A stretch of DNA of 64,000 nt from an uncultured Chloroflexia bacterium (GCA_963811305.1 CAWEQU010000008.1:166587-230586); one strand, 5' to 3'; numbered from the stretch's first letter, positions 1 to 64,000 are shown. Program-made: numbers and translations. Notes: a model not told the origin generated them from the letters alone.

Positions 1-493
1 TCTTGTCCAAAGCCAGCAAGTTCCTATCTATCAAGACTAAAATCAAAATCCGATTAGAGTCCTTGCCCACTTTGGTCTTGCCTACTTCAGACCCCTTTTT
101 AGCAGGCACAAAGCTGCCACCCAGGAGTGCGTTACCCATCCGATCTTGTTGCGGGCATACGAGCTACTGAATAGTGCCGTCCATACTCTTTACTCTTTCC
201 CAGGTGTTGCCCTCAGCGCTAGGCCACTCCTGCAAGCTATGCCAGCCGGTGTGGAGAGCTTCCTCGCCCGTATTCTGGGCATGTTGCGGCCGCTTTCGAT
301 ATCAAGTTGCCGACGCGGGAAATGAAAATGATAAAACTTTGCTCCACGTGCCGTCAGAATCTACCACCCGCATATAGGGCATGTTATAATTAGAGTACGG
401 TAGAGGCATACCGCTAGCCTCTTGCATTACCCGTGCTTTATTATGATGGGCCACGTCATGATTTTACTATCGATCTGTTAAAGTGAGACGCGC

Positions 494-2001
494 ATGAGCA
501 TAACTGTCGCAGCTATAACAGCGAAGGCACTCGGACAGCGAATCAAGGTTCTACGCATGACGAAGGGCTTGACGCAGAGCGACCTCGCAGGGGAGGACTA
601 TTCCAAAGCCTATATCTCGGCTATTGAACAAGGCAAAGTCCGGCCCTCACTCAGCGCACTACAGTGCATAGCCTCTCGGTTGCAAGTCGAACTCGCGCAG
701 TTAGTCGACGCTCAAGGCTCGAGCCTCAACGCAGCGGATCTTGACTTGCTATCCAAGCGCGTTCGCAAGAGGCGCGGAGAGTCTGGTTACATAGACGATG
801 AGAAAGGAAGGGAGTCGAATTCTATGCGACATGCAGATCGCTCAGGCGCAAGGCCTGCTCTTTAATGGTCGTTTCAGAGAAGCGCTTGATCTCCTTCAAT
901 CCTGGGTATCTGAAGAGCAACTCACACAACCTACCCTAGATGAGAAACCGCTACACGCTGCAACCACATCAGTCCATACTCAGAGTTGAACCACTCTGAA
1001 GAATCTCAGTCTGGCTTACGAGATAGCGGCGGTGGCGGCTTCAGAGCTTGGTGACTTCGAATCAAGCTTCCAGCTTCATACACAGGGGGATGCAACTTGC
1101 CAATGCCAGCGGAAGCCGTGAGGCGGTTGAGCGACTGCGCTTGGTACTCGGCTCCATTTACCACAAGTCTGGTAGATTGTTGGCAGCTCTTGAGCAGCAC
1201 ATACACTGCTTAAACGCCGCAAATGCGGGCTACGTACCTGACCCTAACTTTCGTTTATCGGTGTTGCACAATATCATAAGTGATTATGTTGCACTGGGAG
1301 ATATGGGACGTGCCAGAGACCTGTGTGAAACTGGCCTGGAGCAGATCCATTCGCTCGACACACTCAATCAACAGGCGAGCGCCCTTTGTACGCTTGCGCA
1401 AAGCTACGTTGCCCAGGGCCTTTACGAAGAGGCCAGAATAGCAACCAGCAAGGCGTTTGCGCTTTATGAGGTGCTGAATAACTTCAAAACGCAGGCTTTG
1501 CTCCAGACCAGTTATGGTCTCCTCTTGGCTGAGACCGACGACATAGCGCTGGCTCAAGAGTACTTACAAAGCGGCGCCAGTCTGATCGAGAGAGCTGGTG
1601 GTCCAATCGAACGGATATCTGCTTCTGCGGCACTTGCTCGACTGCTGCTTCAGCGAGATGATATCGATTCCGCCGAGCAGGAAGTCGAGAAAGCGTTGGC
1701 AGTTGGCCAACAACTGGGCGTTTCGGATATGACTCCAGTTCTGGCAGTTGGGCTGGCGAATGCAATAGCTTTATCTGGGGAGATAGCTTCACGGCGGAAT
1801 GATGCGCTGACAACAGACCGCAGATTTGAAGAGGCGATCCAACTGCTCATCGGTGATAATGATTGGGGGCCAAGTAGCGCTAACTTGGGCCAAGCGGTTG
1901 CCGAAATATACAGACGTTATGCCCAAGTACTGGCCAAACGCGGGGACTACAAAGAGTTGGCGCAATATTTCGAGCGCGCCTACTCCCCCTTAGCCAGGTG
2001 A
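494..2001 (+). CDS. XRE HTH + TPR transcriptional regulator (RRNPP-like architecture), split by about 2 frameshifts
   Basis: N-terminal LGQRIKVLRMTKGLTQSDLAG..SKAYISAIEQGKVRPS HTH (494-865) continues via 798-989 into TPR helices (1048-2001). Confidence 0.8.
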
Positions 2002-3481
2002 CCTTGACGGCGGAAGAGTCCAATGTCCTTAGAGTGCCAATCGCGCAATTCAACCGAAGAATATGCCAGCCAAACATGAGCCCTTCATCCTCAACTGAAC
2101 AAGCCAAAACGCTTGGCCAATTGTTATACCAAGCCCGCATAGAACGCGGCCTGAACGCACATGCTCTGGGGCAGCCCGAATTCACCGAGAGGTATGTGCT
2201 CGCAGTGGAACGTGACTCCGTGCAGCCATCTCAGAAAGCAATCGAATTGTTCGCCGGGCGCTTGGGCGTACCCGTTAGCGACTTCATGTCAGCATGGCAA
2301 CCCGATATAGCAACTCCCGATTTGGAGGTCGTGAAGGAGAACCAACTCCACCAAGCAAACTACGCAAAGATGCTGATCCGCATGGGCAGTGTAGCGGAGG
2401 CTCTCGACCTGGTTGATACAGCTGAAGCCACCTCTCATCTATACTTCGATGTACTGCCGTCGAGTGAGCACTATCTATGGCCCTTCCTACGTGGTAGGGC
2501 ACATCTGCAGCAAGGCAAGCCAGAGCAAGCTTGCAAGGAGCTTGAACGTGCACTGGAGCTCAATCATGGCAATGATGAGGCAGAAGCACGTATTCGCAAT
2601 CTCCTTGGTGCTGTCTTCTACGAGCTAGAGCAACCTTCGCTCGCTTTGGAGCACCATTCTTGGTGCCTTGAGGCTATCCACCGGGGGGTCATCACAGATC
2701 TCAACTTTCTTGTGAGTGTGTTTCGCAATCTAGCTAACGATTACTGGGCGCGTGGCCAGCCAGCCAGAGCGATAAAGGTATATAAAGAGGCTTTAACTGC
2801 ATCGGAAGACTTGGACGATAAGGAACGCCAGGCAGGCATCCTTTGGGGACTGGTAACTGCTTATAATCAACTGGGAGATCGGGCCAACGCTAGGCTATAT
2901 GCCGTGCGTGCGCTGGATATATACGAGATGTTGGGTAAGGGAGTGAGGCGGCTTCGGTTTGCATTCATATTGCGGAGGCCATGCTGGATGACCAGCGGAA
3001 TGCTGAGGCTGGTGAGTATCTTGATAAGGCTGGGAAATTCCTGAGAGATAACACCAATTCTGGCCTGTTGAGCTACCTGCATCGGGGTCGCGCAATACTT
3101 GCTCGCAGCCAAGGATTGCTTCATGAGGCCGCTAAGTACGCAGGGGAGAGTCTTGCACATGCTGAGGCATTCTTGCGGGCTAGTGACACATATGAACTTA
3201 AAGGGAACACTTCAGTCGATGGGACACGGCTGAACCCAATTCGCACGTACGTGGAGTTGCTCCAAGTGGCGGCGCTGATAGCGGAGGATCAAGGTGACAC
3301 CGCAACTACAGATCGCATGATTAAGCATGCGTTCGATCGTTTGGAGGGCACTGCTGCGCGAGAGGCAACAGCAACCATATCACTTGCCTATGCCAGAATA
3401 TTAATATCCAGAGGAGCCCACGAGCAGGCGATAGGGTATTTCGACTCAGCAACCAGGTTGTCGACTTCGAAAGTTGGGTAA
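1998..3481 (+). CDS. Second HTH + TPR regulator, frameshift near 2960
   Basis: LGQLLYQARIERGL..YVLAVERDSVQPS HTH, then TPRs (EARIRNLLGAVFY, FRNLANDYW); continues in ORF 2981-3481. Confidence 0.8.
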
Positions 3482-3597
3482 GAATTCACCAAGGAACGCT
3501 GCTGGATAGTGGCAAGCGACTTGACGGGGCACGACTAAGTCAGTAGACTACACTCTCTACTTGGAGAGGGCACACACCACAACCAGCAAGGAAGAAG

Positions 3598-3633
3598 AGG
3601 ACGTGGCTACCGCTCTATGAAGCAACCACGTCC
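3598..3633. terminator. Hairpin between convergent genes
   Basis: GGACGTGG..CCACGTCC inverted repeat. Confidence 0.4.
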
Positions 3634-3661
3634 GCTATGTAGATCACATGTCAAGCTGTGA

Positions 3662-3886
3662 TCAAATGTTGGGATCCGGTGTGGACGTAGGGGTGGGGGT
3701 AGGCTCGCAGGGCTTATCGTAATCAGGTGGGGGATTAGGTCCTGAACACTCCTCGGCATAAGCTACTTGGATTGTAGCAATTGCTGGAAGGTGGCTGGCG
3801 GCCCCGGAGAAACTGATAATGCCGAGAGCCAGCAACGACAAGAGGATCGTGGTGATAGTTCTCTTTACCGATCTGCTTATAGTCAT
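3662..3886 (-). CDS. Secreted Cys-loop peptide precursor A (74 aa)
   Basis: RBS AAGGAA + ATG 3886; basic N-terminus, hydrophobic stretch, AYA|EECSGPNPPPDYDKPCEPTPTPTSTPDPNI; paralog at 7476. Confidence 0.85.
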   Translation of the reverse strand: MTISRSVKRTITTILLSLLALGIISFSGAASHLPAIATIQVAYAEECSGPNPPPDYDKPCEPTPTPTSTPDPNI

Positions 3887-4295
3887 GTGTTCTGTTCCTT
3901 TCAATTTGAACCGAATAGAAACGGGTTGTAGAAGCAAGCCTCCGGTTTCTGAAACAGAGCTAGTCTTAAGTCATGTAGCGTTGGCCTGCTTGCATAATGG
4001 CTGCGTCAGGGATAGCCGCTGGAAGGTCTCGCAGCGCCGGCAACTGGCTGGTTCAGCAGCTTCCCTGCTCACAGGTCTAGTGTGAACCTGGATTTTGTCG
4101 AGGGAGCAATAATGGCGCGCTAATTGCTCCCTCGCTGGGAGCAATAGCTGTTCGACCACGAGTTGACCAGAGAAAAGGGTTAGAAGACCGCTGCTACGGC
4201 CCTAACGGCTACCCTCCCCAACAAGGGAGGCGAAAGGCCGACGCGTAGACGCGTAATGTAAGGTCTCGTTTCGAAGGGGAAGCTGAGAATGGGAA

Positions 4296-5771
4296 ATGCT
4301 GAGAAATGACAACCTGCCCAAAATAGGCAAAGATATCAGTTCACCTGCTGACCTTGCTGGTGACCTGCGTAGCCGCGTTTTCAGGCGTCAACGCGATGTC
4401 GCCCATGACATCGGCATCAGCCGCAGCATGATAAGCAAATATGAGGCGGGTAAGAATACCCCACCGATAGGCTACCTGGCTTTCTTGGCAAAACGCATTG
4501 TTGAACAGGACGCTTATGAGTTTTATGGCGATGAGAGTATTGCTGCCTCAGTCGCCGCCCAGACAGATCTGGTTCAACTGCTGAACGACCTGAGACGGAT
4601 CTACGCCGCTTTCTACCCTGGTGTGCCCCGCATTAGGAACTGGGAGCATCTAAGCCGGATTGCTGATGCCTTTTCGGAGCAAGTTAGGCAACGACTTGCC
4701 CACCAGTCAAACGATCAGGATTTTGTAGAGGACGATATCACTGGCGCTATTTCGGAGATTCCATCCTGGGATGACGAAGAGATCGGTGGCGTGTCGCCTG
4801 CCGCATTTAACGCAAACGCATCTCCATATATCGCTCCCGAGACCAAAACGGACTCAAGGACTGCTGATTACACGCGCACATCCGAGGAACTGATCGATCC
4901 AGCAGTGACTGGACCTCTCAGCGGAGCTTTCCCAACGGCACCCATGGGCAGTAAGGCGCAACAATCACCAATTACGCAGCGTGGGCACGCTTCAACGAGT
5001 AATCTTGAAAGGACTTCAGGTCAATCCCTCCTGCACATGCCAAGGAGTACCCGAATCGCCCTTTTGATTGTTGCACTCGGTGTCAGCGCGGGACTGCTAG
5101 TTAGCGTTGTGTATCTACTCTCACCAAGTGCCCTACCACAGGCAACGCCAACGGCAACGAGCGCTGTTCCGCAGATAAGTCCTGAAAATACTCGCATTAC
5201 TAGTACAGCGGTTACTGCTGTCATGCCTACAGAGACCTTGAAGGATGTACTCGACGAGTTATGGCTCGATAGTCGCCAGCCAACAGGATCCGGCACGGCT
5301 TATTACGTGCGCGGCATCATTCCCATTCCAAATAGGCAATGGGTCACGGTAAGAATTGCAGGTACCTTTAGTGCGTGGTCAAAGGATTGGTGGAAATCCT
5401 CATGTAAAGGGTCGCCAGAGGCTCAGCCACAGTATCCAACGGCACAAAGTGGGGGACGCGATCCGAACGGCCCGGTAGGCCTGGATCCGGAGTATACCTT
5501 TGCAGCGCCAAGTGGGAGCGGTGCATATTGTGGTCGCCGCGACGAACCACCATACGCGTCATTCACCCCTTTACAAGTGAGCATGAATAATGGCACAAGT
5601 TGGATCGATCCATCTCCAATTGATGCTGCTTATTCAGCCGACCATGTGTACAAGTATGAACTGATGGGGGAGGGCTTTCCCCTTCAAGCCAAACTTGTGG
5701 ATTATGATCCGTCTAATGATTACGGTAGACTGCGGATAACCATCATATCTGCATCGCAAACGCATCCGTGA
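4296..5771 (+). CDS. Membrane-anchored XRE-HTH protein A (HTH - TM - Pro/Thr linker - extracellular domain)
   Basis: QRDVAHDIGISRSMISKYEAGK HTH; TM IALLIVALGVSAGLLVSVVYLL; C-terminal domain with 2 Cys. Confidence 0.8.
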   Translation: MLRNDNLPKIGKDISSPADLAGDLRSRVFRRQRDVAHDIGISRSMISKYEAGKNTPPIGYLAFLAKRIVEQDAYEFYGDESIAASVAAQTDLVQLLNDLRRIYAAFYPGVPRIRNWEHLSRIADAFSEQVRQRLAHQSNDQDFVEDDITGAISEIPSWDDEEIGGVSPAAFNANASPYIAPETKTDSRTADYTRTSEELIDPAVTGPLSGAFPTAPMGSKAQQSPITQRGHASTSNLERTSGQSLLHMPRSTRIALLIVALGVSAGLLVSVVYLLSPSALPQATPTATSAVPQISPENTRITSTAVTAVMPTETLKDVLDELWLDSRQPTGSGTAYYVRGIIPIPNRQWVTVRIAGTFSAWSKDWWKSSCKGSPEAQPQYPTAQSGGRDPNGPVGLDPEYTFAAPSGSGAYCGRRDEPPYASFTPLQVSMNNGTSWIDPSPIDAAYSADHVYKYELMGEGFPLQAKLVDYDPSNDYGRLRITIISASQTHP

Positions 5772-5772
5772 C

Positions 5773-5819
5773 AAGTTGCTATGCCATGCGTCCTTTTGTG
5801 ACGCATGGCATAGCAACTT
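5773..5819. terminator. Long hairpin between the convergent HTH-TM genes
   Basis: AAGTTGCTATGCCATGCGTC-loop-GACGCATGGCATAGCAACTT perfect stem. Confidence 0.7.
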
Positions 5820-5860
5820 GTAAGAGCAGTGACCCTCTGTCAATATCTACCTCTATTCAG

Positions 5861-7175
5861 CTATCGTTTTAACCTCCAGACCATGTCAGAAAATTCGTGC
5901 AACTGGTTAGTTCGGTATTTCACTGAGGTAATTTCGAGGTCCACGTAATTGGTCTCGAAAGGCACACGTGATCGCCCGACACCCCAGACCCGGCAATCAC
6001 CAGTGGTTCCTGCCACATTTAGGTAAAGGGTCAGGTTACTCGACGCCTTCGCTGGTACAGTCAAGTGCTGCTCTATAGGGTAGACCGGCTGTTGTATTGA
6101 AATGCAGCCGTAGCGCCCATACTCAGCGTACCAAGTGGCGGCCATGGCAAAGTTGTCAGAGTATTTAGTGCCGATGTTATCGACAGCCGAAATGGAGTAT
6201 AGACTGAACTGCACTTCCACAGCAGAGTCCGTGTCGTTGATGAACGACAGCACGTAGCTCACAGCAGCATCTTCAGAGTGATCATGTGAGCGTATCTCAT
6301 AATCCACTAATTCAACGTTGATCCCCTCCCCCTGAATAATGCCTCCTTTGCCAAGCAATTCAGGGGTAGAGGTGAACTCGTTCCTGTGTCGGGGTAAGTG
6401 CAGGAGGGGGCAAAGGAGTATGAGGCGCTGTCGCTGGGACTTGTACGGGAGTAGGCTCGCTTGTTGCTGACGTGCCTGTAGTGAGAGCAGCAGTGACAGG
6501 GGAGGGAGTCGACAAACCAGTAGTGCCACCATCTCCTGATGATGTAAATAGCTGCACTACAGCGGCAATACTTACTAGAGTTACTCCTAACGCCAATGTG
6601 AGCAGCAAAAAGAGGGATAGCAGTTGGAACGGCTGTCGCGCTATTGATGGCGTGGAGGGATGCATGTTAGCCGGAGCCTGTTCGAATTGGGCAGCACTGC
6701 CTTCGATGGTCTCGGCTGTTTCGGTACTAACTTCCTCCTCTCGCTCGCGACCTTTGGTCGCTTCATGCCGCTCACGTTCATATTTGTCGGCAACTTCACA
6801 CAGATGATTCCAGTTGTGGAAGCGGAACCGCAGGCCATAAATTCGTGCGCGCGTGATAATCTCGTTTGTATACCTCAACAGATACTCACGATAGCTGCCT
6901 CGGTTTCCTTCTGACCCTTGATATGCGCTTACGTCGAGCGTGCCCAGTTGCTTCACAAGAAAAGCAATATACCCAATATCTACCTTCGCCCTGCCCGACT
7001 CATATCTACTGATGGTGCTGGCGTCTAGACGCAGGTAATCGGCGGCCTCTTTTTGAGTACCGAACACATATGTACGCGCCCATAAAGCAAGGTCTGCTGG
7101 TGTAACAACCTCAGCGCCAAACTGAGCAAGTAGTTGTTCGTCTCTCTTCACGCCTTCTATATACCCTGCTGACAT
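5861..7175 (-). CDS. Membrane-anchored XRE-HTH protein B, frameshift near 6380
   Basis: QKEAADYLRLDASTISRYESGR HTH, TM LLSLFLLLTLALGVTLVSIAAVV, Pro/Thr linker; C-terminal domain in ORF 5861-6532. Confidence 0.78.
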
Positions 7176-7475
7176 ACCACTTACGATCTGCTCAATACTT
7201 GATCGTGCCTATATTGTTGCATGTTCCATGCACAATTATTGCGCAACCTTCAGTGTGACCCCCTTACAATTAGGGTGCAAATAGATAGAGGGCCCGTTAG
7301 GGCTGGGTGCTAGCCCCGCTACAAAACTAGGTGTAGCTTCATCTGTTTCCGATCAACCAACTGAGCGAGTAACAAACCTCAGAAGCGAGGATCTGTCGGT
7401 ACGATACGTACGACGAATCGGCAGTTTCCTCTATCTGAGTCACGTTATATCGCCACGCCTTGAAAGGAATCTACC

Positions 7476-7736
7476 ATGAATCGCTACGGACGAGCAAGAG
7501 GCATAAGCGGAGCAAATCTAGCAAAGGCGATTGGCAGGGCCACACTCGTGATACTGGTGGTGATGGCCCCGATGTTCGGGTTTGCCGTTTCGACCCAGCC
7601 CTCAGGTTGCAGCCTCATAAGCATAGGAGAAGTGCCACCAGCATATGCCGACTGCGAAGGGCCTAACCCTCCGCCTGATTACGATGGTCCCTGCGCGCCT
7701 ACCCCCACCCCTACACCCACTCCGGACAATCACTAG
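7476..7736 (+). CDS. Secreted Cys-loop peptide precursor B (86 aa)
   Basis: RBS GAAAGGAA; hydrophobic leader; AYA|DCEGPNPPPDYDGPCAPTPTPTPTPDNH. Confidence 0.85.
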   Translation: MNRYGRARGISGANLAKAIGRATLVILVVMAPMFGFAVSTQPSGCSLISIGEVPPAYADCEGPNPPPDYDGPCAPTPTPTPTPDNH

Positions 7737-7767
7737 AAATACTACCCAAAAACAATGTAACAAGCGT

Positions 7768-7803
7768 AGAAGGAGGGATCGAGCGCGCTCGATCCCTCCT
7801 TCT
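7768..7803 (+). terminator. Hairpin after peptide B
   Basis: AGAAGGAGGGATCGAGC-GC-GCTCGATCCCTCCTTCT perfect palindrome. Confidence 0.65.
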
Positions 7804-7859
7804 ACTCGGGGTAAGATCAACACTACTGCATTATATCAATATGCAGTAGTGTTGGGTTT

Positions 7860-8246
7860 GTGTCATCAAGGGACGCAACAAAAGCCATGTCGAACACCTC
7901 GTCAACTATCCTAACAGATACTTCCCTATCCGATACCGCTTGTAAAGACTATCGAGTTTACTTGGTATTGGTGTGGGTAGGGAAGAGCATCCATAAAGCG
8001 TTCATACATAATACCGTGAAGGCATACCTTCGATCCCTTATCGGCTTTGTGCGTTGGTTTGAGCAATCCCGTGAGGAGGACTTTACCGCAAAGGGGGTCC
8101 TCAGGGTGGCCTGGCAGTTCGACCTTATTTATACCTACCACCGGGTGCTGGACATCCGGGCTGCACGTGGCGAATCGCTCCCAAAGGGGCGGGCGGTAAC
8201 GCTGGGCGAACTCCGAGCACTCTTGGAGGCCTTGGTGGTCAACTAA
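7860..8246 (+). pseudogene. Truncated tyrosine recombinase/integrase remnant
   Basis: KGVLRVAWQFDLI..YHRVLDIRAARGESLPKGRAVTLGELRALLEA resembles the core-binding/catalytic junction of integrases; stops before the catalytic residues; adjacent to tRNA. Confidence 0.6.
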
Positions 8247-8310
8247 GTGGTCAAATCCAAACAAAAGGCCCGAATGCTAGAACATTCGAGCTAATTTCGT
8301 GCCTATTTTG

Positions 8311-8386
8311 TGGTGAGCCGCCAAGGACTTGAACCTTGAACCCACTGATTAAGAGTTCAGTTGCTCTGCCATTGAGCTAGCGGCCC
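8311..8386 (-). tRNA. tRNA-Lys(CTT)
   Basis: GGGCCGCTAGCTCAATGGCAGAGC..CTCTTAA..GGTTCAAGTCC..CACCA; one extra base in the anticodon arm (probable read error). Confidence 0.92.
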
Positions 8387-8486
8387 GTGCATACATGCAA
8401 CGTTCAAATTATAACAAATCTGCGCTGACCTGGCAAACTATAGGGGGTGTCAAAACTCCCAGACACATCTTTGGTATACTTATAGT

Positions 8487-8939
8487 ATGGGGGGCACAAC
8501 CGAGACCAGCATAGACGAACGCACACGCGAGGTGGACCGGCGGCTGCGCGTGCAGGGACACCGCCTGACGGGGCGCAGGCTCATGGTGGTCGAGACCCTT
8601 TCCAGGTGCGGAGGCCACCTTACGGTTGACAGCATCCTCGCCTCGATACGGGAGCGTTACCCCTCCACCAACAAGACCACCGTCTACCGCACCCTGGAGT
8701 TGCTCAGCACACTGGGGGTAGTGGCTGTAACAGATCTCGGCGGGGGAAAGATGGAGTACGAGCTTGTGGGCGACCCACACCATCACCTGATCTGCTACAG
8801 CTGCGGCAACCAGGTCGAGGTTGAGGACCGCTTTCTGGAGCCTCTCCGCGTAAGTCTCCTTGAGCATTATGGTTTCTCCACCAACCTTGACCATTTCGCC
8901 ATGTTCGGCCTCTGCCCTGCCTGCTCCGCTATGGGCTGA
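8487..8939 (+). CDS. fur: Fur family transcriptional regulator
   Basis: TTVYRTLELL, HHHLICYSCG, C-terminal CPAC. Confidence 0.9.
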   Translation: MGGTTETSIDERTREVDRRLRVQGHRLTGRRLMVVETLSRCGGHLTVDSILASIRERYPSTNKTTVYRTLELLSTLGVVAVTDLGGGKMEYELVGDPHHHLICYSCGNQVEVEDRFLEPLRVSLLEHYGFSTNLDHFAMFGLCPACSAMG

Positions 8940-9060
8940 CGATGGACGAGTGAGGCTGTCAATCTGTTTTGTCTGGAGTTCTTAGCTTTTATTATTCGAC
9001 ACAAAGTTCGTTAACATTATGTAAGAGATATTTCGTACGCACCAATTGAGGTAAACGGCA

Positions 9061-11318
9061 TTGAGTATAACCATTGAAGGTAGCCAGCCCATAACGCTGG
9101 CTACGCCCACCCCTGAGACAAACCTCCCCTACGTCGCCAATCCTTATGCCTATAAGCGTCGCCAGACCCGCGAGGTCATGGTCGGCAAGGTAGGCGTGGG
9201 AGGGAATAACCCCATACGGGTACAGTCGATGACCACCACTCCCACCCAGGACGTGGAGGCCACCCTCGCCCAGACCATCAGGCTCGTAGAAGCGGGCTGC
9301 GAGATCGTGCGCATCACCACGCCCGGCACGAAGGACGCCCGCGCCCTCGGCGAGGTAAAGCAGCGCCTCCTCAAGATGGGCCTTGACGTGCCCCTGGTGG
9401 CCGACATCCATTTCAACCCCTCAGCCGCGATGGAGGCTGCGCTCTACGCCGACAAGGTGCGCATCAACCCCGGCAATTTCGCTGACGCCAAGGTGTTCGC
9501 GGTCAGGGAGTATACCGACGCGGAATACGAGGCGGAGCTTCTTCGCATCGAGGAGAAGTTCAGACCCGTAATCTTACGCTGCAAAGAGCGCGGCGTCTCC
9601 ATGCGCATCGGCACCAATCACGGCTCCCTCTCCGACCGCATTATGAACCGCTTCGGCGACACCCCAGAAGGGATGGTCGAATCGGCCCTGGAGTTCACCG
9701 CGCTCTGCCGCAAGTACGACTACCACGAAATCATCTTCTCGATGAAGGCCAGCAACCCCAAGGTGATGATAGCCGCCTACCGCCTTCTGGTAGCGCGCCT
9801 TGACGCGTTGGGGTGGAATTACCCGCTCCACCTGGGTGTGACCGAAGCGGGCAACGCCGAAGATGGGCGCATCAAGTCGGCCATCGGTATAGGCTCGCTG
9901 CTCGATGACGGGCTGGGAGATACAGTGCGCGTTTCTCTTACCGAGGAGCCTGAGTTCGAGATACCTGTGGCTTTCGAGTTGGTCAAGCCGTATAACCAGC
10001 TAAGTCCAAAGTCCAAAGTCCAAAGTTCAGAGTCGAATGGCAGCCACTCCTCAGTCCTACAGTCCTCAAGTCCTCAGTCCTCTCAACAGAGCCGCTACCC
10101 GACCTGCGCGATCCCTATCATTACAGTCCCAGGCGCACATACGAGGTGGCTACAGGCGCTGTGAAAGTGGGCGGTATGCAGCCTGTGACAGTCGTAGCCA
10201 CGGTTGGTGAGCCTTCCGAGTGGCCGGATGGGGACCTCTTCAGGGCAGTTGCAGACCTGGCGCGACGTAAAGGGCAAAATGCGATACGCCCCGACCTGAT
10301 ATGCATCCCCCTCTCCGGCATGGAAGCAATAGCCCCTCTGGCTGAAGAGTTGAGAAGGCGTAGCGAGGAAGAAGACCCAGGCGCTGGCAAATCTGCGCTC
10401 GGCTTGATTGTAGATGCGGGGGATGACTACCCTGGGGCAGCTAATATCGCCCCGCAACTGGCGGGAATCGGCGGCCTCAAGCTGCGGGCTGCCTCTTCCA
10501 GACAGGTTGATTGGCAAGACTATGAGCAGTGCGTCAAAACTGCTATTCAGGCGCGCATCCCCCTGTGGCTCGAAGCGCGAGAGGATCGTGGCAACGCGGA
10601 ATTGCTCGATGCCGTAATCGATGGCACCGAACGCTTTGAGGTAGTGGACCTTGCCCTGGAGATGGCCGCACGCGCTCACGCGCTTGGGCACAGGGGCCTC
10701 ACTTTGTCCCTCTTCGCACAGGACCCCGCTCCGTCCTTCCTGGTGCGTGCATACCGCTTGCTCAACACCAAACTGACAGAGGCGGGTCGCAAGTACCCTC
10801 TCCACATCGAAGATTCTGCCGTAGAAAATGGGGAGGTAATACACAACCAACATTCTGACCCCTGGCTGCTTGAGCCTTCGATAGTAATAGGGTTGCTCCT
10901 GTGCGACGGCATCGGCAACAGCATCGAGATCGCCGGCGACGGCACTCCCGATGAGCGCGTGGCCCTCGCCTTCAACGTCCTGCAAGCCTCTGGCTCCCGC
11001 GTCATCAAGGCAGAGTTCGTCGCCTGCCCATCGTGCGGGCGCACCCTCTTCGACTTACAGGAGACCACCGAGCGAATCAAGCGCGCGACCGGGCATCTGC
11101 GCGGCGTGAAGATAGCCGTCATGGGCTGCATCGTCAACGGCCTGGGGGAGCTTGCCGATGCCGACTTCGGCTATATGGGCGGCGCTCCCGGCAAAATCAA
11201 CCTCTTCGTCGGCAAAGAATGCGTCGAAAAGGGCGTGCCCACCGAGCAGGCCGTAGACCGCTTGATAGACCTCATCAAAGCACGCGACAAGTGGGTGGAG
11301 GCACCTGCCGGGCGCTAA
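9061..11318 (+). CDS. ispG: 4-hydroxy-3-methylbut-2-en-1-yl diphosphate synthase, long form; frameshift near 10090-10146
   Basis: [40 protein letters not shown]; C-terminal [16 protein letters not shown]. Confidence 0.95.
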
Positions 11319-11351
11319 GTCGCCCCCAGGTAATCATATTTCCTTACAAAG

Positions 11352-12269
11352 ATGGACGAGTATAATCGCCTTTCCCCGCTTTTTGGGGTTAGTATCACTC
11401 CAACCGCACGGAACGCCCGGCAGTTGCTGGAGTTGGCCCGCGTTGCAGATACCCTAAGCCTCGACCTGCTTGGCGTGCAGGACCACCCATACAACGCGAC
11501 CTTTCTGGAGACCTGGACCCTACTCTCCATCATAGCCGGGCAGACAGATCACATCAAGCTGCTACCGGACGTTGCGAACCTCCCTCTGCGCCCGCCTGCT
11601 ATGCTCGCAAAAGCAGCAGCCTCGCTCGATCTGTTGGCAGGTGGGCGCGTAGAACTGGGTCTTGGAGCGGGCGCCTTCTGGGACGGGATCGCGGCCTATG
11701 GTGGTCCACGCCGCACTCCAGGCGAAGCCGTAGACGCGTTGCGCGAAGGCATCGAAATCATGCGCCTGCTGTGGAACACCCCCATGAGCCAGACCATCAA
11801 CTTTTCTGGGAAATATTACAGCCTGAATGGAGCCAGGGGAGGCCCTGCGCCTGCACATGACATCGGCATCTGGCTGGGCGCGCTGGGGCCGAGAATGCTC
11901 CGCCTGACCGGAGAAGTGGCTGATGGCTGGATTGTTTCGGCAAGCTATCTTCCTCCTGTGGAGGCAATCGAGAGGGGAAAAGTCATAAACGAAGCCGCCC
12001 AGGCTGCCGGGCGCAGCCCGAACGCTATAAGGCGTGCGTATAACCTCGGCGGCGTAATCTTGCGCCCCGGGCAGGACAATCTACGCGCTAATCGTCCCGG
12101 AGTCCTGGTCGGCCCGCCGCAGGAATGGGTCGATACTATTGCACGCTATTACAATGAAATAGGTATGGATACCTTTATATTCTGGCCTGCCGGTGGCGAG
12201 GAGGAGCAGCAGTTCCGCCTCTTCGCTGAGGAGGTTGTGCCCGCAGCACGAAGAGCCATCGGTAGCTGA
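11352..12269 (+). CDS. LLM class flavin-dependent oxidoreductase
   Basis: QDHPY, LRPPAMLAKAAASLDLLAGGRVELGLGAG, ADGW. Confidence 0.9.
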   Translation: MDEYNRLSPLFGVSITPTARNARQLLELARVADTLSLDLLGVQDHPYNATFLETWTLLSIIAGQTDHIKLLPDVANLPLRPPAMLAKAAASLDLLAGGRVELGLGAGAFWDGIAAYGGPRRTPGEAVDALREGIEIMRLLWNTPMSQTINFSGKYYSLNGARGGPAPAHDIGIWLGALGPRMLRLTGEVADGWIVSASYLPPVEAIERGKVINEAAQAAGRSPNAIRRAYNLGGVILRPGQDNLRANRPGVLVGPPQEWVDTIARYYNEIGMDTFIFWPAGGEEEQQFRLFAEEVVPAARRAIGS

Positions 12270-12326
12270 ACAATGAATCTTGAGTAGGAGCGTAGCGACG
12301 CTACGCAAACAGCCGCTATAGGAGGT

Positions 12327-12851
12327 TTGATAGTGATAGAAGTGGAGGAAGCCACACCTAACCCGCGTGGGGAGGCACTTGTGGAGGAACTGCGTTGGGT
12401 CCACAATATCATTCGGAGCAACCTGGCGACGGTCGAGGCGCTCGTCTCGAGGATCAACGAGGGCGCTCCGGCTGAGGAAATCCGAGAAGAGATTGACGAG
12501 CTTGCACACACCAGCGCTCTATGGACCCTGCGTGTAAACTGCCTGCGCTATTGCAGCCTCGTGCACCACCATCACAAGCTCGAGGACACCGCGCTATTTC
12601 CGGGGCTGCGCCGCGTGAACCCTGCACTCTGCCCGGTAATAGACAAGCTGGAAGCCGACCACGACCTCGTCGCACAACAGTTGGAAAAGATCGAAGCGGC
12701 GAACGTGCGCATTATGAAAGATGAATCGGCCAGAGTTGAGCTCGCTAATGAGCTAAAGGTGCTGAGCGAGCATTTACTCGCGCACCTGGAGTATGAAGAG
12801 GCCAGCATCAGCCCAACTTTGCGCCGCCTCGACAGTTGGCCGCTGGATTGA
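12327..12851 (+). CDS. Hemerythrin-domain protein
   Basis: HHHHKLED..LFP, LEADH, HLEYEE. Confidence 0.85.
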   Translation: MIVIEVEEATPNPRGEALVEELRWVHNIIRSNLATVEALVSRINEGAPAEEIREEIDELAHTSALWTLRVNCLRYCSLVHHHHKLEDTALFPGLRRVNPALCPVIDKLEADHDLVAQQLEKIEAANVRIMKDESARVELANELKVLSEHLLAHLEYEEASISPTLRRLDSWPLD

Positions 12852-12960
12852 CAGAGCTGAGCAGTGAGATTGTCGCGGCCGTGGGGCCAGTCATGGTAGG
12901 TAATAAAACATGAGACATCCCGAATTTTCAGCAAACGTGATGACATAGCACTTCTCTTGA

Positions 12961-13017
12961 AAAAAGCATCAAAAATGAGGTTCCTGCTGAGCAGGAACCT
13001 CATTTTTGATGCTTTTT
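12961..13017. terminator. 27-bp-stem bidirectional terminator
   Basis: AAAAAGCATCAAAAATGAGGTTCCTGC / exact reverse complement, between convergent genes. Confidence 0.75.
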
Positions 13018-13045
13018 CAGAACTCCCTTCCCCAATTATGCTTAC

Positions 13046-14884
13046 CTATGGTCTGGGAGTAGGGGTCGGGGGCACGAGAGTGCCGAAGTCTACTACACCG
13101 GCATCCTCGGCTACCTGGCGCAGAGGATCGTAGAACGCGTCTGTCACAGGGGCGAGGTCATCGATCTGGTACAGAGAGTAGAGCAGCTGGTGGCCGCGCT
13201 GGCTGGAAGTTACTTCCAACAGGCCCTGCTGGATCTGCTTTACCATCTCAGCCGTCAGGCCCTTGCGGACCGATACGGTGTCGTTCGGGATCTGAGACAA
13301 CTCATATATGATGCGGACCTTCTGGAACACGTCCTTGAAGGTGCCCGCGACCAGACTGCGAGCGTCGGTGGGTAGCCCGGTCAGAGGATCGAGTGGGCCG
13401 CCGAACATCGCGCCACCGGATACGCTGCCATTGTATACAGCCGTCGCCACGCGGTCATGGCCCCCGGCGAAGACGACATCGCTGAAGAACTCCTTGGGGT
13501 CAGTCTTGAACAGACCTGCATTCTTCAGCGCGGCGTAGGGATAGAGATAACCCGACGACGACAACGGGTCAACGAAGGCGAACTTCTTACCCTTCAGGTC
13601 AGCGAGGGTCTTTACGTTGGCATCGGCGGTGACGATAACCGAGGGATATGTCAGGAAGCCCTTGCGGACCGTCGCCAGTATGACCGAAGCGCCATACTTC
13701 TGGTGGCCGACGGCGTACTGTAGAGGCGCGAGCCAGGCTACGTCGGTGTTTTCAGCGCCTATCGAGGTGAGCACTGCCGCGTAGGAGGTAGGCACGTCCA
13801 CCTTGAAGGAGTAGCCGGTAACCTGGCCGAGGAGGTCGCCCAGGGGCTTGCCGCTCGCCAGGATAGTTGTGCTGTTGGCTGAGGGGGCGAAGGCCATCTT
13901 GATGGGGTTCTCCGGCGAGCCAAGCTGGCCTGCCGCGACCTTAATCGGGGTTACATTGGCATTTACGAAATTCTGCTGGCCCGCGTTCTTGTAGCGCCAG
14001 TCGTAGTAGTGAGCGCCGATGTTGCCCATCGCTACACGCCACTCAGGGGCTGCGGAAGGCTGGAAGGTAAGCACGCGGCGCTGGAAGAGCTGGATCAGCA
14101 CGTCTTCCTGCTTGCCGGCAATCTTCACGGTCGCCCAGTATGGCTCGGAGATGGCGAAGCCGGTGGTGTAGAACCAGGGGTCGGAGAGCTTGCCGTTGAC
14201 CGTCTTGCCATCAGCGCCTACGATGGGGCCGGAGATGTTCAGGAACTCCCAGAACTTGTCGGCGATGTTGTGCTTGGTTTCCTCGTTGTAGAAGCCATAC
14301 TTGGCGCCATACTTCTCCTTGGAGGCGTCACGGCCGGTGATACCCGCCTTGTTGACGTATTCGTTGATAACCTGGCCTGTCCTATTGAGCGCCGGGTGGT
14401 CGCCCAAGGGCGAGTTGGCGATCAGGCCAAAGGAGGCATAGGTGGGTGCGGTAGTATCGTCGTTGTCGGAAGCGAGGGGAATGTGAGCCGAATAGCGAGT
14501 CTCATACTGGTTGTTGCCGATTTGCATCTTGCCTGAGACTAGCTCTACAGTGAGAAGGCCGTTGGTGACGAAGAACGGGCTGTTCTTGTCTCCCTTGGGG
14601 TCGTTGATCTCCATGCGGCTCTTGTCGAAGTACTGGACCTTGCGCTCGCCGCCGTCGCCCTCGGCGTAGCGCTCCATCTTGGTCTCGCCCGCGGTCGGTC
14701 CCCAGTACCACGACCGCACCACGGTCTTATCGGCTACCGGCTTATCGGTGCGCGTCCAGGTGCTCTGGAACGCCGGGTCCGCGAAATCTGCCGCCGCAGC
14801 AGGCGCGGGCCTATAGAGTGCTACCGCGGGCACGAGCAATGTCGTAAGCGCGGCGGCTGTCAGGAACCGTTGTGTCTTTGCCAA
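13046..14884 (-). CDS. Phosphate/phosphite/phosphonate ABC substrate-binding protein fused to a Chloroflexi surface domain
   Basis: Signal peptide; N-domain VQYFDKSRMEI..GNIGAHYYDWRY; C-domain LADLKGKKFAFVDPLSSSGYLYP, FAGGHD, IPND. Confidence 0.85.
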   Translation of the reverse strand: MAKTQRFLTAAALTTLLVPAVALYRPAPAAAADFADPAFQSTWTRTDKPVADKTVVRSWYWGPTAGETKMERYAEGDGGERKVQYFDKSRMEINDPKGDKNSPFFVTNGLLTVELVSGKMQIGNNQYETRYSAHIPLASDNDDTTAPTYASFGLIANSPLGDHPALNRTGQVINEYVNKAGITGRDASKEKYGAKYGFYNEETKHNIADKFWEFLNISGPIVGADGKTVNGKLSDPWFYTTGFAISEPYWATVKIAGKQEDVLIQLFQRRVLTFQPSAAPEWRVAMGNIGAHYYDWRYKNAGQQNFVNANVTPIKVAAGQLGSPENPIKMAFAPSANSTTILASGKPLGDLLGQVTGYSFKVDVPTSYAAVLTSIGAENTDVAWLAPLQYAVGHQKYGASVILATVRKGFLTYPSVIVTADANVKTLADLKGKKFAFVDPLSSSGYLYPYAALKNAGLFKTDPKEFFSDVVFAGGHDRVATAVYNGSVSGGAMFGGPLDPLTGLPTDARSLVAGTFKDVFQKVRIIYELSQIPNDTVSVRKGLTAEMVKQIQQGLLEVTSSQRGHQLLYSLYQIDDLAPVTDAFYDPLRQVAEDAGVVDFGTLVPPTPTPRP

Positions 14885-15142
14885 TGCTTTGCTCCTCTTC
14901 TCCCTGTGGGTATATAAAGGCTCTTCCTACGCAGGATGGCCGTGCGCACCACAAGCATTGTAGGGCACATCACAGCGCATCACAGCCCCACCTATTTGGC
15001 AGGCCGTATAAGATTATATCATAACTGCGCCACGATTTAAGTCCCATTTTCGATAAAGGAAAAAGGATAAGGGAAAAAGGATAAAGGGCACGTATCTATT
15101 TTCACACTTTTCTTTTATCCTTTATCCCTTATCCTTTTTCCT

Positions 15143-15505
15143 TTACCCCGGCGGCCATTGGAGCTTGCGGCCACCGAGGACGTGGAGGTGGAGATGGTCA
15201 ACGCTCTGGCCTGCGTCGTCGCCTGTGTTTATTACCACGCGGAAGCCGGAGTCGCTTATGCCCATCACCTGGGCGACCTCGTTGCAGGAAGCCAGGAGAT
15301 GCCCCAGCAGCCCCTCGTGACTCAAGTCTGCCTCCCACAGCGCGGTCATGTGGAAACGTGGGATGACCAGCACGTGTACGGGAGCCTGCGCGTGTATATC
15401 CTTGAACGCCACCACTGCGTCGTCCTGGTACACAATATCCGCCCTGACCAGTCCCTTGACCACTTTGCAAAAGATGCACGTATCTGAATAGCCTCGCTCG
15501 TTCAT
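15143..15505 (-). CDS. Histidine triad nucleotide-binding protein (HinT)
   Basis: CIFCK, GQSVDHLHLHVLGGRKLQWPPG. Confidence 0.93.
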   Translation of the reverse strand: MNERGYSDTCIFCKVVKGLVRADIVYQDDAVVAFKDIHAQAPVHVLVIPRFHMTALWEADLSHEGLLGHLLASCNEVAQVMGISDSGFRVVINTGDDAGQSVDHLHLHVLGGRKLQWPPG

Positions 15506-15636
15506 TCAAACCTCCTCGGTATAATTACGACCTGCGAACACCTACCGAATCCTCGACCCCAACACCTGCTATTGCTGTACCAGCGACATCCAAAAAGCGA
15601 AATACTTGAAGAAAAGGTTGACATTTCCTTTCATAG

Positions 15637-16181
15637 TCAGGCTTCGGCTCTCATCTTTATTGCTTCATGTATAGCGCGAAGTGCCTTTTCAGCGTGCCAC
15701 TTGTCCAACCATATGTAATCAGTTTCATGCTGCCAACTGCTTCCTTCAGTATCTTTGAGAGTGATTTTTATCTTGTAAACGGTACTGGGACTCTTAACAA
15801 TGGCGAGAGTATAAGTTATCGCCGAAAGCACTAACAGAAGTATCGCTGCCAAAATAAAGAGAGTCCGCAATTCCCCCTGTGGTGCAAACTCGATCAATAT
15901 GAGAGCCGATGCAGCAAAAGCAAGCCCAAAAAAGATCCCATTATGAGTTTCCTGTTCAAAGGGACACCCGAGACTATCATCTGGCTTGGCACTACTTCGG
16001 CATCCTGAACACGTTCAATCGACCAAGCTTCTTTACCGAGGACCAAGCGTCTGTCTGTGACCAGCACCCCTCCTCCGAAAAGTCTAAGATAGGAGTAGCG
16101 GTAAATTACCCGCCCGTCGGTATTCCTTTGCAACTGAGACGATACCGCTGCATCTTCGGAATTGCCTGGCAATAAATGCAT
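15637..16181 (-). CDS. Hypothetical membrane protein (DUF6232-like), frameshift near 15900
   Basis: VLVTDRRLV..WSIERV plus two TM segments over two overlapping ORFs. Confidence 0.45.
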
Positions 16182-16228
16182 CTAAATAACTTCCTTGAAT
16201 GTGCGCGTAAAGCTCATTCATCTATCAC

Positions 16229-19201
16229 CTAACGCCGCTCTTCCTTAGCCCTACGCAAGCGGGATGCCAGGTTCTCACTCTCACTAGGAGGTAAAGCCTC
16301 CAACTGTTCAGCCCTGGGTATTGGTATCGGGGCTGGTGAAGCAGCGCGCTCTAAGGGTGGTGCAGGCAAATCGCGTGCCCGTGCTTCCTCAGCTTCTGGA
16401 GGCGGAGATATAGGCTGTCTTGAAGGTCGTTCTCCATCGTCCATCGTCCGTCGTCCGTCGTCCGCACCAGCGAAGCGCCCACGGGTGCGGCCCTTCGCAC
16501 TGAACAAAGCAGCCATTTCCGGCGTGCTGGCCCCAACACCTCCAGAGGCCAAAGCTGGCTGCGGCCTGTCGAGGCCCAATCGCCCACGAAGCTCCCGCAA
16601 GGCGCGAGCGGCGTCGGCCCGCGACATCGCCACTCGCCGCACGCCCACATCCAGCGGCAGGAGCAGTATAGCCAGTAGCAGCAAGAAAGGCCATAGCTCC
16701 GTGGTGGCATTCGCCGGGTTCAAGTTGTGGTCGAGCGAAGCACGCACCCCTTCCAGGGTCAGGACCCTCCCCCCGGTGATTGACGCGAGGCGTGCTAGTA
16801 AGCCATTATCGCTTGCCCCACCCCGGTACTCAGGGGAATAGGGCACAACCACGCCCAATGTCTGGCTCAACTTACCCCCATCTTGAGCGCCCGCCTGCAC
16901 CTGCACCAGATAAGCGCCCTCCTGCGGCACAGGGAAGCGACCCTCGTACCGGCCCGCCCCCGTTTGCCGCAGTTGGACCGTAGCCGTTACCTGCCCAGGC
17001 CCTAGCACGGTCACGCCCGTAGAGAGGTCGTTCAAATAGGTTCCATCGGGCGCGGTGGCGTCTACTATGATATGCGCTGTGCCACCTTCCAACGTCACAC
17101 TCGGTTGCAGGGCGCTGGCGGCTTCCGCCCCGGTGCTCCAGCGCACGGCTTGCGCCCAGAATCGCTGGTAGTCCTGCCAGGTTACCCACTCTTTCGCCCA
17201 ACGGCCCGTCGCGTCCGAAGTCCATGCGACTACCCTCCCCAACCCGTACTGCCATTGAGCCAGCAGTGGATCGCCCGCGTCCGTCACCAGCACTATCTGC
17301 CCGCCCGCCTTCTGAGACGTGCCGACATAGCCGTTCAAGGCAGGCAATCCGCCGAGGCCCTCCAGGATTGGCGAGGGAGAGGTGCGCCCCGGCGTGAAGG
17401 AGTGTTCTATGATGTACGAGCGCGCCGCGAGGTGGCTCTCCTGGGCGAATATCTGGGGGAGGGCGTTACCGTCCTCGGTGTAATAATAACGCCCCTTGCC
17501 CGCAACGGCGAGCGCCTTCAGCAGATCGGTGTCCGCGTCAGCCCCCACCGCCACCGTGGAGAGGGTGATATTGTTTGCCGACATCTTCCCCACCAGCCCA
17601 TCGTAATCGCCCCCTTCGGACACACCATCAGTCAGCAGGACGATATGCCTGCTTTTGGCTTTGCTTGCGATTAGAGCATCTACGGCGGGGGCGAGGCCCG
17701 CGTAGATATTTGTGCCGCCCCCTGAGGTGATGCCGCCGATACGGCTCTGCAACTTTGTGGGGTCGCCGAGGGGCTGCATAGGTATCACCCAATCGGCGGC
17801 GCTGTCGAAGGTGATCACGCCCACGTAATCGCGGTCGCTCAGTTGGGCAATTGCCCTGTAAGCCGCTTCCTTCGCAAGCTCGATCTTCTTCACACCCCCA
17901 CCGCTCCCGCCGTGGGACGCCTCCATACTGCCCGACCTGTCTATAACCAGGGCCATGCCTACGCTCGGTATATCTAGCTTGGAGGGAAGGTTGAGGTCCA
18001 CAGGCAACATCGCTTCGAGAGGAGTGCGGAAGTAGCCGCCCGTAGCGTAACTCTCGTCACCCCCCACTACGATAAGCCCCTTGCCTAGCTCGCGCACGGC
18101 GCTTTGCAGCCCTGACATCGAACTGCTTATGAGTGACGAGGCTGGGACATTCACCAGCACGACGCCATCATACTGCACAAGCCCTTTCGTGTCGGCGGGC
18201 ATCCCAGCGGGCGTCACAAGATCAACATTGGCAGTTGCGCCAAGCGCGGCCTGAAGCTGAGCGGCTTCCCCCGCGTGCCCCTCCACTATGAGCAAGCGCG
18301 ACTTACCAAGCACGAGCGTATACGCGCTGAAAGCGTTGTTTTCACTTATGCTGTCAGCCCCTGCGGGCGGGATCACCCGCGCCTCGAACTGGTGGAAGCC
18401 CGTCGCTGCCGGGGGAAGGTCCTGCACGAAGGTGTTCTCGCCACGCGTCAGGCTCACCTCCTGTGCACCGATGGGCGCGCCGTCCATGAGTAGGAGCAGG
18501 GTGGATGTGGTATCGGTGCTGCTCGATATGCTGATTTGGAGGGATACACGCTCGTTCTCTCGCACGTGAGATGGCGCTTTGAGGCCCTCAACCCACACGT
18601 CCGGCCCACCCTGGCGTGCAAGGGAAACCACGTCCAGGGAGACGCCATGCGCCGCCACCAGCCTGGCAGCCCCCTCTGCGTCGCCCAGATTCTCTTTGCC
18701 GTCGGACAGCAACACCAGACGGCGGGCGGTATCGCCGGGCATCATAGCCAGTCCCAGGCGTATCGCGTCTGCCAGGTTGGTGTAGCCTCGTATTGGTGCG
18801 CTCGCCAGGTCTGGAGGTGTTTTATCAGGCAACACGGGCCTGTCCACCAGCGCGTCGGCCCCAAACACTACTATCCCAGCTTCATCCCCGTCTCTTAGTC
18901 CCTCAAGCGCATCGCGGACGAATGCGGCCTGTTGGGCCTCACCCACGATGCCGGTGCTGTCGGAGTGGTCCAGCAAATAGACGACGGATAGGCGGTCCGT
19001 GCTGGTAATGATCCCCAGGCCGGAGAGAGAAAGCACGAGCAAGGTGATAATAGCAACACGCAGCCCCAGGCTCCAACGCCGCCTCCCCCGCCGCAACAAA
19101 GCCATACTGGTGCGCGACAGATAGACCGCGAGTGGCACCAGCGCCACCAATAATAGCAGCGCCTCCGGTCGAGCGAGCGAGAGTCCGGCGAAAGCGTCCA
19201 T
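16229..19201 (-). CDS. Membrane protein with two vWA domains and a glutamine-amidotransferase-like domain
   Basis: LLDHSDS, VIDRSGSM MIDAS, LLSDG/LLTDG, QYGLGRVVAWTSD. Confidence 0.88.
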   Translation of the reverse strand: MDAFAGLSLARPEALLLLVALVPLAVYLSRTSMALLRRGRRRWSLGLRVAIITLLVLSLSGLGIITSTDRLSVVYLLDHSDSTGIVGEAQQAAFVRDALEGLRDGDEAGIVVFGADALVDRPVLPDKTPPDLASAPIRGYTNLADAIRLGLAMMPGDTARRLVLLSDGKENLGDAEGAARLVAAHGVSLDVVSLARQGGPDVWVEGLKAPSHVRENERVSLQISISSSTDTTSTLLLLMDGAPIGAQEVSLTRGENTFVQDLPPAATGFHQFEARVIPPAGADSISENNAFSAYTLVLGKSRLLIVEGHAGEAAQLQAALGATANVDLVTPAGMPADTKGLVQYDGVVLVNVPASSLISSSMSGLQSAVRELGKGLIVVGGDESYATGGYFRTPLEAMLPVDLNLPSKLDIPSVGMALVIDRSGSMEASHGGSGGGVKKIELAKEAAYRAIAQLSDRDYVGVITFDSAADWVIPMQPLGDPTKLQSRIGGITSGGGTNIYAGLAPAVDALIASKAKSRHIVLLTDGVSEGGDYDGLVGKMSANNITLSTVAVGADADTDLLKALAVAGKGRYYYTEDGNALPQIFAQESHLAARSYIIEHSFTPGRTSPSPILEGLGGLPALNGYVGTSQKAGGQIVLVTDAGDPLLAQWQYGLGRVVAWTSDATGRWAKEWVTWQDYQRFWAQAVRWSTGAEAASALQPSVTLEGGTAHIIVDATAPDGTYLNDLSTGVTVLGPGQVTATVQLRQTGAGRYEGRFPVPQEGAYLVQVQAGAQDGGKLSQTLGVVVPYSPEYRGGASDNGLLARLASITGGRVLTLEGVRASLDHNLNPANATTELWPFLLLLAILLLPLDVGVRRVAMSRADAARALRELRGRLGLDRPQPALASGGVGASTPEMAALFSAKGRTRGRFAGADDGRRTMDDGERPSRQPISPPPEAEEARARDLPAPPLERAASPAPIPIPRAEQLEALPPSESENLASRLRRAKEERR

Positions 19202-19225
19202 ATTCGATTATAGCATGATGGGTGG

Positions 19226-19288
19226 GTCCGAAGTCCGAAGTCCGAAGTTCAAGGTTCAAGGTTCAAGGTTCAAGGTTCAAGGTTCAAG
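19226..19288. repeat. Heptamer tandem repeats (GTCCGAA, GGTTCAA)n; inverted partner (TTTGAAC)n at 19418-19465
   Basis: Directly visible tandem 7-mers. Confidence 0.85.
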
Positions 19289-19483
19289 TTATTAATTGAA
19301 ATAGAAGTGCCTGCAAGTCTGGTATATATCCAATTTTCAGCCGTCTAAAGCATGTTTATGATATGCTACAAGTGGAAAATGCCTAACCGCGACACGCGAT
19401 ATAGACCAACCTCGCGCTTTGAACTTTAGACTTTGAACCTTGAACTTTGAACTTTGAACTTTGGACTAACTAAAGAGGAGCTT

Positions 19484-20386
19484 ATGCAGAAGCTAATCGA
19501 ATGCGTGCCTAACTTTAGCGAGGGGCGCAGGCAAGAAGTAATAGACCAGGTAGCCGGGGCGGTCAAAGGGGTCGAGGGGGTAAGGCTGCTCGACGTTTCG
19601 CCCAACCCCGACCACAATCGTACCGTGCTGACCTTCGTCGGACCTCCTGACGCAGTGGCCGAGGCAGCTTTCGCCGCCACCGCCGAGGCCGTCAAGCTGA
19701 TAGACATGGAGAAGCATAAGGGAGAGCACCCGCGCATGGGTGCTATGGACGTGGTGCCTTTTATCCCCATCTCCGGCATGACGATGCAAGAGGCGGTGGA
19801 GATGGCGAACCAGGTAGGGCAGCGGATAGCAGAGGAGCTAGGAGTGCCTGTCTACCTCTACAGCGCTGCTGCTACCACTCCCGCCCGAAAGAAGCTTCCA
19901 GACGTGCGCCAGGGCCAGTACGAGGGCCTCAAGGAGAGCATCTCGATGCCTGAGCGCAAGCCCGACTATGGAGAGCCGAAGATGCACCCCACCGCAGGCG
20001 CAACCGCAGTAGGAGCGCGCCCGCCCCTTATCGCCTTCAACGTCAACCTGGGAACAACTAATTTACAGATAGCGAAGGACATAGCAAAGGGCTTGCGGGA
20101 GAGCAGCGGCGGCCTGGTGAACGTACAGGCGATGGGAGTTGACCTCGCCGCGGAAGGGCTGTCGCAGGTCTCGATGAACCTGCTTGATTACACCAAGACC
20201 CCTATCCACCGCGCCTACGAGCTTGTGCGCGTGGAAGCCGAGCGTTACGGCGTGCCGGTCGTCGGCAGCGAGATAGTGGGCCTCGTGCCACTGGATGCCC
20301 TGGTCGGCCTGGTAGATTTCTACCTGCGCCTGAAGGGATTCAACCGCAGCCAGGTGCTTGAAGCGAGGTTGCTGGAAGAAGAGTGA
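19484..20386 (+). CDS. ftcD: Glutamate formiminotransferase
   Basis: LIECVPNFSEGR, DHNRTV, HPRMGAMDVVPF, QVSMNL. Confidence 0.93.
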   Translation: MQKLIECVPNFSEGRRQEVIDQVAGAVKGVEGVRLLDVSPNPDHNRTVLTFVGPPDAVAEAAFAATAEAVKLIDMEKHKGEHPRMGAMDVVPFIPISGMTMQEAVEMANQVGQRIAEELGVPVYLYSAAATTPARKKLPDVRQGQYEGLKESISMPERKPDYGEPKMHPTAGATAVGARPPLIAFNVNLGTTNLQIAKDIAKGLRESSGGLVNVQAMGVDLAAEGLSQVSMNLLDYTKTPIHRAYELVRVEAERYGVPVVGSEIVGLVPLDALVGLVDFYLRLKGFNRSQVLEARLLEEE

Positions 20387-20464
20387 GACCTCGTGGGGCA
20401 ATCCCCTTTTTCTTTGCTTGGTTAGAATTGCTCCTTTGATCTCCTTTGATGTAGAATGTAGTCC

Positions 20465-20719
20465 ATGATGAGCGCCAATGCACTGGAAATCTACAAACAA
20501 TATATCAAGTCGCTCCCGCCTGCCGAGCGGTTGCGCCTCCTGGCTCTCATGGCGCGTGACCTGGCCTCTGAGACGTCTCAGGTCGGGCACGGTGCGGACA
20601 GGAGCATAATGGAGCTACACGGTCTGGGCAAGTATATCTGGGAAGGCGTAGATGCTGGGGACTATGTGAGCGGGCTGCGAGCCGAATGGTCTGATGACCG
20701 CCCTGCCAATGAAGCTTGA
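20465..20719 (+). CDS. Putative antitoxin
   Basis: LPPAERLRLL..RSIMELHGLGKYIWEGVDA.DYVSGLRAEW, typical of PIN-associated antitoxins. Confidence 0.65.
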   Translation: MMSANALEIYKQYIKSLPPAERLRLLALMARDLASETSQVGHGADRSIMELHGLGKYIWEGVDAGDYVSGLRAEWSDDRPANEA

Positions 20720-20777
20720 TGACGCGCTGTCGGGAATTACGCGCCCGTCACCCAACCTACCCATTCAAGCCATCTAG
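20709..20777 (+). pseudogene. 5' stub of a PIN-type toxin
   Basis: Overlaps the antitoxin stop; MKLDDALSGITR resembles a PIN toxin start, then runs into the fchA end. Confidence 0.4.
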
Positions 20778-21332
20778 CTCATCTTTTACGCGGCTGACGA
20801 AATCGCTGTCGGTGATGCTGCCCAGGTTTATCTCTACGTTGGCGACCGCGCCTTCACGTGCAGCGTCAGCGAGCAGGCGCGCTACTCTCGCGTCGGAGGC
20901 GACGTTGGGGTTGCTCTTCTGAATGGCTATAATCGCAAGATGCGAAGTCTCCATAGCGGCCTGGGCGACACCTAGAGGCACTTCGGTGGCCTGCTTAAGT
21001 GCTGCCTGGATTGCGGCGGTACGCTCTGCCTTCTCGGCATCGGTAGCGCGGGGCAGCTTGTAGGACTGGCTAACGGCATTGTAAGCTTCGGTGTCCTCGT
21101 CAACGGCGGCAAGGAGTTTCTCTCGTAACACCCCTGCCCGCTCCAACACAACTTTCAGCTGCTCCTCGACATCGCGGAACTTCTCACGCCCCACTGTGAG
21201 GTTGCAAGCCATCTCCACCATAGAGGCCGCCATCGCACCCGCAAGCGCACTGGCGCTCCCCCCACCAGGCGTCGGGTTGTCAGAGGCAAGCTGCCCCACA
21301 AAGTCCTCCACAGTCAGCTTGATAAGTGCCAT
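20757..21332 (-). CDS. fchA: Formimidoyl/methenyl-THF cyclodeaminase-cyclohydrolase
   Basis: LASDNPTPGGGSASA, DEDTEAY, NVEINL. Confidence 0.88.
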   Translation of the reverse strand: MALIKLTVEDFVGQLASDNPTPGGGSASALAGAMAASMVEMACNLTVGREKFRDVEEQLKVVLERAGVLREKLLAAVDEDTEAYNAVSQSYKLPRATDAEKAERTAAIQAALKQATEVPLGVAQAAMETSHLAIIAIQKSNPNVASDARVARLLADAAREGAVANVEINLGSITDSDFVSRVKDELDGLNG

Positions 21333-21463
21333 CAGACCCTCCAAAGTCTAAAGTCCAAGGTCCCAAGTCCAAAGTTCTATATCTCAAAACCTCAAAAACC
21401 TCTGCGAACTCTGCGTCTCTGCGGTGAATTAATCCGCACTCCGCACTCCACATTCCGCATTCG

Positions 21464-22333
21464 TCAGTGCCCCCAATCGCGTGGATACCTGAAATCTATC
21501 CCAGGGGTGCGGGAACCGACCTTTGCTATAATCGGCGTCATGCGCTTGAATTGCATGTTGCGCACCGTCTTGACTACCCGCTCGACCAGGGCCTTATCGA
21601 AACCCATGCTTATCACCCGCTCAGGGTCGAGCCGCTCGTCTACTAACAGATAGAGCGCCTGATCTACCAGGTCGTACTGTAAGCCCATCTCGGCTTCGTC
21701 CGTCTGGCCAGGCCAGAGGTCGGCGCTCGGTTTCTTCTCCAGGATGGGCGCAGGCACGCCAACAAACTTTGACAGGGCGCGCACCTGCGTCTTATACAGA
21801 TCACCTAGAGGCTGGATCGAGGCTGCACTGTCGCCGTACCAGGTGGTATAGCCGAGTAAGTATTCGGTCTTATTAGAAGTGCCGAGCACCAGCGCCTTTT
21901 CCTCGGAGGAGCGATCAAACACCGCCACCATCCTCAGGCGCGCCAGCACGTTTCCCCTTCGCAGATTGCTCATCTCGTCGTAATGGCCGAACAACGGCTC
22001 TGCCATTGGAGTTATGTCAATCTTGTCGTGCGCCAAACCTAGCTGCTCTATCAACAGGCGGGCGTGGCCCTCGCTCTCCGGGCTGCTCGTCTTATACGGC
22101 AGGATAAGCCCCAGGACATTCTCAGGCCCCAGGGCTTCAGCCGCCAGCGTAGCCGCCAGCGCAGAATCTATCCCCCCTGAGAGTCCCAGGACGATCTTAT
22201 TGAACCCGAACTTGCGCGTCTCGTTGCGTATGAACTCCACCAGCAAACGCTGCGTCAAAGCAGGCTGTATCGCCAGCCGGTCCACGACGCTGCGCTCATT
22301 TACCGAGATAGCTGCCTTCTGCCCATGCTCCAT
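21464..22333 (-). CDS. nadE: NAD+ synthetase
   Basis: LGLSGGIDS, GNVLARLRM, GTSNKTE, DLYKTQV, PSADLWPGQTDE. Confidence 0.95.
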   Translation of the reverse strand: MEHGQKAAISVNERSVVDRLAIQPALTQRLLVEFIRNETRKFGFNKIVLGLSGGIDSALAATLAAEALGPENVLGLILPYKTSSPESEGHARLLIEQLGLAHDKIDITPMAEPLFGHYDEMSNLRRGNVLARLRMVAVFDRSSEEKALVLGTSNKTEYLLGYTTWYGDSAASIQPLGDLYKTQVRALSKFVGVPAPILEKKPSADLWPGQTDEAEMGLQYDLVDQALYLLVDERLDPERVISMGFDKALVERVVKTVRNMQFKRMTPIIAKVGSRTPGIDFRYPRDWGH

Positions 22334-22503
22334 CTACATAACCTCTTTGTGAAACGTGATGCGTGATGCGTGAGTGTAATTCGTAATTCGTAATTCGTAA
22401 TTCCCAAATACCCTCTGCGCTCTCTGCGCCTCTGCGGTGAACCATAAAAATCTTGGCGTTCTTGGTTCCCTTGGCGTCTTGGCGTTTAGATGAATAGATA
22501 AGG

Positions 22504-23388
22504 CTAACTGTATCGTTCGGACACGATACGCTCAAGCTCGCGTAGCACAAGCTCTGGGCGCTCGTCCCTCAGTAACGGGAGACTGCGGCGCTTGAAGCGG
22601 ACCAACTCAGGGGTAACCGTAGCCGTCACCAGGCACTCTTCAAAGTGCTCTCCCCTCACCAGGAAGTCGCCATCCGGCGCGATAACGGTGCTGTAGCCCC
22701 CGAAAGCCACCCCATCCTCGTATCCCACCCTGTTGCAGTGGAAGACGAAGGTGGTGAACAGTTCTGCGTACATGCGATGTGCCATGCTTACGCTGTAGTT
22801 GGTATCGAGGTAATCGTCGCCCGGCTTCACACCTCGGCCCGGACCCGCCGCCACGAGCAGCAGTGTATCGGCCCCATCCAGCCAGAGGAGGTAAGGGAGC
22901 GACAAATGCCAGAAGTCCTCGCATACCAGCATCCCCATCCGCCCGAAACGCGTATCGAAGGCGCGCACCTGCCGCCCCATGCCAACATAGCGCATATCAT
23001 CGAACATGCCATAAGTCGGCAGGTAGACCTTGCGGTGGATGTGCTTTATCTCACCCTCGCCAATGTACGCCTGCGCGATGTAATGCACGTAGCGGTCGTC
23101 CTCCTCAACGAAGCCCACGCAGATGTCCATCTTGTGCTTCTTCGAAGCGTCGAGCAGCTTTTGCAGCGGCGGGGCGGGCGGCGACACGCACATCCCAATC
23201 TGGTTCGTGATGTCCTGTAAGTAATAGCCTGTCAGGCTCAGTTCAGGGAATATAAGCAGGGAAGCGCCCGCCTCCCTCGCCCGTTCTACATACTCAAGGT
23301 GCTTGGTGAGATTGCAGTCCAGGTCACCCAATGTAACGTCTATCTGGGCGAGCGCGACTGTATAGGGTTCGTGTGAAGGTTGTGCCAT
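22504..23388 (-). CDS. Nitrilase-family amidase (probable glutaminase partner of NadE)
   Basis: FPELSLTGY, HRKVYLPTYGMFD, VCEDFWH catalytic E-K-C. Confidence 0.88.
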   Translation of the reverse strand: MAQPSHEPYTVALAQIDVTLGDLDCNLTKHLEYVERAREAGASLLIFPELSLTGYYLQDITNQIGMCVSPPAPPLQKLLDASKKHKMDICVGFVEEDDRYVHYIAQAYIGEGEIKHIHRKVYLPTYGMFDDMRYVGMGRQVRAFDTRFGRMGMLVCEDFWHLSLPYLLWLDGADTLLLVAAGPGRGVKPGDDYLDTNYSVSMAHRMYAELFTTFVFHCNRVGYEDGVAFGGYSTVIAPDGDFLVRGEHFEECLVTATVTPELVRFKRRSLPLLRDERPELVLRELERIVSERYS

Positions 23389-23583
23389 GTGGGCTTGCTC
23401 ACTGGGTAAGTTTCAACAGCATTATACAGTGACGAGTGACGAGTGACCAGTAGCAGTCAGGGCTTGGTCCTTCTCTCTATGCAGCGAGAGCACCATGCGG
23501 CCCAAAACCTAACCTCACATAAGCATCCCTTAACATGTGAGGTTAGGTTCTAAGAAGCTATGTAAGAACAATCCCCCTTTACC

Positions 23584-23868
23584 TGTCATTCCGAACGGAG
23601 TGAGGAATCTCCGAGCTTGGACGTGTGAAGAGAGTTTTAAATTCTTCGCTTCGCTCAGTGGTGCATCTTGCAAGTACGTGCAAGAAATCAGAAAGAACAT
23701 GTCATTCTGAACGAAGTGAAGAATTTAAAGATGATCGAAGCAAGGGAGCTTCGAATGAACAGTACAGGTTGGTCAAATTTTTAGATTCTTCACTTCGTTC
23801 AGAATGACACTCATACAATTCCACTCTTCATGTACATCACTTGCAAGATGCACCACTCAGAATGACAG
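23584..23868. repeat. REP-like TGTCATTCTGAACGAAGTGAAGAAT inverted repeats
   Basis: Copies at about 23584 and 23700; inverted copies at about 23640, 23783 and 23857. Confidence 0.7.
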
Positions 23869-23947
23869 GAAGGATGGTGCTTCGTTATCCAAATGATGCC
23901 TATAGAGCAGAGCGTTCGCGGCACTCCACCCACCTCCGGGACAAGTA

Positions 23948-25135
23948 TCAGGCTCGCGCTGGAGCGTGTCGGGTAGCCAGCACGAGAAGCTCGTCCACGA
24001 TAGCATCGGCAGCGCCTGGCTTAGCAAGCCTGGAAGCGCCCTCCCGCATACGTGCGAGCCTGGCACTATCAGCTAAGAGATTGCAAACGGTCTCTATCAG
24101 AAGATCGGGAGTGAGGTCGTTCTGCAACATGACGATCGCGCCCCCTTCCTTTTCCAGGGCACGAGCGTTAGCCTCTTGCTCCCCACCTGCCGCCCCCGGC
24201 AGGGGCACCAGGATGGAAGGCTTGCCGAGGTTGGCAAGCTCATTCACAGTGCCCGCACCGGCGCGTCCCAGCACCAACGAGGAGAGCGCGTATACATCCC
24301 CTAGCTCCTCTCCCACATACGCCTGCACTTTGTAGCGCGCCTGCAATGGTGCCAGCAGTTCCTCTTGGGCTTTCTGAAGCATACGCAGGTCGTCGCCTGA
24401 GCCATCGGGGCCTTCTCCGCACTGGTAAATCACCTGGCAGCACTCCAGCAGTCGCGGTAGCGCGTCTCTCACGGCCATGTTGATGGCGTGGGAGCCTTGC
24501 GCGCCGCCCGTAATATAAAGGGTTGGCACACTCGTCTCAAGCTCGAACCACGCTGCGCCACGCTCAGCATCGCCTCTTAGAATCGCCGAGCGCACAGGAT
24601 TGCCTGTGACAATAACCTTGCCAGGCTTGAAGTAGCGCGCAGATTGTGGGTAGCTGACGGCCACCTTTGTAGCGAACCGCCCCGCTATGCGGTTGGCAAG
24701 CCCCACAAGGGCAGTCTGCTCGTGCGTCAAGGACGGGATGCGCAACACGCGCCCGGCGGCTACAGTCGGCACGCACACGTAGCCGCCCGTGCTGAATATG
24801 GCATCGGGCCGGAACCGGCGCACGGCACGGAAAGCCTGCAAGCCGCCGAATGGCAGCCTGACCAGCAAATCAACTGGCGTCTGGGGGGATATGTAGCGGC
24901 GCAGCTTGCCCGTCTGAATTGCCCGGTAGGGCACGTCCAGCCCCTGCATAGTGCGGCGCTCTATGCCCGCCACGCTGCCGATATAGAGCAGATCAAGCCG
25001 CCATCCCTCGGAGGCGCTACGCTCGCGCAGGCGCTCTATGACTGCAACCGCGGGGCTGACGTGCCCGCCGGTGCCGCCCCCGGTGATGATTAGCTTGATG
25101 CTGTCGAGTGTTGGCTTTTGGGTGCTGAATGTCAA
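23948..25135 (-). CDS. murG: Undecaprenyl-PP-MurNAc-pentapeptide GlcNAc transferase
   Basis: TGGGTGGHVSP, STGGYV, HEQ, TGNPVR, GGAQGS, RAGAGT..E, Q.ANA. Confidence 0.95.
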   Translation of the reverse strand: MTFSTQKPTLDSIKLIITGGGTGGHVSPAVAVIERLRERSASEGWRLDLLYIGSVAGIERRTMQGLDVPYRAIQTGKLRRYISPQTPVDLLVRLPFGGLQAFRAVRRFRPDAIFSTGGYVCVPTVAAGRVLRIPSLTHEQTALVGLANRIAGRFATKVAVSYPQSARYFKPGKVIVTGNPVRSAILRGDAERGAAWFELETSVPTLYITGGAQGSHAINMAVRDALPRLLECCQVIYQCGEGPDGSGDDLRMLQKAQEELLAPLQARYKVQAYVGEELGDVYALSSLVLGRAGAGTVNELANLGKPSILVPLPGAAGGEQEANARALEKEGGAIVMLQNDLTPDLLIETVCNLLADSARLARMREGASRLAKPGAADAIVDELLVLATRHAPARA

Positions 25136-25836
25136 GACCAGGCTGTCCCCACCCTGAAGTTGTGTGCACCAGTATAGCACAACCAAAATACGCCCCAAAC
25201 GACCAATTTTGGACCAATTTTGGAAAAAGCCCCAAAATCATGTCCCATTTTGCCCCCGAAAAGGGATTAAGTTAATAGAGATGCATTTCCGACCTCGCCA
25301 GTCGCAGTCGAGGTCCAACCCCAAGGGTCCCGCTGGTGTCCCTGTCGTCGAGGGAATTACACTCTCCCTCGGCACCCCCGAAAAGGAGGTCTCAGCCTAG
25401 AATTTAGAGTACGAAGTAGCGAGTGCCACCTCGCAATCACTCCGCACTCCGCACTCCGCACTCCACATTCGACCCCCGGGCACAGCGCAGGTCAATCCGT
25501 ACCTGGTAGGAGCGCCATGCCCATAGCTCACCGTCTTGGGTGCTGTCGTAGTGGTGGTAGAGGTAAAGGTGAACACGAACAGAATAATCATCAGGGAGCT
25601 ACAAGGGTGCTACACGGCACGAGCCAGCCCGCGCAGGCGGGCTTCGTAGGAGTAGCCCGCGGATTCATCCGCCGGGCGGCCCCCACAAATGTAGTCAAAC
25701 CCCACATCTGATGCTTATCCTGTGACCATTCACCCCACAACCACACCACCCCGCACCCCAGGCATAGAGATAAATCACCAGGAACCAGTTGCGGCACAGG
25801 GACACCAAACCCTACCACCGACAACCCAACGCGCCC

Positions 25837-25865
25837 GTAGGGGCATGGCGACGCCATGCCCCTAT
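25837..25865. repeat. GTAG-type REP palindrome (relatives at about 25505, 25620-25680 and 30128-30156)
   Basis: GTAGGGGCATGGCG-ACGCCATGCCCCTA; GTAGGGGCGTGCCG-GCGGCACGCCCCTAC. Confidence 0.7.
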
Positions 25866-25922
25866 CACCCCTACCTCCGCACTCCGAACGATAGACGATA
25901 GACGATAGGGGATAATCCGCTC

Positions 25923-28277
25923 TTAGCGAAGCCGAGAGGTGGTGGTGAGACCTTCCTGGATAGAGGACTGGCCCATCAGATTGTCTGTAGTGATGAGTGC
26001 GGCTTCTTTGGGTGAGAGGGAATCTGTAATAGTAACCATCCCGTCCATCCTATCCCGCGATAATTCGCTTACAGTTAGATGACCGGTGGTGATGGTCGCT
26101 TCCTTCATTGAGTTGGAAGCCTCGTATGACACCAACTGATTACGCCCGTGGGCCTTTGCATGGTAGAGCGCCGCGTCGGCCTGCTCTATCAGGCTGCTGG
26201 CGGTAGCCGATGGGAAGGGGTAGGACGAGATGCCCTGGCTTATAGTTGGGTTGGGAATTAGCTGCCCGTGCCCATCCACTGGATATAGCTCGGAAACGGC
26301 GCGGCGTATCAGCCTTGCCACCTTCTTCGCCTCGGTGAGGCCAACGCCGGTCAGCAACACCCCGAACTCTTCGCCGCCCCACCGCCCTACGTAGTCGGTG
26401 TCGCGCACGCTACTCTTGAGGGCGTTGGCTACCATGCGCAGCACGTTGTCCCCCGCCACGTGGCCGTAGGTGTCGTTGTACTTTTTGAAGTGGTCTATGT
26501 CGAGCATGATGAGCGCGACCTGGCTGTCGTCCGAGTCCAACTCGACAACCGCTTTACGAACGAGGTCCACGAAGCAGCCGTGGTTATAGACTTTGGTAAG
26601 GCTATCGAACTGGGCCTGGTTCTGGGCGAACTGGTGCAGCTTGGCATTTTCGAGCGCCATCGCCGTTTGCGCGGCCAGGGCCATCAACAGACGCTCATCG
26701 TGGCTGTCGAACGCCATAGGCTCGACACACTGCACGGAGATGACACCCACCACCCGCTCTTCCGTCACCATCGGCACGCCGAGGTATGAGAGCATTTCCA
26801 CGCCCGTCTTCTTGGCGATAAGATTGTACGTATCTCCATACGTTAGCCAGTCCTGTATCAGCAGGGACTCCCCGGTCTGTATGATGTGCCCCGTAAGGCC
26901 GCCGTTCTCCATAGAGGCCCGCATCTTGGGCATTACATGGTCTTGCTCCTTGAACATCTCAAAGGAGATCATCTCATTTTCCTGGTCATACAGCGCGATG
27001 TAATAGGCATCAGGGTTGAGAAGCTTCTCGATGTTGCCCGCCGTGCGCTTGACAATCTCGTCCCTGGAAAGGGTCGAGCCGGTCTGTAGACCAACGTCAT
27101 ATAGCGGGCTCATTTCGTTCGCCATGCGCTGCGCGTTGCATACCAGCCTGGCGCGCTCTACCGCGAGGCCCGCCTGTGAAGCAATCGCGGTCATAAGCTC
27201 GTGGTACTCAGGCGTCATAGGCTTCTGAACGTCGAACGATAGGCTGATAGCGCCAAGCACCTTAGCCTCGGTCTTGATAGGATAGACGTATGCCGATTTG
27301 GTGGCAGGGCTTAGCGACAACGTCTCCACTCCAGGATACCGCCGCACATCCTCTATCACCAGTGGCTCGCCCCGCTCGAAGATAGTCGCCAGGCCAGGCA
27401 TCGAGGCGCTCACGTCACGCAATTTCCGCAGCATCCCAGGGGGGATGCCCGCGCTGGCTTTTATCTCTACTTTGCCGTCCCGGTTGACTATCCCTACCAG
27501 GCAGATGGAGGCCTTCTGCAGCGACTTGAGGGTAGCCGCCAGGTATTGCAGCACCGAATCCTCATCCATGATATTGCCCAGGCCATTGGCGATGTCGTAA
27601 AGAGAGCGCAGGTCTTGCAGGCTGGCTGTCTATCCGGGCGTTTCGCTGGTGGATGAGACTGCGACACTCTGTTGGCTAGATAGGTAGTCAGCATGAGTAT
27701 CGAAGAGACGATAAGGGTGTAGAGGGCATAAGTTGTGGGGGTCGCAAATTCGGAGGAGTAATATTGCCCGAAGGACCCTCCGAAACGAGGCAATATCTCA
27801 TACGCCTCAAGCAAAGCGAGGCCACAGTAAGACCCAATCGCTAACGCCCCTGTGCGGTAAACGCCTGTGGGGTTCATCAGGATGATCGACATCAAGCACC
27901 GCCAGCGGGTAGAGGATGAAGAGAGGGGTAAGTACGCCGCCGACGAAATAGATTGCGAGGGTGCAGAGTATGATCTTCTCTGGCATCTGAAGCTGCCGTA
28001 TGAGGTTGGTATAGCGCGCCCCACCCTCCCCTCGCAGCATGAAGCTATATACCCATGTAATGAAGAGGTAAGCTATATTTACAGTGTAAAGCCCAACTAT
28101 TGGCGCAAGGTCAATAAGCTCCGTAGAGGTACTAATCACCAGTACCAGCAGGAGCAATAAGCCTATTCTGTAGCGCATACTGATCAGCCACCGGAGTGTC
28201 TGGACCTCTCCCTCCGGCAGTGTTGGCGCTTCAAACCTATGCAATAGCTTTCCTAGCCACATATTCCGTAATTGCAT
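25923..28277 (-). CDS. Membrane GAF-GAF diguanylate cyclase, frameshifts near 27630 and 27890
   Basis: N-terminal TM helices, two GAF domains, DIDHFKKYNDTYGHVAGD, RWGGEEF. Confidence 0.88.
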
Positions 28278-28510
28278 ACTTAACCTCTGGGTAGTAAAAA
28301 AGATTCGGCCATGTACCACATGGCGCGCCCCGAAAGCATTACGTAACTATAAAACAGTCGGCAGCGCAACCTTTTCGCCCCACTATCTAAATAGTAAAGG
28401 TATGAGTCACGGTAGTCAATAGGATTACGTTCCTATGGGGGTCCTATATAAGGGCCATTAAGGATTAGCCCTTATAATGGTCATATAGCTATGAAAGGTC
28501 ACTCAGAAAG

Positions 28511-29371
28511 ATGAATCGACAGCCAAGAACGCGTAATTTAACGAACGGGCATGAGCAGACCCACACCCACACCCAGACACAGCCAGGCTTCACCGAAGAT
28601 GCTGAAGGCGCTACGCTCGATAGCGGTGCCTCGGTATGCCGCTTCAATGCGCAAAAAGGGGGACGACTGGAGCGGTGGCAGTGGCGCACTCGCCCACCCC
28701 GCGAGGCTCAGAACCCGACGACGCGGCATGACCCTGCGAAGATGCTTGACCTTGTCGTGCCGGATGGCGGCGCGCTGGTAGACCACTTTCTCCCTCTTGG
28801 CACGAAGCCTGACGAAGTCGCCGCAGGCAGCCACCAGGAATACGGTGACTTCGCAGATAACCCGTTTCGGAGCCAGACGGTGGATAGCGGCGGGGAGATA
28901 AGGATAGGTCTGCTACGAGATGGGACAATCCAGGCGGGCAAGCGCACGGCAGAGGTGCGCCTTGCGAAGAGCGCGGCCCTGCGCCACGGAGGGAGCGACC
29001 TGGCTGTGCTCTACCGCGTCATCAACGCCAGCCTGCGCCCCATGCAGATACTCTTCGCGGTGGAGTTCAACCTTTACGCGCCCGGCCTCGATAAGCCTGG
29101 AAGCGAGCAGGCAGGGTACTATTTGCTGGACAATGCCCGCCCAGAGGACCCAACCCTAAAGTCGTCAGGGGTTTCCCCCAACGTTACACACGTGGCGCTG
29201 GTGAACCCGGAGGGCGAGATGGCGCTCCAATTAGGTTGGGACCGCGAGTGCGATCTCTGGCGGATGCCCGATCCCGGTGGAGGGCCAGGTGTGCGCCTCC
29301 TCTCCATCTGGCGGCTCCAGCTTCCCCCAAAGGACAACTGGGCGATGGGGCTGTGGCTCGCGCCAGGATAG
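28511..29371 (+). CDS. DUF1926-like (GH57 glucanotransferase C-terminal) stand-alone domain
   Basis: ALVDHFL, EYGDF, FAVEFNL motifs. Confidence 0.55.
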   Translation: MNRQPRTRNLTNGHEQTHTHTQTQPGFTEDAEGATLDSGASVCRFNAQKGGRLERWQWRTRPPREAQNPTTRHDPAKMLDLVVPDGGALVDHFLPLGTKPDEVAAGSHQEYGDFADNPFRSQTVDSGGEIRIGLLRDGTIQAGKRTAEVRLAKSAALRHGGSDLAVLYRVINASLRPMQILFAVEFNLYAPGLDKPGSEQAGYYLLDNARPEDPTLKSSGVSPNVTHVALVNPEGEMALQLGWDRECDLWRMPDPGGGPGVRLLSIWRLQLPPKDNWAMGLWLAPG

Positions 29372-29396
29372 TAGTCGGAGAATGACGATAGACGAA

Positions 29397-30095
29397 CTAG
29401 CTACCGACTACTTTATGGTAATAATCGCACCACTCCCGCACGACGCATAACTCGCACAGGGGGCGCTGGGCTTTGCAGACTCGCCTGCCATGCGTAATCA
29501 TGTAGATGTGGAAGGGGTAGCGTTGCTCCGGCTCAAGGATAGCTTCGAGGACGGTATGCGCTTTCTCCGCGTTGGTGCGCTCGTCTATCAGCCCCAGGCG
29601 AGCGGAGACGCGGTAGACGTGAGTATCTACAGGCAGCACGGGCATACCGCAGGCGAACATCAGCACGCACGCCGCCGTCTTCGGCCCCACCCCCTTGAAC
29701 CCGCCCAGCCATGCCTTAGCTTCCTCTACAGACATCTCCGGCAGGAAACTGAGGTCGAACGAGCCGCGCTCCTCCCATATCAGGCGTAACACTTCCTGTA
29801 TCCGGGGAGCTTTGACGTTGGAGAGGCCGCCAGGCTTGATGGCGTCGGCAAGGTCGCTCGTGGGGGCGTCACGCACCTCTTCCCACGTAGGGAACCGCTG
29901 CTTCATCGCTTCGAACGCCCTGTCGCGGTTGGTGTCTGAGGTGTGCTGAGACAGGATGGTAAGCACAAGCTCGGAGAGTGGGTCAATACTGGGTCGCCAC
30001 TCCAGGTCGCCATATTGGCGGGAGAGAGCGGCGTGGACCTGTTGTACCTTTTCTTCGGGAGGAAGTTTGTGTTCTTCAATTTGCATAGGCTTCAT
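29397..30095 (-). CDS. nth: Endonuclease III family HhH-GPD glycosylase
   Basis: TILSQHT.D, GVGPKTA, PVDTHV.RV, C.AQRPLC..C.....C Fe-S motif. Confidence 0.88.
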   Translation of the reverse strand: MKPMQIEEHKLPPEEKVQQVHAALSRQYGDLEWRPSIDPLSELVLTILSQHTSDTNRDRAFEAMKQRFPTWEEVRDAPTSDLADAIKPGGLSNVKAPRIQEVLRLIWEERGSFDLSFLPEMSVEEAKAWLGGFKGVGPKTAACVLMFACGMPVLPVDTHVYRVSARLGLIDERTNAEKAHTVLEAILEPEQRYPFHIYMITHGRRVCKAQRPLCELCVVREWCDYYHKVVGS

Positions 30096-30289
30096 AACAA
30101 TCTATTGTATCACGTACATAGACACTCGTAGGGGCGTGCCGGCGGCACGCCCCTACTGTTCCTATTATGCGCCTGCACGATGCTTGCTTTTAATTGGTCA
30201 ATCTGTGCTCAATATTTGCTCAACGGACAACCCCAAGAAGCTATATAATAGGTGCGCGACGAGGAGACAGGTAATACAGAGGAGCAAAT

Positions 30290-30818
30290 ATGCCCATCCT
30301 GCAAACTGAGCGATTGATAATCCGCCCATTTACGATGAACGACCTCAACGAGGCGTATGCTGTGCTGGAAGGCCATCCCGACGTGTGGCGCTTCGACCCG
30401 GGGCGGCAGCGCACGCTTGAGGAGAGGCGCGACGCGCTACAGTACAGGATATGGGAATATGAGAACAAGGGCATAGGCTGTATGGCCGTGACGCTGAAGG
30501 AGACGGCAAGCTGGTCGGCTACGTCGGCTTGCAGCTATACCTCTTTGAGCAAGAGGGGCGCACCACCCCGGAGGTGGAGCTATTTTATAAGCTCGGCAGG
30601 TATTTCTGGGGCAAAGGTTACGCCCTGGAAGCCTGCTCCGAGATGGTGCGCTACGCCTTTGAGCAGTTGAAGCTCCCCCGCATAGTCACCTGGACCTATC
30701 GCGACAATGAGCGCTCAGTCGCCCTGCTCCGCAGGCTGGACATGCGCATCGAGCCTGCCCCGGCTACCCCGAAGACGTGATAGCCATACTCGAAAACGAT
30801 CTGATGCGTGAGACGTGA
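30290..30818 (+). CDS. RimJ/RimL-type GNAT acetyltransferase (frameshifted)
   Basis: LQTERLIIRPF; FWGKGYALEA; NERSVALLRRL. Confidence 0.8.
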
Positions 30819-30996
30819 AACGTGATTATTAAACGCCAAGACGCTAAGGGAGCAAAGAACGCAAAGATTTTAATGGTGGGTCACCGCAGAGACGCAGAGG
30901 TCGCAGAGATTTTATAGATAAGGCGGTAATTCCTATAAGAACTTGGCACTCTTGGTTATCTTGGTGTCTTGGCGCTTAATAGTCACGTTTCACGTT

Positions 30997-32733
30997 TCAG
31001 GGTCTGTACTGCTTCTGCAATGCTCCTGCCTGCGTTACCAGTTGGAGGAACTCCTGCACGTCAGCGTCCTTTGACAGCTGAGGGGCTATGCGCTGGGCAA
31101 TCGCAAGCACGTCGTCTGGGGATTGGCTGCTGGCAAACTCGCTGCCGCGTAACTGCTCGGCGAATCCTGCTGCCGCTACGGCTAGCTGGAAGCGAGCTTT
31201 AGAGCCTGCGAAGTCCTGGCCGAACGTGCCGCGCTCGAAGGGCTGATTTAGCTCCGTCACGGCCCCGGTCTTGGGGTCGGCGTAACGCATCTGTACTGTT
31301 AGTGCGTTGCGCGCGGCCTCGTCTGATGGGTCGAACTGGGCCAGTTCCACCTCGTACAGGGCCGTTACAGTGTGTCCCGCTCCGATCTCGCCTGCGTCTA
31401 CCGCGTCGTTGCGGAAGTCATTGTCGGCGACGTCGCGGTTCTCATAGCCGACCAGACGGTAGCGGCTCACCACAGCCGGGTTGAAGTCCACCTGCACTTT
31501 CGCGTCCTTCGCTATCACCTGCAGAGTGCCTGTCAGGTTCTCCACGAAGATGCGCTTGGCGGAAGCCAGGGTGTCAACGTAAGCGTAGCTGCCGTCCCCA
31601 TCGTCGGCCAGCTGCTCCATCAAGTAGTCGTTGTAGTCGCCCATGCCGAAGCCGACTGTGGTCAGAAGATGCCCTGCTTGGTGTAGTCACGTATGGACTG
31701 GCGGATATCGTCGGGCGTGACAGCCCCAACGTTCGCTACGCCGTCAGAGCAGAGTATCACGCGGTTGATAGCGTCTGCCTTCAGATGCTTGCTCGCAAGC
31801 TCGTAGCCCAACCTCAGCCCGGCCTCGGCGTTCGTGGAGCCTTCGTTCTCCAGGCTATCTATGGCGTTCAAGATGGCATGCCTTGTCGGCCACTCCCGTG
31901 TGATCCAGGACCACCTTGGCCTCTGACCCATACACGACGATACCTACCTGGTCGGTCGGGCGAAGCTCGTTCACCAGCAAGCGTAGCGCCTGCTTCACCA
32001 GGGGCAGCCTGTTCGGCTCGGCCATGGAGCCGCTAATGTCGATCACGAAGGTCAGCACGGCGTCCTTGCGCTGGCATCGCTTACGCGCTGTCCCTGGATG
32101 CCGATCCGCACGAAGTGAGTGCCCGCAGTGCCATATGGAGAGGGTGCGGAGTCTACGTAGATGCCGAAAGCGGACTCTCCGGCACCGGATAATCATAGCG
32201 GAAGTAATTGATGAACTCCTCTGGGCGGACGTTCGAGGCGGGCGGGAGCGTTCCGGCGGTGATGTAATTGCGTGACGCCGTATACGACCCCGTATCTACG
32301 TCTAGGGCAAAGGTGGAAAGGCGGTCCTGGCCGGTAACCACAAATGGGTTCACGCCCAGGTCGGGGACAGTAGTCGTGGGCATAGGATCAACAGGCGTAG
32401 GTATCTCGGGCACTGGTATATCGGGCAGCGGACCTACCGTAGGTTCTGCTTCCGCGAATTGTTCGATGCGGGGCCTAAGTGGAGATAGTGCCGTAATAAG
32501 CATCGGCGGACCTCAGCAGGCCCTGCACAGGTGCTCCCCCATTGGCAAAGAGCATCTTCTGTTGATTGGGTATGTTTCCGCCCGGACCTGCGGTGAGGCC
32601 ATTATATAGGGCCGGTAACGATACGCCCTGGGAATCGTTGGCGCTGTAGCGCGTCAAACCAAAAGACATCACACCCAAAATCAATAAGAGCGCAAGCCAG
32701 AGTTGTAAAAAGTCGCCCTTTCCGTGTTCTCAT
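30997..32733 (-). CDS. YfbK-like vWA lipoprotein (multiple frameshifts)
   Basis: STFALDVDTGSY, VRPEEFINYF, VIDISGSM, SDGVANVG, YRLVGYENR..DAGEIGAGHTVTALYE. Confidence 0.85.
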
Positions 32734-32924
32734 GGTAAAAACCCCCTTCGAGTAGTTCCGTTTATGAATAGCCACCGGCGGGCTGTGCCGGAATACTCTA
32801 GTGACGACGAAGGGGGGGATTTTGTTCCAGGGATTTTGCAAAGGAAAAAGGATAAGGGATAAAGGATAAAGTAGAAATGATGCCTTACTTTATCCTTTAT
32901 CCCTTATCCTTTTTCCTTTTTCCT

Positions 32925-33752
32925 TTACTTCGCCAGCACGTAGCGGTTTATACTGCAATACTCTTTGAACCCGATGCTTCTATACATGTTGTCGGCCAGG
33001 TCGCTGGAGTGGAGGATACCAACGTGGTAACCCATCTCGCGGGCATCGAGGAGGGGTGCGAGCGTTATCGCTGTGCCAATGCCCTGCCCTCGCGCCTCCG
33101 GTACGGTGCCGATGCCATATAGACCCGCGACACCCGCGCCGAGGAATAATATCGAGACGGCGACAGGCTCGCCTCTCAGCCTGCCAATATAAAGGGTCCA
33201 GGGCAGGTCAGGCCCCAGGCCCACGCTTGTGGAAGCGCTCACCCAGGCGTCCCCGGCGAAATCAGGAACGCCATAGCTCCGGTTGAACGTCTGGCCCCAC
33301 TCTTTTAGCGCCTCCGCGTCTTCTACCCGTTCGATCTTGAGGTCTGGAGGCAACGGTAAGTCCTCAGCGAGCAAAGATAGCTCTACGGCCATGCCAGGCA
33401 CGTCTACGAAATTAGGAGCAAGCCCGTACTCCAGCAATAGCTCATCCAGGTCCAGGGGCACGGTGGCGGGACCCGTCCACCAGAACATCGGCACATCCCG
33501 CTCCTTGAAGGGTTCCAGGGTCTCCCCTATCTTCTCACCCAGGTCGCCCGACGGGCTGAAGTGGGCGCGAGCCACCCCGTTGAACATAGGAGAGTTTATG
33601 CCCGTGACGAACCGGAGCATGTCATCCTCGTCGTATACCTCCGCGCCCGGTATCGCGCCGAACGACTTGAAGAGCGCAAAGAGGTTCCCCTCGATAGCCT
33701 CGACCAGGGCTTCGAGGGACATATCATGCATCACGTCTTCCATCTCTCTCAC
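32925..33752 (-). CDS. GNAT family acetyltransferase
   Basis: IGTVPEARGQGIGTA, YRSIGF. Confidence 0.85.
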   Translation of the reverse strand: MREMEDVMHDMSLEALVEAIEGNLFALFKSFGAIPGAEVYDEDDMLRFVTGINSPMFNGVARAHFSPSGDLGEKIGETLEPFKERDVPMFWWTGPATVPLDLDELLLEYGLAPNFVDVPGMAVELSLLAEDLPLPPDLKIERVEDAEALKEWGQTFNRSYGVPDFAGDAWVSASTSVGLGPDLPWTLYIGRLRGEPVAVSILFLGAGVAGLYGIGTVPEARGQGIGTAITLAPLLDAREMGYHVGILHSSDLADNMYRSIGFKEYCSINRYVLAK

Positions 33753-33767
33753 TACCTCCTTACCCTT

Positions 33768-35130
33768 CTACGCGGCTGCAAGCAATCGCAGAAAGTGTTT
33801 GAGGCAGTATAGCAGATTGCCCAGCTCTTGCTCTCTATCCCACGAGCCATCCCCGATAAGCAGCTGCCTGCGATAGCCTAGCGCACCTGCGAGCCATCCC
33901 ACTATCACTCCCAATCTCGCAAGCTTCCTTAGCTCGCCCAACGAGTGATAAACCGACCATGCCTCCAGGTAAACGTCAATCATGTGAGCCAGCACATTTT
34001 CCTCACTATGCTCTTCGGAGACTACTGAGAGAAAAAGGAATGGGTGCGAGACGCCGACAAACCCCGACCAGTCTAGCACCACGCAATCGCTGTCGCAGAG
34101 GATGTTCCCGCTATGGAAGTCGCCATGATGAAGAGTGGGCGGTATGCCGGAGCTTGCCAGTTCATCGCATATGGTCTTGATGCGCGGCAACGAGGCCTGC
34201 AACAGCCCAATCTCCTCTGTGGATAAGCCGCTTGCTTCACCAAAGAGGTGGGGCAACTCGGTAAAGAGCACCTCGACGTTCGCGTAGAGCTTGTCGAGGC
34301 GAAAGTCAAAGCAGCCCATCGCCAGCAGGTCATCTACGCGAGGAATGTAGTCTAGCTGTATCTCAGCGAAGCGGCGCAAGATTGCCTCCCAGCGCGGGAG
34401 GTAGTACGCCTTGTCTAGGTGCTGAATGAGCTTGACGCCGGGAGCGTTGCGCATCAGCGTCCAGCGCCGCTCTACATCTACGGCCACGATATGCGGACCG
34501 AAGCCTGAGTGGCGCTCCGACAGGTCCAGGGTAAGGGGAGGCTCATGCCTGAACATCGGCGGGACTGCTTTGAGGTAGTAATCTCCGTCGTCCGTCGCCA
34601 CTCTCAAGATGCAGGAGCAGAACCAGGAACGCACCTGCTCTACTTCGCCTGTTACCTGTAAGCCACCCCTCTCAAGTTGTTCGCGCATCCATACCGCAGC
34701 CTGTCCAAACCAACCGGGGCGAGTCCAGGGGGCGTTCTCGCCCACGTGGGAGTCCTGAACCACCCGCCTGCCGAGCGGGCCAGGCAACGTGTCGGTGGAG
34801 ACCCATTCAGCGGGGCCTGGAAAAGTCCAATCAGGGTCGTGACTCTCTGATGAGAAAGGTGCCAGTGCGCGTGCCTTCGGCGTCACTGCCTACGTACACG
34901 CAACGCAATACGGTAGCACGCAATCCAAGCTGCTCGCGTACAGCGCTGTTGATGTGGGCCGCTTCCCGATGCCAACTGTCGCCGGGCGGTGGATGCATCT
35001 CCACGCGCGGCAAGACCCAGCCCCCTTCGCCGGGCAGCATAAGTACCTTCTGACCATCGCCTTGAGGAATTATTAGAGAGAGCTTGATATAGGGTTCTGA
35101 ACTAATCTGACCCACCGATTGCGCATCCAT
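33768..35130 (-). CDS. Aminoglycoside-phosphotransferase-like kinase, frameshift near 34850
   Basis: YYLKA, LHHGDFHSGNI, VLDW. Confidence 0.8.
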
Positions 35131-35280
35131 GAAGTGTAATATAGCATAAGGTGCTTGTAACGGAAGATGCTAACTTCTTACTAACAATTACGGAATAGCC
35201 ATACAAACGGAGGCCCAATCCTTGCAGGTCCAATAATTGGTCCCCAATCCACAATACCAGACGGTAAGGAGATATATGTC

Positions 35281-36549
35281 GTGAAACAACTTGGCACAGC
35301 ATTGGTCGTATTTGGAGCGCTTTTGGTATCGCTGGCCGCTGGAACTGCGCTCGCACAGCCGCAGCCCGCAGTCTCAATCGCTGTAGACCTCGACCCCAAC
35401 AGCGCGGCAGGCATCCGCATCGAAGGACTCGTGACCGACAGTACGGGCCGCCTGTACACCTCGGACCTCGACTTGCGCCGCCTCTTCCGCATCACCCCAA
35501 GCACGGGCACAACAGAGACCCTGGGGATATTACCCCGAACCGCAACCGGCATGGCATTCGATGCTACAGGCAACCTCTACATGGCCAGCGGCGACGTAAT
35601 CCTGCGCATCGGTAGCGCAGCCCTTGGGGGCAGCCAGATCGCCGCGAGTGACGTGCTAACCTTCGCCACGGGTGTAACGGGCGCGAATGGCCTCGCCTTT
35701 GGTCCCGGTGCGGGGCAACTGTACGTTTCGGGCGGGGCCACGGGGAACATTTATATTGTGGCGAGCGACGGTGTGACCAGCACGCTTGTAAGCGGCCTGA
35801 AGTCTGAGCGGCAGGACCAGCAGATCAGCACCAATGGCCTGGCGTTCGGTCCCGACCAGAAGCTCTATTCATCGAACACAGGCACAGGAGCGATAGACCG
35901 CATCACGCTCAAATCCGACGGCACGATGGATAGCATGGAGCGCTTTGTTACCAATCCACTACTGCTCGGTGCCGATGGCATAACGTTTGCCTCGAACGGC
36001 GACCTGTACGTAGCCGCCAACGAGCGCAACGCTATAGTTCGCGTCACCCAGAGTGGGGAGGTAAGCGACGTAGCGAGCAACGACAACGCGGGGCCGCTTG
36101 AGTTCCCAGCAAGCCCGGCCTTCTCCGGCACGTCCTTATACGCCAGCAATTTCGATATAGCCAGGGGCGCAAATGCACCTAACACCCCGGGCATAGGGGC
36201 TTCGATAGCGAAGATAGATGTAGGGATATCGGGCGTGCCTTTGCCTGTAGTCTTCGCCACACCAGGCCCGGCCACAGCTGTTGCCCCGACAGTGGGAAGC
36301 TCGCCTGCTGTACCGACACCACCGGCTTCCCCTACCACCGCCGGTCCAACGCCTACAGAGGAAGTGGTTGTACCGCCTTCCGAGCCGACATCCACAGTCG
36401 AGGTTATCGAGTCAACACCGGTCCCACCAACAACCCCAGGCATGCCCAGCACGGGCGATCCGGGCGCACTAGCTTTCTTGCTGTTGCTGGTCGCTGGGGC
36501 GCTGTCTCTGCTGACGGGCGTAATGCTCCTGCGCAAGCGAGAATACTAA
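35281..36549 (+). CDS. SMP-30/gluconolactonase beta-propeller with sortase-type anchor
   Basis: Signal peptide; NGLAFGP/DGITF repeats; Pro/Thr linker, MPSTG + TM + RKR. Confidence 0.85.
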   Translation: MKQLGTALVVFGALLVSLAAGTALAQPQPAVSIAVDLDPNSAAGIRIEGLVTDSTGRLYTSDLDLRRLFRITPSTGTTETLGILPRTATGMAFDATGNLYMASGDVILRIGSAALGGSQIAASDVLTFATGVTGANGLAFGPGAGQLYVSGGATGNIYIVASDGVTSTLVSGLKSERQDQQISTNGLAFGPDQKLYSSNTGTGAIDRITLKSDGTMDSMERFVTNPLLLGADGITFASNGDLYVAANERNAIVRVTQSGEVSDVASNDNAGPLEFPASPAFSGTSLYASNFDIARGANAPNTPGIGASIAKIDVGISGVPLPVVFATPGPATAVAPTVGSSPAVPTPPASPTTAGPTPTEEVVVPPSEPTSTVEVIESTPVPPTTPGMPSTGDPGALAFLLLLVAGALSLLTGVMLLRKREY

Positions 36550-36569
36550 AATAGGCTTGCGAGAAGAAT

Positions 36570-36607
36570 AAGAAAAGGAGGTGGCGCAAAACCACCTCCT
36601 TTTCTTA
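36570..36607. terminator. Bidirectional intrinsic terminator
   Basis: AAGAAAAGGAGGTGG-loop-CCACCTCCTTTTCTT. Confidence 0.8.
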
Positions 36608-36653
36608 TGAGTCATCAATTATGAAAAAGAGAAAGGGATTGCCCAGCGATGAC

Positions 36654-37271
36654 CTACTTGCCCTTCGATGATGTCAGCAGCTTGAGGGCTATCGCGCCAC
36701 CGATGACTACAACACCGACGGGGACAAGCTTAGGCATCAAGCCCGATATGGTAACAGGGCCTGGAGGTTCGGGGACCAGGGCACGCTCCTCTGGCGTGGT
36801 TGCATGGCGGCGCGCCAGTTCCAACTCCAGGCTTTCTCTCCCCATTTCCATCGCCCACCTGTGGTTCGCACTGAAGATTGGCTTCATGATAGGCGACATG
36901 AGGCGCAAGAGGGGCTTATCTGCCCGAATCTTCCAGTCATAAGTGACGTTTACCCAGGGCCCATCCTGCTCATACGTCCAGATGCCCCGGCCATTGAAGT
37001 CACCTTCTGCTTGTAGCGAGCTACCATAGGGGTACTTTGATTCGGTGACGCGGAAGTTCCAGCGCAGCGTATAAGGGAGCCAGCCCTTCGTATAAAGAGC
37101 GTATTCACTGCCAACGCCATGCTCATCTCCCGATTTCAGCTTCTTGACGTCAAGATAGACCGAAGGCCACCAGCGCACCAGGGCGTCTACATCTCCGATT
37201 ACGTCAGCAACCTCTTGCACTGTGCCCTTGACTCGCCACTGAGTTATGAAATGATAATCGTTGCTCGGCAT
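36654..37271 (-). CDS. SRPBCC/polyketide cyclase family protein
   Basis: WWPSVYL, KGWLPYTLRW, GDFNGRGIW, FSANHRWAM. Confidence 0.85.
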   Translation of the reverse strand: MPSNDYHFITQWRVKGTVQEVADVIGDVDALVRWWPSVYLDVKKLKSGDEHGVGSEYALYTKGWLPYTLRWNFRVTESKYPYGSSLQAEGDFNGRGIWTYEQDGPWVNVTYDWKIRADKPLLRLMSPIMKPIFSANHRWAMEMGRESLELELARRHATTPEERALVPEPPGPVTISGLMPKLVPVGVVVIGGAIALKLLTSSKGK

Positions 37272-37321
37272 AGTATCCCTCCATTATTAGAGATTATTGT
37301 AGCACAAATACTCACGTGGGA

Positions 37322-37405
37322 AGGGATTGCCTTATGATATTCTACTCTCATATAACCTGGCTAAAGAATTATCAGCATGGTACCGTTTCACTTATGGTTA
37401 GGAAG
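37322..37405 (-). pseudogene. Degenerate copy of the 5S rRNA 3' two-thirds
   Basis: GGGATTGCC..CTACTCTC.TATA.CC..ATCAGC..GTACCGTTTCACTT..GGTT aligns with 41372-41455. Confidence 0.75.
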
Positions 37406-37454
37406 AATTAGATTCCAATTCTGACATTATGTGCAAAACTATGATATCTATATA

Positions 37455-37483
37455 TTGACAATGTCAGAAGAGTGAGATATACT
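37455..37483 (+). promoter_or_regulatory. Sigma70 promoter with overlapping operator-like repeats
   Basis: TTGACA-17-TATACT; TTCTGACATT (37419) / AATGTCAGAA (37460) inverted repeat. Confidence 0.65.
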
Positions 37484-37513
37484 CAGAACAAGGATCAAAT
37501 GTAGGAGACTCTT

Positions 37514-38155
37514 ATGCCCGATTATGACAAAGCACATAAACTACTTGCTGGCCCGTATCAAAAGATATACAAAGAGATGTGTTCTGGTATTTCACCTGAA
37601 AAAGTAGGAGATGATCTTCTTAGGGCTATAGTTGAGAGTCTCAAATATTTTGGTGATACTTCACTCCAGATAGTATTGAGCGTAGCCGAGTGTCTTAAGC
37701 AAAGCGTACAGGGTCCTCTATTGGACAGTTCTCTCGACTATGATAAGATGAGCGACTCAATTGTTGCACTTTTACAAAATGCTAGCAACTCAGACGTGAG
37801 TAAGCGAGGTCTTGGTATAGCTGAACGCATATGCAAGAGGCAACTAGAGGAGCTTCGACATGGTATCTACACACTCGACATCACATTTCAAATGGTCAGG
37901 AATTATGCTGGTGAGATATATGATTCTTCCTTCAAGGAATTGGCACCAAGGAAGTTACACCATTACAATGACATAAGCCACAATACCTTTAGAGAACGAT
38001 TAGACGAAGTTTCCTACCTTGTCCAACCAGGTATAGATGACATCGCCAGACAAGCGATACGCAAAGGGAGCGTACACTCACTCCAAAAGCCTGCCCATAC
38101 AAAGAGTGTACAGCACTACAATCTTGACGATGATGTGTGCGCTATCACTGGATAA
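37514..38155 (+). CDS. Hypothetical protein, first gene of the QueC-like operon
   Basis: 213 aa ORF with AGGAG RBS, AT-rich. Confidence 0.7.
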   Translation: MPDYDKAHKLLAGPYQKIYKEMCSGISPEKVGDDLLRAIVESLKYFGDTSLQIVLSVAECLKQSVQGPLLDSSLDYDKMSDSIVALLQNASNSDVSKRGLGIAERICKRQLEELRHGIYTLDITFQMVRNYAGEIYDSSFKELAPRKLHHYNDISHNTFRERLDEVSYLVQPGIDDIARQAIRKGSVHSLQKPAHTKSVQHYNLDDDVCAITG

Positions 38156-38163
38156 GAGAAGCT

Positions 38164-39602
38164 ATGATCGAGCCTGATTATACCTACGAATTCTCGGATA
38201 TAAGCGAAAGGCAGTCGCGTGTGAAGGTAACCATTCATCGCAATGGTGAAAAGCGAACCTTCACAATCCAGGTGGATGACGAAGATCTCGCACGTTGTAG
38301 AAGGCGTGATGTATCACAGAAGCTTGCAGATTTGATAGATATAGCTGTAGCTGTGCACGCCGTGGATCGCATGTCGAAGAGGGAACCAGATATACGATGT
38401 AACATCAAAATCAATCTACCCGTGCGGCATCCTGAAGTGTTTAATAATCCGGACATACTCAAACGTTTAGAAGGTATTCTTTTTTGGTACACTGAAGACA
38501 ATTGGTCATTCCAATTTCACCGGAGGCATAATTGTAGGCGATTTGCGGAATGGCAGTCAAATTTCTCTACTGATGCTGGTGAAGTTGGCGAAGCCAGTGA
38601 AGTTGCCCTCTGGAGCGGTGGACTGGAACTCGCTGGCTGGTCTATATAATAGATGGTTGGAGAAGTCAGCTTCACGTTTCACCCTTTTTGGAACAGGTGG
38701 GAACAATATTGTCCATGAGCTACAAAAGGAGATTGCATTAGGAGTCTGCGAATAGTCTATCGGCATCTGTAAACCTTGTACGCGTACCTATTCATCTCAT
38801 TCATAAGACCTTCAAACGTAGAGAGCTAAATCGCATCTCGCGCTCTCGTGGTTTTGTATTCTTGCTTACTGGCGCAGTGTGCGCTCTGCTTGAGGATAGC
38901 AACGAGTTATTCATCTATGAGAACGGCATTGGGGCCATCAACCTCAACTTCGGAGCACCTGAAGTGGGTCTGGACCATTCACGGTCTGTCCATCCCACCT
39001 CACTTATCCTGATGAGCGATTTTGTTAGCGACAATTGGAGTTCCCTTCGCATTTCGCAATCCCTTTATCTTTAGGACAAAGGGTCAATTATGTAGGATTT
39101 TCGCCACATTGCCTAAATCACAACAGAATTCTATATTGCAGCTAATTGCCAACACTGTGAGTTGTGATCGCTGTCAGCGTAAGCCTAAACAGAGAGTACA
39201 GTGCGGGGTTTGCTCCTCTTGTCTATTGCGAAGGCAAGCTCTATTGGCCGCAGGGCTTGAGGATAGAACTGATTACTTATATGCATCGGCAAACTCCGAC
39301 GATAGTCACTTACCACATATGCTGCTTCAACTCGAGAGACTAGCCGCTTGTGTAAACAGTGATGAAGCGTGGCGAGACTTAGCTATCGCTTTTCCAGAGA
39401 CATTACCCGAGGCGGCACTTCGAATGGCAAGATTTCAGGAGATTTAACCAAGAGCACATACAGGAACTCGCTCATTAACCTCTACAAGCAATATATCAGA
39501 GAATGGGATAAGGTCGGACCCATGTTATTGCCAAACTTAGCTCTGTCTAAGGCTTCACAAGCTATTCATGCTACACATACCTCAGGACAGAAAGTCCACT
39601 AG
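38164..39602 (+). CDS. QueC-like (7-cyano-7-deazaguanine synthase family, QatC-like) protein, several frameshifts
   Basis: DLIDIAVAVHAVDR, LWSGGL(D)SLAG, ENGIGAIN, HSRSVHP, NPFIFRTKG, SCD..QCGVCSSCLLRR. Confidence 0.8.
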
Positions 39603-39613
39603 AGAGGCATATC

Positions 39614-40828
39614 GTGGATAAGAGCATTTTGGACACAATTGATGCCAAAACATTAGGCACGGAGCTTCAGGAAGCACGCAAGAAGCGTGGCCTAACCCAA
39701 GAAGCCGTGGCTCAGCTTCTCGATATTGCTCGCACGACCTTGACAGCTATAGAGAAAGGAGAGCGCCGCATCAAACCTGGGGAGCTTATTAAACTCGCCC
39801 AGGTATATGGTAAGCAGGTAAGCGACTTCGTGCGACCGCGACCTCAGATTGAGCCTTTCTCACTACAGTTTAGAGGCCCTGCATATAGGACTGAAGAGAC
39901 CGAACTAAAGATCGCGCCCTGCATTGCCGAGTTCGAGGAACTTTGCAGGGATTATCTTGAGCTTGAACAGATTACTGAGACACCACTAGTACGTAGATAC
40001 CCAACTGAATATGAAATCTCTGGACTACCAATTGACCAAGCGGCAGAAAGCGTAGCAACTCAGGAACGCAATCGTCTCGATTTAGGCGATGGAGCTATTC
40101 CAACAATGCCAGTACTACGTGACGTGTTAGAGCAAGAGGTTGGTCTAAGGATCTTCTTCTTGGATCTGCCTCATCCCTTTTCAGCTATGTATCATTTTGA
40201 CCAGCAGCTAGGAGGTTGTATAGCTATTAATCGCGCACACCCTGAGGAGCGCCGCCGCCTGTCCCTCGTACATGATTATGGTCATTTTCTAGTACATCGC
40301 TATAAGCCAGAAAATCTAATAGAAGACCAATACCAACGCAAGCCAGAAAGCGAGCTTTTCGCTGATACATTTGCACGACATTTCTTGATGCCTACTAGTG
40401 GACTGACAAGGCGTTTCAACGACATAAAGCGCACAAAAGAGAAAGTTACCATCTTGGATTTGTGTAAATTAGCGCACTACTATGGAGTCTCAGTACAAGC
40501 TCTCATCCTTTGGTTAGAAGAGATAAGGTTACTGCGCGTAGGAACCTGGGACATATTGAGAGATCGTGGGTTCAAGGTTCGTGAAACACAGCAGCAATTA
40601 GGACTTGATCCTCTCCCAGAGCAAGCTAACAAAGTACCAAGACGCTATCAGTATTTGGCCCTGGTTGCCCTTGAAAGAGGATTAATTTCCGAGGGGCAAT
40701 TTGCCCACTTCCTGCGTTTGGATCGGTTACAAGCGCGTAGTGAGGCTAATAAGCTCCGGCAAGAAACAGTTGGGGAGTTAGATAGTGCTGTCATAGACTC
40801 TGATCTGACGCAGCCCATCACTGCATAG
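39614..40828 (+). CDS. XRE HTH + ImmA/IrrE metallopeptidase-like protein
   Basis: GLTQEAVAQLLDIARTTLTAIEKGER; RRRLSLVHDYGH; E.FAD.FA..FLMP; YGVS. Confidence 0.9.
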   Translation: MDKSILDTIDAKTLGTELQEARKKRGLTQEAVAQLLDIARTTLTAIEKGERRIKPGELIKLAQVYGKQVSDFVRPRPQIEPFSLQFRGPAYRTEETELKIAPCIAEFEELCRDYLELEQITETPLVRRYPTEYEISGLPIDQAAESVATQERNRLDLGDGAIPTMPVLRDVLEQEVGLRIFFLDLPHPFSAMYHFDQQLGGCIAINRAHPEERRRLSLVHDYGHFLVHRYKPENLIEDQYQRKPESELFADTFARHFLMPTSGLTRRFNDIKRTKEKVTILDLCKLAHYYGVSVQALILWLEEIRLLRVGTWDILRDRGFKVRETQQQLGLDPLPEQANKVPRRYQYLALVALERGLISEGQFAHFLRLDRLQARSEANKLRQETVGELDSAVIDSDLTQPITA

Positions 40829-40839
40829 GAGTCTATTGA

Positions 40840-41364
40840 TTGAGTACCGTTATTGGCGGAGTTCATGAGGCTATCATATTAGATGCCTGTTGCATCATAA
40901 CCTTATATCAGACGCAAAGAATGGAGGATATCCTAAGAACTCTGCCAAAACCTTTAATGGTTGCGGAATACGTACAAGTTCAAGAAATCCTTCAGTTCAG
41001 TTTACAAGCTCTCATAGGGGCGGGTTTGCTGACAATTACAGCGCCAGAATCGGAAGCCGAAGAAAATACGTTCGTAAACCTCGCCTATTATCTTGATGAT
41101 GGGGAAGCTATGACGGGTAGCTTGGCTATTCACCGAAATTGGGCTATTGCAACAGATGACAGAAAGGCTATAGCTCTATTCCAGCGATTGGTGCCCCATG
41201 TGCAACTTGTGTCTACGCTGGAAATCATAAGATACTGGGCAGAAGCGACCATCGCCAAACATGAAGAAATCCGAACTGCCTTGCAGAATATGCGTATGGG
41301 TACGCCTTATGCGCCGAAGGCTAATCATCCGTTTTACCTATGGTGGCAGAAGTATATAGGTTAA
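40840..41364 (+). CDS. PIN-domain protein
   Basis: IILDAC, LDDGEA, IATDDRKA. Confidence 0.8.
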   Translation: MSTVIGGVHEAIILDACCIITLYQTQRMEDILRTLPKPLMVAEYVQVQEILQFSLQALIGAGLLTITAPESEAEENTFVNLAYYLDDGEAMTGSLAIHRNWAIATDDRKAIALFQRLVPHVQLVSTLEIIRYWAEATIAKHEEIRTALQNMRMGTPYAPKANHPFYLWWQKYIG

Positions 41365-41378
41365 AGAAAAAGGGATTG

Positions 41379-41495
41379 CCCCGCGATGGCCTACTCTCCC
41401 ATAGCCTTGCGGCTATAGTACCATCAGCGCTGTACCGTTTCACTTCCAGGTTCGGGATGGGGCTGGGTGGGTCCGGTACGCTCAAATCACGGAAC
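41379..41495 (-). rRNA. rrf: 5S rRNA
   Basis: CCCATCCCGAAC..GAAGTGAAAC..GCTGATGGTACT..GGGAGAGTAGG consensus on the minus strand. Confidence 0.95.
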
Positions 41496-41890
41496 AAATC
41501 CCTTTTTTCTAACTAGAGAATAATTGCAACGAGGAATGGGAACTCATTTGAGAAACCACAATTACGCTTGCGATATTGTGCCTTACTTTCGCTTCCCAGC
41601 CTCGTGCTTTACGCATTACGTATCTTTCGATACGCACCACGCAAATATGCAGAGGAGGGGAGTAAAGTAGGGGAACAAGCCCTCGACCATGAGAGTCTGC
41701 TTAGCTCGCCTGTTACCAGGCATACACTCGCGACCTCGCAACCCGGTAGTCTTCCGGGGGTCTTACCTGTTCGAGACAGTGAGAAGGCTCATCTGGAGGA
41801 GGGTTTCCCGCTTAGATGCTTTCAGCGGTTCTCCCTTCCCAACATAGCTACCCAGCAATGCTTCGTCAACAGCTGGCACACCAGAGGTTG

Positions 41891-41921
<31 letters not shown>

Positions 41922-41946
41922 CCCCTCGCAACCTTCTAACGCCCAC

Positions 41947-41999
<53 letters not shown>

Positions 42000-42000
42000 T

Positions 42001-42033
<33 letters not shown>

Positions 42034-42754
42034 CTACCTTCCATCATTACTGATGGGGTAAGACTATACCTTCACCATAGCCCACATCTGTGAGCCTTAG
42101 GCGCGGACCGTATGATAGGCAGCGTAATTTGCTTCTAGCGCGTGTTGCCTATCTCACCTTACATAACAAGTAAGGATCAGTCGTTACGGGAGACATCTTC
42201 CTGGACCATAATCGCAAAGTTCTTGCGCCGGTTTTTGGACCGGACATTGAACGATGATAATGTGTCCGCTAACTGAGCTATTTCGCACAGGTCTTCTTTG
42301 GTGACCACTTCTTGCTGTAGGATTTGGCGAGCGATTTCCGCCTGCCGCCTCTTTCCGCGCAAGTAGGGTGTGATTAAGTCGAGCACTCGGAGAACATCTG
42401 CCTGGTTGCGTACAAGCCAGTCGAAGCACGTCCTGTTGGGACATACCGCGCCCGCGCCTGTGGCATCTACCAGCCATTCTACGTCTTGCTTCGCATACTG
42501 AGTCCCTTTTGAGGGCGACCCGCACACGAAAGCCGAAACGTTTCTCGGCGTGCCTTTCAATCAGGGCCATAATAGCCCCATCACCATCTATAAGACCTGC
42601 GATATACGCTCTGTCAACTTCGGAAGCTGTCTTTCCCACGGAATTGCCCTTTGCGCTTACTCTCGAATTTACGATGAGTATAGCACAGGTAGGGTTTCTC
42701 CGTTTTGGGTCCGATTATTACCTCACGATTTCTCGTGGGGAGAGCAGAAAATCT
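42034..42754 (-). mobile_element. Group I intron in the 23S rRNA
   Basis: Exons rejoin as GGAGU|AGGUCCCAAGG; P1 GGAGUAGA/UCUGCUCU with U.G; R CCCGUAACGACUG, S AAGGUAUAGUC; ends in G. Confidence 0.92.
42177..42639 (-). CDS. Single-motif LAGLIDADG homing endonuclease, frameshift near 42510
   Basis: AYIAGLIDGDGAI; LDLITPYLRGKRRQA; stop overlaps the R element. Confidence 0.9.
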
Positions 42755-42830
42755 ACTCCAGCCCCAGGATACGACGAGCCGACATCGAGGTGCCAAACCA
42801 TGCCGTCGATATGAACTCTTGGGCAAGATC

Positions 42831-42863
<33 letters not shown>

Positions 42864-43195
42864 AAGCTACGGCCCTTCCACTCGGTACCGTAGGATCACT
42901 AACTCCGTCTTTCGACCCTGCTCGGCTTGTAGGCCTCGCAGTCAAGCATCCTTGTGCGTTTGCACTCACCGCCGGATTGCCATCCCGGCTGAGGATACCT
43001 TTGAACGCCTCCGTTACTCTTTGGGAGGCGACCGCCCCAGTCAAACTACCCACCAGCCACTGTTCCCTTTCGGGGTTAGGGCCGGTGCACATCAAAAGTG
43101 GTATTTCACCGTTGGCTCCACCGCCCCCGCAAGGGCAGCTTCAAAGCCTCCCACCTATCCTACGTATGATGTGCCCGAACTCAATGGCAAGTTGT

Positions 43196-43228
<33 letters not shown>

Positions 43229-43300
43229 TGGGTAACCCGTATCTTCACGGGTCTTTCAATTTCGCCGGGCCCCTCGTCGAGACAGCGCTCAGATCGTTAT

Positions 43301-43353
<53 letters not shown>

Positions 43354-44091
43354 AGTTATAGTTACTGCCGCCGTTTACTGGGGCTTCAGTTCAGAGCTTG
43401 CACCCCTCCCTTTAACCTTCCAGCACTGGGCAGGCATCAGCCCCTATACATACACTTCCGTGTTTGCAGAGACCTGAGGTTTTGTTAACCAGTCGCCTGA
43501 GCCAATTCTCTGCGACCCTCTACTCGCTTCCACCGCGAGGGTGTACACGTTCAAGGGCTCCCCTTCTCCCGAAGTTACGGGGACATTTTGCCGAGTTCCT
43601 TAACGAGGGATCACCCGATCACCTTGGTATTCTCTACCTGCCTACCTGTGTCGGTTTGCGGTACGGTCACTCCATCTCTGGCTAGAGGATTTTCTTGGCA
43701 GCACGGCCTCAATCTCGTTGTCCTTCCCCGAGGGGAAAAACTTCCATTCGGCTCTCAGTTTATAACGGCGGGACGGATTTGCCTACCCCACCTACCTACC
43801 ACCTTAGAAGAGCTTATAGCTCTCGAGACCTAGCCCCCTGCGTCCCCCCATTGCTCGTAACGATTAGGAGTGGTACAGGAATATAAACCTGTTGTCCATC
43901 GGCTTCCCCCTTCGGGTACGCCTTAGGCCCGACTGACCCGAGGAGGATAAACCTTGCCTCGGAACCCTTAGGCTTACGGTGTGCGTGATTTTCACACGCA
44001 ATGCGCTACTCATGCCGGCATTCTCTCTTCCGTTATCTCCACGCCTCTTTACAGTGACGCTTCACAGACCTCCGGAACGCTCTCCTACCCC

Positions 44092-44191
44092 CCCTACGAA
44101 TTGTAAATCTCAGATTGCAAATTTTAGAATTGCCGACTACCCCTAAGGGTAATCTACAATCTGCAATATGCAATCTAAAATTGCGTAGGGA
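44092..44191 (-). other. Expanded helix 45 / intervening sequence in the 23S
   Basis: CCCTACG..CGTAGGG stem enclosing about 85 nt of AT-rich heptamer-like hairpin between conserved CTCTCCTACC and GCCATAGCTTCGG. Confidence 0.75.
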
Positions 44192-44262
44192 GCCATAGCT
44201 TCGGTACTAGACTTGATCCCCGGTGAATTGTCGGCGCCCTCTCACATTCGACCAGTGAGCTG

Positions 44263-44311
<49 letters not shown>

Positions 44312-45895
44312 CTATGCGAGTGGACTTCCTTTACAACTTAGCCTAGATTTTGGGACCTTAGCTGATGGTCTGGGCTGTTTCCCTTTTGACGATGAATCTT
44401 AGCACCCACCGTCTCACTGCCATCTATAGATATTGGTATTCGGAGTTTGATTCGGTTTGGTAAGCTAACGCCCCCTAGCCAATTCAGTGCTCTACCCCCA
44501 ATATCCTTTACGATGACGCTGCACCTAGATGCATTTCGGAGAGAACCAGCTATCTCTGTGTTCGATTGGCATTTCACCCCTACTCACAGCTCATCACCCA
44601 CTTTTGCACTAGTGGTGTGTTCGGGCCTCCACGCACGGTTAGGTGCGCTTCACCCTGGCCATAAGTAGCTCACACAGTTTCGGGTCTACCCCCCGCCACA
44701 ATTGCCCTTTCGGACTCGCTTTCGCTGTGGCTCCGCCTATCACCGGCTTAACCTGGCGACAGAGGGTAACTCGCCGGCCCGTTCTACAAAAAGTACGCCA
44801 TCACACATCCAACACCACGAGGGTGTCGTATAGTGCTTTGACTGGTTGTAGGCAGTATGGTTTCAGGATCTATTTCATTCCCCTCACGGGGAGCTTTTCA
44901 CCTTTCCCTCACGGTACTAGTTCGCTATCGGTCACTAGGGTATTTAGCCTTGGGTCGTGGTCACCCAGATTCCCACCGGGTTCTTCGTGCCCGGTGGTAC
45001 TTAAGTACAACACGCACAGTCTCGTACATTTCGGTTATGGGGCTATCACCCTCTACGGCCGGCCTTTCCAGGCGCGCTCACCTATATACGAGATTTTTTA
45101 CTGCTTAGGGCTGCTACCGCGCCCCTAGTGTGACTTTCAACACCCAATACACAACGCCGGTAGGCTATCACGTGTATTAGGTTTAGGCTTCTCCCGGTTC
45201 GTTCGCCACTACTACGGGAATTGTTTCTTTTCCTCGGGGTACTTAGATGTTTCAGTTCCCCCGCTTGCCCCCACATAAATGTGGTCCTACCCATCACGGT
45301 AGGGGGTTGCCCCATTCGGAGATCTCCGGATCGGTCTGTAAGCGACTCCCCGGAGCTTATCGCAGCGTAACCACGTCCTTCTTCGGCCCTAGTTGCCAAG
45401 GCATCCACCATACGCCCTTATTCGCTTGTTTTTCCCACTCAACTCCCCACCTCTGCACACATACGTGTGGTTCGGCGGTTAGCTCAGTCGGCAAAACTCG
45501 CAGCGCATTTTTTCGGGTTTCTCTTTTCCCTTTCAACTTTCATTTGCATGAAAGCTGATTTCGAAATTGAATTCCCAATTTTTTCGTTGCAAGTATTCTC
45601 ATGTTAAGGTGCCTGCTCTTCGCAGCTTGTGCCTTGCGGCTTTGCTGTTGGAGCAGCCTGCCGGTCTGTTGACCGCCAGTCGCCGTCCCTATCAAGGGAC
45701 GAGGAGCGGAGGTCGGCTCCCGTACTTGTTTGATTTAGAAGGTGCGATGGGCAACAAAAGAGGCTTGGGCACTCGCCTCAAGCCTTGGTGGCTGTTGAGT
45801 ATGCGAGCTAGCTTATCCGGTTGTTGTCCTGTTGATCTGCATTCTTTGGTCTTTTCGCCTGGGCTGCTTTTGTTCCAGCCCGACATGCAGAGATA

Positions 45896-45924
45896 ATTAT
45901 ACGAAACCTCTTTTGCTTTGTCAA
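45896..45924 (-). promoter_or_regulatory. rRNA promoter P2
   Basis: TTGACA-17-TATAAT perfect consensus. Confidence 0.85.
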
Positions 45925-46021
45925 GGCGATTTGGCGCTTTTTGGGAGCAATTTCGCTTTTTTCTTTGTTTGCGACCCTTCTAATGACTTTTCCAGAGGCC
46001 GCTTTTCGGGGCACAAGGATT

Positions 46022-46049
46022 ATTATACGGGTTGGGAGCGGGGATGTCA
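46022..46049 (-). promoter_or_regulatory. rRNA promoter P1
   Basis: TTGACA-16-TATAAT. Confidence 0.8.
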
Positions 46050-46091
46050 AGGAAAATGTAAATGATGAGACATGATCAATATCCCGCAATC

Positions 46092-46913
46092 TTACTGTCC
46101 ATCATCAAGTGTAGGGACATCACTGTTGCGATGAAGCACTGGAAATCCAGGCAGTCCAACTTTGATGGCGAAGTCATAACCAATATCTCTTACCACAAAG
46201 ATCGTATGAAAGGCTCTTGCTGGAGCATACCCATCAAGGCAGTCGTACCATGTGTGAGGTTGGTCACGGCAATACTGCTCATCGAGTAGCAGAATACGTG
46301 GCAAGCTCACGTCCTTGAGTTTATTGGCTTTTATCTCGATGGTCTTCTTCAGAAGTTCACATAACGATATGCCACTCGTTAGGCTCGTGGAACTGGCACA
46401 GGAGATGCCATCTACATCGTTGCCGTTCTTAAGAATGGTACAGATTTGAACACCATTATAGGATATTACTTCTTCTAATGCCCTGTAGTCGCTTTGCGTT
46501 CGTGTGACGTATGCGATTACCTGCTGCACAACCGTTCTTCGAAGGTTGGGCGATTCCGAGAGTTGCGGTAGCGGCTCCGAGAAACACATAACGTATATGC
46601 CCCGCAATATCCCCTTTGAGTGACATGCCTTTTCCGCTTTTTGGGTCAAATAATGCAGCCCAGACCAAATCTCCCCAAGAGGCAACTCTTTACCTTCTAC
46701 TACTCTATGATGCATGACGCAAGTAACCTCAACTGCGAACTGCTTTCCATCCAGATTAAGGTCATAATCAGGGGCGGTTTCCGGTCCGTTTGGCTCTTTC
46801 TCCCAAGACATATGCGAATGCTGTATGTAGGTTCGTAACCATCTTTCGAAGCGCTCACGGCAGCGCTCTTCAGATATGGTTTTGTTGGGGAATTGTACGT
46901 TGGGCTTTGTCAT
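46092..46913 (-). CDS. Hypothetical protein, possible PD-(D/E)xK nuclease fold
   Basis: PDYDL..FAVEVT motif, 273 aa. Confidence 0.55.
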   Translation of the reverse strand: MTKPNVQFPNKTISEERCRERFERWLRTYIQHSHMSWEKEPNGPETAPDYDLNLDGKQFAVEVTCVMHHRVVEGKELPLGEIWSGLHYLTQKAEKACHSKGILRGIYVMCFSEPLPQLSESPNLRRTVVQQVIAYVTRTQSDYRALEEVISYNGVQICTILKNGNDVDGISCASSTSLTSGISLCELLKKTIEIKANKLKDVSLPRILLLDEQYCRDQPHTWYDCLDGYAPARAFHTIFVVRDIGYDFAIKVGLPGFPVLHRNSDVPTLDDGQ

Positions 46914-46921
46914 GAGGAGTC

Positions 46922-48125
46922 CTAACTACGGTCTATGGGTTGGTGCTCGGCCAGTACGCCCGGCACGATAGCCATGCCGAACCACGGGCTCTGATTGTCG
47001 GGGTACGCATAGCTAACCGTGAACGTACCAGGACGCGCACCATTCCATACGTCTGGTGGAGGTTCAAGACCAACCCCACCATAAGGCATCGTGCCCGGCG
47101 GGTACATGGTGCTCAGCCACTGGCTGAAATAGATGTCCTCAACCTCGATCACTCCAACTGGTTGCTCTACTGGCCGGTTCAATGCGACTATCTGTGCATC
47201 GACAGGCATAAGAATTCCTGCCCTCTGCACGCGCTTCATCAATGTTCGTGGTGGGCAGGAGATGCACACCTATAGCTCTCATGACTCGGTCAGGCATATA
47301 AGCATCGTTCTCGCACAGTTCGTATTTTCCATTCTCATAAAAGAGGCTCGTCTCATAAAGACACCCTTGCGCTGGACCAATAACACTCGATCCGTGCAGA
47401 CTTTCCCACTGTGCTCTAGTGAGACCTAAGCCTCCCGATGCAAACCCAGGTGCCGACGGCAGGCTTGAACCCTCCACATACTTCGCCCGCAAGCGGAAAG
47501 TGCCCAAGAGTGAAAGCAGCACATCATACGGAGCCGCCTTCTCAGGATGGGCCTCAAAGACGGCTCGCTCGAAATACTGCACCTTGTACACCTTGCCATC
47601 TGTGGCAGAAGTCTCAAGGAACTCATCCGAGATGGGATAGCCTTGCTGTGCCAGGCCGCCGTGAGATTGCCAGTAGCTTAGAAATGTGCCACCGAGCCGC
47701 TTGCCCGTCTGAGGAAATAGCTGCGAGCCGGGTTGCGTGTTAGGCACTTGCTTCGGTGCGCCGTTCGGGTATTTCGCTTTGTACGTGAAAGTGCCAAGAA
47801 GGGAGAGGAGCACATCGTTAGGCGAGCGATACTCAGGGTGCATCTCAAAGACGGCGCGCTCAAAGTATTGGACTGTGTAAATCTTGCCATCCGTATCCGA
47901 CATTTCGCTGAACGGCTCGCTGATTGGGTAGCCCTGCTGTGCAAGCGCACCGTGCTGCTGCCAGTATTGGAGGAAGCGCCCACAGAGGGTGTGGCCTATC
48001 TGGTCGAACCGTTGGCAATCAGCCTGCGCGCTAGCGTCAGCATGGAACCATCCGTCAGAATGGAAGATTCCTGCTGCTATAAGAATAGCTACAAGTAGCA
48101 AGACACAAAACAGCTTGCGTGTCAT
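46922..48125 (-). CDS. Secreted protein with two Chloroflexi surface repeats, frameshift near 47210
   Basis: Signal peptide; 2x F..YWQ.HG.LAQQGYPIS..VQYFERAVFE.HPE..DVLLSLLG. Confidence 0.8.
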
Positions 48126-48287
48126 GGTATTGCCCTCAAGCCTCTAGTTCACGGCTTTCCCTCTCACCATTATACATCCTCGTAAACACTAAAGGAGATA
48201 GGTAAGAAAAAGAAGGCGAAAGAAAAATCGGGGCTATTTTGCAGTAGGAATGCCTGCTTACAGCGTCCGGCTATGAATAGCAGCCGC

Positions 48288-48584
48288 TCAATCTTCTAAT
48301 AGCTGCTCCAAATCACCATAATCATACGGCGGGCGCTTCCGCACAGCCAGTACATCTATGGCGAGGTCGGCTTCGGCAACTGCATACACTATACGCCAAC
48401 GGTCCAGACGTAGACGGCGCAGTTCGCGATCAATTTCAGGTATATCAAGTTCCTTGCTTTGCGGAGGGCGTGGATCAGTTGCGAAAGCACTTATGGCTTG
48501 TCTAACACGAGACCTTACATGGCCCGGCAAGTCCTTAATTTCGTCCCAAGCGCGCGGAGTAACATAAACTGTATAATGGCTCAC
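48288..48584 (-). CDS. RelE/ParE family toxin
   Basis: DPRPPQSKEL..RRLRLDRWRIVYAV..VRKRPPYDY. Confidence 0.88.
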   Translation of the reverse strand: MSHYTVYVTPRAWDEIKDLPGHVRSRVRQAISAFATDPRPPQSKELDIPEIDRELRRLRLDRWRIVYAVAEADLAIDVLAVRKRPPYDYGDLEQLLED

Positions 48585-48808
48585 CCCAGCTCGCCCTCGA
48601 CATCCTCCCAGCGGCGCCAACCGGCGCGCATACGATCTCCCCCTGACGCCTTTAACTCTGCGTAGGCCTGTTGCGCTAGATGCACATCCTCCACTGTCTC
48701 TAGCCACTCAACGAGTGCTTCCCAATCGTCAGCAGTTATCACAGCTAGCCTCTTGCCTTTAATGGTTACGTACTGCACAGACTGCAATGCTTCCAGCCCT
48801 GTCATCAT
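48581..48808 (-). CDS. Antitoxin for RelE
   Basis: GTGA overlap; VITADDWEALVEWLETVED, WEDVEGEL. Confidence 0.8.
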   Translation of the reverse strand: MMTGLEALQSVQYVTIKGKRLAVITADDWEALVEWLETVEDVHLAQQAYAELKASGGDRMRAGWRRWEDVEGELG

Positions 48809-48983
48809 ATTGCCCTCCAAATGCTAGCTACGAGCCTCCCCCTCACTATTATACATCCGCGCGACCGCTGAAGGAGATAGGTAAGATAAAGAAGGGAAAA
48901 GAAAAATCGGGGCTAGATACCTGCTTACAGCGTCTGGCTATGGATAGAAGTCAACGAATACTCCGCGAGTTCGAGAGGCAGAA

Positions 48984-49403
48984 TCAGGATTTCAACAGAC
49001 GTACAAATCCAGCCTGCTCGAAGTGGTGGTCTGCTGTGAGAGCTTCGGTTATGCCTAGCTCCTGCATAACTATGAAGCTGGAGCAATCTACCAGACTCCA
49101 TTCTTTGTCTGCACGGCTCTTGAGCAGTTGCCAGGCTTGCTGGTCTCGTGCAGGGTCTATATGCGCGATCTCAACGTAGGGTGAAGTTTTCAAATCATCA
49201 ATGAGTCTGATACTGGTTGAGCGAGGAATACGCAGAGGACTGGTCAGAAGGGCTACCAATTCAGCAATAACATAGCTTGTTGTTACCAGTTTACGCTTCT
49301 GCTGCCAGGTAAGCTGGTAGAGATGGGAGGCCAAGTCGTGATAGGGTTCTTTGGGAGCGAAGAGATTCCCCCAGCCACCAGTATCTACAAAGAGATCACC
49401 CAT
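48984..49403 (-). CDS. VapC/PIN toxin
   Basis: LFVDTGGW, YVIAE, SLVDCSSFIVM, TADHHFEQAGF. Confidence 0.92.
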   Translation of the reverse strand: MGDLFVDTGGWGNLFAPKEPYHDLASHLYQLTWQQKRKLVTTSYVIAELVALLTSPLRIPRSTSIRLIDDLKTSPYVEIAHIDPARDQQAWQLLKSRADKEWSLVDCSSFIVMQELGITEALTADHHFEQAGFVRLLKS

Positions 49404-49665
49404 CAGACTTATTTTCCGGCTGGGTATCATGCATAGATGCGTAGATAGCTTCGCCTATGTAGCGGTCGTGCTCATCCGCCCAACCAACAACGCCAGTATC
49501 GAGAGCACCAATCCATTTCGCCAATGGGTCAATTTCGTTACCATGAACTCTATCAGCCAACCATTGCACAGCCAATATTTCAGGGGACTGCCCTTCCTCT
49601 CTCGCTGTTTCCAAGAGAGATTCGTAGACATCTTCAGGCACTTCTAATAGCAGTGTGTGGGCCAT
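49396..49665 (-). CDS. Antitoxin for the PIN toxin
   Basis: LEVPEDVYESL, DPLAKWIG, WADEHDRY; overlaps the toxin start. Confidence 0.8.
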   Translation of the reverse strand: MAHTLLLEVPEDVYESLLETAREEGQSPEILAVQWLADRVHGNEIDPLAKWIGALDTGVVGWADEHDRYIGEAIYASMHDTQPENKSDG

Positions 49666-49923
49666 AACAATAGCCTCCATGATAAAAACCGGGGACCCCT
49701 CATTCAGGGTTAAAGCCTATTTACAGCGTCCGGTGAAGGATAACATTCGATAGACCACCCGATTACTTCTATTGTACTGTACACTGGACAGGTAGTCAAT
49801 TAAATTTTCAGGAAGGCAAAAGAAAAATCGGGGCTACGTTACAGTAGGCATACCTATTTACAGCGTCCGGTGAAGGATAACATTCGATAGGCCTCCTGAT
49901 TCCCTAAATGCCCATTGCAGACA

Positions 49924-50307
49924 TTATTGCGCCGGGGGTTGCCACAACTCGAATTGCGTTCCTTCCGGGTCTACTGCCCAGCCAAAGCGGCCATATTCTG
50001 TGTCTTCCACCTTGTCGTCCACCTGTACCCCGGCGGCACGTAGCTGTAGTAGCATCTCGTCCAGGTCGTCCACGATGTAGTTGACCATATATGGGGCGTT
50101 AGTGGGGTCGAAGTAGTCGGTGTCCTGGGGGAATGGAGACCAGACAGTGAGGTGCTCTTGTTCGGGGTTCTGCGCATCTCTCCACTTGAAACTGACGTAA
50201 TCGTCCGCATCAGGCTCTATGCCCAAATGTTGGTAGTACCAAGCTTGTAGCTTCTTAGGGTCATTGCTCTTGAAGAATACCCCACCTATACCTTTTACTC
50301 GTGCCAT
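49924..50307 (-). CDS. VOC/glyoxalase family protein
   Basis: GIGGVFFK, NYIVDDLD, YGRFGW..DPEGT.FELWQP. Confidence 0.9.
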   Translation of the reverse strand: MARVKGIGGVFFKSNDPKKLQAWYYQHLGIEPDADDYVSFKWRDAQNPEQEHLTVWSPFPQDTDYFDPTNAPYMVNYIVDDLDEMLLQLRAAGVQVDDKVEDTEYGRFGWAVDPEGTQFELWQPPAQ

Positions 50308-50402
50308 TCTGCGCCTCCTGTACGCTTCTCGGACTTTGTTACAGATTCCCTTGTACTACCCTTTCCCGCGTCTTCTTTATTCTTCCTCTTTCCCACCGCC
50401 CC

Positions 50403-50747
50403 CTACATTTCGGTACTGTAGAGGCGACGTACTGAGGCGCGTCTGAAGCGGCCCGCTGATCGGCTTGCCAGCAGCCTGACCTTGGGAATGAGAGTCAGAG
50501 TGACGCCCGTCTGGGGCATGAATTCGGCGTAGAGAATATCGCTGAACCTGATAGCTAACTCCCGTGACTGACCTGTGTCAGGGTCTATACATCTGTAAGA
50601 AGCCCCGCTTAACGCGCCGATGCCGCCATTTACATGGGCCAGAAAGTCACGCTTAAGGGTTTCGCTTTCTGCCAGGTCCAGATCGAAGTGGCGAGTGTGG
50701 TTCCAACCTTTGTCGTCACCAACTTTGAAGGTAATTAGCACTCTCAT
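50403..50747 (-). CDS. Hypothetical protein
   Basis: ORF with GGGGG RBS; no recognisable motif. Confidence 0.5.
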   Translation of the reverse strand: MRVLITFKVGDDKGWNHTRHFDLDLAESETLKRDFLAHVNGGIGALSGASYRCIDPDTGQSRELAIRFSDILYAEFMPQTGVTLTLIPKVRLLASRSAGRFRRASVRRLYSTEM

Positions 50748-50828
50748 ATTCCAGCCCCCTTAAATTCAATAAGTCAGTTCCACAGTATACAAAATAAAAA
50801 GGAGCGAGTATAACACCCTCTCCTGATA

Positions 50829-50862
50829 CGAGGAGACTCGAACTCCTGACTTCTACAATGCA
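50829..50862 (-). pseudogene. tRNA 3'-half remnant (Ala-like), att-like
   Basis: TGCATTGTAGAAGTCAGGAGTTCGAGTCTCCTCG: variable loop + T-arm GTTCGAGTC; no D-arm or CCA. Confidence 0.55.
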
Positions 50863-51017
50863 GTTGCTTGTTAGTGTTGCAAAATGATTAGCGTACACTA
50901 CGCTAGTAGGTCCTCACATATCTTGTGCATTGCTGCCAAAAACGTCACGAGTTCGATCTGATCAGCGATTTCGTTGCGATCACAACCCTATCCTGCTATA
51001 ATTCGCCTGGTAACCCT

Positions 51018-54000
51018 ATGACTAATCTCTCCCTATGCCTACTCGGCCCTCCTTGCATTGATGTTGATGGGATGCCTATTGACGTCGATACGCGCAAGGC
51101 CATAGCTCTCCTGGTATACCTGTCGGTGACCAGGCAACCTTACACACGTGATGGGCTGGCGTCCCTGCTCTGGCCTGAATACGACCAGACTTATGCTCGC
51201 GCCACCCTGCGGCGGACGCTCTCAACGCTCAATAAGGCGCTGGCTGGAGATTGGCTGGAAGTCAGCCGGAATACGATTTCGGCTCTTTTCAGGTCCTAAC
51301 CTCTATATAGATGTGGACCACTTCCGCAGCCTTATCAACGAGTGCCGCACTCACGGGCATGCGCCTTCTGATGTATGTTCGTCTTGCTTGCGCCCCCTGG
51401 CTGAGGCCGCCAACCTTTATAAGGGCGATTTCCTGATGGGGTTTGGACTAAAAGATAGCTGGGACTTCGACGAGTGGCAGCACCTTCAGACTGAGGGCCT
51501 GCGCCGCGACCTGGCGACTGCTCTCGAGCGCCTGGTATACGGACACGCCGCACTGCGAGAGTTTGACGCAGCCATCTCTTACGCTCAGCGATGGCTTGCC
51601 CTCGACCGCCTGCACGAGCCGGCGCACCGCTGGATGACGCAGCTATCTGCCTGGGCTGGGCAGCGCACTGCCGCGCTGCAACACTACCGGGAATGCGTGC
51701 AGGTACTCGAACAGGAGTTGGGAGTAGCCCCATTGGAGAGCACTACCCAGCTGTATCAGGCTATCAAAGAACAGCGCCTGCCCCCTCTACCCCTCCTGAA
51801 CGAAAGTCGCCTGGAGAGTGGCCGGTTGACCCCTCCACCACAGCTGTCAGACCCCACACTCGATAAGGGGCGGGATGATGTTCCCATTGCCCCTCGCCCG
51901 CCTGCCGTACACAGGAGTGTGCCCCTTGTAGGGCGCGTAACAGAGTGGCAGCAGCTGCTCAAGGCCTGGGATGCCGTAGGCCCGCATGGACAGGTAATAA
52001 TTATCCAGGGAGAAGCAGGTATAGGCAAGACCCGACTGGCCGAGGAGTTCCTGGACTTTGCGGACACCGTTGGCTCGGCCATCCTGGTAGCCCGCTGCTA
52101 TGAGGGTGAGACTGACCTGGCCTACGGGCCTGTAGTCTCAGCTTTGCGCGCCGCATTAGATCAAATGGGTAGCGCGATCTGGCAGGCAAAGGTGTCGCAT
52201 GCGTGGCTGGCCGAGGTCGCTCGATTGCTGCCGGAGGTTGCCGTGGGGCGCTCTAATTTACTCACAGCCCCTCCACTGGACAGTCCCGGCGCTCAGAGCC
52301 GTTTCTTCGAAGGCATTCGGCAGGCGCTGCTGGCAGCCAGTAGTGGCGAGAAGCCAGATAACTACGCAAAGCGCGTGATGCTCCTGTTCGACGATCTGCA
52401 CTGGGCCGATCAAGCTTCCCTTGACCTGCTCAGTTATCTGGTGCGGCGGCTGCACGATTGGCCTGTATGCCTGATTCTCACCTGGCGTAGCGACCACCGT
52501 TCGAGCGACGAACACCTGCATCATCTGCTCTCCGAAGTCCAGCGGTCCCCTCAAGCTACAGTACTGTCGCCCCCGCGGCTGACCAGGGCTAACATTAGTG
52601 AGATGGTGCGCTCAATCAGCGATCCAGGCGCTACTTTATCACCGGCGCTGGCCGAGCGCCTCTATCAGGAGACCGAGGGGCTGCCATTCTTTCTCGTTGA
52701 ATATTTGAACGCCCTGGAACATGGTCTACAGGCGGCCGGAGCTGAAGAGTGGCCGTTGCCTCTCGGCGTGCGCGACCTGCTCCGCTCGCGCCTGAGAATT
52801 GTGAGTGAAACCGGGCGGCAGCTACTCCATGCCGCCGCGGTGATTGGACGCTCGTTTGACTTCGACACCTTGCACCAGGCAAGTGGCCGTAGCGAAGAAG
52901 AAGCGGTTACCGCGCTCGAGGAGTTGATTGCGCTCGGAATAGTCGCGGAGATGCGCGGAGGCGACAGCACCCAAACGCTTACTTACGACTTCAGCCATGA
53001 GAAACTGCGCGGACTCGTTGATGAGGAGACCAGTCTAGCGAGGCGTAGGCTGCTCCACCGGCGAGTAGCCGAAGCGCTTGCCGGTCGCTCACGAGGCCAC
53101 AACGAAGCAGGTTCGCTGGCCGGGCAGATCGCTCATCACTACCGGCTGGCAGGCAACGAGGAGGCGGCTGCTGAGCACTACCGGCTAGCAGGCGAGCATG
53201 CCCGCCGCCTGTACGCCAACACGGAAGCCCTGACACACCTGCAAACAGCCCTGGCGTTCGGACATCCTGATGTCGCCGGGCTGCACGAGGCGGTCGGCGA
53301 CGTCCACACTCTCCTCGGCGAATATGGTGCCGCCCTCGCCAGTTACGAAAGAGCAGCTTCCAGCCTTATCCACGATGATACAAGCAAGAAGACACTTTCC
53401 AGGCTGGAGCACAAGCTGAGTAACGTGTACGTGCGGCGTGGCGAATGGGAGCCAGCAGAGAGCCACTTCGAAGCGGCCCTCCTGGGGTGCGGCGAGGCCC
53501 AAGCAGCCAATGATTGCGCCAGGATATATGCAGATTGGTGCCTGGCTGCTCACCACCAGGGACAGACTGACAGGGCACGCGAATTGGCCCAGCGCGCTCT
53601 GCAACTGGCGGAAGCCGCAGGCGAGCCGAGAGCGCTGGCCCAGACCCACAACATACTTGGTATCATCGCGAGCAGAAGTGGCGACCACGGGGCAGCCCGC
53701 CACCATCTGGAGCAGACCCTGGCGCTTACTGAAACCCTCGACGAGCCTTCTATCCGGGCTGCCGCGCTCAATAACCTCGCCCTGGTCTATGGAGCTAATG
53801 GTCAGGTAGAGGAGGCGTTACAGGTAGGCGAGGAAGCGCTGGCCCTGGTCGTCTCGCAGGGTGATCGCCACCGGGAGGCGGCGGTGCATAACAACCTGGC
53901 CGACTTGCTGCACGCGGTGGGCCGCTCCGAAGAAGCGATGTCCCACCTCAAGCAGTCGGTGGCTATCTACGCAGAGATCGGTGTGGAGGCGGGTACCTTG

Positions 54001-54033
54001 CAGCCCGCAATCTGGCGTCTGGTCGAGTGGTAG
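51018..54033 (+). CDS. BTAD/SARP - AAA ATPase - TPR transcriptional regulator, frameshift near 51290
   Basis: LLGPP..RKAIALLVYL; LDRLHEPAHR; GEAGIGKTRL; DDLHWAD; TEGLPFFL; TPRs. Confidence 0.92.
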
Positions 54034-54043
54034 CTCCCCGCTC

Positions 54044-55366
54044 TTAAGCTTTGCGCTCAGGCCTGCTCAACCACAGGCTCACATGCGCGGGCTGCATCGT
54101 CTCCTCAACCACCTCCACCAGTCGCCCCGTCAGCCTGTCCAGCTCTACCTCGTCCCGCGCTGTTCGGGAGAAGGCGGTAAGCGTCTTGGCAGCATTATAC
54201 TTACGGCGGTAGAAGCGTCGATCTATAAAGCTCTGGATACGCCTACGTAGAGGCAGGAAGAGGGCAGCTATCAGGAGTGTAGAAGCAACAATGGCGAAGT
54301 CATTACCAGGGCCGGTGATTGGCCGCAGTAATGCCTGTAATCCTACTACTCCGCTCCAGTAGATGAGGGCCAACGTAGCGGTCAGCATGCCGTAGACGAG
54401 GGTGCGGCGGATGATCAGATCGATGTCGTACAGGCGGTAGCGCAGTATCGAAAAGGCGATAGAGAGGGGGATAAAAAGTAGAAACAGATAGTGCATGATC
54501 GGCTCAACAAAGAAGTAGAGGAAGGAACGGGGTCGGGAGGTAACAGGTAGCAGCGCAGGGTATAGGTTGCCAAGCACTATGAACCCTAAGATTGATACTG
54601 TTGCACCAAACACTACCCACTTGGTCTGCTGGCGCTGTATTTCATTGGAGATGCGCCTGTAGCGCCATATCTGCGCCACCCCTGCACTGGTCATCAAGAT
54701 TAGCAGCACCAGGCCATCAAGCGGGCCTCCCCATACCTGGAATGTTAGGTCCCAGGCCATCAGCCCTACGGCTCCAATGATAGCGGGAATACGCATCCAC
54801 GGCGGCACAATCCTGCCGTCCGGGAAGAAATAGAGGAAAAGTATCAGCAGAGGAAAAGTGCTCGATGTCAATATTTGGACCAGCAGTAAGAGCCAGGGTT
54901 GGGATTCGATAGCTCCAAGCAAGAAGACCCAGGACAAACCCGAACCCATAGTCAAGAGGGTCAAAGATGCCAGAAGGGCAATCGTATTTGAAGACTTGCG
55001 CCAGAAGATTACGGCGGCAACCAGGATGCAGGTCAGAAATATGCTGACATGCGCTATGATGCGGTAAATGGCGTAGCCCTCGATGGAGAAGCCCATCGTA
55101 TGGAGAGCCTCTATGTCTGCGACGCTCAACTGCCACAGTTCCCCCTGAATATCATCAGGGCTCAAACCCGGCATAAGAGCGTAAGGTGTCGTTAGCTGGC
55201 GGTAGACTGCCGGGACACCTAAGATGATGAGCGTCGAGGTCACAATAGCCCAGGCGAGCCAGACCATTCTCGCAAGGGCCAGCCATATACCACCCAGGAG
55301 CGCTCCTGGGCGTCTCTCTCCGCTCGCCTTCTCTACATCTGCTACCGGCATACGGTCTACTTCCAT
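54044..55366 (-). CDS. Multi-TM sensor-like protein, paralog 1
   Basis: FPDGR, RQQTKWVVFG, LRYRLYDIDLIIRRTLVYG, RRKYNAAKTL..MQPAHVSLWL. Confidence 0.85.
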   Translation of the reverse strand: MEVDRMPVADVEKASGERRPGALLGGIWLALARMVWLAWAIVTSTLIILGVPAVYRQLTTPYALMPGLSPDDIQGELWQLSVADIEALHTMGFSIEGYAIYRIIAHVSIFLTCILVAAVIFWRKSSNTIALLASLTLLTMGSGLSWVFLLGAIESQPWLLLLVQILTSSTFPLLILFLYFFPDGRIVPPWMRIPAIIGAVGLMAWDLTFQVWGGPLDGLVLLILMTSAGVAQIWRYRRISNEIQRQQTKWVVFGATVSILGFIVLGNLYPALLPVTSRPRSFLYFFVEPIMHYLFLLFIPLSIAFSILRYRLYDIDLIIRRTLVYGMLTATLALIYWSGVVGLQALLRPITGPGNDFAIVASTLLIAALFLPLRRRIQSFIDRRFYRRKYNAAKTLTAFSRTARDEVELDRLTGRLVEVVEETMQPAHVSLWLSRPERKA

Positions 55367-55388
55367 CGCTCTCCTTCTCCTTGAGTAC

Positions 55389-56585
55389 TTAGCTTTCACC
55401 CCGCACGCCAGGCTGGCGCAGCCATATGGAAACGTGAGCGGGCTGCATCGTCTCCTCCACCACCGCCACCAGCCTCTCAGCCAGCCTGTCCAGTTCTACC
55501 TCGTCCCGCGCTGTCTGGCTGAAGGCCGCCAGTGTCTTGGCTGCATTGTACTTGCGGCGGTAGAATCGCCGGTCTATGAACGCCTGGATGAACCGACGTA
55601 ACGGCAGGAAGAGGGCGGCAATTACCAGGGTGGAAGTGACAATGGCGAAGTCGTTTCCGGGGCCGGTGACTGGGCGTAGAAGCGCTTGCAACCCTACTAT
55701 GCTACCCCAATAGATGAGGGCCAGCACGGCAGTCAACACGCCATATACGAGGGTACGATTGATAAGGAGATCTATGTCATACAGGCGGTAGCGCAGTATG
55801 GCGACGCCTGTTGCGATAGGGATACCGAGTAACCCGGCGATCACAAGCAGCGACCACGGCAACGAAAGCGGTGAGGTGGGCAGGAGGACCACCAGCAGTA
55901 CCGTGGCATAGGCGAACCACTTGATTTGTTGGCGCTCTGTCCCGGTCGAGCGGCGGAACCTTCGGACTAGAGATACCGTGGCAGCTATGGCAGCTACAAA
56001 GATACCTATGATGGCAACAGAAAATAGTAGCCATAAGGCATCTCCGGCTCCCTCTATGCCGAGGGGATTGTTGCGCTCAGGAAACTCACTAAGTGGGCCT
56101 GGCACGAACATAAAGACTACCATTGCCAGGATGGTGCTGCCTGTGCCCAGCCATGCCACTGGCCGCCAGCGAGGTGAGGGTAAGTGCCCATGGGGGAACA
56201 GCATCGGTAGGAAGACCACTATCGGCACCTCAGCAGGCAGCCAGATCCAGCTACGCAGCCAGGCGAGTTCTACCCCTGCCTGGAGCGTGCCAGGTGCAGT
56301 GAGCAAGGCATAGGTAACGTACTCTTCCGCAAAAAAGGCGAAGGCATTGGTGACACCCACGCCAACAAAGAGCCAACCGACCAGATTGCTTGGGTGACGT
56401 ACAGAGATGGCAAGACCTACCAGTGAGTACGTGACCGCAAATGCAGCCAGGAAGCCGCGCGGCCCCCAACCATCTTTGGCCGGCGTGCCATAGTTGGCGA
56501 TGAAGAACCCAAAGCCGACCATAACCAGCGCCAGGGAAAGTGCGCACAGAGCCCAGGCAAGGAGGGTAGTGGTGCGCGTATTCAT
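55389..56585 (-). CDS. Multi-TM sensor-like protein, paralog 2
   Basis: PSNLVGWLF, FPHGHLPSPRWR, same C-terminal module. Confidence 0.85.
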   Translation of the reverse strand: MNTRTTTLLAWALCALSLALVMVGFGFFIANYGTPAKDGWGPRGFLAAFAVTYSLVGLAISVRHPSNLVGWLFVGVGVTNAFAFFAEEYVTYALLTAPGTLQAGVELAWLRSWIWLPAEVPIVVFLPMLFPHGHLPSPRWRPVAWLGTGSTILAMVVFMFVPGPLSEFPERNNPLGIEGAGDALWLLFSVAIIGIFVAAIAATVSLVRRFRRSTGTERQQIKWFAYATVLLVVLLPTSPLSLPWSLLVIAGLLGIPIATGVAILRYRLYDIDLLINRTLVYGVLTAVLALIYWGSIVGLQALLRPVTGPGNDFAIVTSTLVIAALFLPLRRFIQAFIDRRFYRRKYNAAKTLAAFSQTARDEVELDRLAERLVAVVEETMQPAHVSIWLRQPGVRGES

Positions 56586-57939
56586 CGCTTGTCCCCTGCT
56601 TGTAGTGCTGACCTCTTCGGCATAGCATCTGAGCGTAGCCACAGCGACACGTGAGCGGGCTGCATAGTCTCCTCAACCACCGCCACCAGCCTCTCCGCCA
56701 GCCTGTTCAGACTCTACCTCGTCCCGTGCTGTCTGGCTGAATGCCGCCAGGGTCTTGGCTGCATTGTACTTACGGCGGTAGAAACGGCGGTCTATGAATG
56801 CCTGGACGCGCTGGCGCAGAGGTAAGAAGAGGGCAGCTATCAGGAGTGTAGAAGCAACAATGGCGAAGTCGTTGCCAGGGCCGGTGATGGGTCGTAGTAA
56901 TGCCTGCAATCCGACTACGCCGCCCCAGTAGATGAGGGCCAGCACAGCAGTTAATGCACCGTAGACGAGGGTGCGGCGGATGATCAGGTCTATGTCGTAC
57001 AGCCGGTAACGCAGTATTGAAAAGCCTATAGACAATGGAACGAAAATCGCAACGGTATAGGATATAAGCGGCTCGACGAAGAAGTAGATGAAGGAATGAG
57101 GTCGGGAGGAAACAGGTAGCAACGCAGGGTATATGTTACTGAAGATTATTTCCCCCAGGATTCCTACTGCCGCACCGAACACTACCCACTTGGTCTGCTG
57201 GCGTTGTATGGGATTAGAGAACTCGTAAGTAGCGATATATCTGGGCGCACGCGCTACTGAGTAGCAGACCGTATATCAGCAGGCCACCAAGGGGGCCTCC
57301 CCATACGTTGAATGCTACGTCCCAGGCCACCACAGCTACGACTCCAACGACCGCGGGAGCGCGCATCCACGACGGCACACACCTGCCGTCTGGGAAAAAG
57401 TAGAGGAAGAGAGTCAGCAGCGGAAACCCGCTAGACGTCAGAATGCGCACCGGTATATGGGACCAGGGTTGGGATGCAACGGCTCCAAGTAAGAAAACCC
57501 ACGAGATTGTCGTACCTAGGCTGAGGAGGGTTAAAGAGGCCAGAAATGCCAGCCCATTTGCAGACTTGCGCCAGAAGATCACTGTGGCGACCAACCCGAA
57601 AAGCAGTACTATGGCTAATTGCCATGCAATGCGGTAGATGGCGTATCCATCGAGGGAGAAGCCCAGTGCTTGCAGTTCACCCGCTTCGACTGCGCCCAGC
57701 TGCAATAGCTCCCCCTGCATGCTCTCATTGCCAATGACTGGGATGTGGGCGTCAGGGAGGGTTATCTGACGGTAGACCGCCGGGACACCTACCACAATGA
57801 GCACTATGATCATAGCAGCCCAGGCTAGCCAGATTATTCTCGCAAGGGTTAGCCAGATACCACCCAGGACCATCCCTGGGCTTTCCTCTTGCCTTGCTTT
57901 CTCTACAGGTGCTACCTGCATCTGGTCTACCTCGAGCAC
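56582..57939 (-). CDS. Multi-TM sensor-like protein, paralog 3 (frameshifts near 57215 and 56710)
   Basis: Close copy of paralog 1 across ORFs 57214-57969 and 56673-57182. Confidence 0.8.
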
Positions 57940-57958
57940 TATCGTTCTCCTTTGGGTC

Positions 57959-59432
57959 TCAGCTTTCACCTCGCACGCCAGGCTTCATATAATTATGGCG
58001 GCTGCGCAAGACGGCCTGGGCCGCGTGATAACCACACATACCATGCACGCCACCGCCGGGCGGGGTGGAAGACGAACATAAGTAGAGGCCGCGCCGCGCT
58101 GTCCTGTAAGGCGTCAGTCGGGGGGTAGGGCGCGTGAATAGCTGGCGCAGGTCCTGGATGCCGCCGTTGATATCGCCACCGACGTAGTTGGGGTTATAAC
58201 GCTGCATCTCCACAGCAGACATTGTGTGACGTGCCAGCACCCGGTCCCTGAAGCCTGGCGCGAACCTCTCGACCTGCCCCTCGATGCGCTCTGTCATGTC
58301 GAGCGTCGAGCCGTGGGGTACATGGCAGTAGGCCCACACCGTGTGCTTCCCTTCAGGAGCGCGTGTCGTATCAAAGAGGCTCTGTTGCGCCAGCAGCACG
58401 AAGGGCCTCTCATGGTGCTGCCCATGCCATACCGCACGCTCCGAGGCAGAGATTTCTTCAATAGTCCCGCCCAGGTGCACCGTGCCCGCCCGTGCGCACT
58501 CCTCTGCCCTCCAGGGGAATCGGGCCATCCAGCGCCCAGTCAACCTTGAAGACGCCCGGCCCGTAGCGGTATCGCCGTAACTGTCGACCGTAGCCCGAAG
58601 GGAGACGGTCCCCGGCGATTTGCAGTAACTGTCGAGGTGTTACGTCGAACAATACCGCCTGGGCTGCTGGCAGGTCATCCAGCGACTCTACTAGCCGTCC
58701 CGTGGCTATCTCACCGCCCAACGAGCAGAAGTACGAGGCCATCGCGTTGGCTATCTGTTGCGAGCCGCCCCGTGCCACGGGCCACCCCACGACATGCGCC
58801 AGCGTGGCGAGTACCAGCCCAAAGGAAGCGGTAGGTGGCCGCTCGATAGGTAGCATCGAGTGGGCTGCCATACCGGCGAAAATCGCTCGCGCCCTCTCCT
58901 CCTTGAAGACCGCCCTGGCAAGCAGGCTTGCAGAGAGCAGCGCCTTCATGCCAAATCGAGAGAGCGCGATAGGGTGCCTGGGAAAGCGCAGAGGTCCGAG
59001 GATATCTTCGGCGAGCCTGTGCCAGTCGCGCACGAGCGGCCCCATCAGCTTGCGGTATGCCTTACCATCGCGCCCCAGGTTGGCGTTCGTGCCCGTTGCC
59101 GTCACCGTCCGCTCCAGCATTACCGCCGTGCCATCGTCGAGCGGGTGGGCGAGGGGCGCGGAAGGGTGTATCCACTCCAGCCCATGCTCATCGAGAGGCA
59201 GGCTGCGCATAAAGGGAGAAACCAGTCCCAGCGGGTGGATGGCGGAGCAGACGTCATGCGTAAAGCCGGGCAGAGTTAGCGCGGCGGACCTGCTTCCTCC
59301 GCCTATGGTCTCCTTCCCCTCCAGCACGAGCACAGAGCGGCCAGCGCGGGCCAACGTGATGGCGGCTGCCAACCCATTAGGACCCGCACCGACTATAACT
59401 GCATCATAGGTACGACGCTCATGCTTCGACAC
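57959..59432 (-). CDS. Phytoene-dehydrogenase-like FAD oxidoreductase, frameshift near 58520
   Basis: [42 protein letters not shown]. Confidence 0.9.
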
Positions 59433-59535
59433 GTTTTGGTTTCCTCTACCTATAGGTTCAAGGTTCAAGGTTCAAGGTTCAAAGTATGACCTCAAGGGCC
59501 AAACTTTGAACCTTGAACTTTGAACCCGTCACTTG

Positions 59536-60291
59536 TTACCGCGCCTTCCGCTTGCGGACCCATCTGGCAGGGGCGCTCATCATATACATGGTGGAGCGTA
59601 CAATGACATTGTATTTGATGTTTCGGGCCTGTGACCACTGCACCCGGGAGTCGACGCACACTACCTGGGTCTCTACCTCTCCCTCCCCACCCAGGTGCGC
59701 AGCCAGGTTGCCCAGCGTCTTCTGCCAGAAGGTGTTCTCCTGCCTATGGCCCCCCAGCCTCATCATCAGCTCGAGCACCGGGTCGGACGACCGCATCAGC
59801 ACCTGCGCCTGCGCCACCACGCTGCCCTCGCGCTTATATGCGCTGAAAGTGATCCACCCGGCGAACATGTGACCCTCCGGGGTCATGAAGGTAAACAATT
59901 CGTCGTCAACATACAGGACCATCACGCCGGTGGACAATTTCATCTCATTGGGCAACCTGGCGCCACCCGGCACAGCCATGCTGATAAGGGCGACCTCCCC
60001 AGGCGCGATCCCGGTGATCGGCCCGTAGAAGCGGTTGCCCGGCGGCCAGAAGGTGGGGAAGTTCTCTTTCCACGCTTTGATCACATCGGAAGGGGTCAGA
60101 GTGATGCCGGTGAGGCGCACGCTGTAGGTCTTCTGCCACATCGGGCCGAAGCCCTGCAAAGGCCCGCTGAGCTGGCGCCCTTCTACCAGGTTTACTGCCC
60201 CGGACGGCGCGTCGGAAACCTTCAGGGTCGAGACCTGTCCCGCCCAGTTAGCGGCGTCGCGCGGCTGCTTTTTGTCGGTTGGAGTGACCAT
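59536..60291 (-). CDS. Conserved hypothetical protein
   Basis: GPLQGFGPMWQKTY, FMTPEGHMFAGWITFS; operonic with the STAS genes. Confidence 0.7.
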   Translation of the reverse strand: MVTPTDKKQPRDAANWAGQVSTLKVSDAPSGAVNLVEGRQLSGPLQGFGPMWQKTYSVRLTGITLTPSDVIKAWKENFPTFWPPGNRFYGPITGIAPGEVALISMAVPGGARLPNEMKLSTGVMVLYVDDELFTFMTPEGHMFAGWITFSAYKREGSVVAQAQVLMRSSDPVLELMMRLGGHRQENTFWQKTLGNLAAHLGGEGEVETQVVCVDSRVQWSQARNIKYNVIVRSTMYMMSAPARWVRKRKAR

Positions 60292-60366
60292 TACTTCGAG
60301 CCTCCTATTTAAATCGTGTGCTTGTGGCAACGGTTTTGCCGGCGACGATGGCTTCCATTACAGCGC

Positions 60367-60738
60367 CTATCCATTCTGTGCGGCGGCTAACACTTCGTCT
60401 TCTGTGCCATAGATCCCGATGGCGTCGGTCAGCCTGGTCAGCTCGAATATATGCTGATAGTGCTCGCTTAGTCCATAGGCAAGCATACGCTGCCCCTGGC
60501 GGTTGACCCTGATCAGGAGCGTGACGAGCAAGCCTATACCGCTGCTATTCATATACTCCAGCCCGCTGAAGTTCAAGACGATGTTGCGCGTCGCGGTCCC
60601 CCCCTGTGGAGAGCTGGCTTCGGTGTACGCTGCCATTAGCTCATTCTCAACGAAGCCGTTGACGTCACCCTCGATGTCTATGACACTCGTGGTGGGGCTG
60701 ATCCGGCGGACGTTCATCTTTACGGTGGTCTCTGTCAT
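60367..60738 (-). CDS. STAS anti-sigma factor antagonist
   Basis: LEYMNSSGIGLL. Confidence 0.92.
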   Translation of the reverse strand: MTETTVKMNVRRISPTTSVIDIEGDVNGFVENELMAAYTEASSPQGGTATRNIVLNFSGLEYMNSSGIGLLVTLLIRVNRQGQRMLAYGLSEHYQHIFELTRLTDAIGIYGTEDEVLAAAQNG

Positions 60739-60801
60739 GTTCCAACTCCTTCTTCTGTCTAATTGACCTGTTGTCGCTTTACACTCGCGAAATTCGCCGT
60801 A

Positions 60802-61182
60802 TCACGCATTCACTTCGGATACCGGCTCGGAGGCCGGTACGTAGGCCAGGGCCTCAGCTTCGTTTGGGAAGACGTTCATGAAATCGGCGAGGCGGGTAAT
60901 CTGGAATATCTCCACGTAGTGCTCGCTCAGGCCGTAGGCCAGCAGCCTGCGGTGTGATTTGCGAGCCTGGGCTAGCAGCCCCACTATCAGTGCGATACCG
61001 GTGCTGTTGATGTAGTCCACGTCGCTGAAGTTGAGCATGATGACTTCCGAGCTTTGCTGCTCGGCTTCTTTGTAGGCGGCGTTGAGAGCTTCCTCTGCGA
61101 AGGCATTTATCTCCCCGTGCAAGTTAACCGAGGTGACGCGAGGTCGATGTCGCAGATCGGCTGTGAAGGTTCTAGTTTGCAT
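60802..61182 (-). CDS. STAS anti-sigma factor antagonist
   Basis: VDYINSTGIALI. Confidence 0.92.
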   Translation of the reverse strand: MQTRTFTADLRHRPRVTSVNLHGEINAFAEEALNAAYKEAEQQSSEVIMLNFSDVDYINSTGIALIVGLLAQARKSHRRLLAYGLSEHYVEIFQITRLADFMNVFPNEAEALAYVPASEPVSEVNA

Positions 61183-62811
61183 CTTTCTCACCTCCCAGGT
61201 GCATTATCAATTCAACCGTATGGGTGCTGTCGTTCGTGGTTACGCGCATATCGTCCACGAGATTCTTTATCAGGAAGAGTCCCCAGCCACGGGGCGTTTG
61301 TTCCCCTGCCAGTTTGGCCTGAAGGTCGGGGGTCTGCGCATCAGGTATCGTTTGGGTGCCCCCCTGGTCGGTAATGAACACTGACAAGGCCGTGTCCGAA
61401 GCGCGCACCTCTATCGAGACAGGCACATCCGGGCTGTAGTGGTTGCCGTGCTCCATTGCGTTCATAGTGGCCTCAGCCACAGCGGTCTTGAGCCGCTCCA
61501 CGCGTTTCGGGGAGACAGGCGAGCTCCCCTATAGCCTCCGCTACTTTGTTCAGTGCCGTGCGCTCGTTTCCAGGCTCACTCGGCACGGTGAAAGCAGCCA
61601 GAAGTCGCCCGACCGCGCCTTCTGACGTTTGCACTCCTGAATTCGTAACTTCATGTGTCACGCTCTCCTCCAACCTTTCAAGCGTCACCAGCGTAACGTC
61701 GTCTTCCTGCTCCCAGCCTTCCCCAGTAAAAGTCGCCAGCTCGCCCAATAGCAGATCGATCAGTTCCTGGCCGTTTGCAGAGTGGCTGGCTACCAACTCT
61801 TTGAGATAAGGGAAGCTGAACATCTCACGCTGCCGGTTGTGCGCCTCCACCAGCCCATCGCTGTAAAAGAGGACGCTGTCTCCCGGAGCTAATAGCGCTT
61901 CCTTCTCTTCGTAGCGCATCCCCAGCATCAGGCCAAGCGGCATGCCTGTAGCCCTCAATTCGACCACGGCGCCGTTATGCCTTTTGTAAGGGAGATCGTG
62001 GCCCGCATTAGCGTAGCGTAGCACCCCCGTCTGGGGATCGAGCACGCCATAGAGGCAGGTTACGAACATCTTGGGCGGGATGTCGGAGTGCAGCATGTCG
62101 TTCACCTGCTCTAATACTTCACCCGGAGAATTCAACCGCTGAGCGGCAGCCCTCAGTATGGCGCGGGTAGTGGCCATGACCAGGGCGGCAGGCACTCCTT
62201 TATCCGTAACATCCCCGATCACCAGTCCCAGCTTTCCATCTTCCAGCATCAAGAAATCGTAGAAATCGCCGCCCACTGCACGGGCCGGCTGGTAGTGCGC
62301 TGCCAGGCTCCAGCCCTTCAGTGCAGGCACTTCTTTAGGTAGGAGTGTCTGCTGTATCAGCCGGGCCACGCGCAGTTCCTGATCTATACGCTCTCGCTCG
62401 CGGGCTTCGGCCTGCTGCTGCCGCACCAATTGGGCAACTCGCAGGTGCAGGCGCCGCCTGGGAGGAGAGGTCGTTCAGCAACCCTCGGTCATCGGTCGAG
62501 TAATCCTGCCCGCTGAGGCGCGGTCCCAGGTTGAGCAATCCGACCATCTCACCCTGGCTGATCAGGGGCACGCACATCTGCACGCCTGCTGCCCGTAACG
62601 CCTTCAGGGCCGGCGAGTCGAGTTGCAGCTTGTCGACTTCCACGGCACCGGGTGAGCTAAGAAAATATGCGACCAGGGGGTCGTTGGGCGCAATGTCAGT
62701 AGTGGGCGCAACAAGGCGGCCACTTCGCGCGCCATGCACCGGGGGTGCTTCGACTTCTCTGGCTCGTCGCCCTATTCGTCTGTGTCTGAGGTTTTCGATC
62801 AGTGTAGACAT
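61172..62811 (-). CDS. Partial GAF + SpoIIE/PP2C phosphatase + RsbW-like HATPase fusion (frameshifts near 62440 and 61515)
   Basis: VGGDFYD, GDVTDKG, ANAGH, YSDGLVE, DDVT; EATMNAMEHGN, DQG, RGWGL. Confidence 0.9.
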
Positions 62812-63212
62812 TTCCCCCTCCACCCTACTTTCGATCTCATATTACCATCCCTTCGTCTCGAAATCGTTACGGCAAGCGTTACGAACTCAGACCAAAATTA
62901 GGAAGCAGGATCGTCTATCCAGGTCCGAGCCTTCGAGACCATCTGCGGGTTGTTCTTTACCTATCTTACACGAGGCTGTGCAGACCCACACGGGCTGGTT
63001 TTCAGAATATGACAGTGGCATTACCAATACGCTGGAGGCTCTATCGGCGCAGGTGGAGCCATAGAACATCCTTTTGACATCGCCACAGCTATCCTGGTAA
63101 ACTTGTAAGTTGGCTCTTTAGTCCGCAGCCCGTAACGGCAACCTTGAATAGGTTCCGTGTAGTTGCGGGCAGATTTCATATTGTAACGCCTCAGTCCATT
63201 CGTCGTAGGAGT

Positions 63213-64000
63213 ATGAATTTGAAACTACCGCGATTTAGGCTTATAGCAGCGGTGCTTGCTTTAGCCTCGCTTGCTTATGCAATACAGGACCGTTCGCCCG
63301 TTAGTGTTGCAGAAAGAATCAATCTGGCACCGTCTCAGAGCGACGAAGGTTGGGACCATCGGTTCGCGCCGCCTGGCGTCAATGGCTCAATCGGGTCCCT
63401 GGCCAGCAGTGGCGACATCCTCTACGTAGCCGGAGGTTTCAGCCAGGCTGGAGGCATAGACGCCAATCGGGTAGCTAAATGGGACCCGGCCAACGAACAG
63501 TGGTCGGCCCTGGGTCCGGGCCTCAGTCGCACGGTCAGGGCGCTTGCGGCGAGCGGCAACTACCTCTACGCAGGTGGCGACTTCACGAGTGGCCCCAACA
63601 TAACTTACGTGGCGCGGTGGGATGAGGCAACCGGCGAGTGGTCCAACATTGGCAACATCACGGGCGGGGTCGTACTGGCACTGGCTGCGACTGAGGAGGG
63701 CATCCTCTACGTTGGGGGCAACTTCTCCGGCGCAGGAGGGGTGAGTGCCAATTATATAGCGAAGTGGGACAGTAACACTGGAGAGTGGTCAACAGTTGGT
63801 TCCGGCAGCCAAAATGGCACCAATGGCAATGTCAACGCTATTGCCGTCAATGGTGGTGAGGTCTATGTCGGCGGCACCTTCAGCCAGGCTGGTGGCCTGG
63901 CTGCTTCCCGCGTGGCTCGCTGGAACGGCAGCCAATGGGCGGCCCTGGGCAGCGGCTTGAACGCGTCTGTAGAGGGAGTTGCCGTGCGGGGCAGCGACGT
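63213..64000 (+). CDS. Secreted beta-propeller repeat protein (partial, runs off the window)
   Basis: AGGAG RBS + ATG; own translation gives a signal peptide then repeats LYVAGGFSQAGG..ANRVAKWD..WSALG. Confidence 0.85.
   Translation, partial: MNLKLPRFRLIAAVLALASLAYAIQDRSPVSVAERINLAPSQSDEGWDHRFAPPGVNGSIGSLASSGDILYVAGGFSQAGGIDANRVAKWDPANEQWSALGPGLSRTVRALAASGNYLYAGGDFTSGPNITYVARWDEATGEWSNIGNITGGVVLALAATEEGILYVGGNFSGAGGVSANYIAKWDSNTGEWSTVGSGSQNGTNGNVNAIAVNGGEVYVGGTFSQAGGLAASRVARWNGSQWAALGSGLNASVEGVAVRGSD

Follow-up and report, generated by a model that had tools for sequence, protein, structure and literature searches.

Gene organization downstream of the 5S rRNA gene

We analysed a stretch of 64,000 nucleotides (the window; positions are counted from its first letter) from an uncultured Chloroflexia bacterium. 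A functional 5S rRNA gene is located on the minus strand at 41378-41494 (Rfam RF00001, 85.8 bits, full model). It is the last gene of a 23S-5S unit and the single 5S gene recovered by a whole-genome search of the assembly (4.6 Mb, 21 contigs, 71% complete). The conserved 3' trailer of the 5S precursor was placed at 41360-41377 (minus strand) from the fold of 41340-41545, in which it pairs with the 5' leader at 41496-41513, and from comparison with congeners, among which the conservation extends through TTTAAC. In an alignment of 18 5S sequences, this genome alone has GGTA at columns 26-29, and the trailer sequence CAATCCC is found in three (this genome, G012:C3, and G001, the closest relative by 5S).

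Next to the 5S gene, on the plus strand, is a 3.9-kb cassette (37421-41364) with a GC content of 0.453, versus 0.555 for the window. Behind a predicted promoter/operator (37455-37483), it contains four genes: a gene without a family match in PADLOC or Pfam (37514-38155), a frameshifted QatC-like gene (about 38164-39602), a gene for a regulator with HTH and M78/IrrE domains identified with Pfam (39614-40828), and a PIN-like gene (40840-41364). In PADLOC, the intact copy of the cassette in the congener G011 matched QatC with the second gene (1.2e-41) and RmrA with the third (2.4e-20), and no match to QatA, QatB or QatD was found among the cassette proteins. The PIN-like protein has no Pfam match and a weak PADLOC match (PDC-M69C, E 0.0027). 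Its stop codon, TAA at 41362-41364, is overlapped by the 5S trailer; the stop is TAG in both congeners that have the gene. The four-gene unit recurs with identical boundaries in L023 and L022, and it is present intact at unrelated sites in the congeners G011 (C65) and G015 (C113), with neither a 5S flank nor flanking repeats. Furthermore, none of 21 loci with a homologue of the PIN-like gene has an RNA gene detected by Rfam within 7 kb of it. The cassette is foreign and independently mobile.

Beyond the cassette, on the minus strand, lies a gene for an SRPBCC (polyketide-cyclase-like) protein (36654-37271; Pfam PF10604, 4.9e-5, under the curated cut-off), with a GC content of 56%. A promoter-like TGn-TACAAT site was recognized by eye just upstream (about 37285-37300). 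The best homologues of this protein, 65%, 60% and 52% identical, are from outside the family, and identities within the genus are 27-37%. Homology to the best homologues at the DNA level ends at 36757, and 5S-like sequence was found at none of 48 loci of SRPBCC homologues. The SRPBCC gene is followed by a bidirectional intrinsic terminator (36568-36608), which is common to the strand of rrn and SRPBCC and to the SGL gene (35281-36549) that converges on it. Its perfect stem has 17-18 bp, and the folding energy is -29.5 kcal/mol (z -7.2) on one strand and -29.4 kcal/mol (z -7.1) on the other.

An earlier note on this DNA had stated that no terminator follows the real 5S and that a strong one stands past the last of several copies of the 5S end. 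We agree with this description: the 46 nt 3' of the 5S gene fold with -6.0 kcal/mol (z -0.28), as compared with -29.5 kcal/mol for the distal hairpin, and a simple terminator scan returned no minus-strand terminator between 41377 and 36450. Transcription of rrn now probably lacks a nearby terminator and would read the cassette in antisense and SRPBCC in sense as far as 36568-36608. Physiologically, the point is that a 5S gene with very strong transcription is now separated from its terminator by the defence cassette and the SRPBCC gene.

Truncated copies of the 5S rRNA 3' end

The 5S gene is accompanied by truncated copies of its 3' end. Copy 2 (37321-37405, minus strand) lies between the cassette and the SRPBCC gene and corresponds to 5S positions 40-125, that is, 40-117 plus 8 nt of the trailer, with 62 of 86 columns identical. 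Its E-value in a genome-wide blastn search with word size 7 is 1.8e-7, and its alignment score of 36 was equalled by none of 500 shuffles (8.2 +/- 1.2). The differences from 5S are substitutions, one 3-nt gap and one 1-nt gap, and nothing else. Copy 2 is enriched in AT (17 of 20 substitutions are from G/C to A/T), and it retains the GGTA private to the 5S of this genome. Copy 3 (36626-36663, minus strand) corresponds to positions 95-132 (95-117 plus 15 nt of the trailer; 33 of 38 identical; genome-wide E 6.9e-5 in the same search; score equalled by 0 of 500 shuffles). The last codons of SRPBCC and its stop codon TAG (36654-36656) lie within copy 3, and it is the sole copy with a terminator after it. 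A longer copy 3 that extends into the SRPBCC gene was rejected, as 366 of 500 shuffles matched the score of the extension. Both copies have the orientation of the 5S gene and have lost its front part, and the pairs were also recovered by an independent repeat search. Divergence from 5S is 28% for copy 2 and 13% for copy 3.

The degenerate copy that the earlier note had placed at 37322-37405, and the one near 36634 said to provide the SRPBCC stop codon, are therefore real repeats, both significant in the genome-wide search that it had proposed. It had recognized the 3' ends of the 5S and missed that the repeats include the precursor trailer, about 8-15 nt past the mature end. A further, weaker copy had also gone unreported. 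This copy 4 (20387-20415, plus strand) comprises positions 109-117 and the trailer, with 23 of 25 positions identical after the FTCD_N stop codon, which it adjoins, and none of 500 shuffles equalled its score. The full 36-nt blastn match, 20380-20415, has a genome-wide E of 0.026. Copy 4 is absent from the FTCD_N flanks of all 13 relatives (13/13). A VapB-like ORF (20465-20719) starts 50 nt further on, and its homologue in G011:C6 stands about 90 nt downstream of the 5S of rrn. The copies in the present genome have 5S states of its own lineage (GGTA; trailer CAATCCC). Across the genus, the front limits of partial 5S copies are scattered (positions 34, 40, 50, 77, 81, 95 and 109).

The slot after 5S in related genomes

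Comparison of the region downstream of 5S among relatives, which the earlier note had suggested, revealed that its gene content varies and that the slot is hypervariable in the genus. Synteny from SGL to 5S is retained in G019, G006, G008 and G003, with different intervening genes (M29 peptidase, DoxD-like protein, small unknown protein). Elsewhere, the first genes past 5S are VapB-like and PIN genes (G011:C6), an SRPBCC-like gene (G019:C241) or a membrane protein gene (G001). A hairpin of -19 kcal/mol or below was found within 200 nt of 5S at 10 of the 17 loci of relatives by a crude scan, and hairpins past 5S genes of relatives were also recognized by eye. The cargo past truncated copies matches that past intact 5S genes of congeners: copy 2 is followed by SRPBCC, as is the 5S in G019:C241, and copy 4 by the VapB-like ORF, as is the 5S in G011:C6; copy 3 is followed by the terminator. 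The VapB-like gene is beside a 5S end in two of its eight loci. In G020:C81, two 5S ends (34-131, then 77-133) stand in tandem with nothing between them, and a truncated copy is upstream of a full-length 5S. Partial 5S ends with terminators are also found away from rrn in G011:C9 and G020:C205. Breaks near loop C are observed at position 34 in G020 (5S_a), as a 13-nt insertion at 37/38 in G020 (5S_b), and at 40 in the present genome. In copies of G000 and G020, the similarity ends sharply at about 125-133. Neither an empty-site nor an intermediate relative was found, and the assembly of G004, the nearest by protein identity, does not contain the region.

Possible origin of the arrangement

Copies of the 5S end bracket a foreign defence cassette and a second gene, which identifies the end of the rRNA unit as a place where genes are gained repeatedly. 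The bracketing does not show a mobile element that targets 5S. At least two successive gains are the best reading of the locus, because the repeats are real, the segments between them are of different origins, the terminator stands after the last copy, and the slot is hypervariable. With a probability that we put slightly above even, the gains were serial and recombinase-free, anchored on 5S homology, with each former 5S end displaced downstream. The ancestral layout would have been 5S, trailer and terminator, facing the convergent SGL gene. On at least two occasions, DNA with a 5S end and new cargo would have entered the resident 5S by recombination, with the conserved 5S (perhaps 23S) serving as the homologous anchor in each event, and the other junction would be illegitimate or the result of a single crossover with a circle carrying a 5S fragment. 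The working 5S would stay whole, and the old 5S end with its followers would be shifted downstream, where it would persist as a front-truncated, decaying copy. The SRPBCC segment would have come first, leaving copy 3 and the old terminator behind it, and the QatC-like/HTH-M78/PIN-like cassette second, leaving copy 2 ahead of SRPBCC. A dedicated recombinase would be unnecessary. Two of the junctions fall within the last codons of ORFs and thus have the look of illegitimate joining.

Several observations do not fit serial gain well. The conserved left boundary of the cassette and the start of copy 2 are just 15 nt apart, which would be a coincidence for a random illegitimate join; this spacing is more in keeping with a unit that has a 5S fragment of its own, either a circle integrated by a single crossover or an attachment site. 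The decay of copy 2, supposedly the younger, exceeds that of copy 3. This inequality may reflect constraint on copy 3 (stop codon and trailer) together with the AT pressure of a promoter region. Copy 4 is 21 kb away, inverted and among housekeeping genes, and the model gives it no route; neither does it predict the order of copies in G020:C81.

One alternative is that the 3' part of 5S and its trailer are an attachment site for integrative cassettes, at which a recombinase of the tyrosine or serine type, since lost or working from another place in the genome, inserted two elements in tandem; the truncated copies would then be attR-type repeats. As at tRNA genes, the 3' part of the gene is directly repeated beyond each insert. 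The 5S-derived sequence bounds the cassette within 0-15 nt on both sides, and the three breaks near loop C, the sharp 3' limit in G000 and G020, and the recurrence of the VapB-like gene next to 5S ends would be explained as well. However, no match to Phage_integrase (PF00589) or Resolvase (PF00239) was found on the 520-kb contig that contains the window (C8), and none of the ORFs of the island encodes a recombinase recognizable with Pfam, as the earlier note had said of integrases. Furthermore, the same cassette lies elsewhere free of 5S flanks and repeats, the homologue loci of both inserts lack 5S (0/21 and 0/48), the remaining front limits are spread (50, 77, 81, 95 and 109), and the junctions are within ORF ends. 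In scans of viral contigs with 5S motifs, the single 5S-like gene detected was internal, with no case at the end of a contig, and 5S as an attachment site is unreported in the literature searched. We consider this explanation improbable, and equally doubtful is its fullest form, in which the 3' two-thirds of 5S with the trailer would be a true recombination site in the genus, where small cassettes of defence, toxin-antitoxin or SRPBCC genes would be added, piled up and sometimes relocated with the repeat, as an integron-like array with an rRNA-derived repeat and a recombinase in trans. Of the two insertions proposed in the earlier note, the succession of at least two gains and the displacement of the 5S end and terminator are supported as the best reading, and the attachment-site role, of the kind known for tRNA and tmRNA genes, is not supported.

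Alternatively, slippage or unequal exchange at this heavily transcribed locus may have duplicated the 5S end before any cargo arrived. Such remnants past the normal 5S, sometimes several, occur in Peptococcaceae and Pseudoalteromonas according to the accessible text of PMC7812874, and the cargo-free tandem ends of G020:C81 and the terminator-bearing ends off rrn in G011:C9 and G020:C205 point the same way. However, both inserts are exactly at copy boundaries, the cassette between the end of the 5S trailer and copy 2 with a spacer of 15 nt, and SRPBCC between the trailer of copy 2 and copy 3, which would be a double coincidence if the events were independent, and the remnants in that text are preceded by terminators and have large internal insertions, unlike those here. 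This order of events is possible, yet rather unlikely. Chance likeness, or a chimeric join at rRNA genes in a metagenome-assembled genome, is very improbable. The assembly is incomplete, the GC content of the cassette is unlike that of its flanks, and the PIN-like/5S junction is unbridged by any contig from four runs. However, chance is excluded for copies 2 and 3 by the E-values and shuffles, and the longest exact run shared between 5S and its copies (14 nt, by eye in the alignments) is too short to misguide an assembler. In addition, SRPBCC and the first cassette gene are joined on an independent contig from metagenome run X1 (identity about 90-94%), and at the PIN-like/5S side the conserved trailer is continuous into the junction. 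In the contigs of the four runs, which are unable to reveal rare forms, neither an empty site nor a circle joint was detected. Insertion of a front-truncated cDNA of the 5S precursor 3' end would account for a constant 3' end, a variable front and the dispersed copies (copy 4, G011:C9 and G020:C205). Against it, copies 2 and 3 are ordered, co-oriented and at cargo boundaries beside the source gene, and the copies run into former downstream DNA instead of ending at the RNA end; we regard retroposition as extremely unlikely.

Comparison with known systems

Genomic islands are found at the 3' ends of tRNA, tmRNA and small-RNA genes, with ffs as an example (PMC12540744). As far as the accessible part of that report goes, the present locus resembles them in the far-side direct repeat, foreign composition and tandem order, and differs in having no integrase, cargo that is not at the same target elsewhere, variable repeat limits and ORF-end junctions. 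If a recombinase were involved, 5S would have to be added to the attachment targets tRNA, tmRNA and ffs; we found no report of such a role in the literature searched.

HVR2 is likewise a variable region flanked by rRNA genes, and homologous recombination at these conserved genes was proposed to spread its variants. Its position is between 23S and 5S, and its size is about ten times that of the slot described here, which is downstream of 5S and marked by truncated copies. Integrons have an IntI integrase with attI and promoterless cassettes that each end in attC. As far as integrase, promoters and origin of the repeats go, the locus is unlike an integron: contig C8 has no integrase, the cassette and SRPBCC have their own promoter-like sites, and the repeats are derived from 5S. 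As for the cargo, QatA (ATPase), QatB, QatC and QatD (TatD-like) occur together in Qat systems, whereas the cassette matches QatC alone, and the QatC-like gene is broken in the window and intact in G011. The RmrA match of its third gene is a likeness to regulators of the CapH-CapP type in PADLOC.

Remnants of 5S after rrn operons, with a terminal part missing, past the normal 5S, sometimes several, and regarded as pseudogenes, have been described (PMC7812874), and the present locus is a variant. Copies 2 and 3 qualify as such remnants in being 5S-like, without a terminal part, at the distal end of the operon and more than one. In the accessible text of that paper, each remnant is preceded by a terminator and has large core insertions, neither of which is seen here, and no cargo between remnants is described, whereas here a defence cassette and SRPBCC are bracketed.

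If serial gain on 5S homology is the true reading, the end of an rRNA unit would be a recombinase-free landing pad, for which the most conserved DNA supplies the homology. The old gene end would persist as a scar from which the succession of gains could be read, and insertion history would thereby become accessible in uncultured bacteria.

Orphan modules of Rhs and CDI loci display a similar displacement of gene ends. Sequential end displacement by homology-facilitated illegitimate recombination (HFIR) has been described for the T6SS effector-immunity arrays of Vibrio cholerae (PMC5361080), and HFIR was defined in PMC3240628. To judge from the accessible parts of these papers, the likeness consists of a conserved upstream anchor, new cargo adjoining it, front-truncated relics with former cargo behind them, and no recombinase. 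In the present case, the 23S-5S unit is the upstream anchor, and SRPBCC-like and VapB-like genes follow the intact 5S in congeners and truncated copies here. The junctions in ORF ends would fit donor DNA from relatives with an illegitimate far junction, and the copies have the lineage's own 5S states; as for a donor, none was identified. The anchor here is an rRNA gene in place of a protein-coding core, the cargo consists of unrelated genes in place of alternative toxin tips and immunity genes, and the mechanism is deduced from sequence. If this reading is true, gene-end displacement would extend from toxin loci to rRNA genes.

Partial copies of the 5S rRNA gene end

The source assembly (4.6 Mb in 21 contigs, 71% complete) contains a single 23S rRNA gene (41671-45431) and a single 5S rRNA gene (41378-41494), both on the minus strand. 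The rRNA genes are split: the nearest 16S rRNA gene lies 28 kb upstream of this pair on the same strand (positions 240107-241658 of the source contig), and a second one, at 361616-363166 of another contig (C6), is accompanied by no second 23S or 5S gene in the assembly at its 71% completeness. The 23S gene matches a 2925-position model over 3761 nt so that its insertions amount to about 830 nt. Within it, an ORF (42184-42639) has a LAGLIDADG-like motif by eye and no Pfam match. Along the 5S strand, the 5S gene and its 18-nt trailer are followed by a four-gene cassette in antisense orientation (41364 to about 37421), a 15-nt spacer, a front-truncated repeat of the 5S end (copy 2, 37405-37321), a promoter-like stretch, the SRPBCC gene (37271-36654), a shorter repeat (copy 3, 36663-36626), a perfect hairpin of 17-18 bp (36608-36568), and the stop codon of a convergent SGL/beta-propeller gene (35281-36549).

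The earlier note held that the 3' end of the 5S gene recurs here as degenerate copies, and this observation is confirmed. In a sensitive blastn search of the whole genome (word size 7) with the 5S gene and its flanks, copy 2 (76 nt, 73.7% identical, E 1.8e-7) and copy 3 (38 nt, 86.8% identical, E 6.9e-5) were the best matches after the 5S gene itself, and both were significant. A third match (E 0.026), which lies on the plus strand at 20380-20415, is discussed below as copy 4; the next, on another contig, had an E of 0.07. In local alignments numbered along the 5S gene (mature end 117) and its trailer, copy 2 corresponds to positions 40-125 (62/86 identical) and copy 3 to positions 95-132 (33/38 identical), and neither score was matched in 500 shuffles. 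A separate repeat search of the window also recovered the pairs of 5S and copies. Rfam called neither copy 2 nor copy 3 even at E up to 10; copy 2 was found at 24 bits by a model that covers 5S positions 34-133 and was made from 18 sequences of the genus (one of them from G021, a genome marked unpublished).

The copies extend beyond the mature 5S end into the trailer AATCCCTTTTTCTTTAAC, which pairs with the 5' leader as a processing stem in the predicted fold and is conserved in congeners. Most substitutions in copy 2 (17/20) are from G/C to A/T. Copy 2 retains GGTA at alignment columns 26-29, which among the 18 aligned 5S sequences occurs only in that of this genome, and the trailer CAATCCC is common to copies 2-4 but limited to three of the 18 (this genome, G012:C3 and G001, the nearest relative by 5S). 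These states indicate that the copies descend from this lineage's own 5S type rather than that of a distant donor. The apparent continuation of copy 3 into SRPBCC coding sequence, which would match 5S 72-94 across a gap of 13 nt, was not significant against shuffles. We took as chance an 18-nt inverted match to the trailer in the QatC-like gene of the cassette (39056-39073), which had a genome-wide E of about 10 and encodes a native FRNPFIF. Extra complementarity of copies 3 and 4 to the distal 5S leader was not significant, its score being reached by 405 and 116 of 1000 shuffles, respectively, and duplex energies gave no discrimination.

The terminator and the two inserts

The hairpin at 36568-36608 folds at -29.5 kcal/mol on one strand and -29.4 kcal/mol on the other (z about -7), whereas the sequence after the real 5S gene reaches -6.0 kcal/mol (z -0.28), no better than shuffles. 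This agrees with the claim that the real 5S gene lacks a terminator and that a strong one follows the last copy. A simple terminator scan listed no minus-strand terminator between the 5S gene and copy 3; it misses the hairpin at 36568-36608 because the T run lies inside the stem. In a crude hairpin scan of the 200 nt after 5S, 10 of 17 loci of relatives (one of the 17 from G021) had a hairpin of -19 kcal/mol or stronger; the best in this part of the window, -15.1, lies within the PIN-like gene. Classic hairpin-plus-T terminators were seen by eye after the 5S genes of several relatives.

The cassette has a GC content of 45.3%, versus 55.5% for the window. It encodes a 213-aa protein without family, a QatC/QueC-like protein (38164-39602), an HTH plus M78/IrrE protein, and a 174-aa PIN-like protein without Pfam match. 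The same four genes occur intact and in the same order in two congeners (G011:C65 and G015:C113), where the regulator and PIN-like genes are 54-73% identical in amino acids to those of the window by tblastx and the first two genes less so. PADLOC assigned the G011 copy to QatC (1.2e-41) and RmrA (2.4e-20). The promoter/operator TATTGACAATGTCA is common to all three copies, and their homology runs from about 45 nt upstream of it to the stop codon of the PIN-like gene. In all three genomes, the conserved promoter before gene 1 (window 37455-37483; congener loci L023, 2984-3012, and L022, about 8306-8280) includes a palindromic, operator-like element TGACAATGTCA, which is a likely binding site for the cassette's HTH-M78 regulator. 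In this assembly, the QatC-like gene is spread across four reading frames, with four changes of frame in the tblastx matches. Contigs of a related strain in one metagenome run (X1) have indels at 38627, 38745, 39027, 39445 and 39465, exactly those that would restore one frame; thus the gene seems intact there, and broken or mis-sequenced here.

In G011, the cassette is bordered by a membrane-protein gene on one side and an aminotransferase gene on the other; in G015, an IS and an integrase fragment are next to it. No 5S-like sequence flanks it at either locus. Flanking direct repeats were also lacking at both, so long target duplications were discarded as a property of the cassette. No Rfam gathering-level RNA gene was found within 7 kb of the PIN-like homologue at 21 further loci from Chloroflexota and Cyanobacteria.

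The SRPBCC gene (GC 55.7%) has its best homologues in other families of the order (65%, 60%, 52% and 51%); only 7 of 25 congeners have a match, at just 27-37%. DNA homology with its homologues stops at 36757 and protein homology around residue 197-201 of 205, and the final codons derive from copy 3, as does the stop codon, which the earlier note had already traced to it. No 5S-like sequence (E up to 0.1) was found at 48 metagenome loci of SRPBCC homologues, 291 kb in all.

The region after 5S in relatives

Gene content downstream of 5S varies among relatives. The SGL gene is linked to 5S in four congeners (one SGL locus counted is from G022, marked unpublished), and the interval holds different genes: an M29 peptidase in G019:C191 and G006, the M29 peptidase plus a DoxD-like protein in G008, and a small unknown protein in G003. 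At other loci, the first genes after 5S are membrane-protein and PNPOx-like genes (G001), an SRPBCC-like gene and then endonuclease III (G019:C241), or a VapB-like and PIN pair followed by PNPOx-like genes and endonuclease III (G011:C6). Thus, the slot directly after 5S is hypervariable, and the more distal genes are recurrent. At 14 other 5S loci in 13 congeners (one locus from G021; flanks 0.8-10 kb), no extra copy of the 5S end was found. No conclusion rests on the unpublished-marked genomes G016, G021 and G022.

The DNA upstream of the 23S gene in the window (45500-51000) is likewise GC-poor (0.44-0.51) and carries ParE-family and PIN-family toxin genes together with family-less ORFs, so that accessory genes lie on both sides of the 23S-5S pair. 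The DNA 30-80 nt downstream of another 5S gene of G011 (C21; L055, about 12780-12830) belongs to a short repeat family that recurs as inverted pairs at other sites of the G011 genome (L182, 8258-8410; L183, 5565-5716). Two integrases near 5S in G011 were not used as support for 5S targeting. One has a SAM-like N-terminal domain, which is typical of Xer recombinases; the other is beside ParA/ParB and has no 5S repeat.

Other partial 5S copies

The stop codon of a formiminotransferase (FTCD_N) gene falls within the 36-nt match at 20380-20415. The part of the match shared with the gene is native, the LLEEE-stop ending being conserved in relatives; copy 4 proper is the 29 nt after the stop, which match the 5S end and trailer at 23/25 positions (0/500 shuffles reach the score). 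It is absent from the FTCD_N flanks of 13/13 relatives (one from G016), including the closest, with 95% protein identity. An 84-aa VapB-like ORF starts 50 nt beyond copy 4. Across 40 genomes of the order it has eight homologue loci, that of the window included, and one of these sits about 90 nt after the rrn 5S gene of G011:C6 with a PIN toxin gene next to it. Thus, here too a 5S end travels with a gene found after 5S in a congener.

In a census of the 40 genomes with the model of positions 34-133, which would miss copies as short as copy 3, extra 5S copies were found only in this genome, G011 and G020. On G020:C81 (L050, 1486-1660), a truncated 5S (positions 34-122, identical to the rrn 5S of G020 at 86/89 positions) is directly followed by a second unit (positions 77-133, 55/57 identical), then by 4.7 kb of genes with a patchy distribution (PpoB2, DUF1326, hydrolase-glycosyltransferase and TetR) and a full-length 5S-like gene (6335-6464, 70.7 bits). 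The latter has a 13-nt insertion at position 37/38 (loop C), with 83% identity in its 5' part and 98% in its 3' part. No 23S gene precedes either 5S-like unit. The right flank of the full-length gene resembles the 5S-downstream region of G001. The hydrolase gene of this block was not accepted as 5S-linked, having no 5S flank at its G012 locus. Further partial 5S ends, each followed by a terminator, are present in G011:C9 and G020:C205; a short match in G009:C112 was set aside, being cut by the contig end. The front boundaries of the partial copies are at 34, 40, 50, 77, 81, 95 and 109, and similarity in the copies of this genome and G020 stops where the conserved processing stem ends, at about 125-133.

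A class-wide DNA search with the 5S end, in which three candidates were scored per genome, met sequences too divergent beyond the genus. On viral contigs, an exact 19-mer had two matches, neither of them 5S, and a degenerate motif had 21 loci, of which 19 were scanned anew and two lay on the contigs of the 19-mer matches; one IMG/VR contig has an internal 5S-like gene (L170, 363-471, 42 bits). Metagenome runs contain small shares of the stretch (0.16 and 0.07) and none contains most of it; two have relatives at about 90-95% identity. A 1080-nt contig of run X1 joins the 5' part of the SRPBCC gene (36911-37272) to cassette gene 1 (37406-38020), with 104 unlike letters replacing 133 nt that include copy 2, and the match of another contig ends at 36658, the junction of SRPBCC and copy 3. 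No contig of the runs examined spans the junction of the PIN-like gene and 5S, and no empty site or circle joint was seen in contigs covering parts of the stretch.

Possible mechanism of accretion

Any model must provide co-oriented, front-truncated 5S ends beyond each insert together with the retention of a working 5S gene. One possible explanation is that the 5S gene served as attachment site for the inserts, in the manner of tRNA genes and integrases. Such a model is consistent with the architecture and with how tightly 5S-derived DNA bounds the cassette. However, it fails on several counts: the contig has no recombinase, the cargo is not associated with 5S at other loci, the copies begin at scattered 5S positions, and junctions fall within ORF ends. 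No published case of a 5S gene serving as attachment site emerged from full-text literature searches. Of the proposal that the 5S end is an accretion site, the accretion of genes after 5S is broadly supported; the attachment-site mechanism lacks support, and true targeting of 5S is a possibility. Alternatively, the 5S remnants may be older than the inserts. Remnants after rrn operons are already described (PMC7812874), and G020 has a cargo-free tandem pair; however, both inserts must then have hit copy boundaries exactly by chance.

In view of these shortcomings, we favor gain anchored on homology within the conserved 5S gene, by which the former 5S end and the DNA downstream would be displaced. 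This might occur with linear DNA through one homologous and one illegitimate junction (homology-facilitated illegitimate recombination; PMC3240628), giving sequential displacement of the kind put forward at other loci (PMC5361080), or through one crossover with a circular molecule that bears a 5S fragment. Displacement would explain why each truncated copy precedes something that follows an intact 5S gene in a congener, and why similarity ends at the end of the conserved trailer. Against homology-anchored gain are the distance of only 15 nt between copy 2 and the cassette boundary, the more advanced decay of this copy, the reversed order of truncated and full-length 5S in G020, and the location of copy 4, whose route to its site displacement leaves without explanation. 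A search of the 71%-complete assembly for Ku, which would serve capture by end joining, found none. In SAR11, rRNA genes have been proposed as sites of homologous recombination for the region between 23S and 5S (PMC2217521). Set beside the 5S remnants already known (PMC7812874) and beside gene-end displacement, the locus in the window is a modest variant of both.
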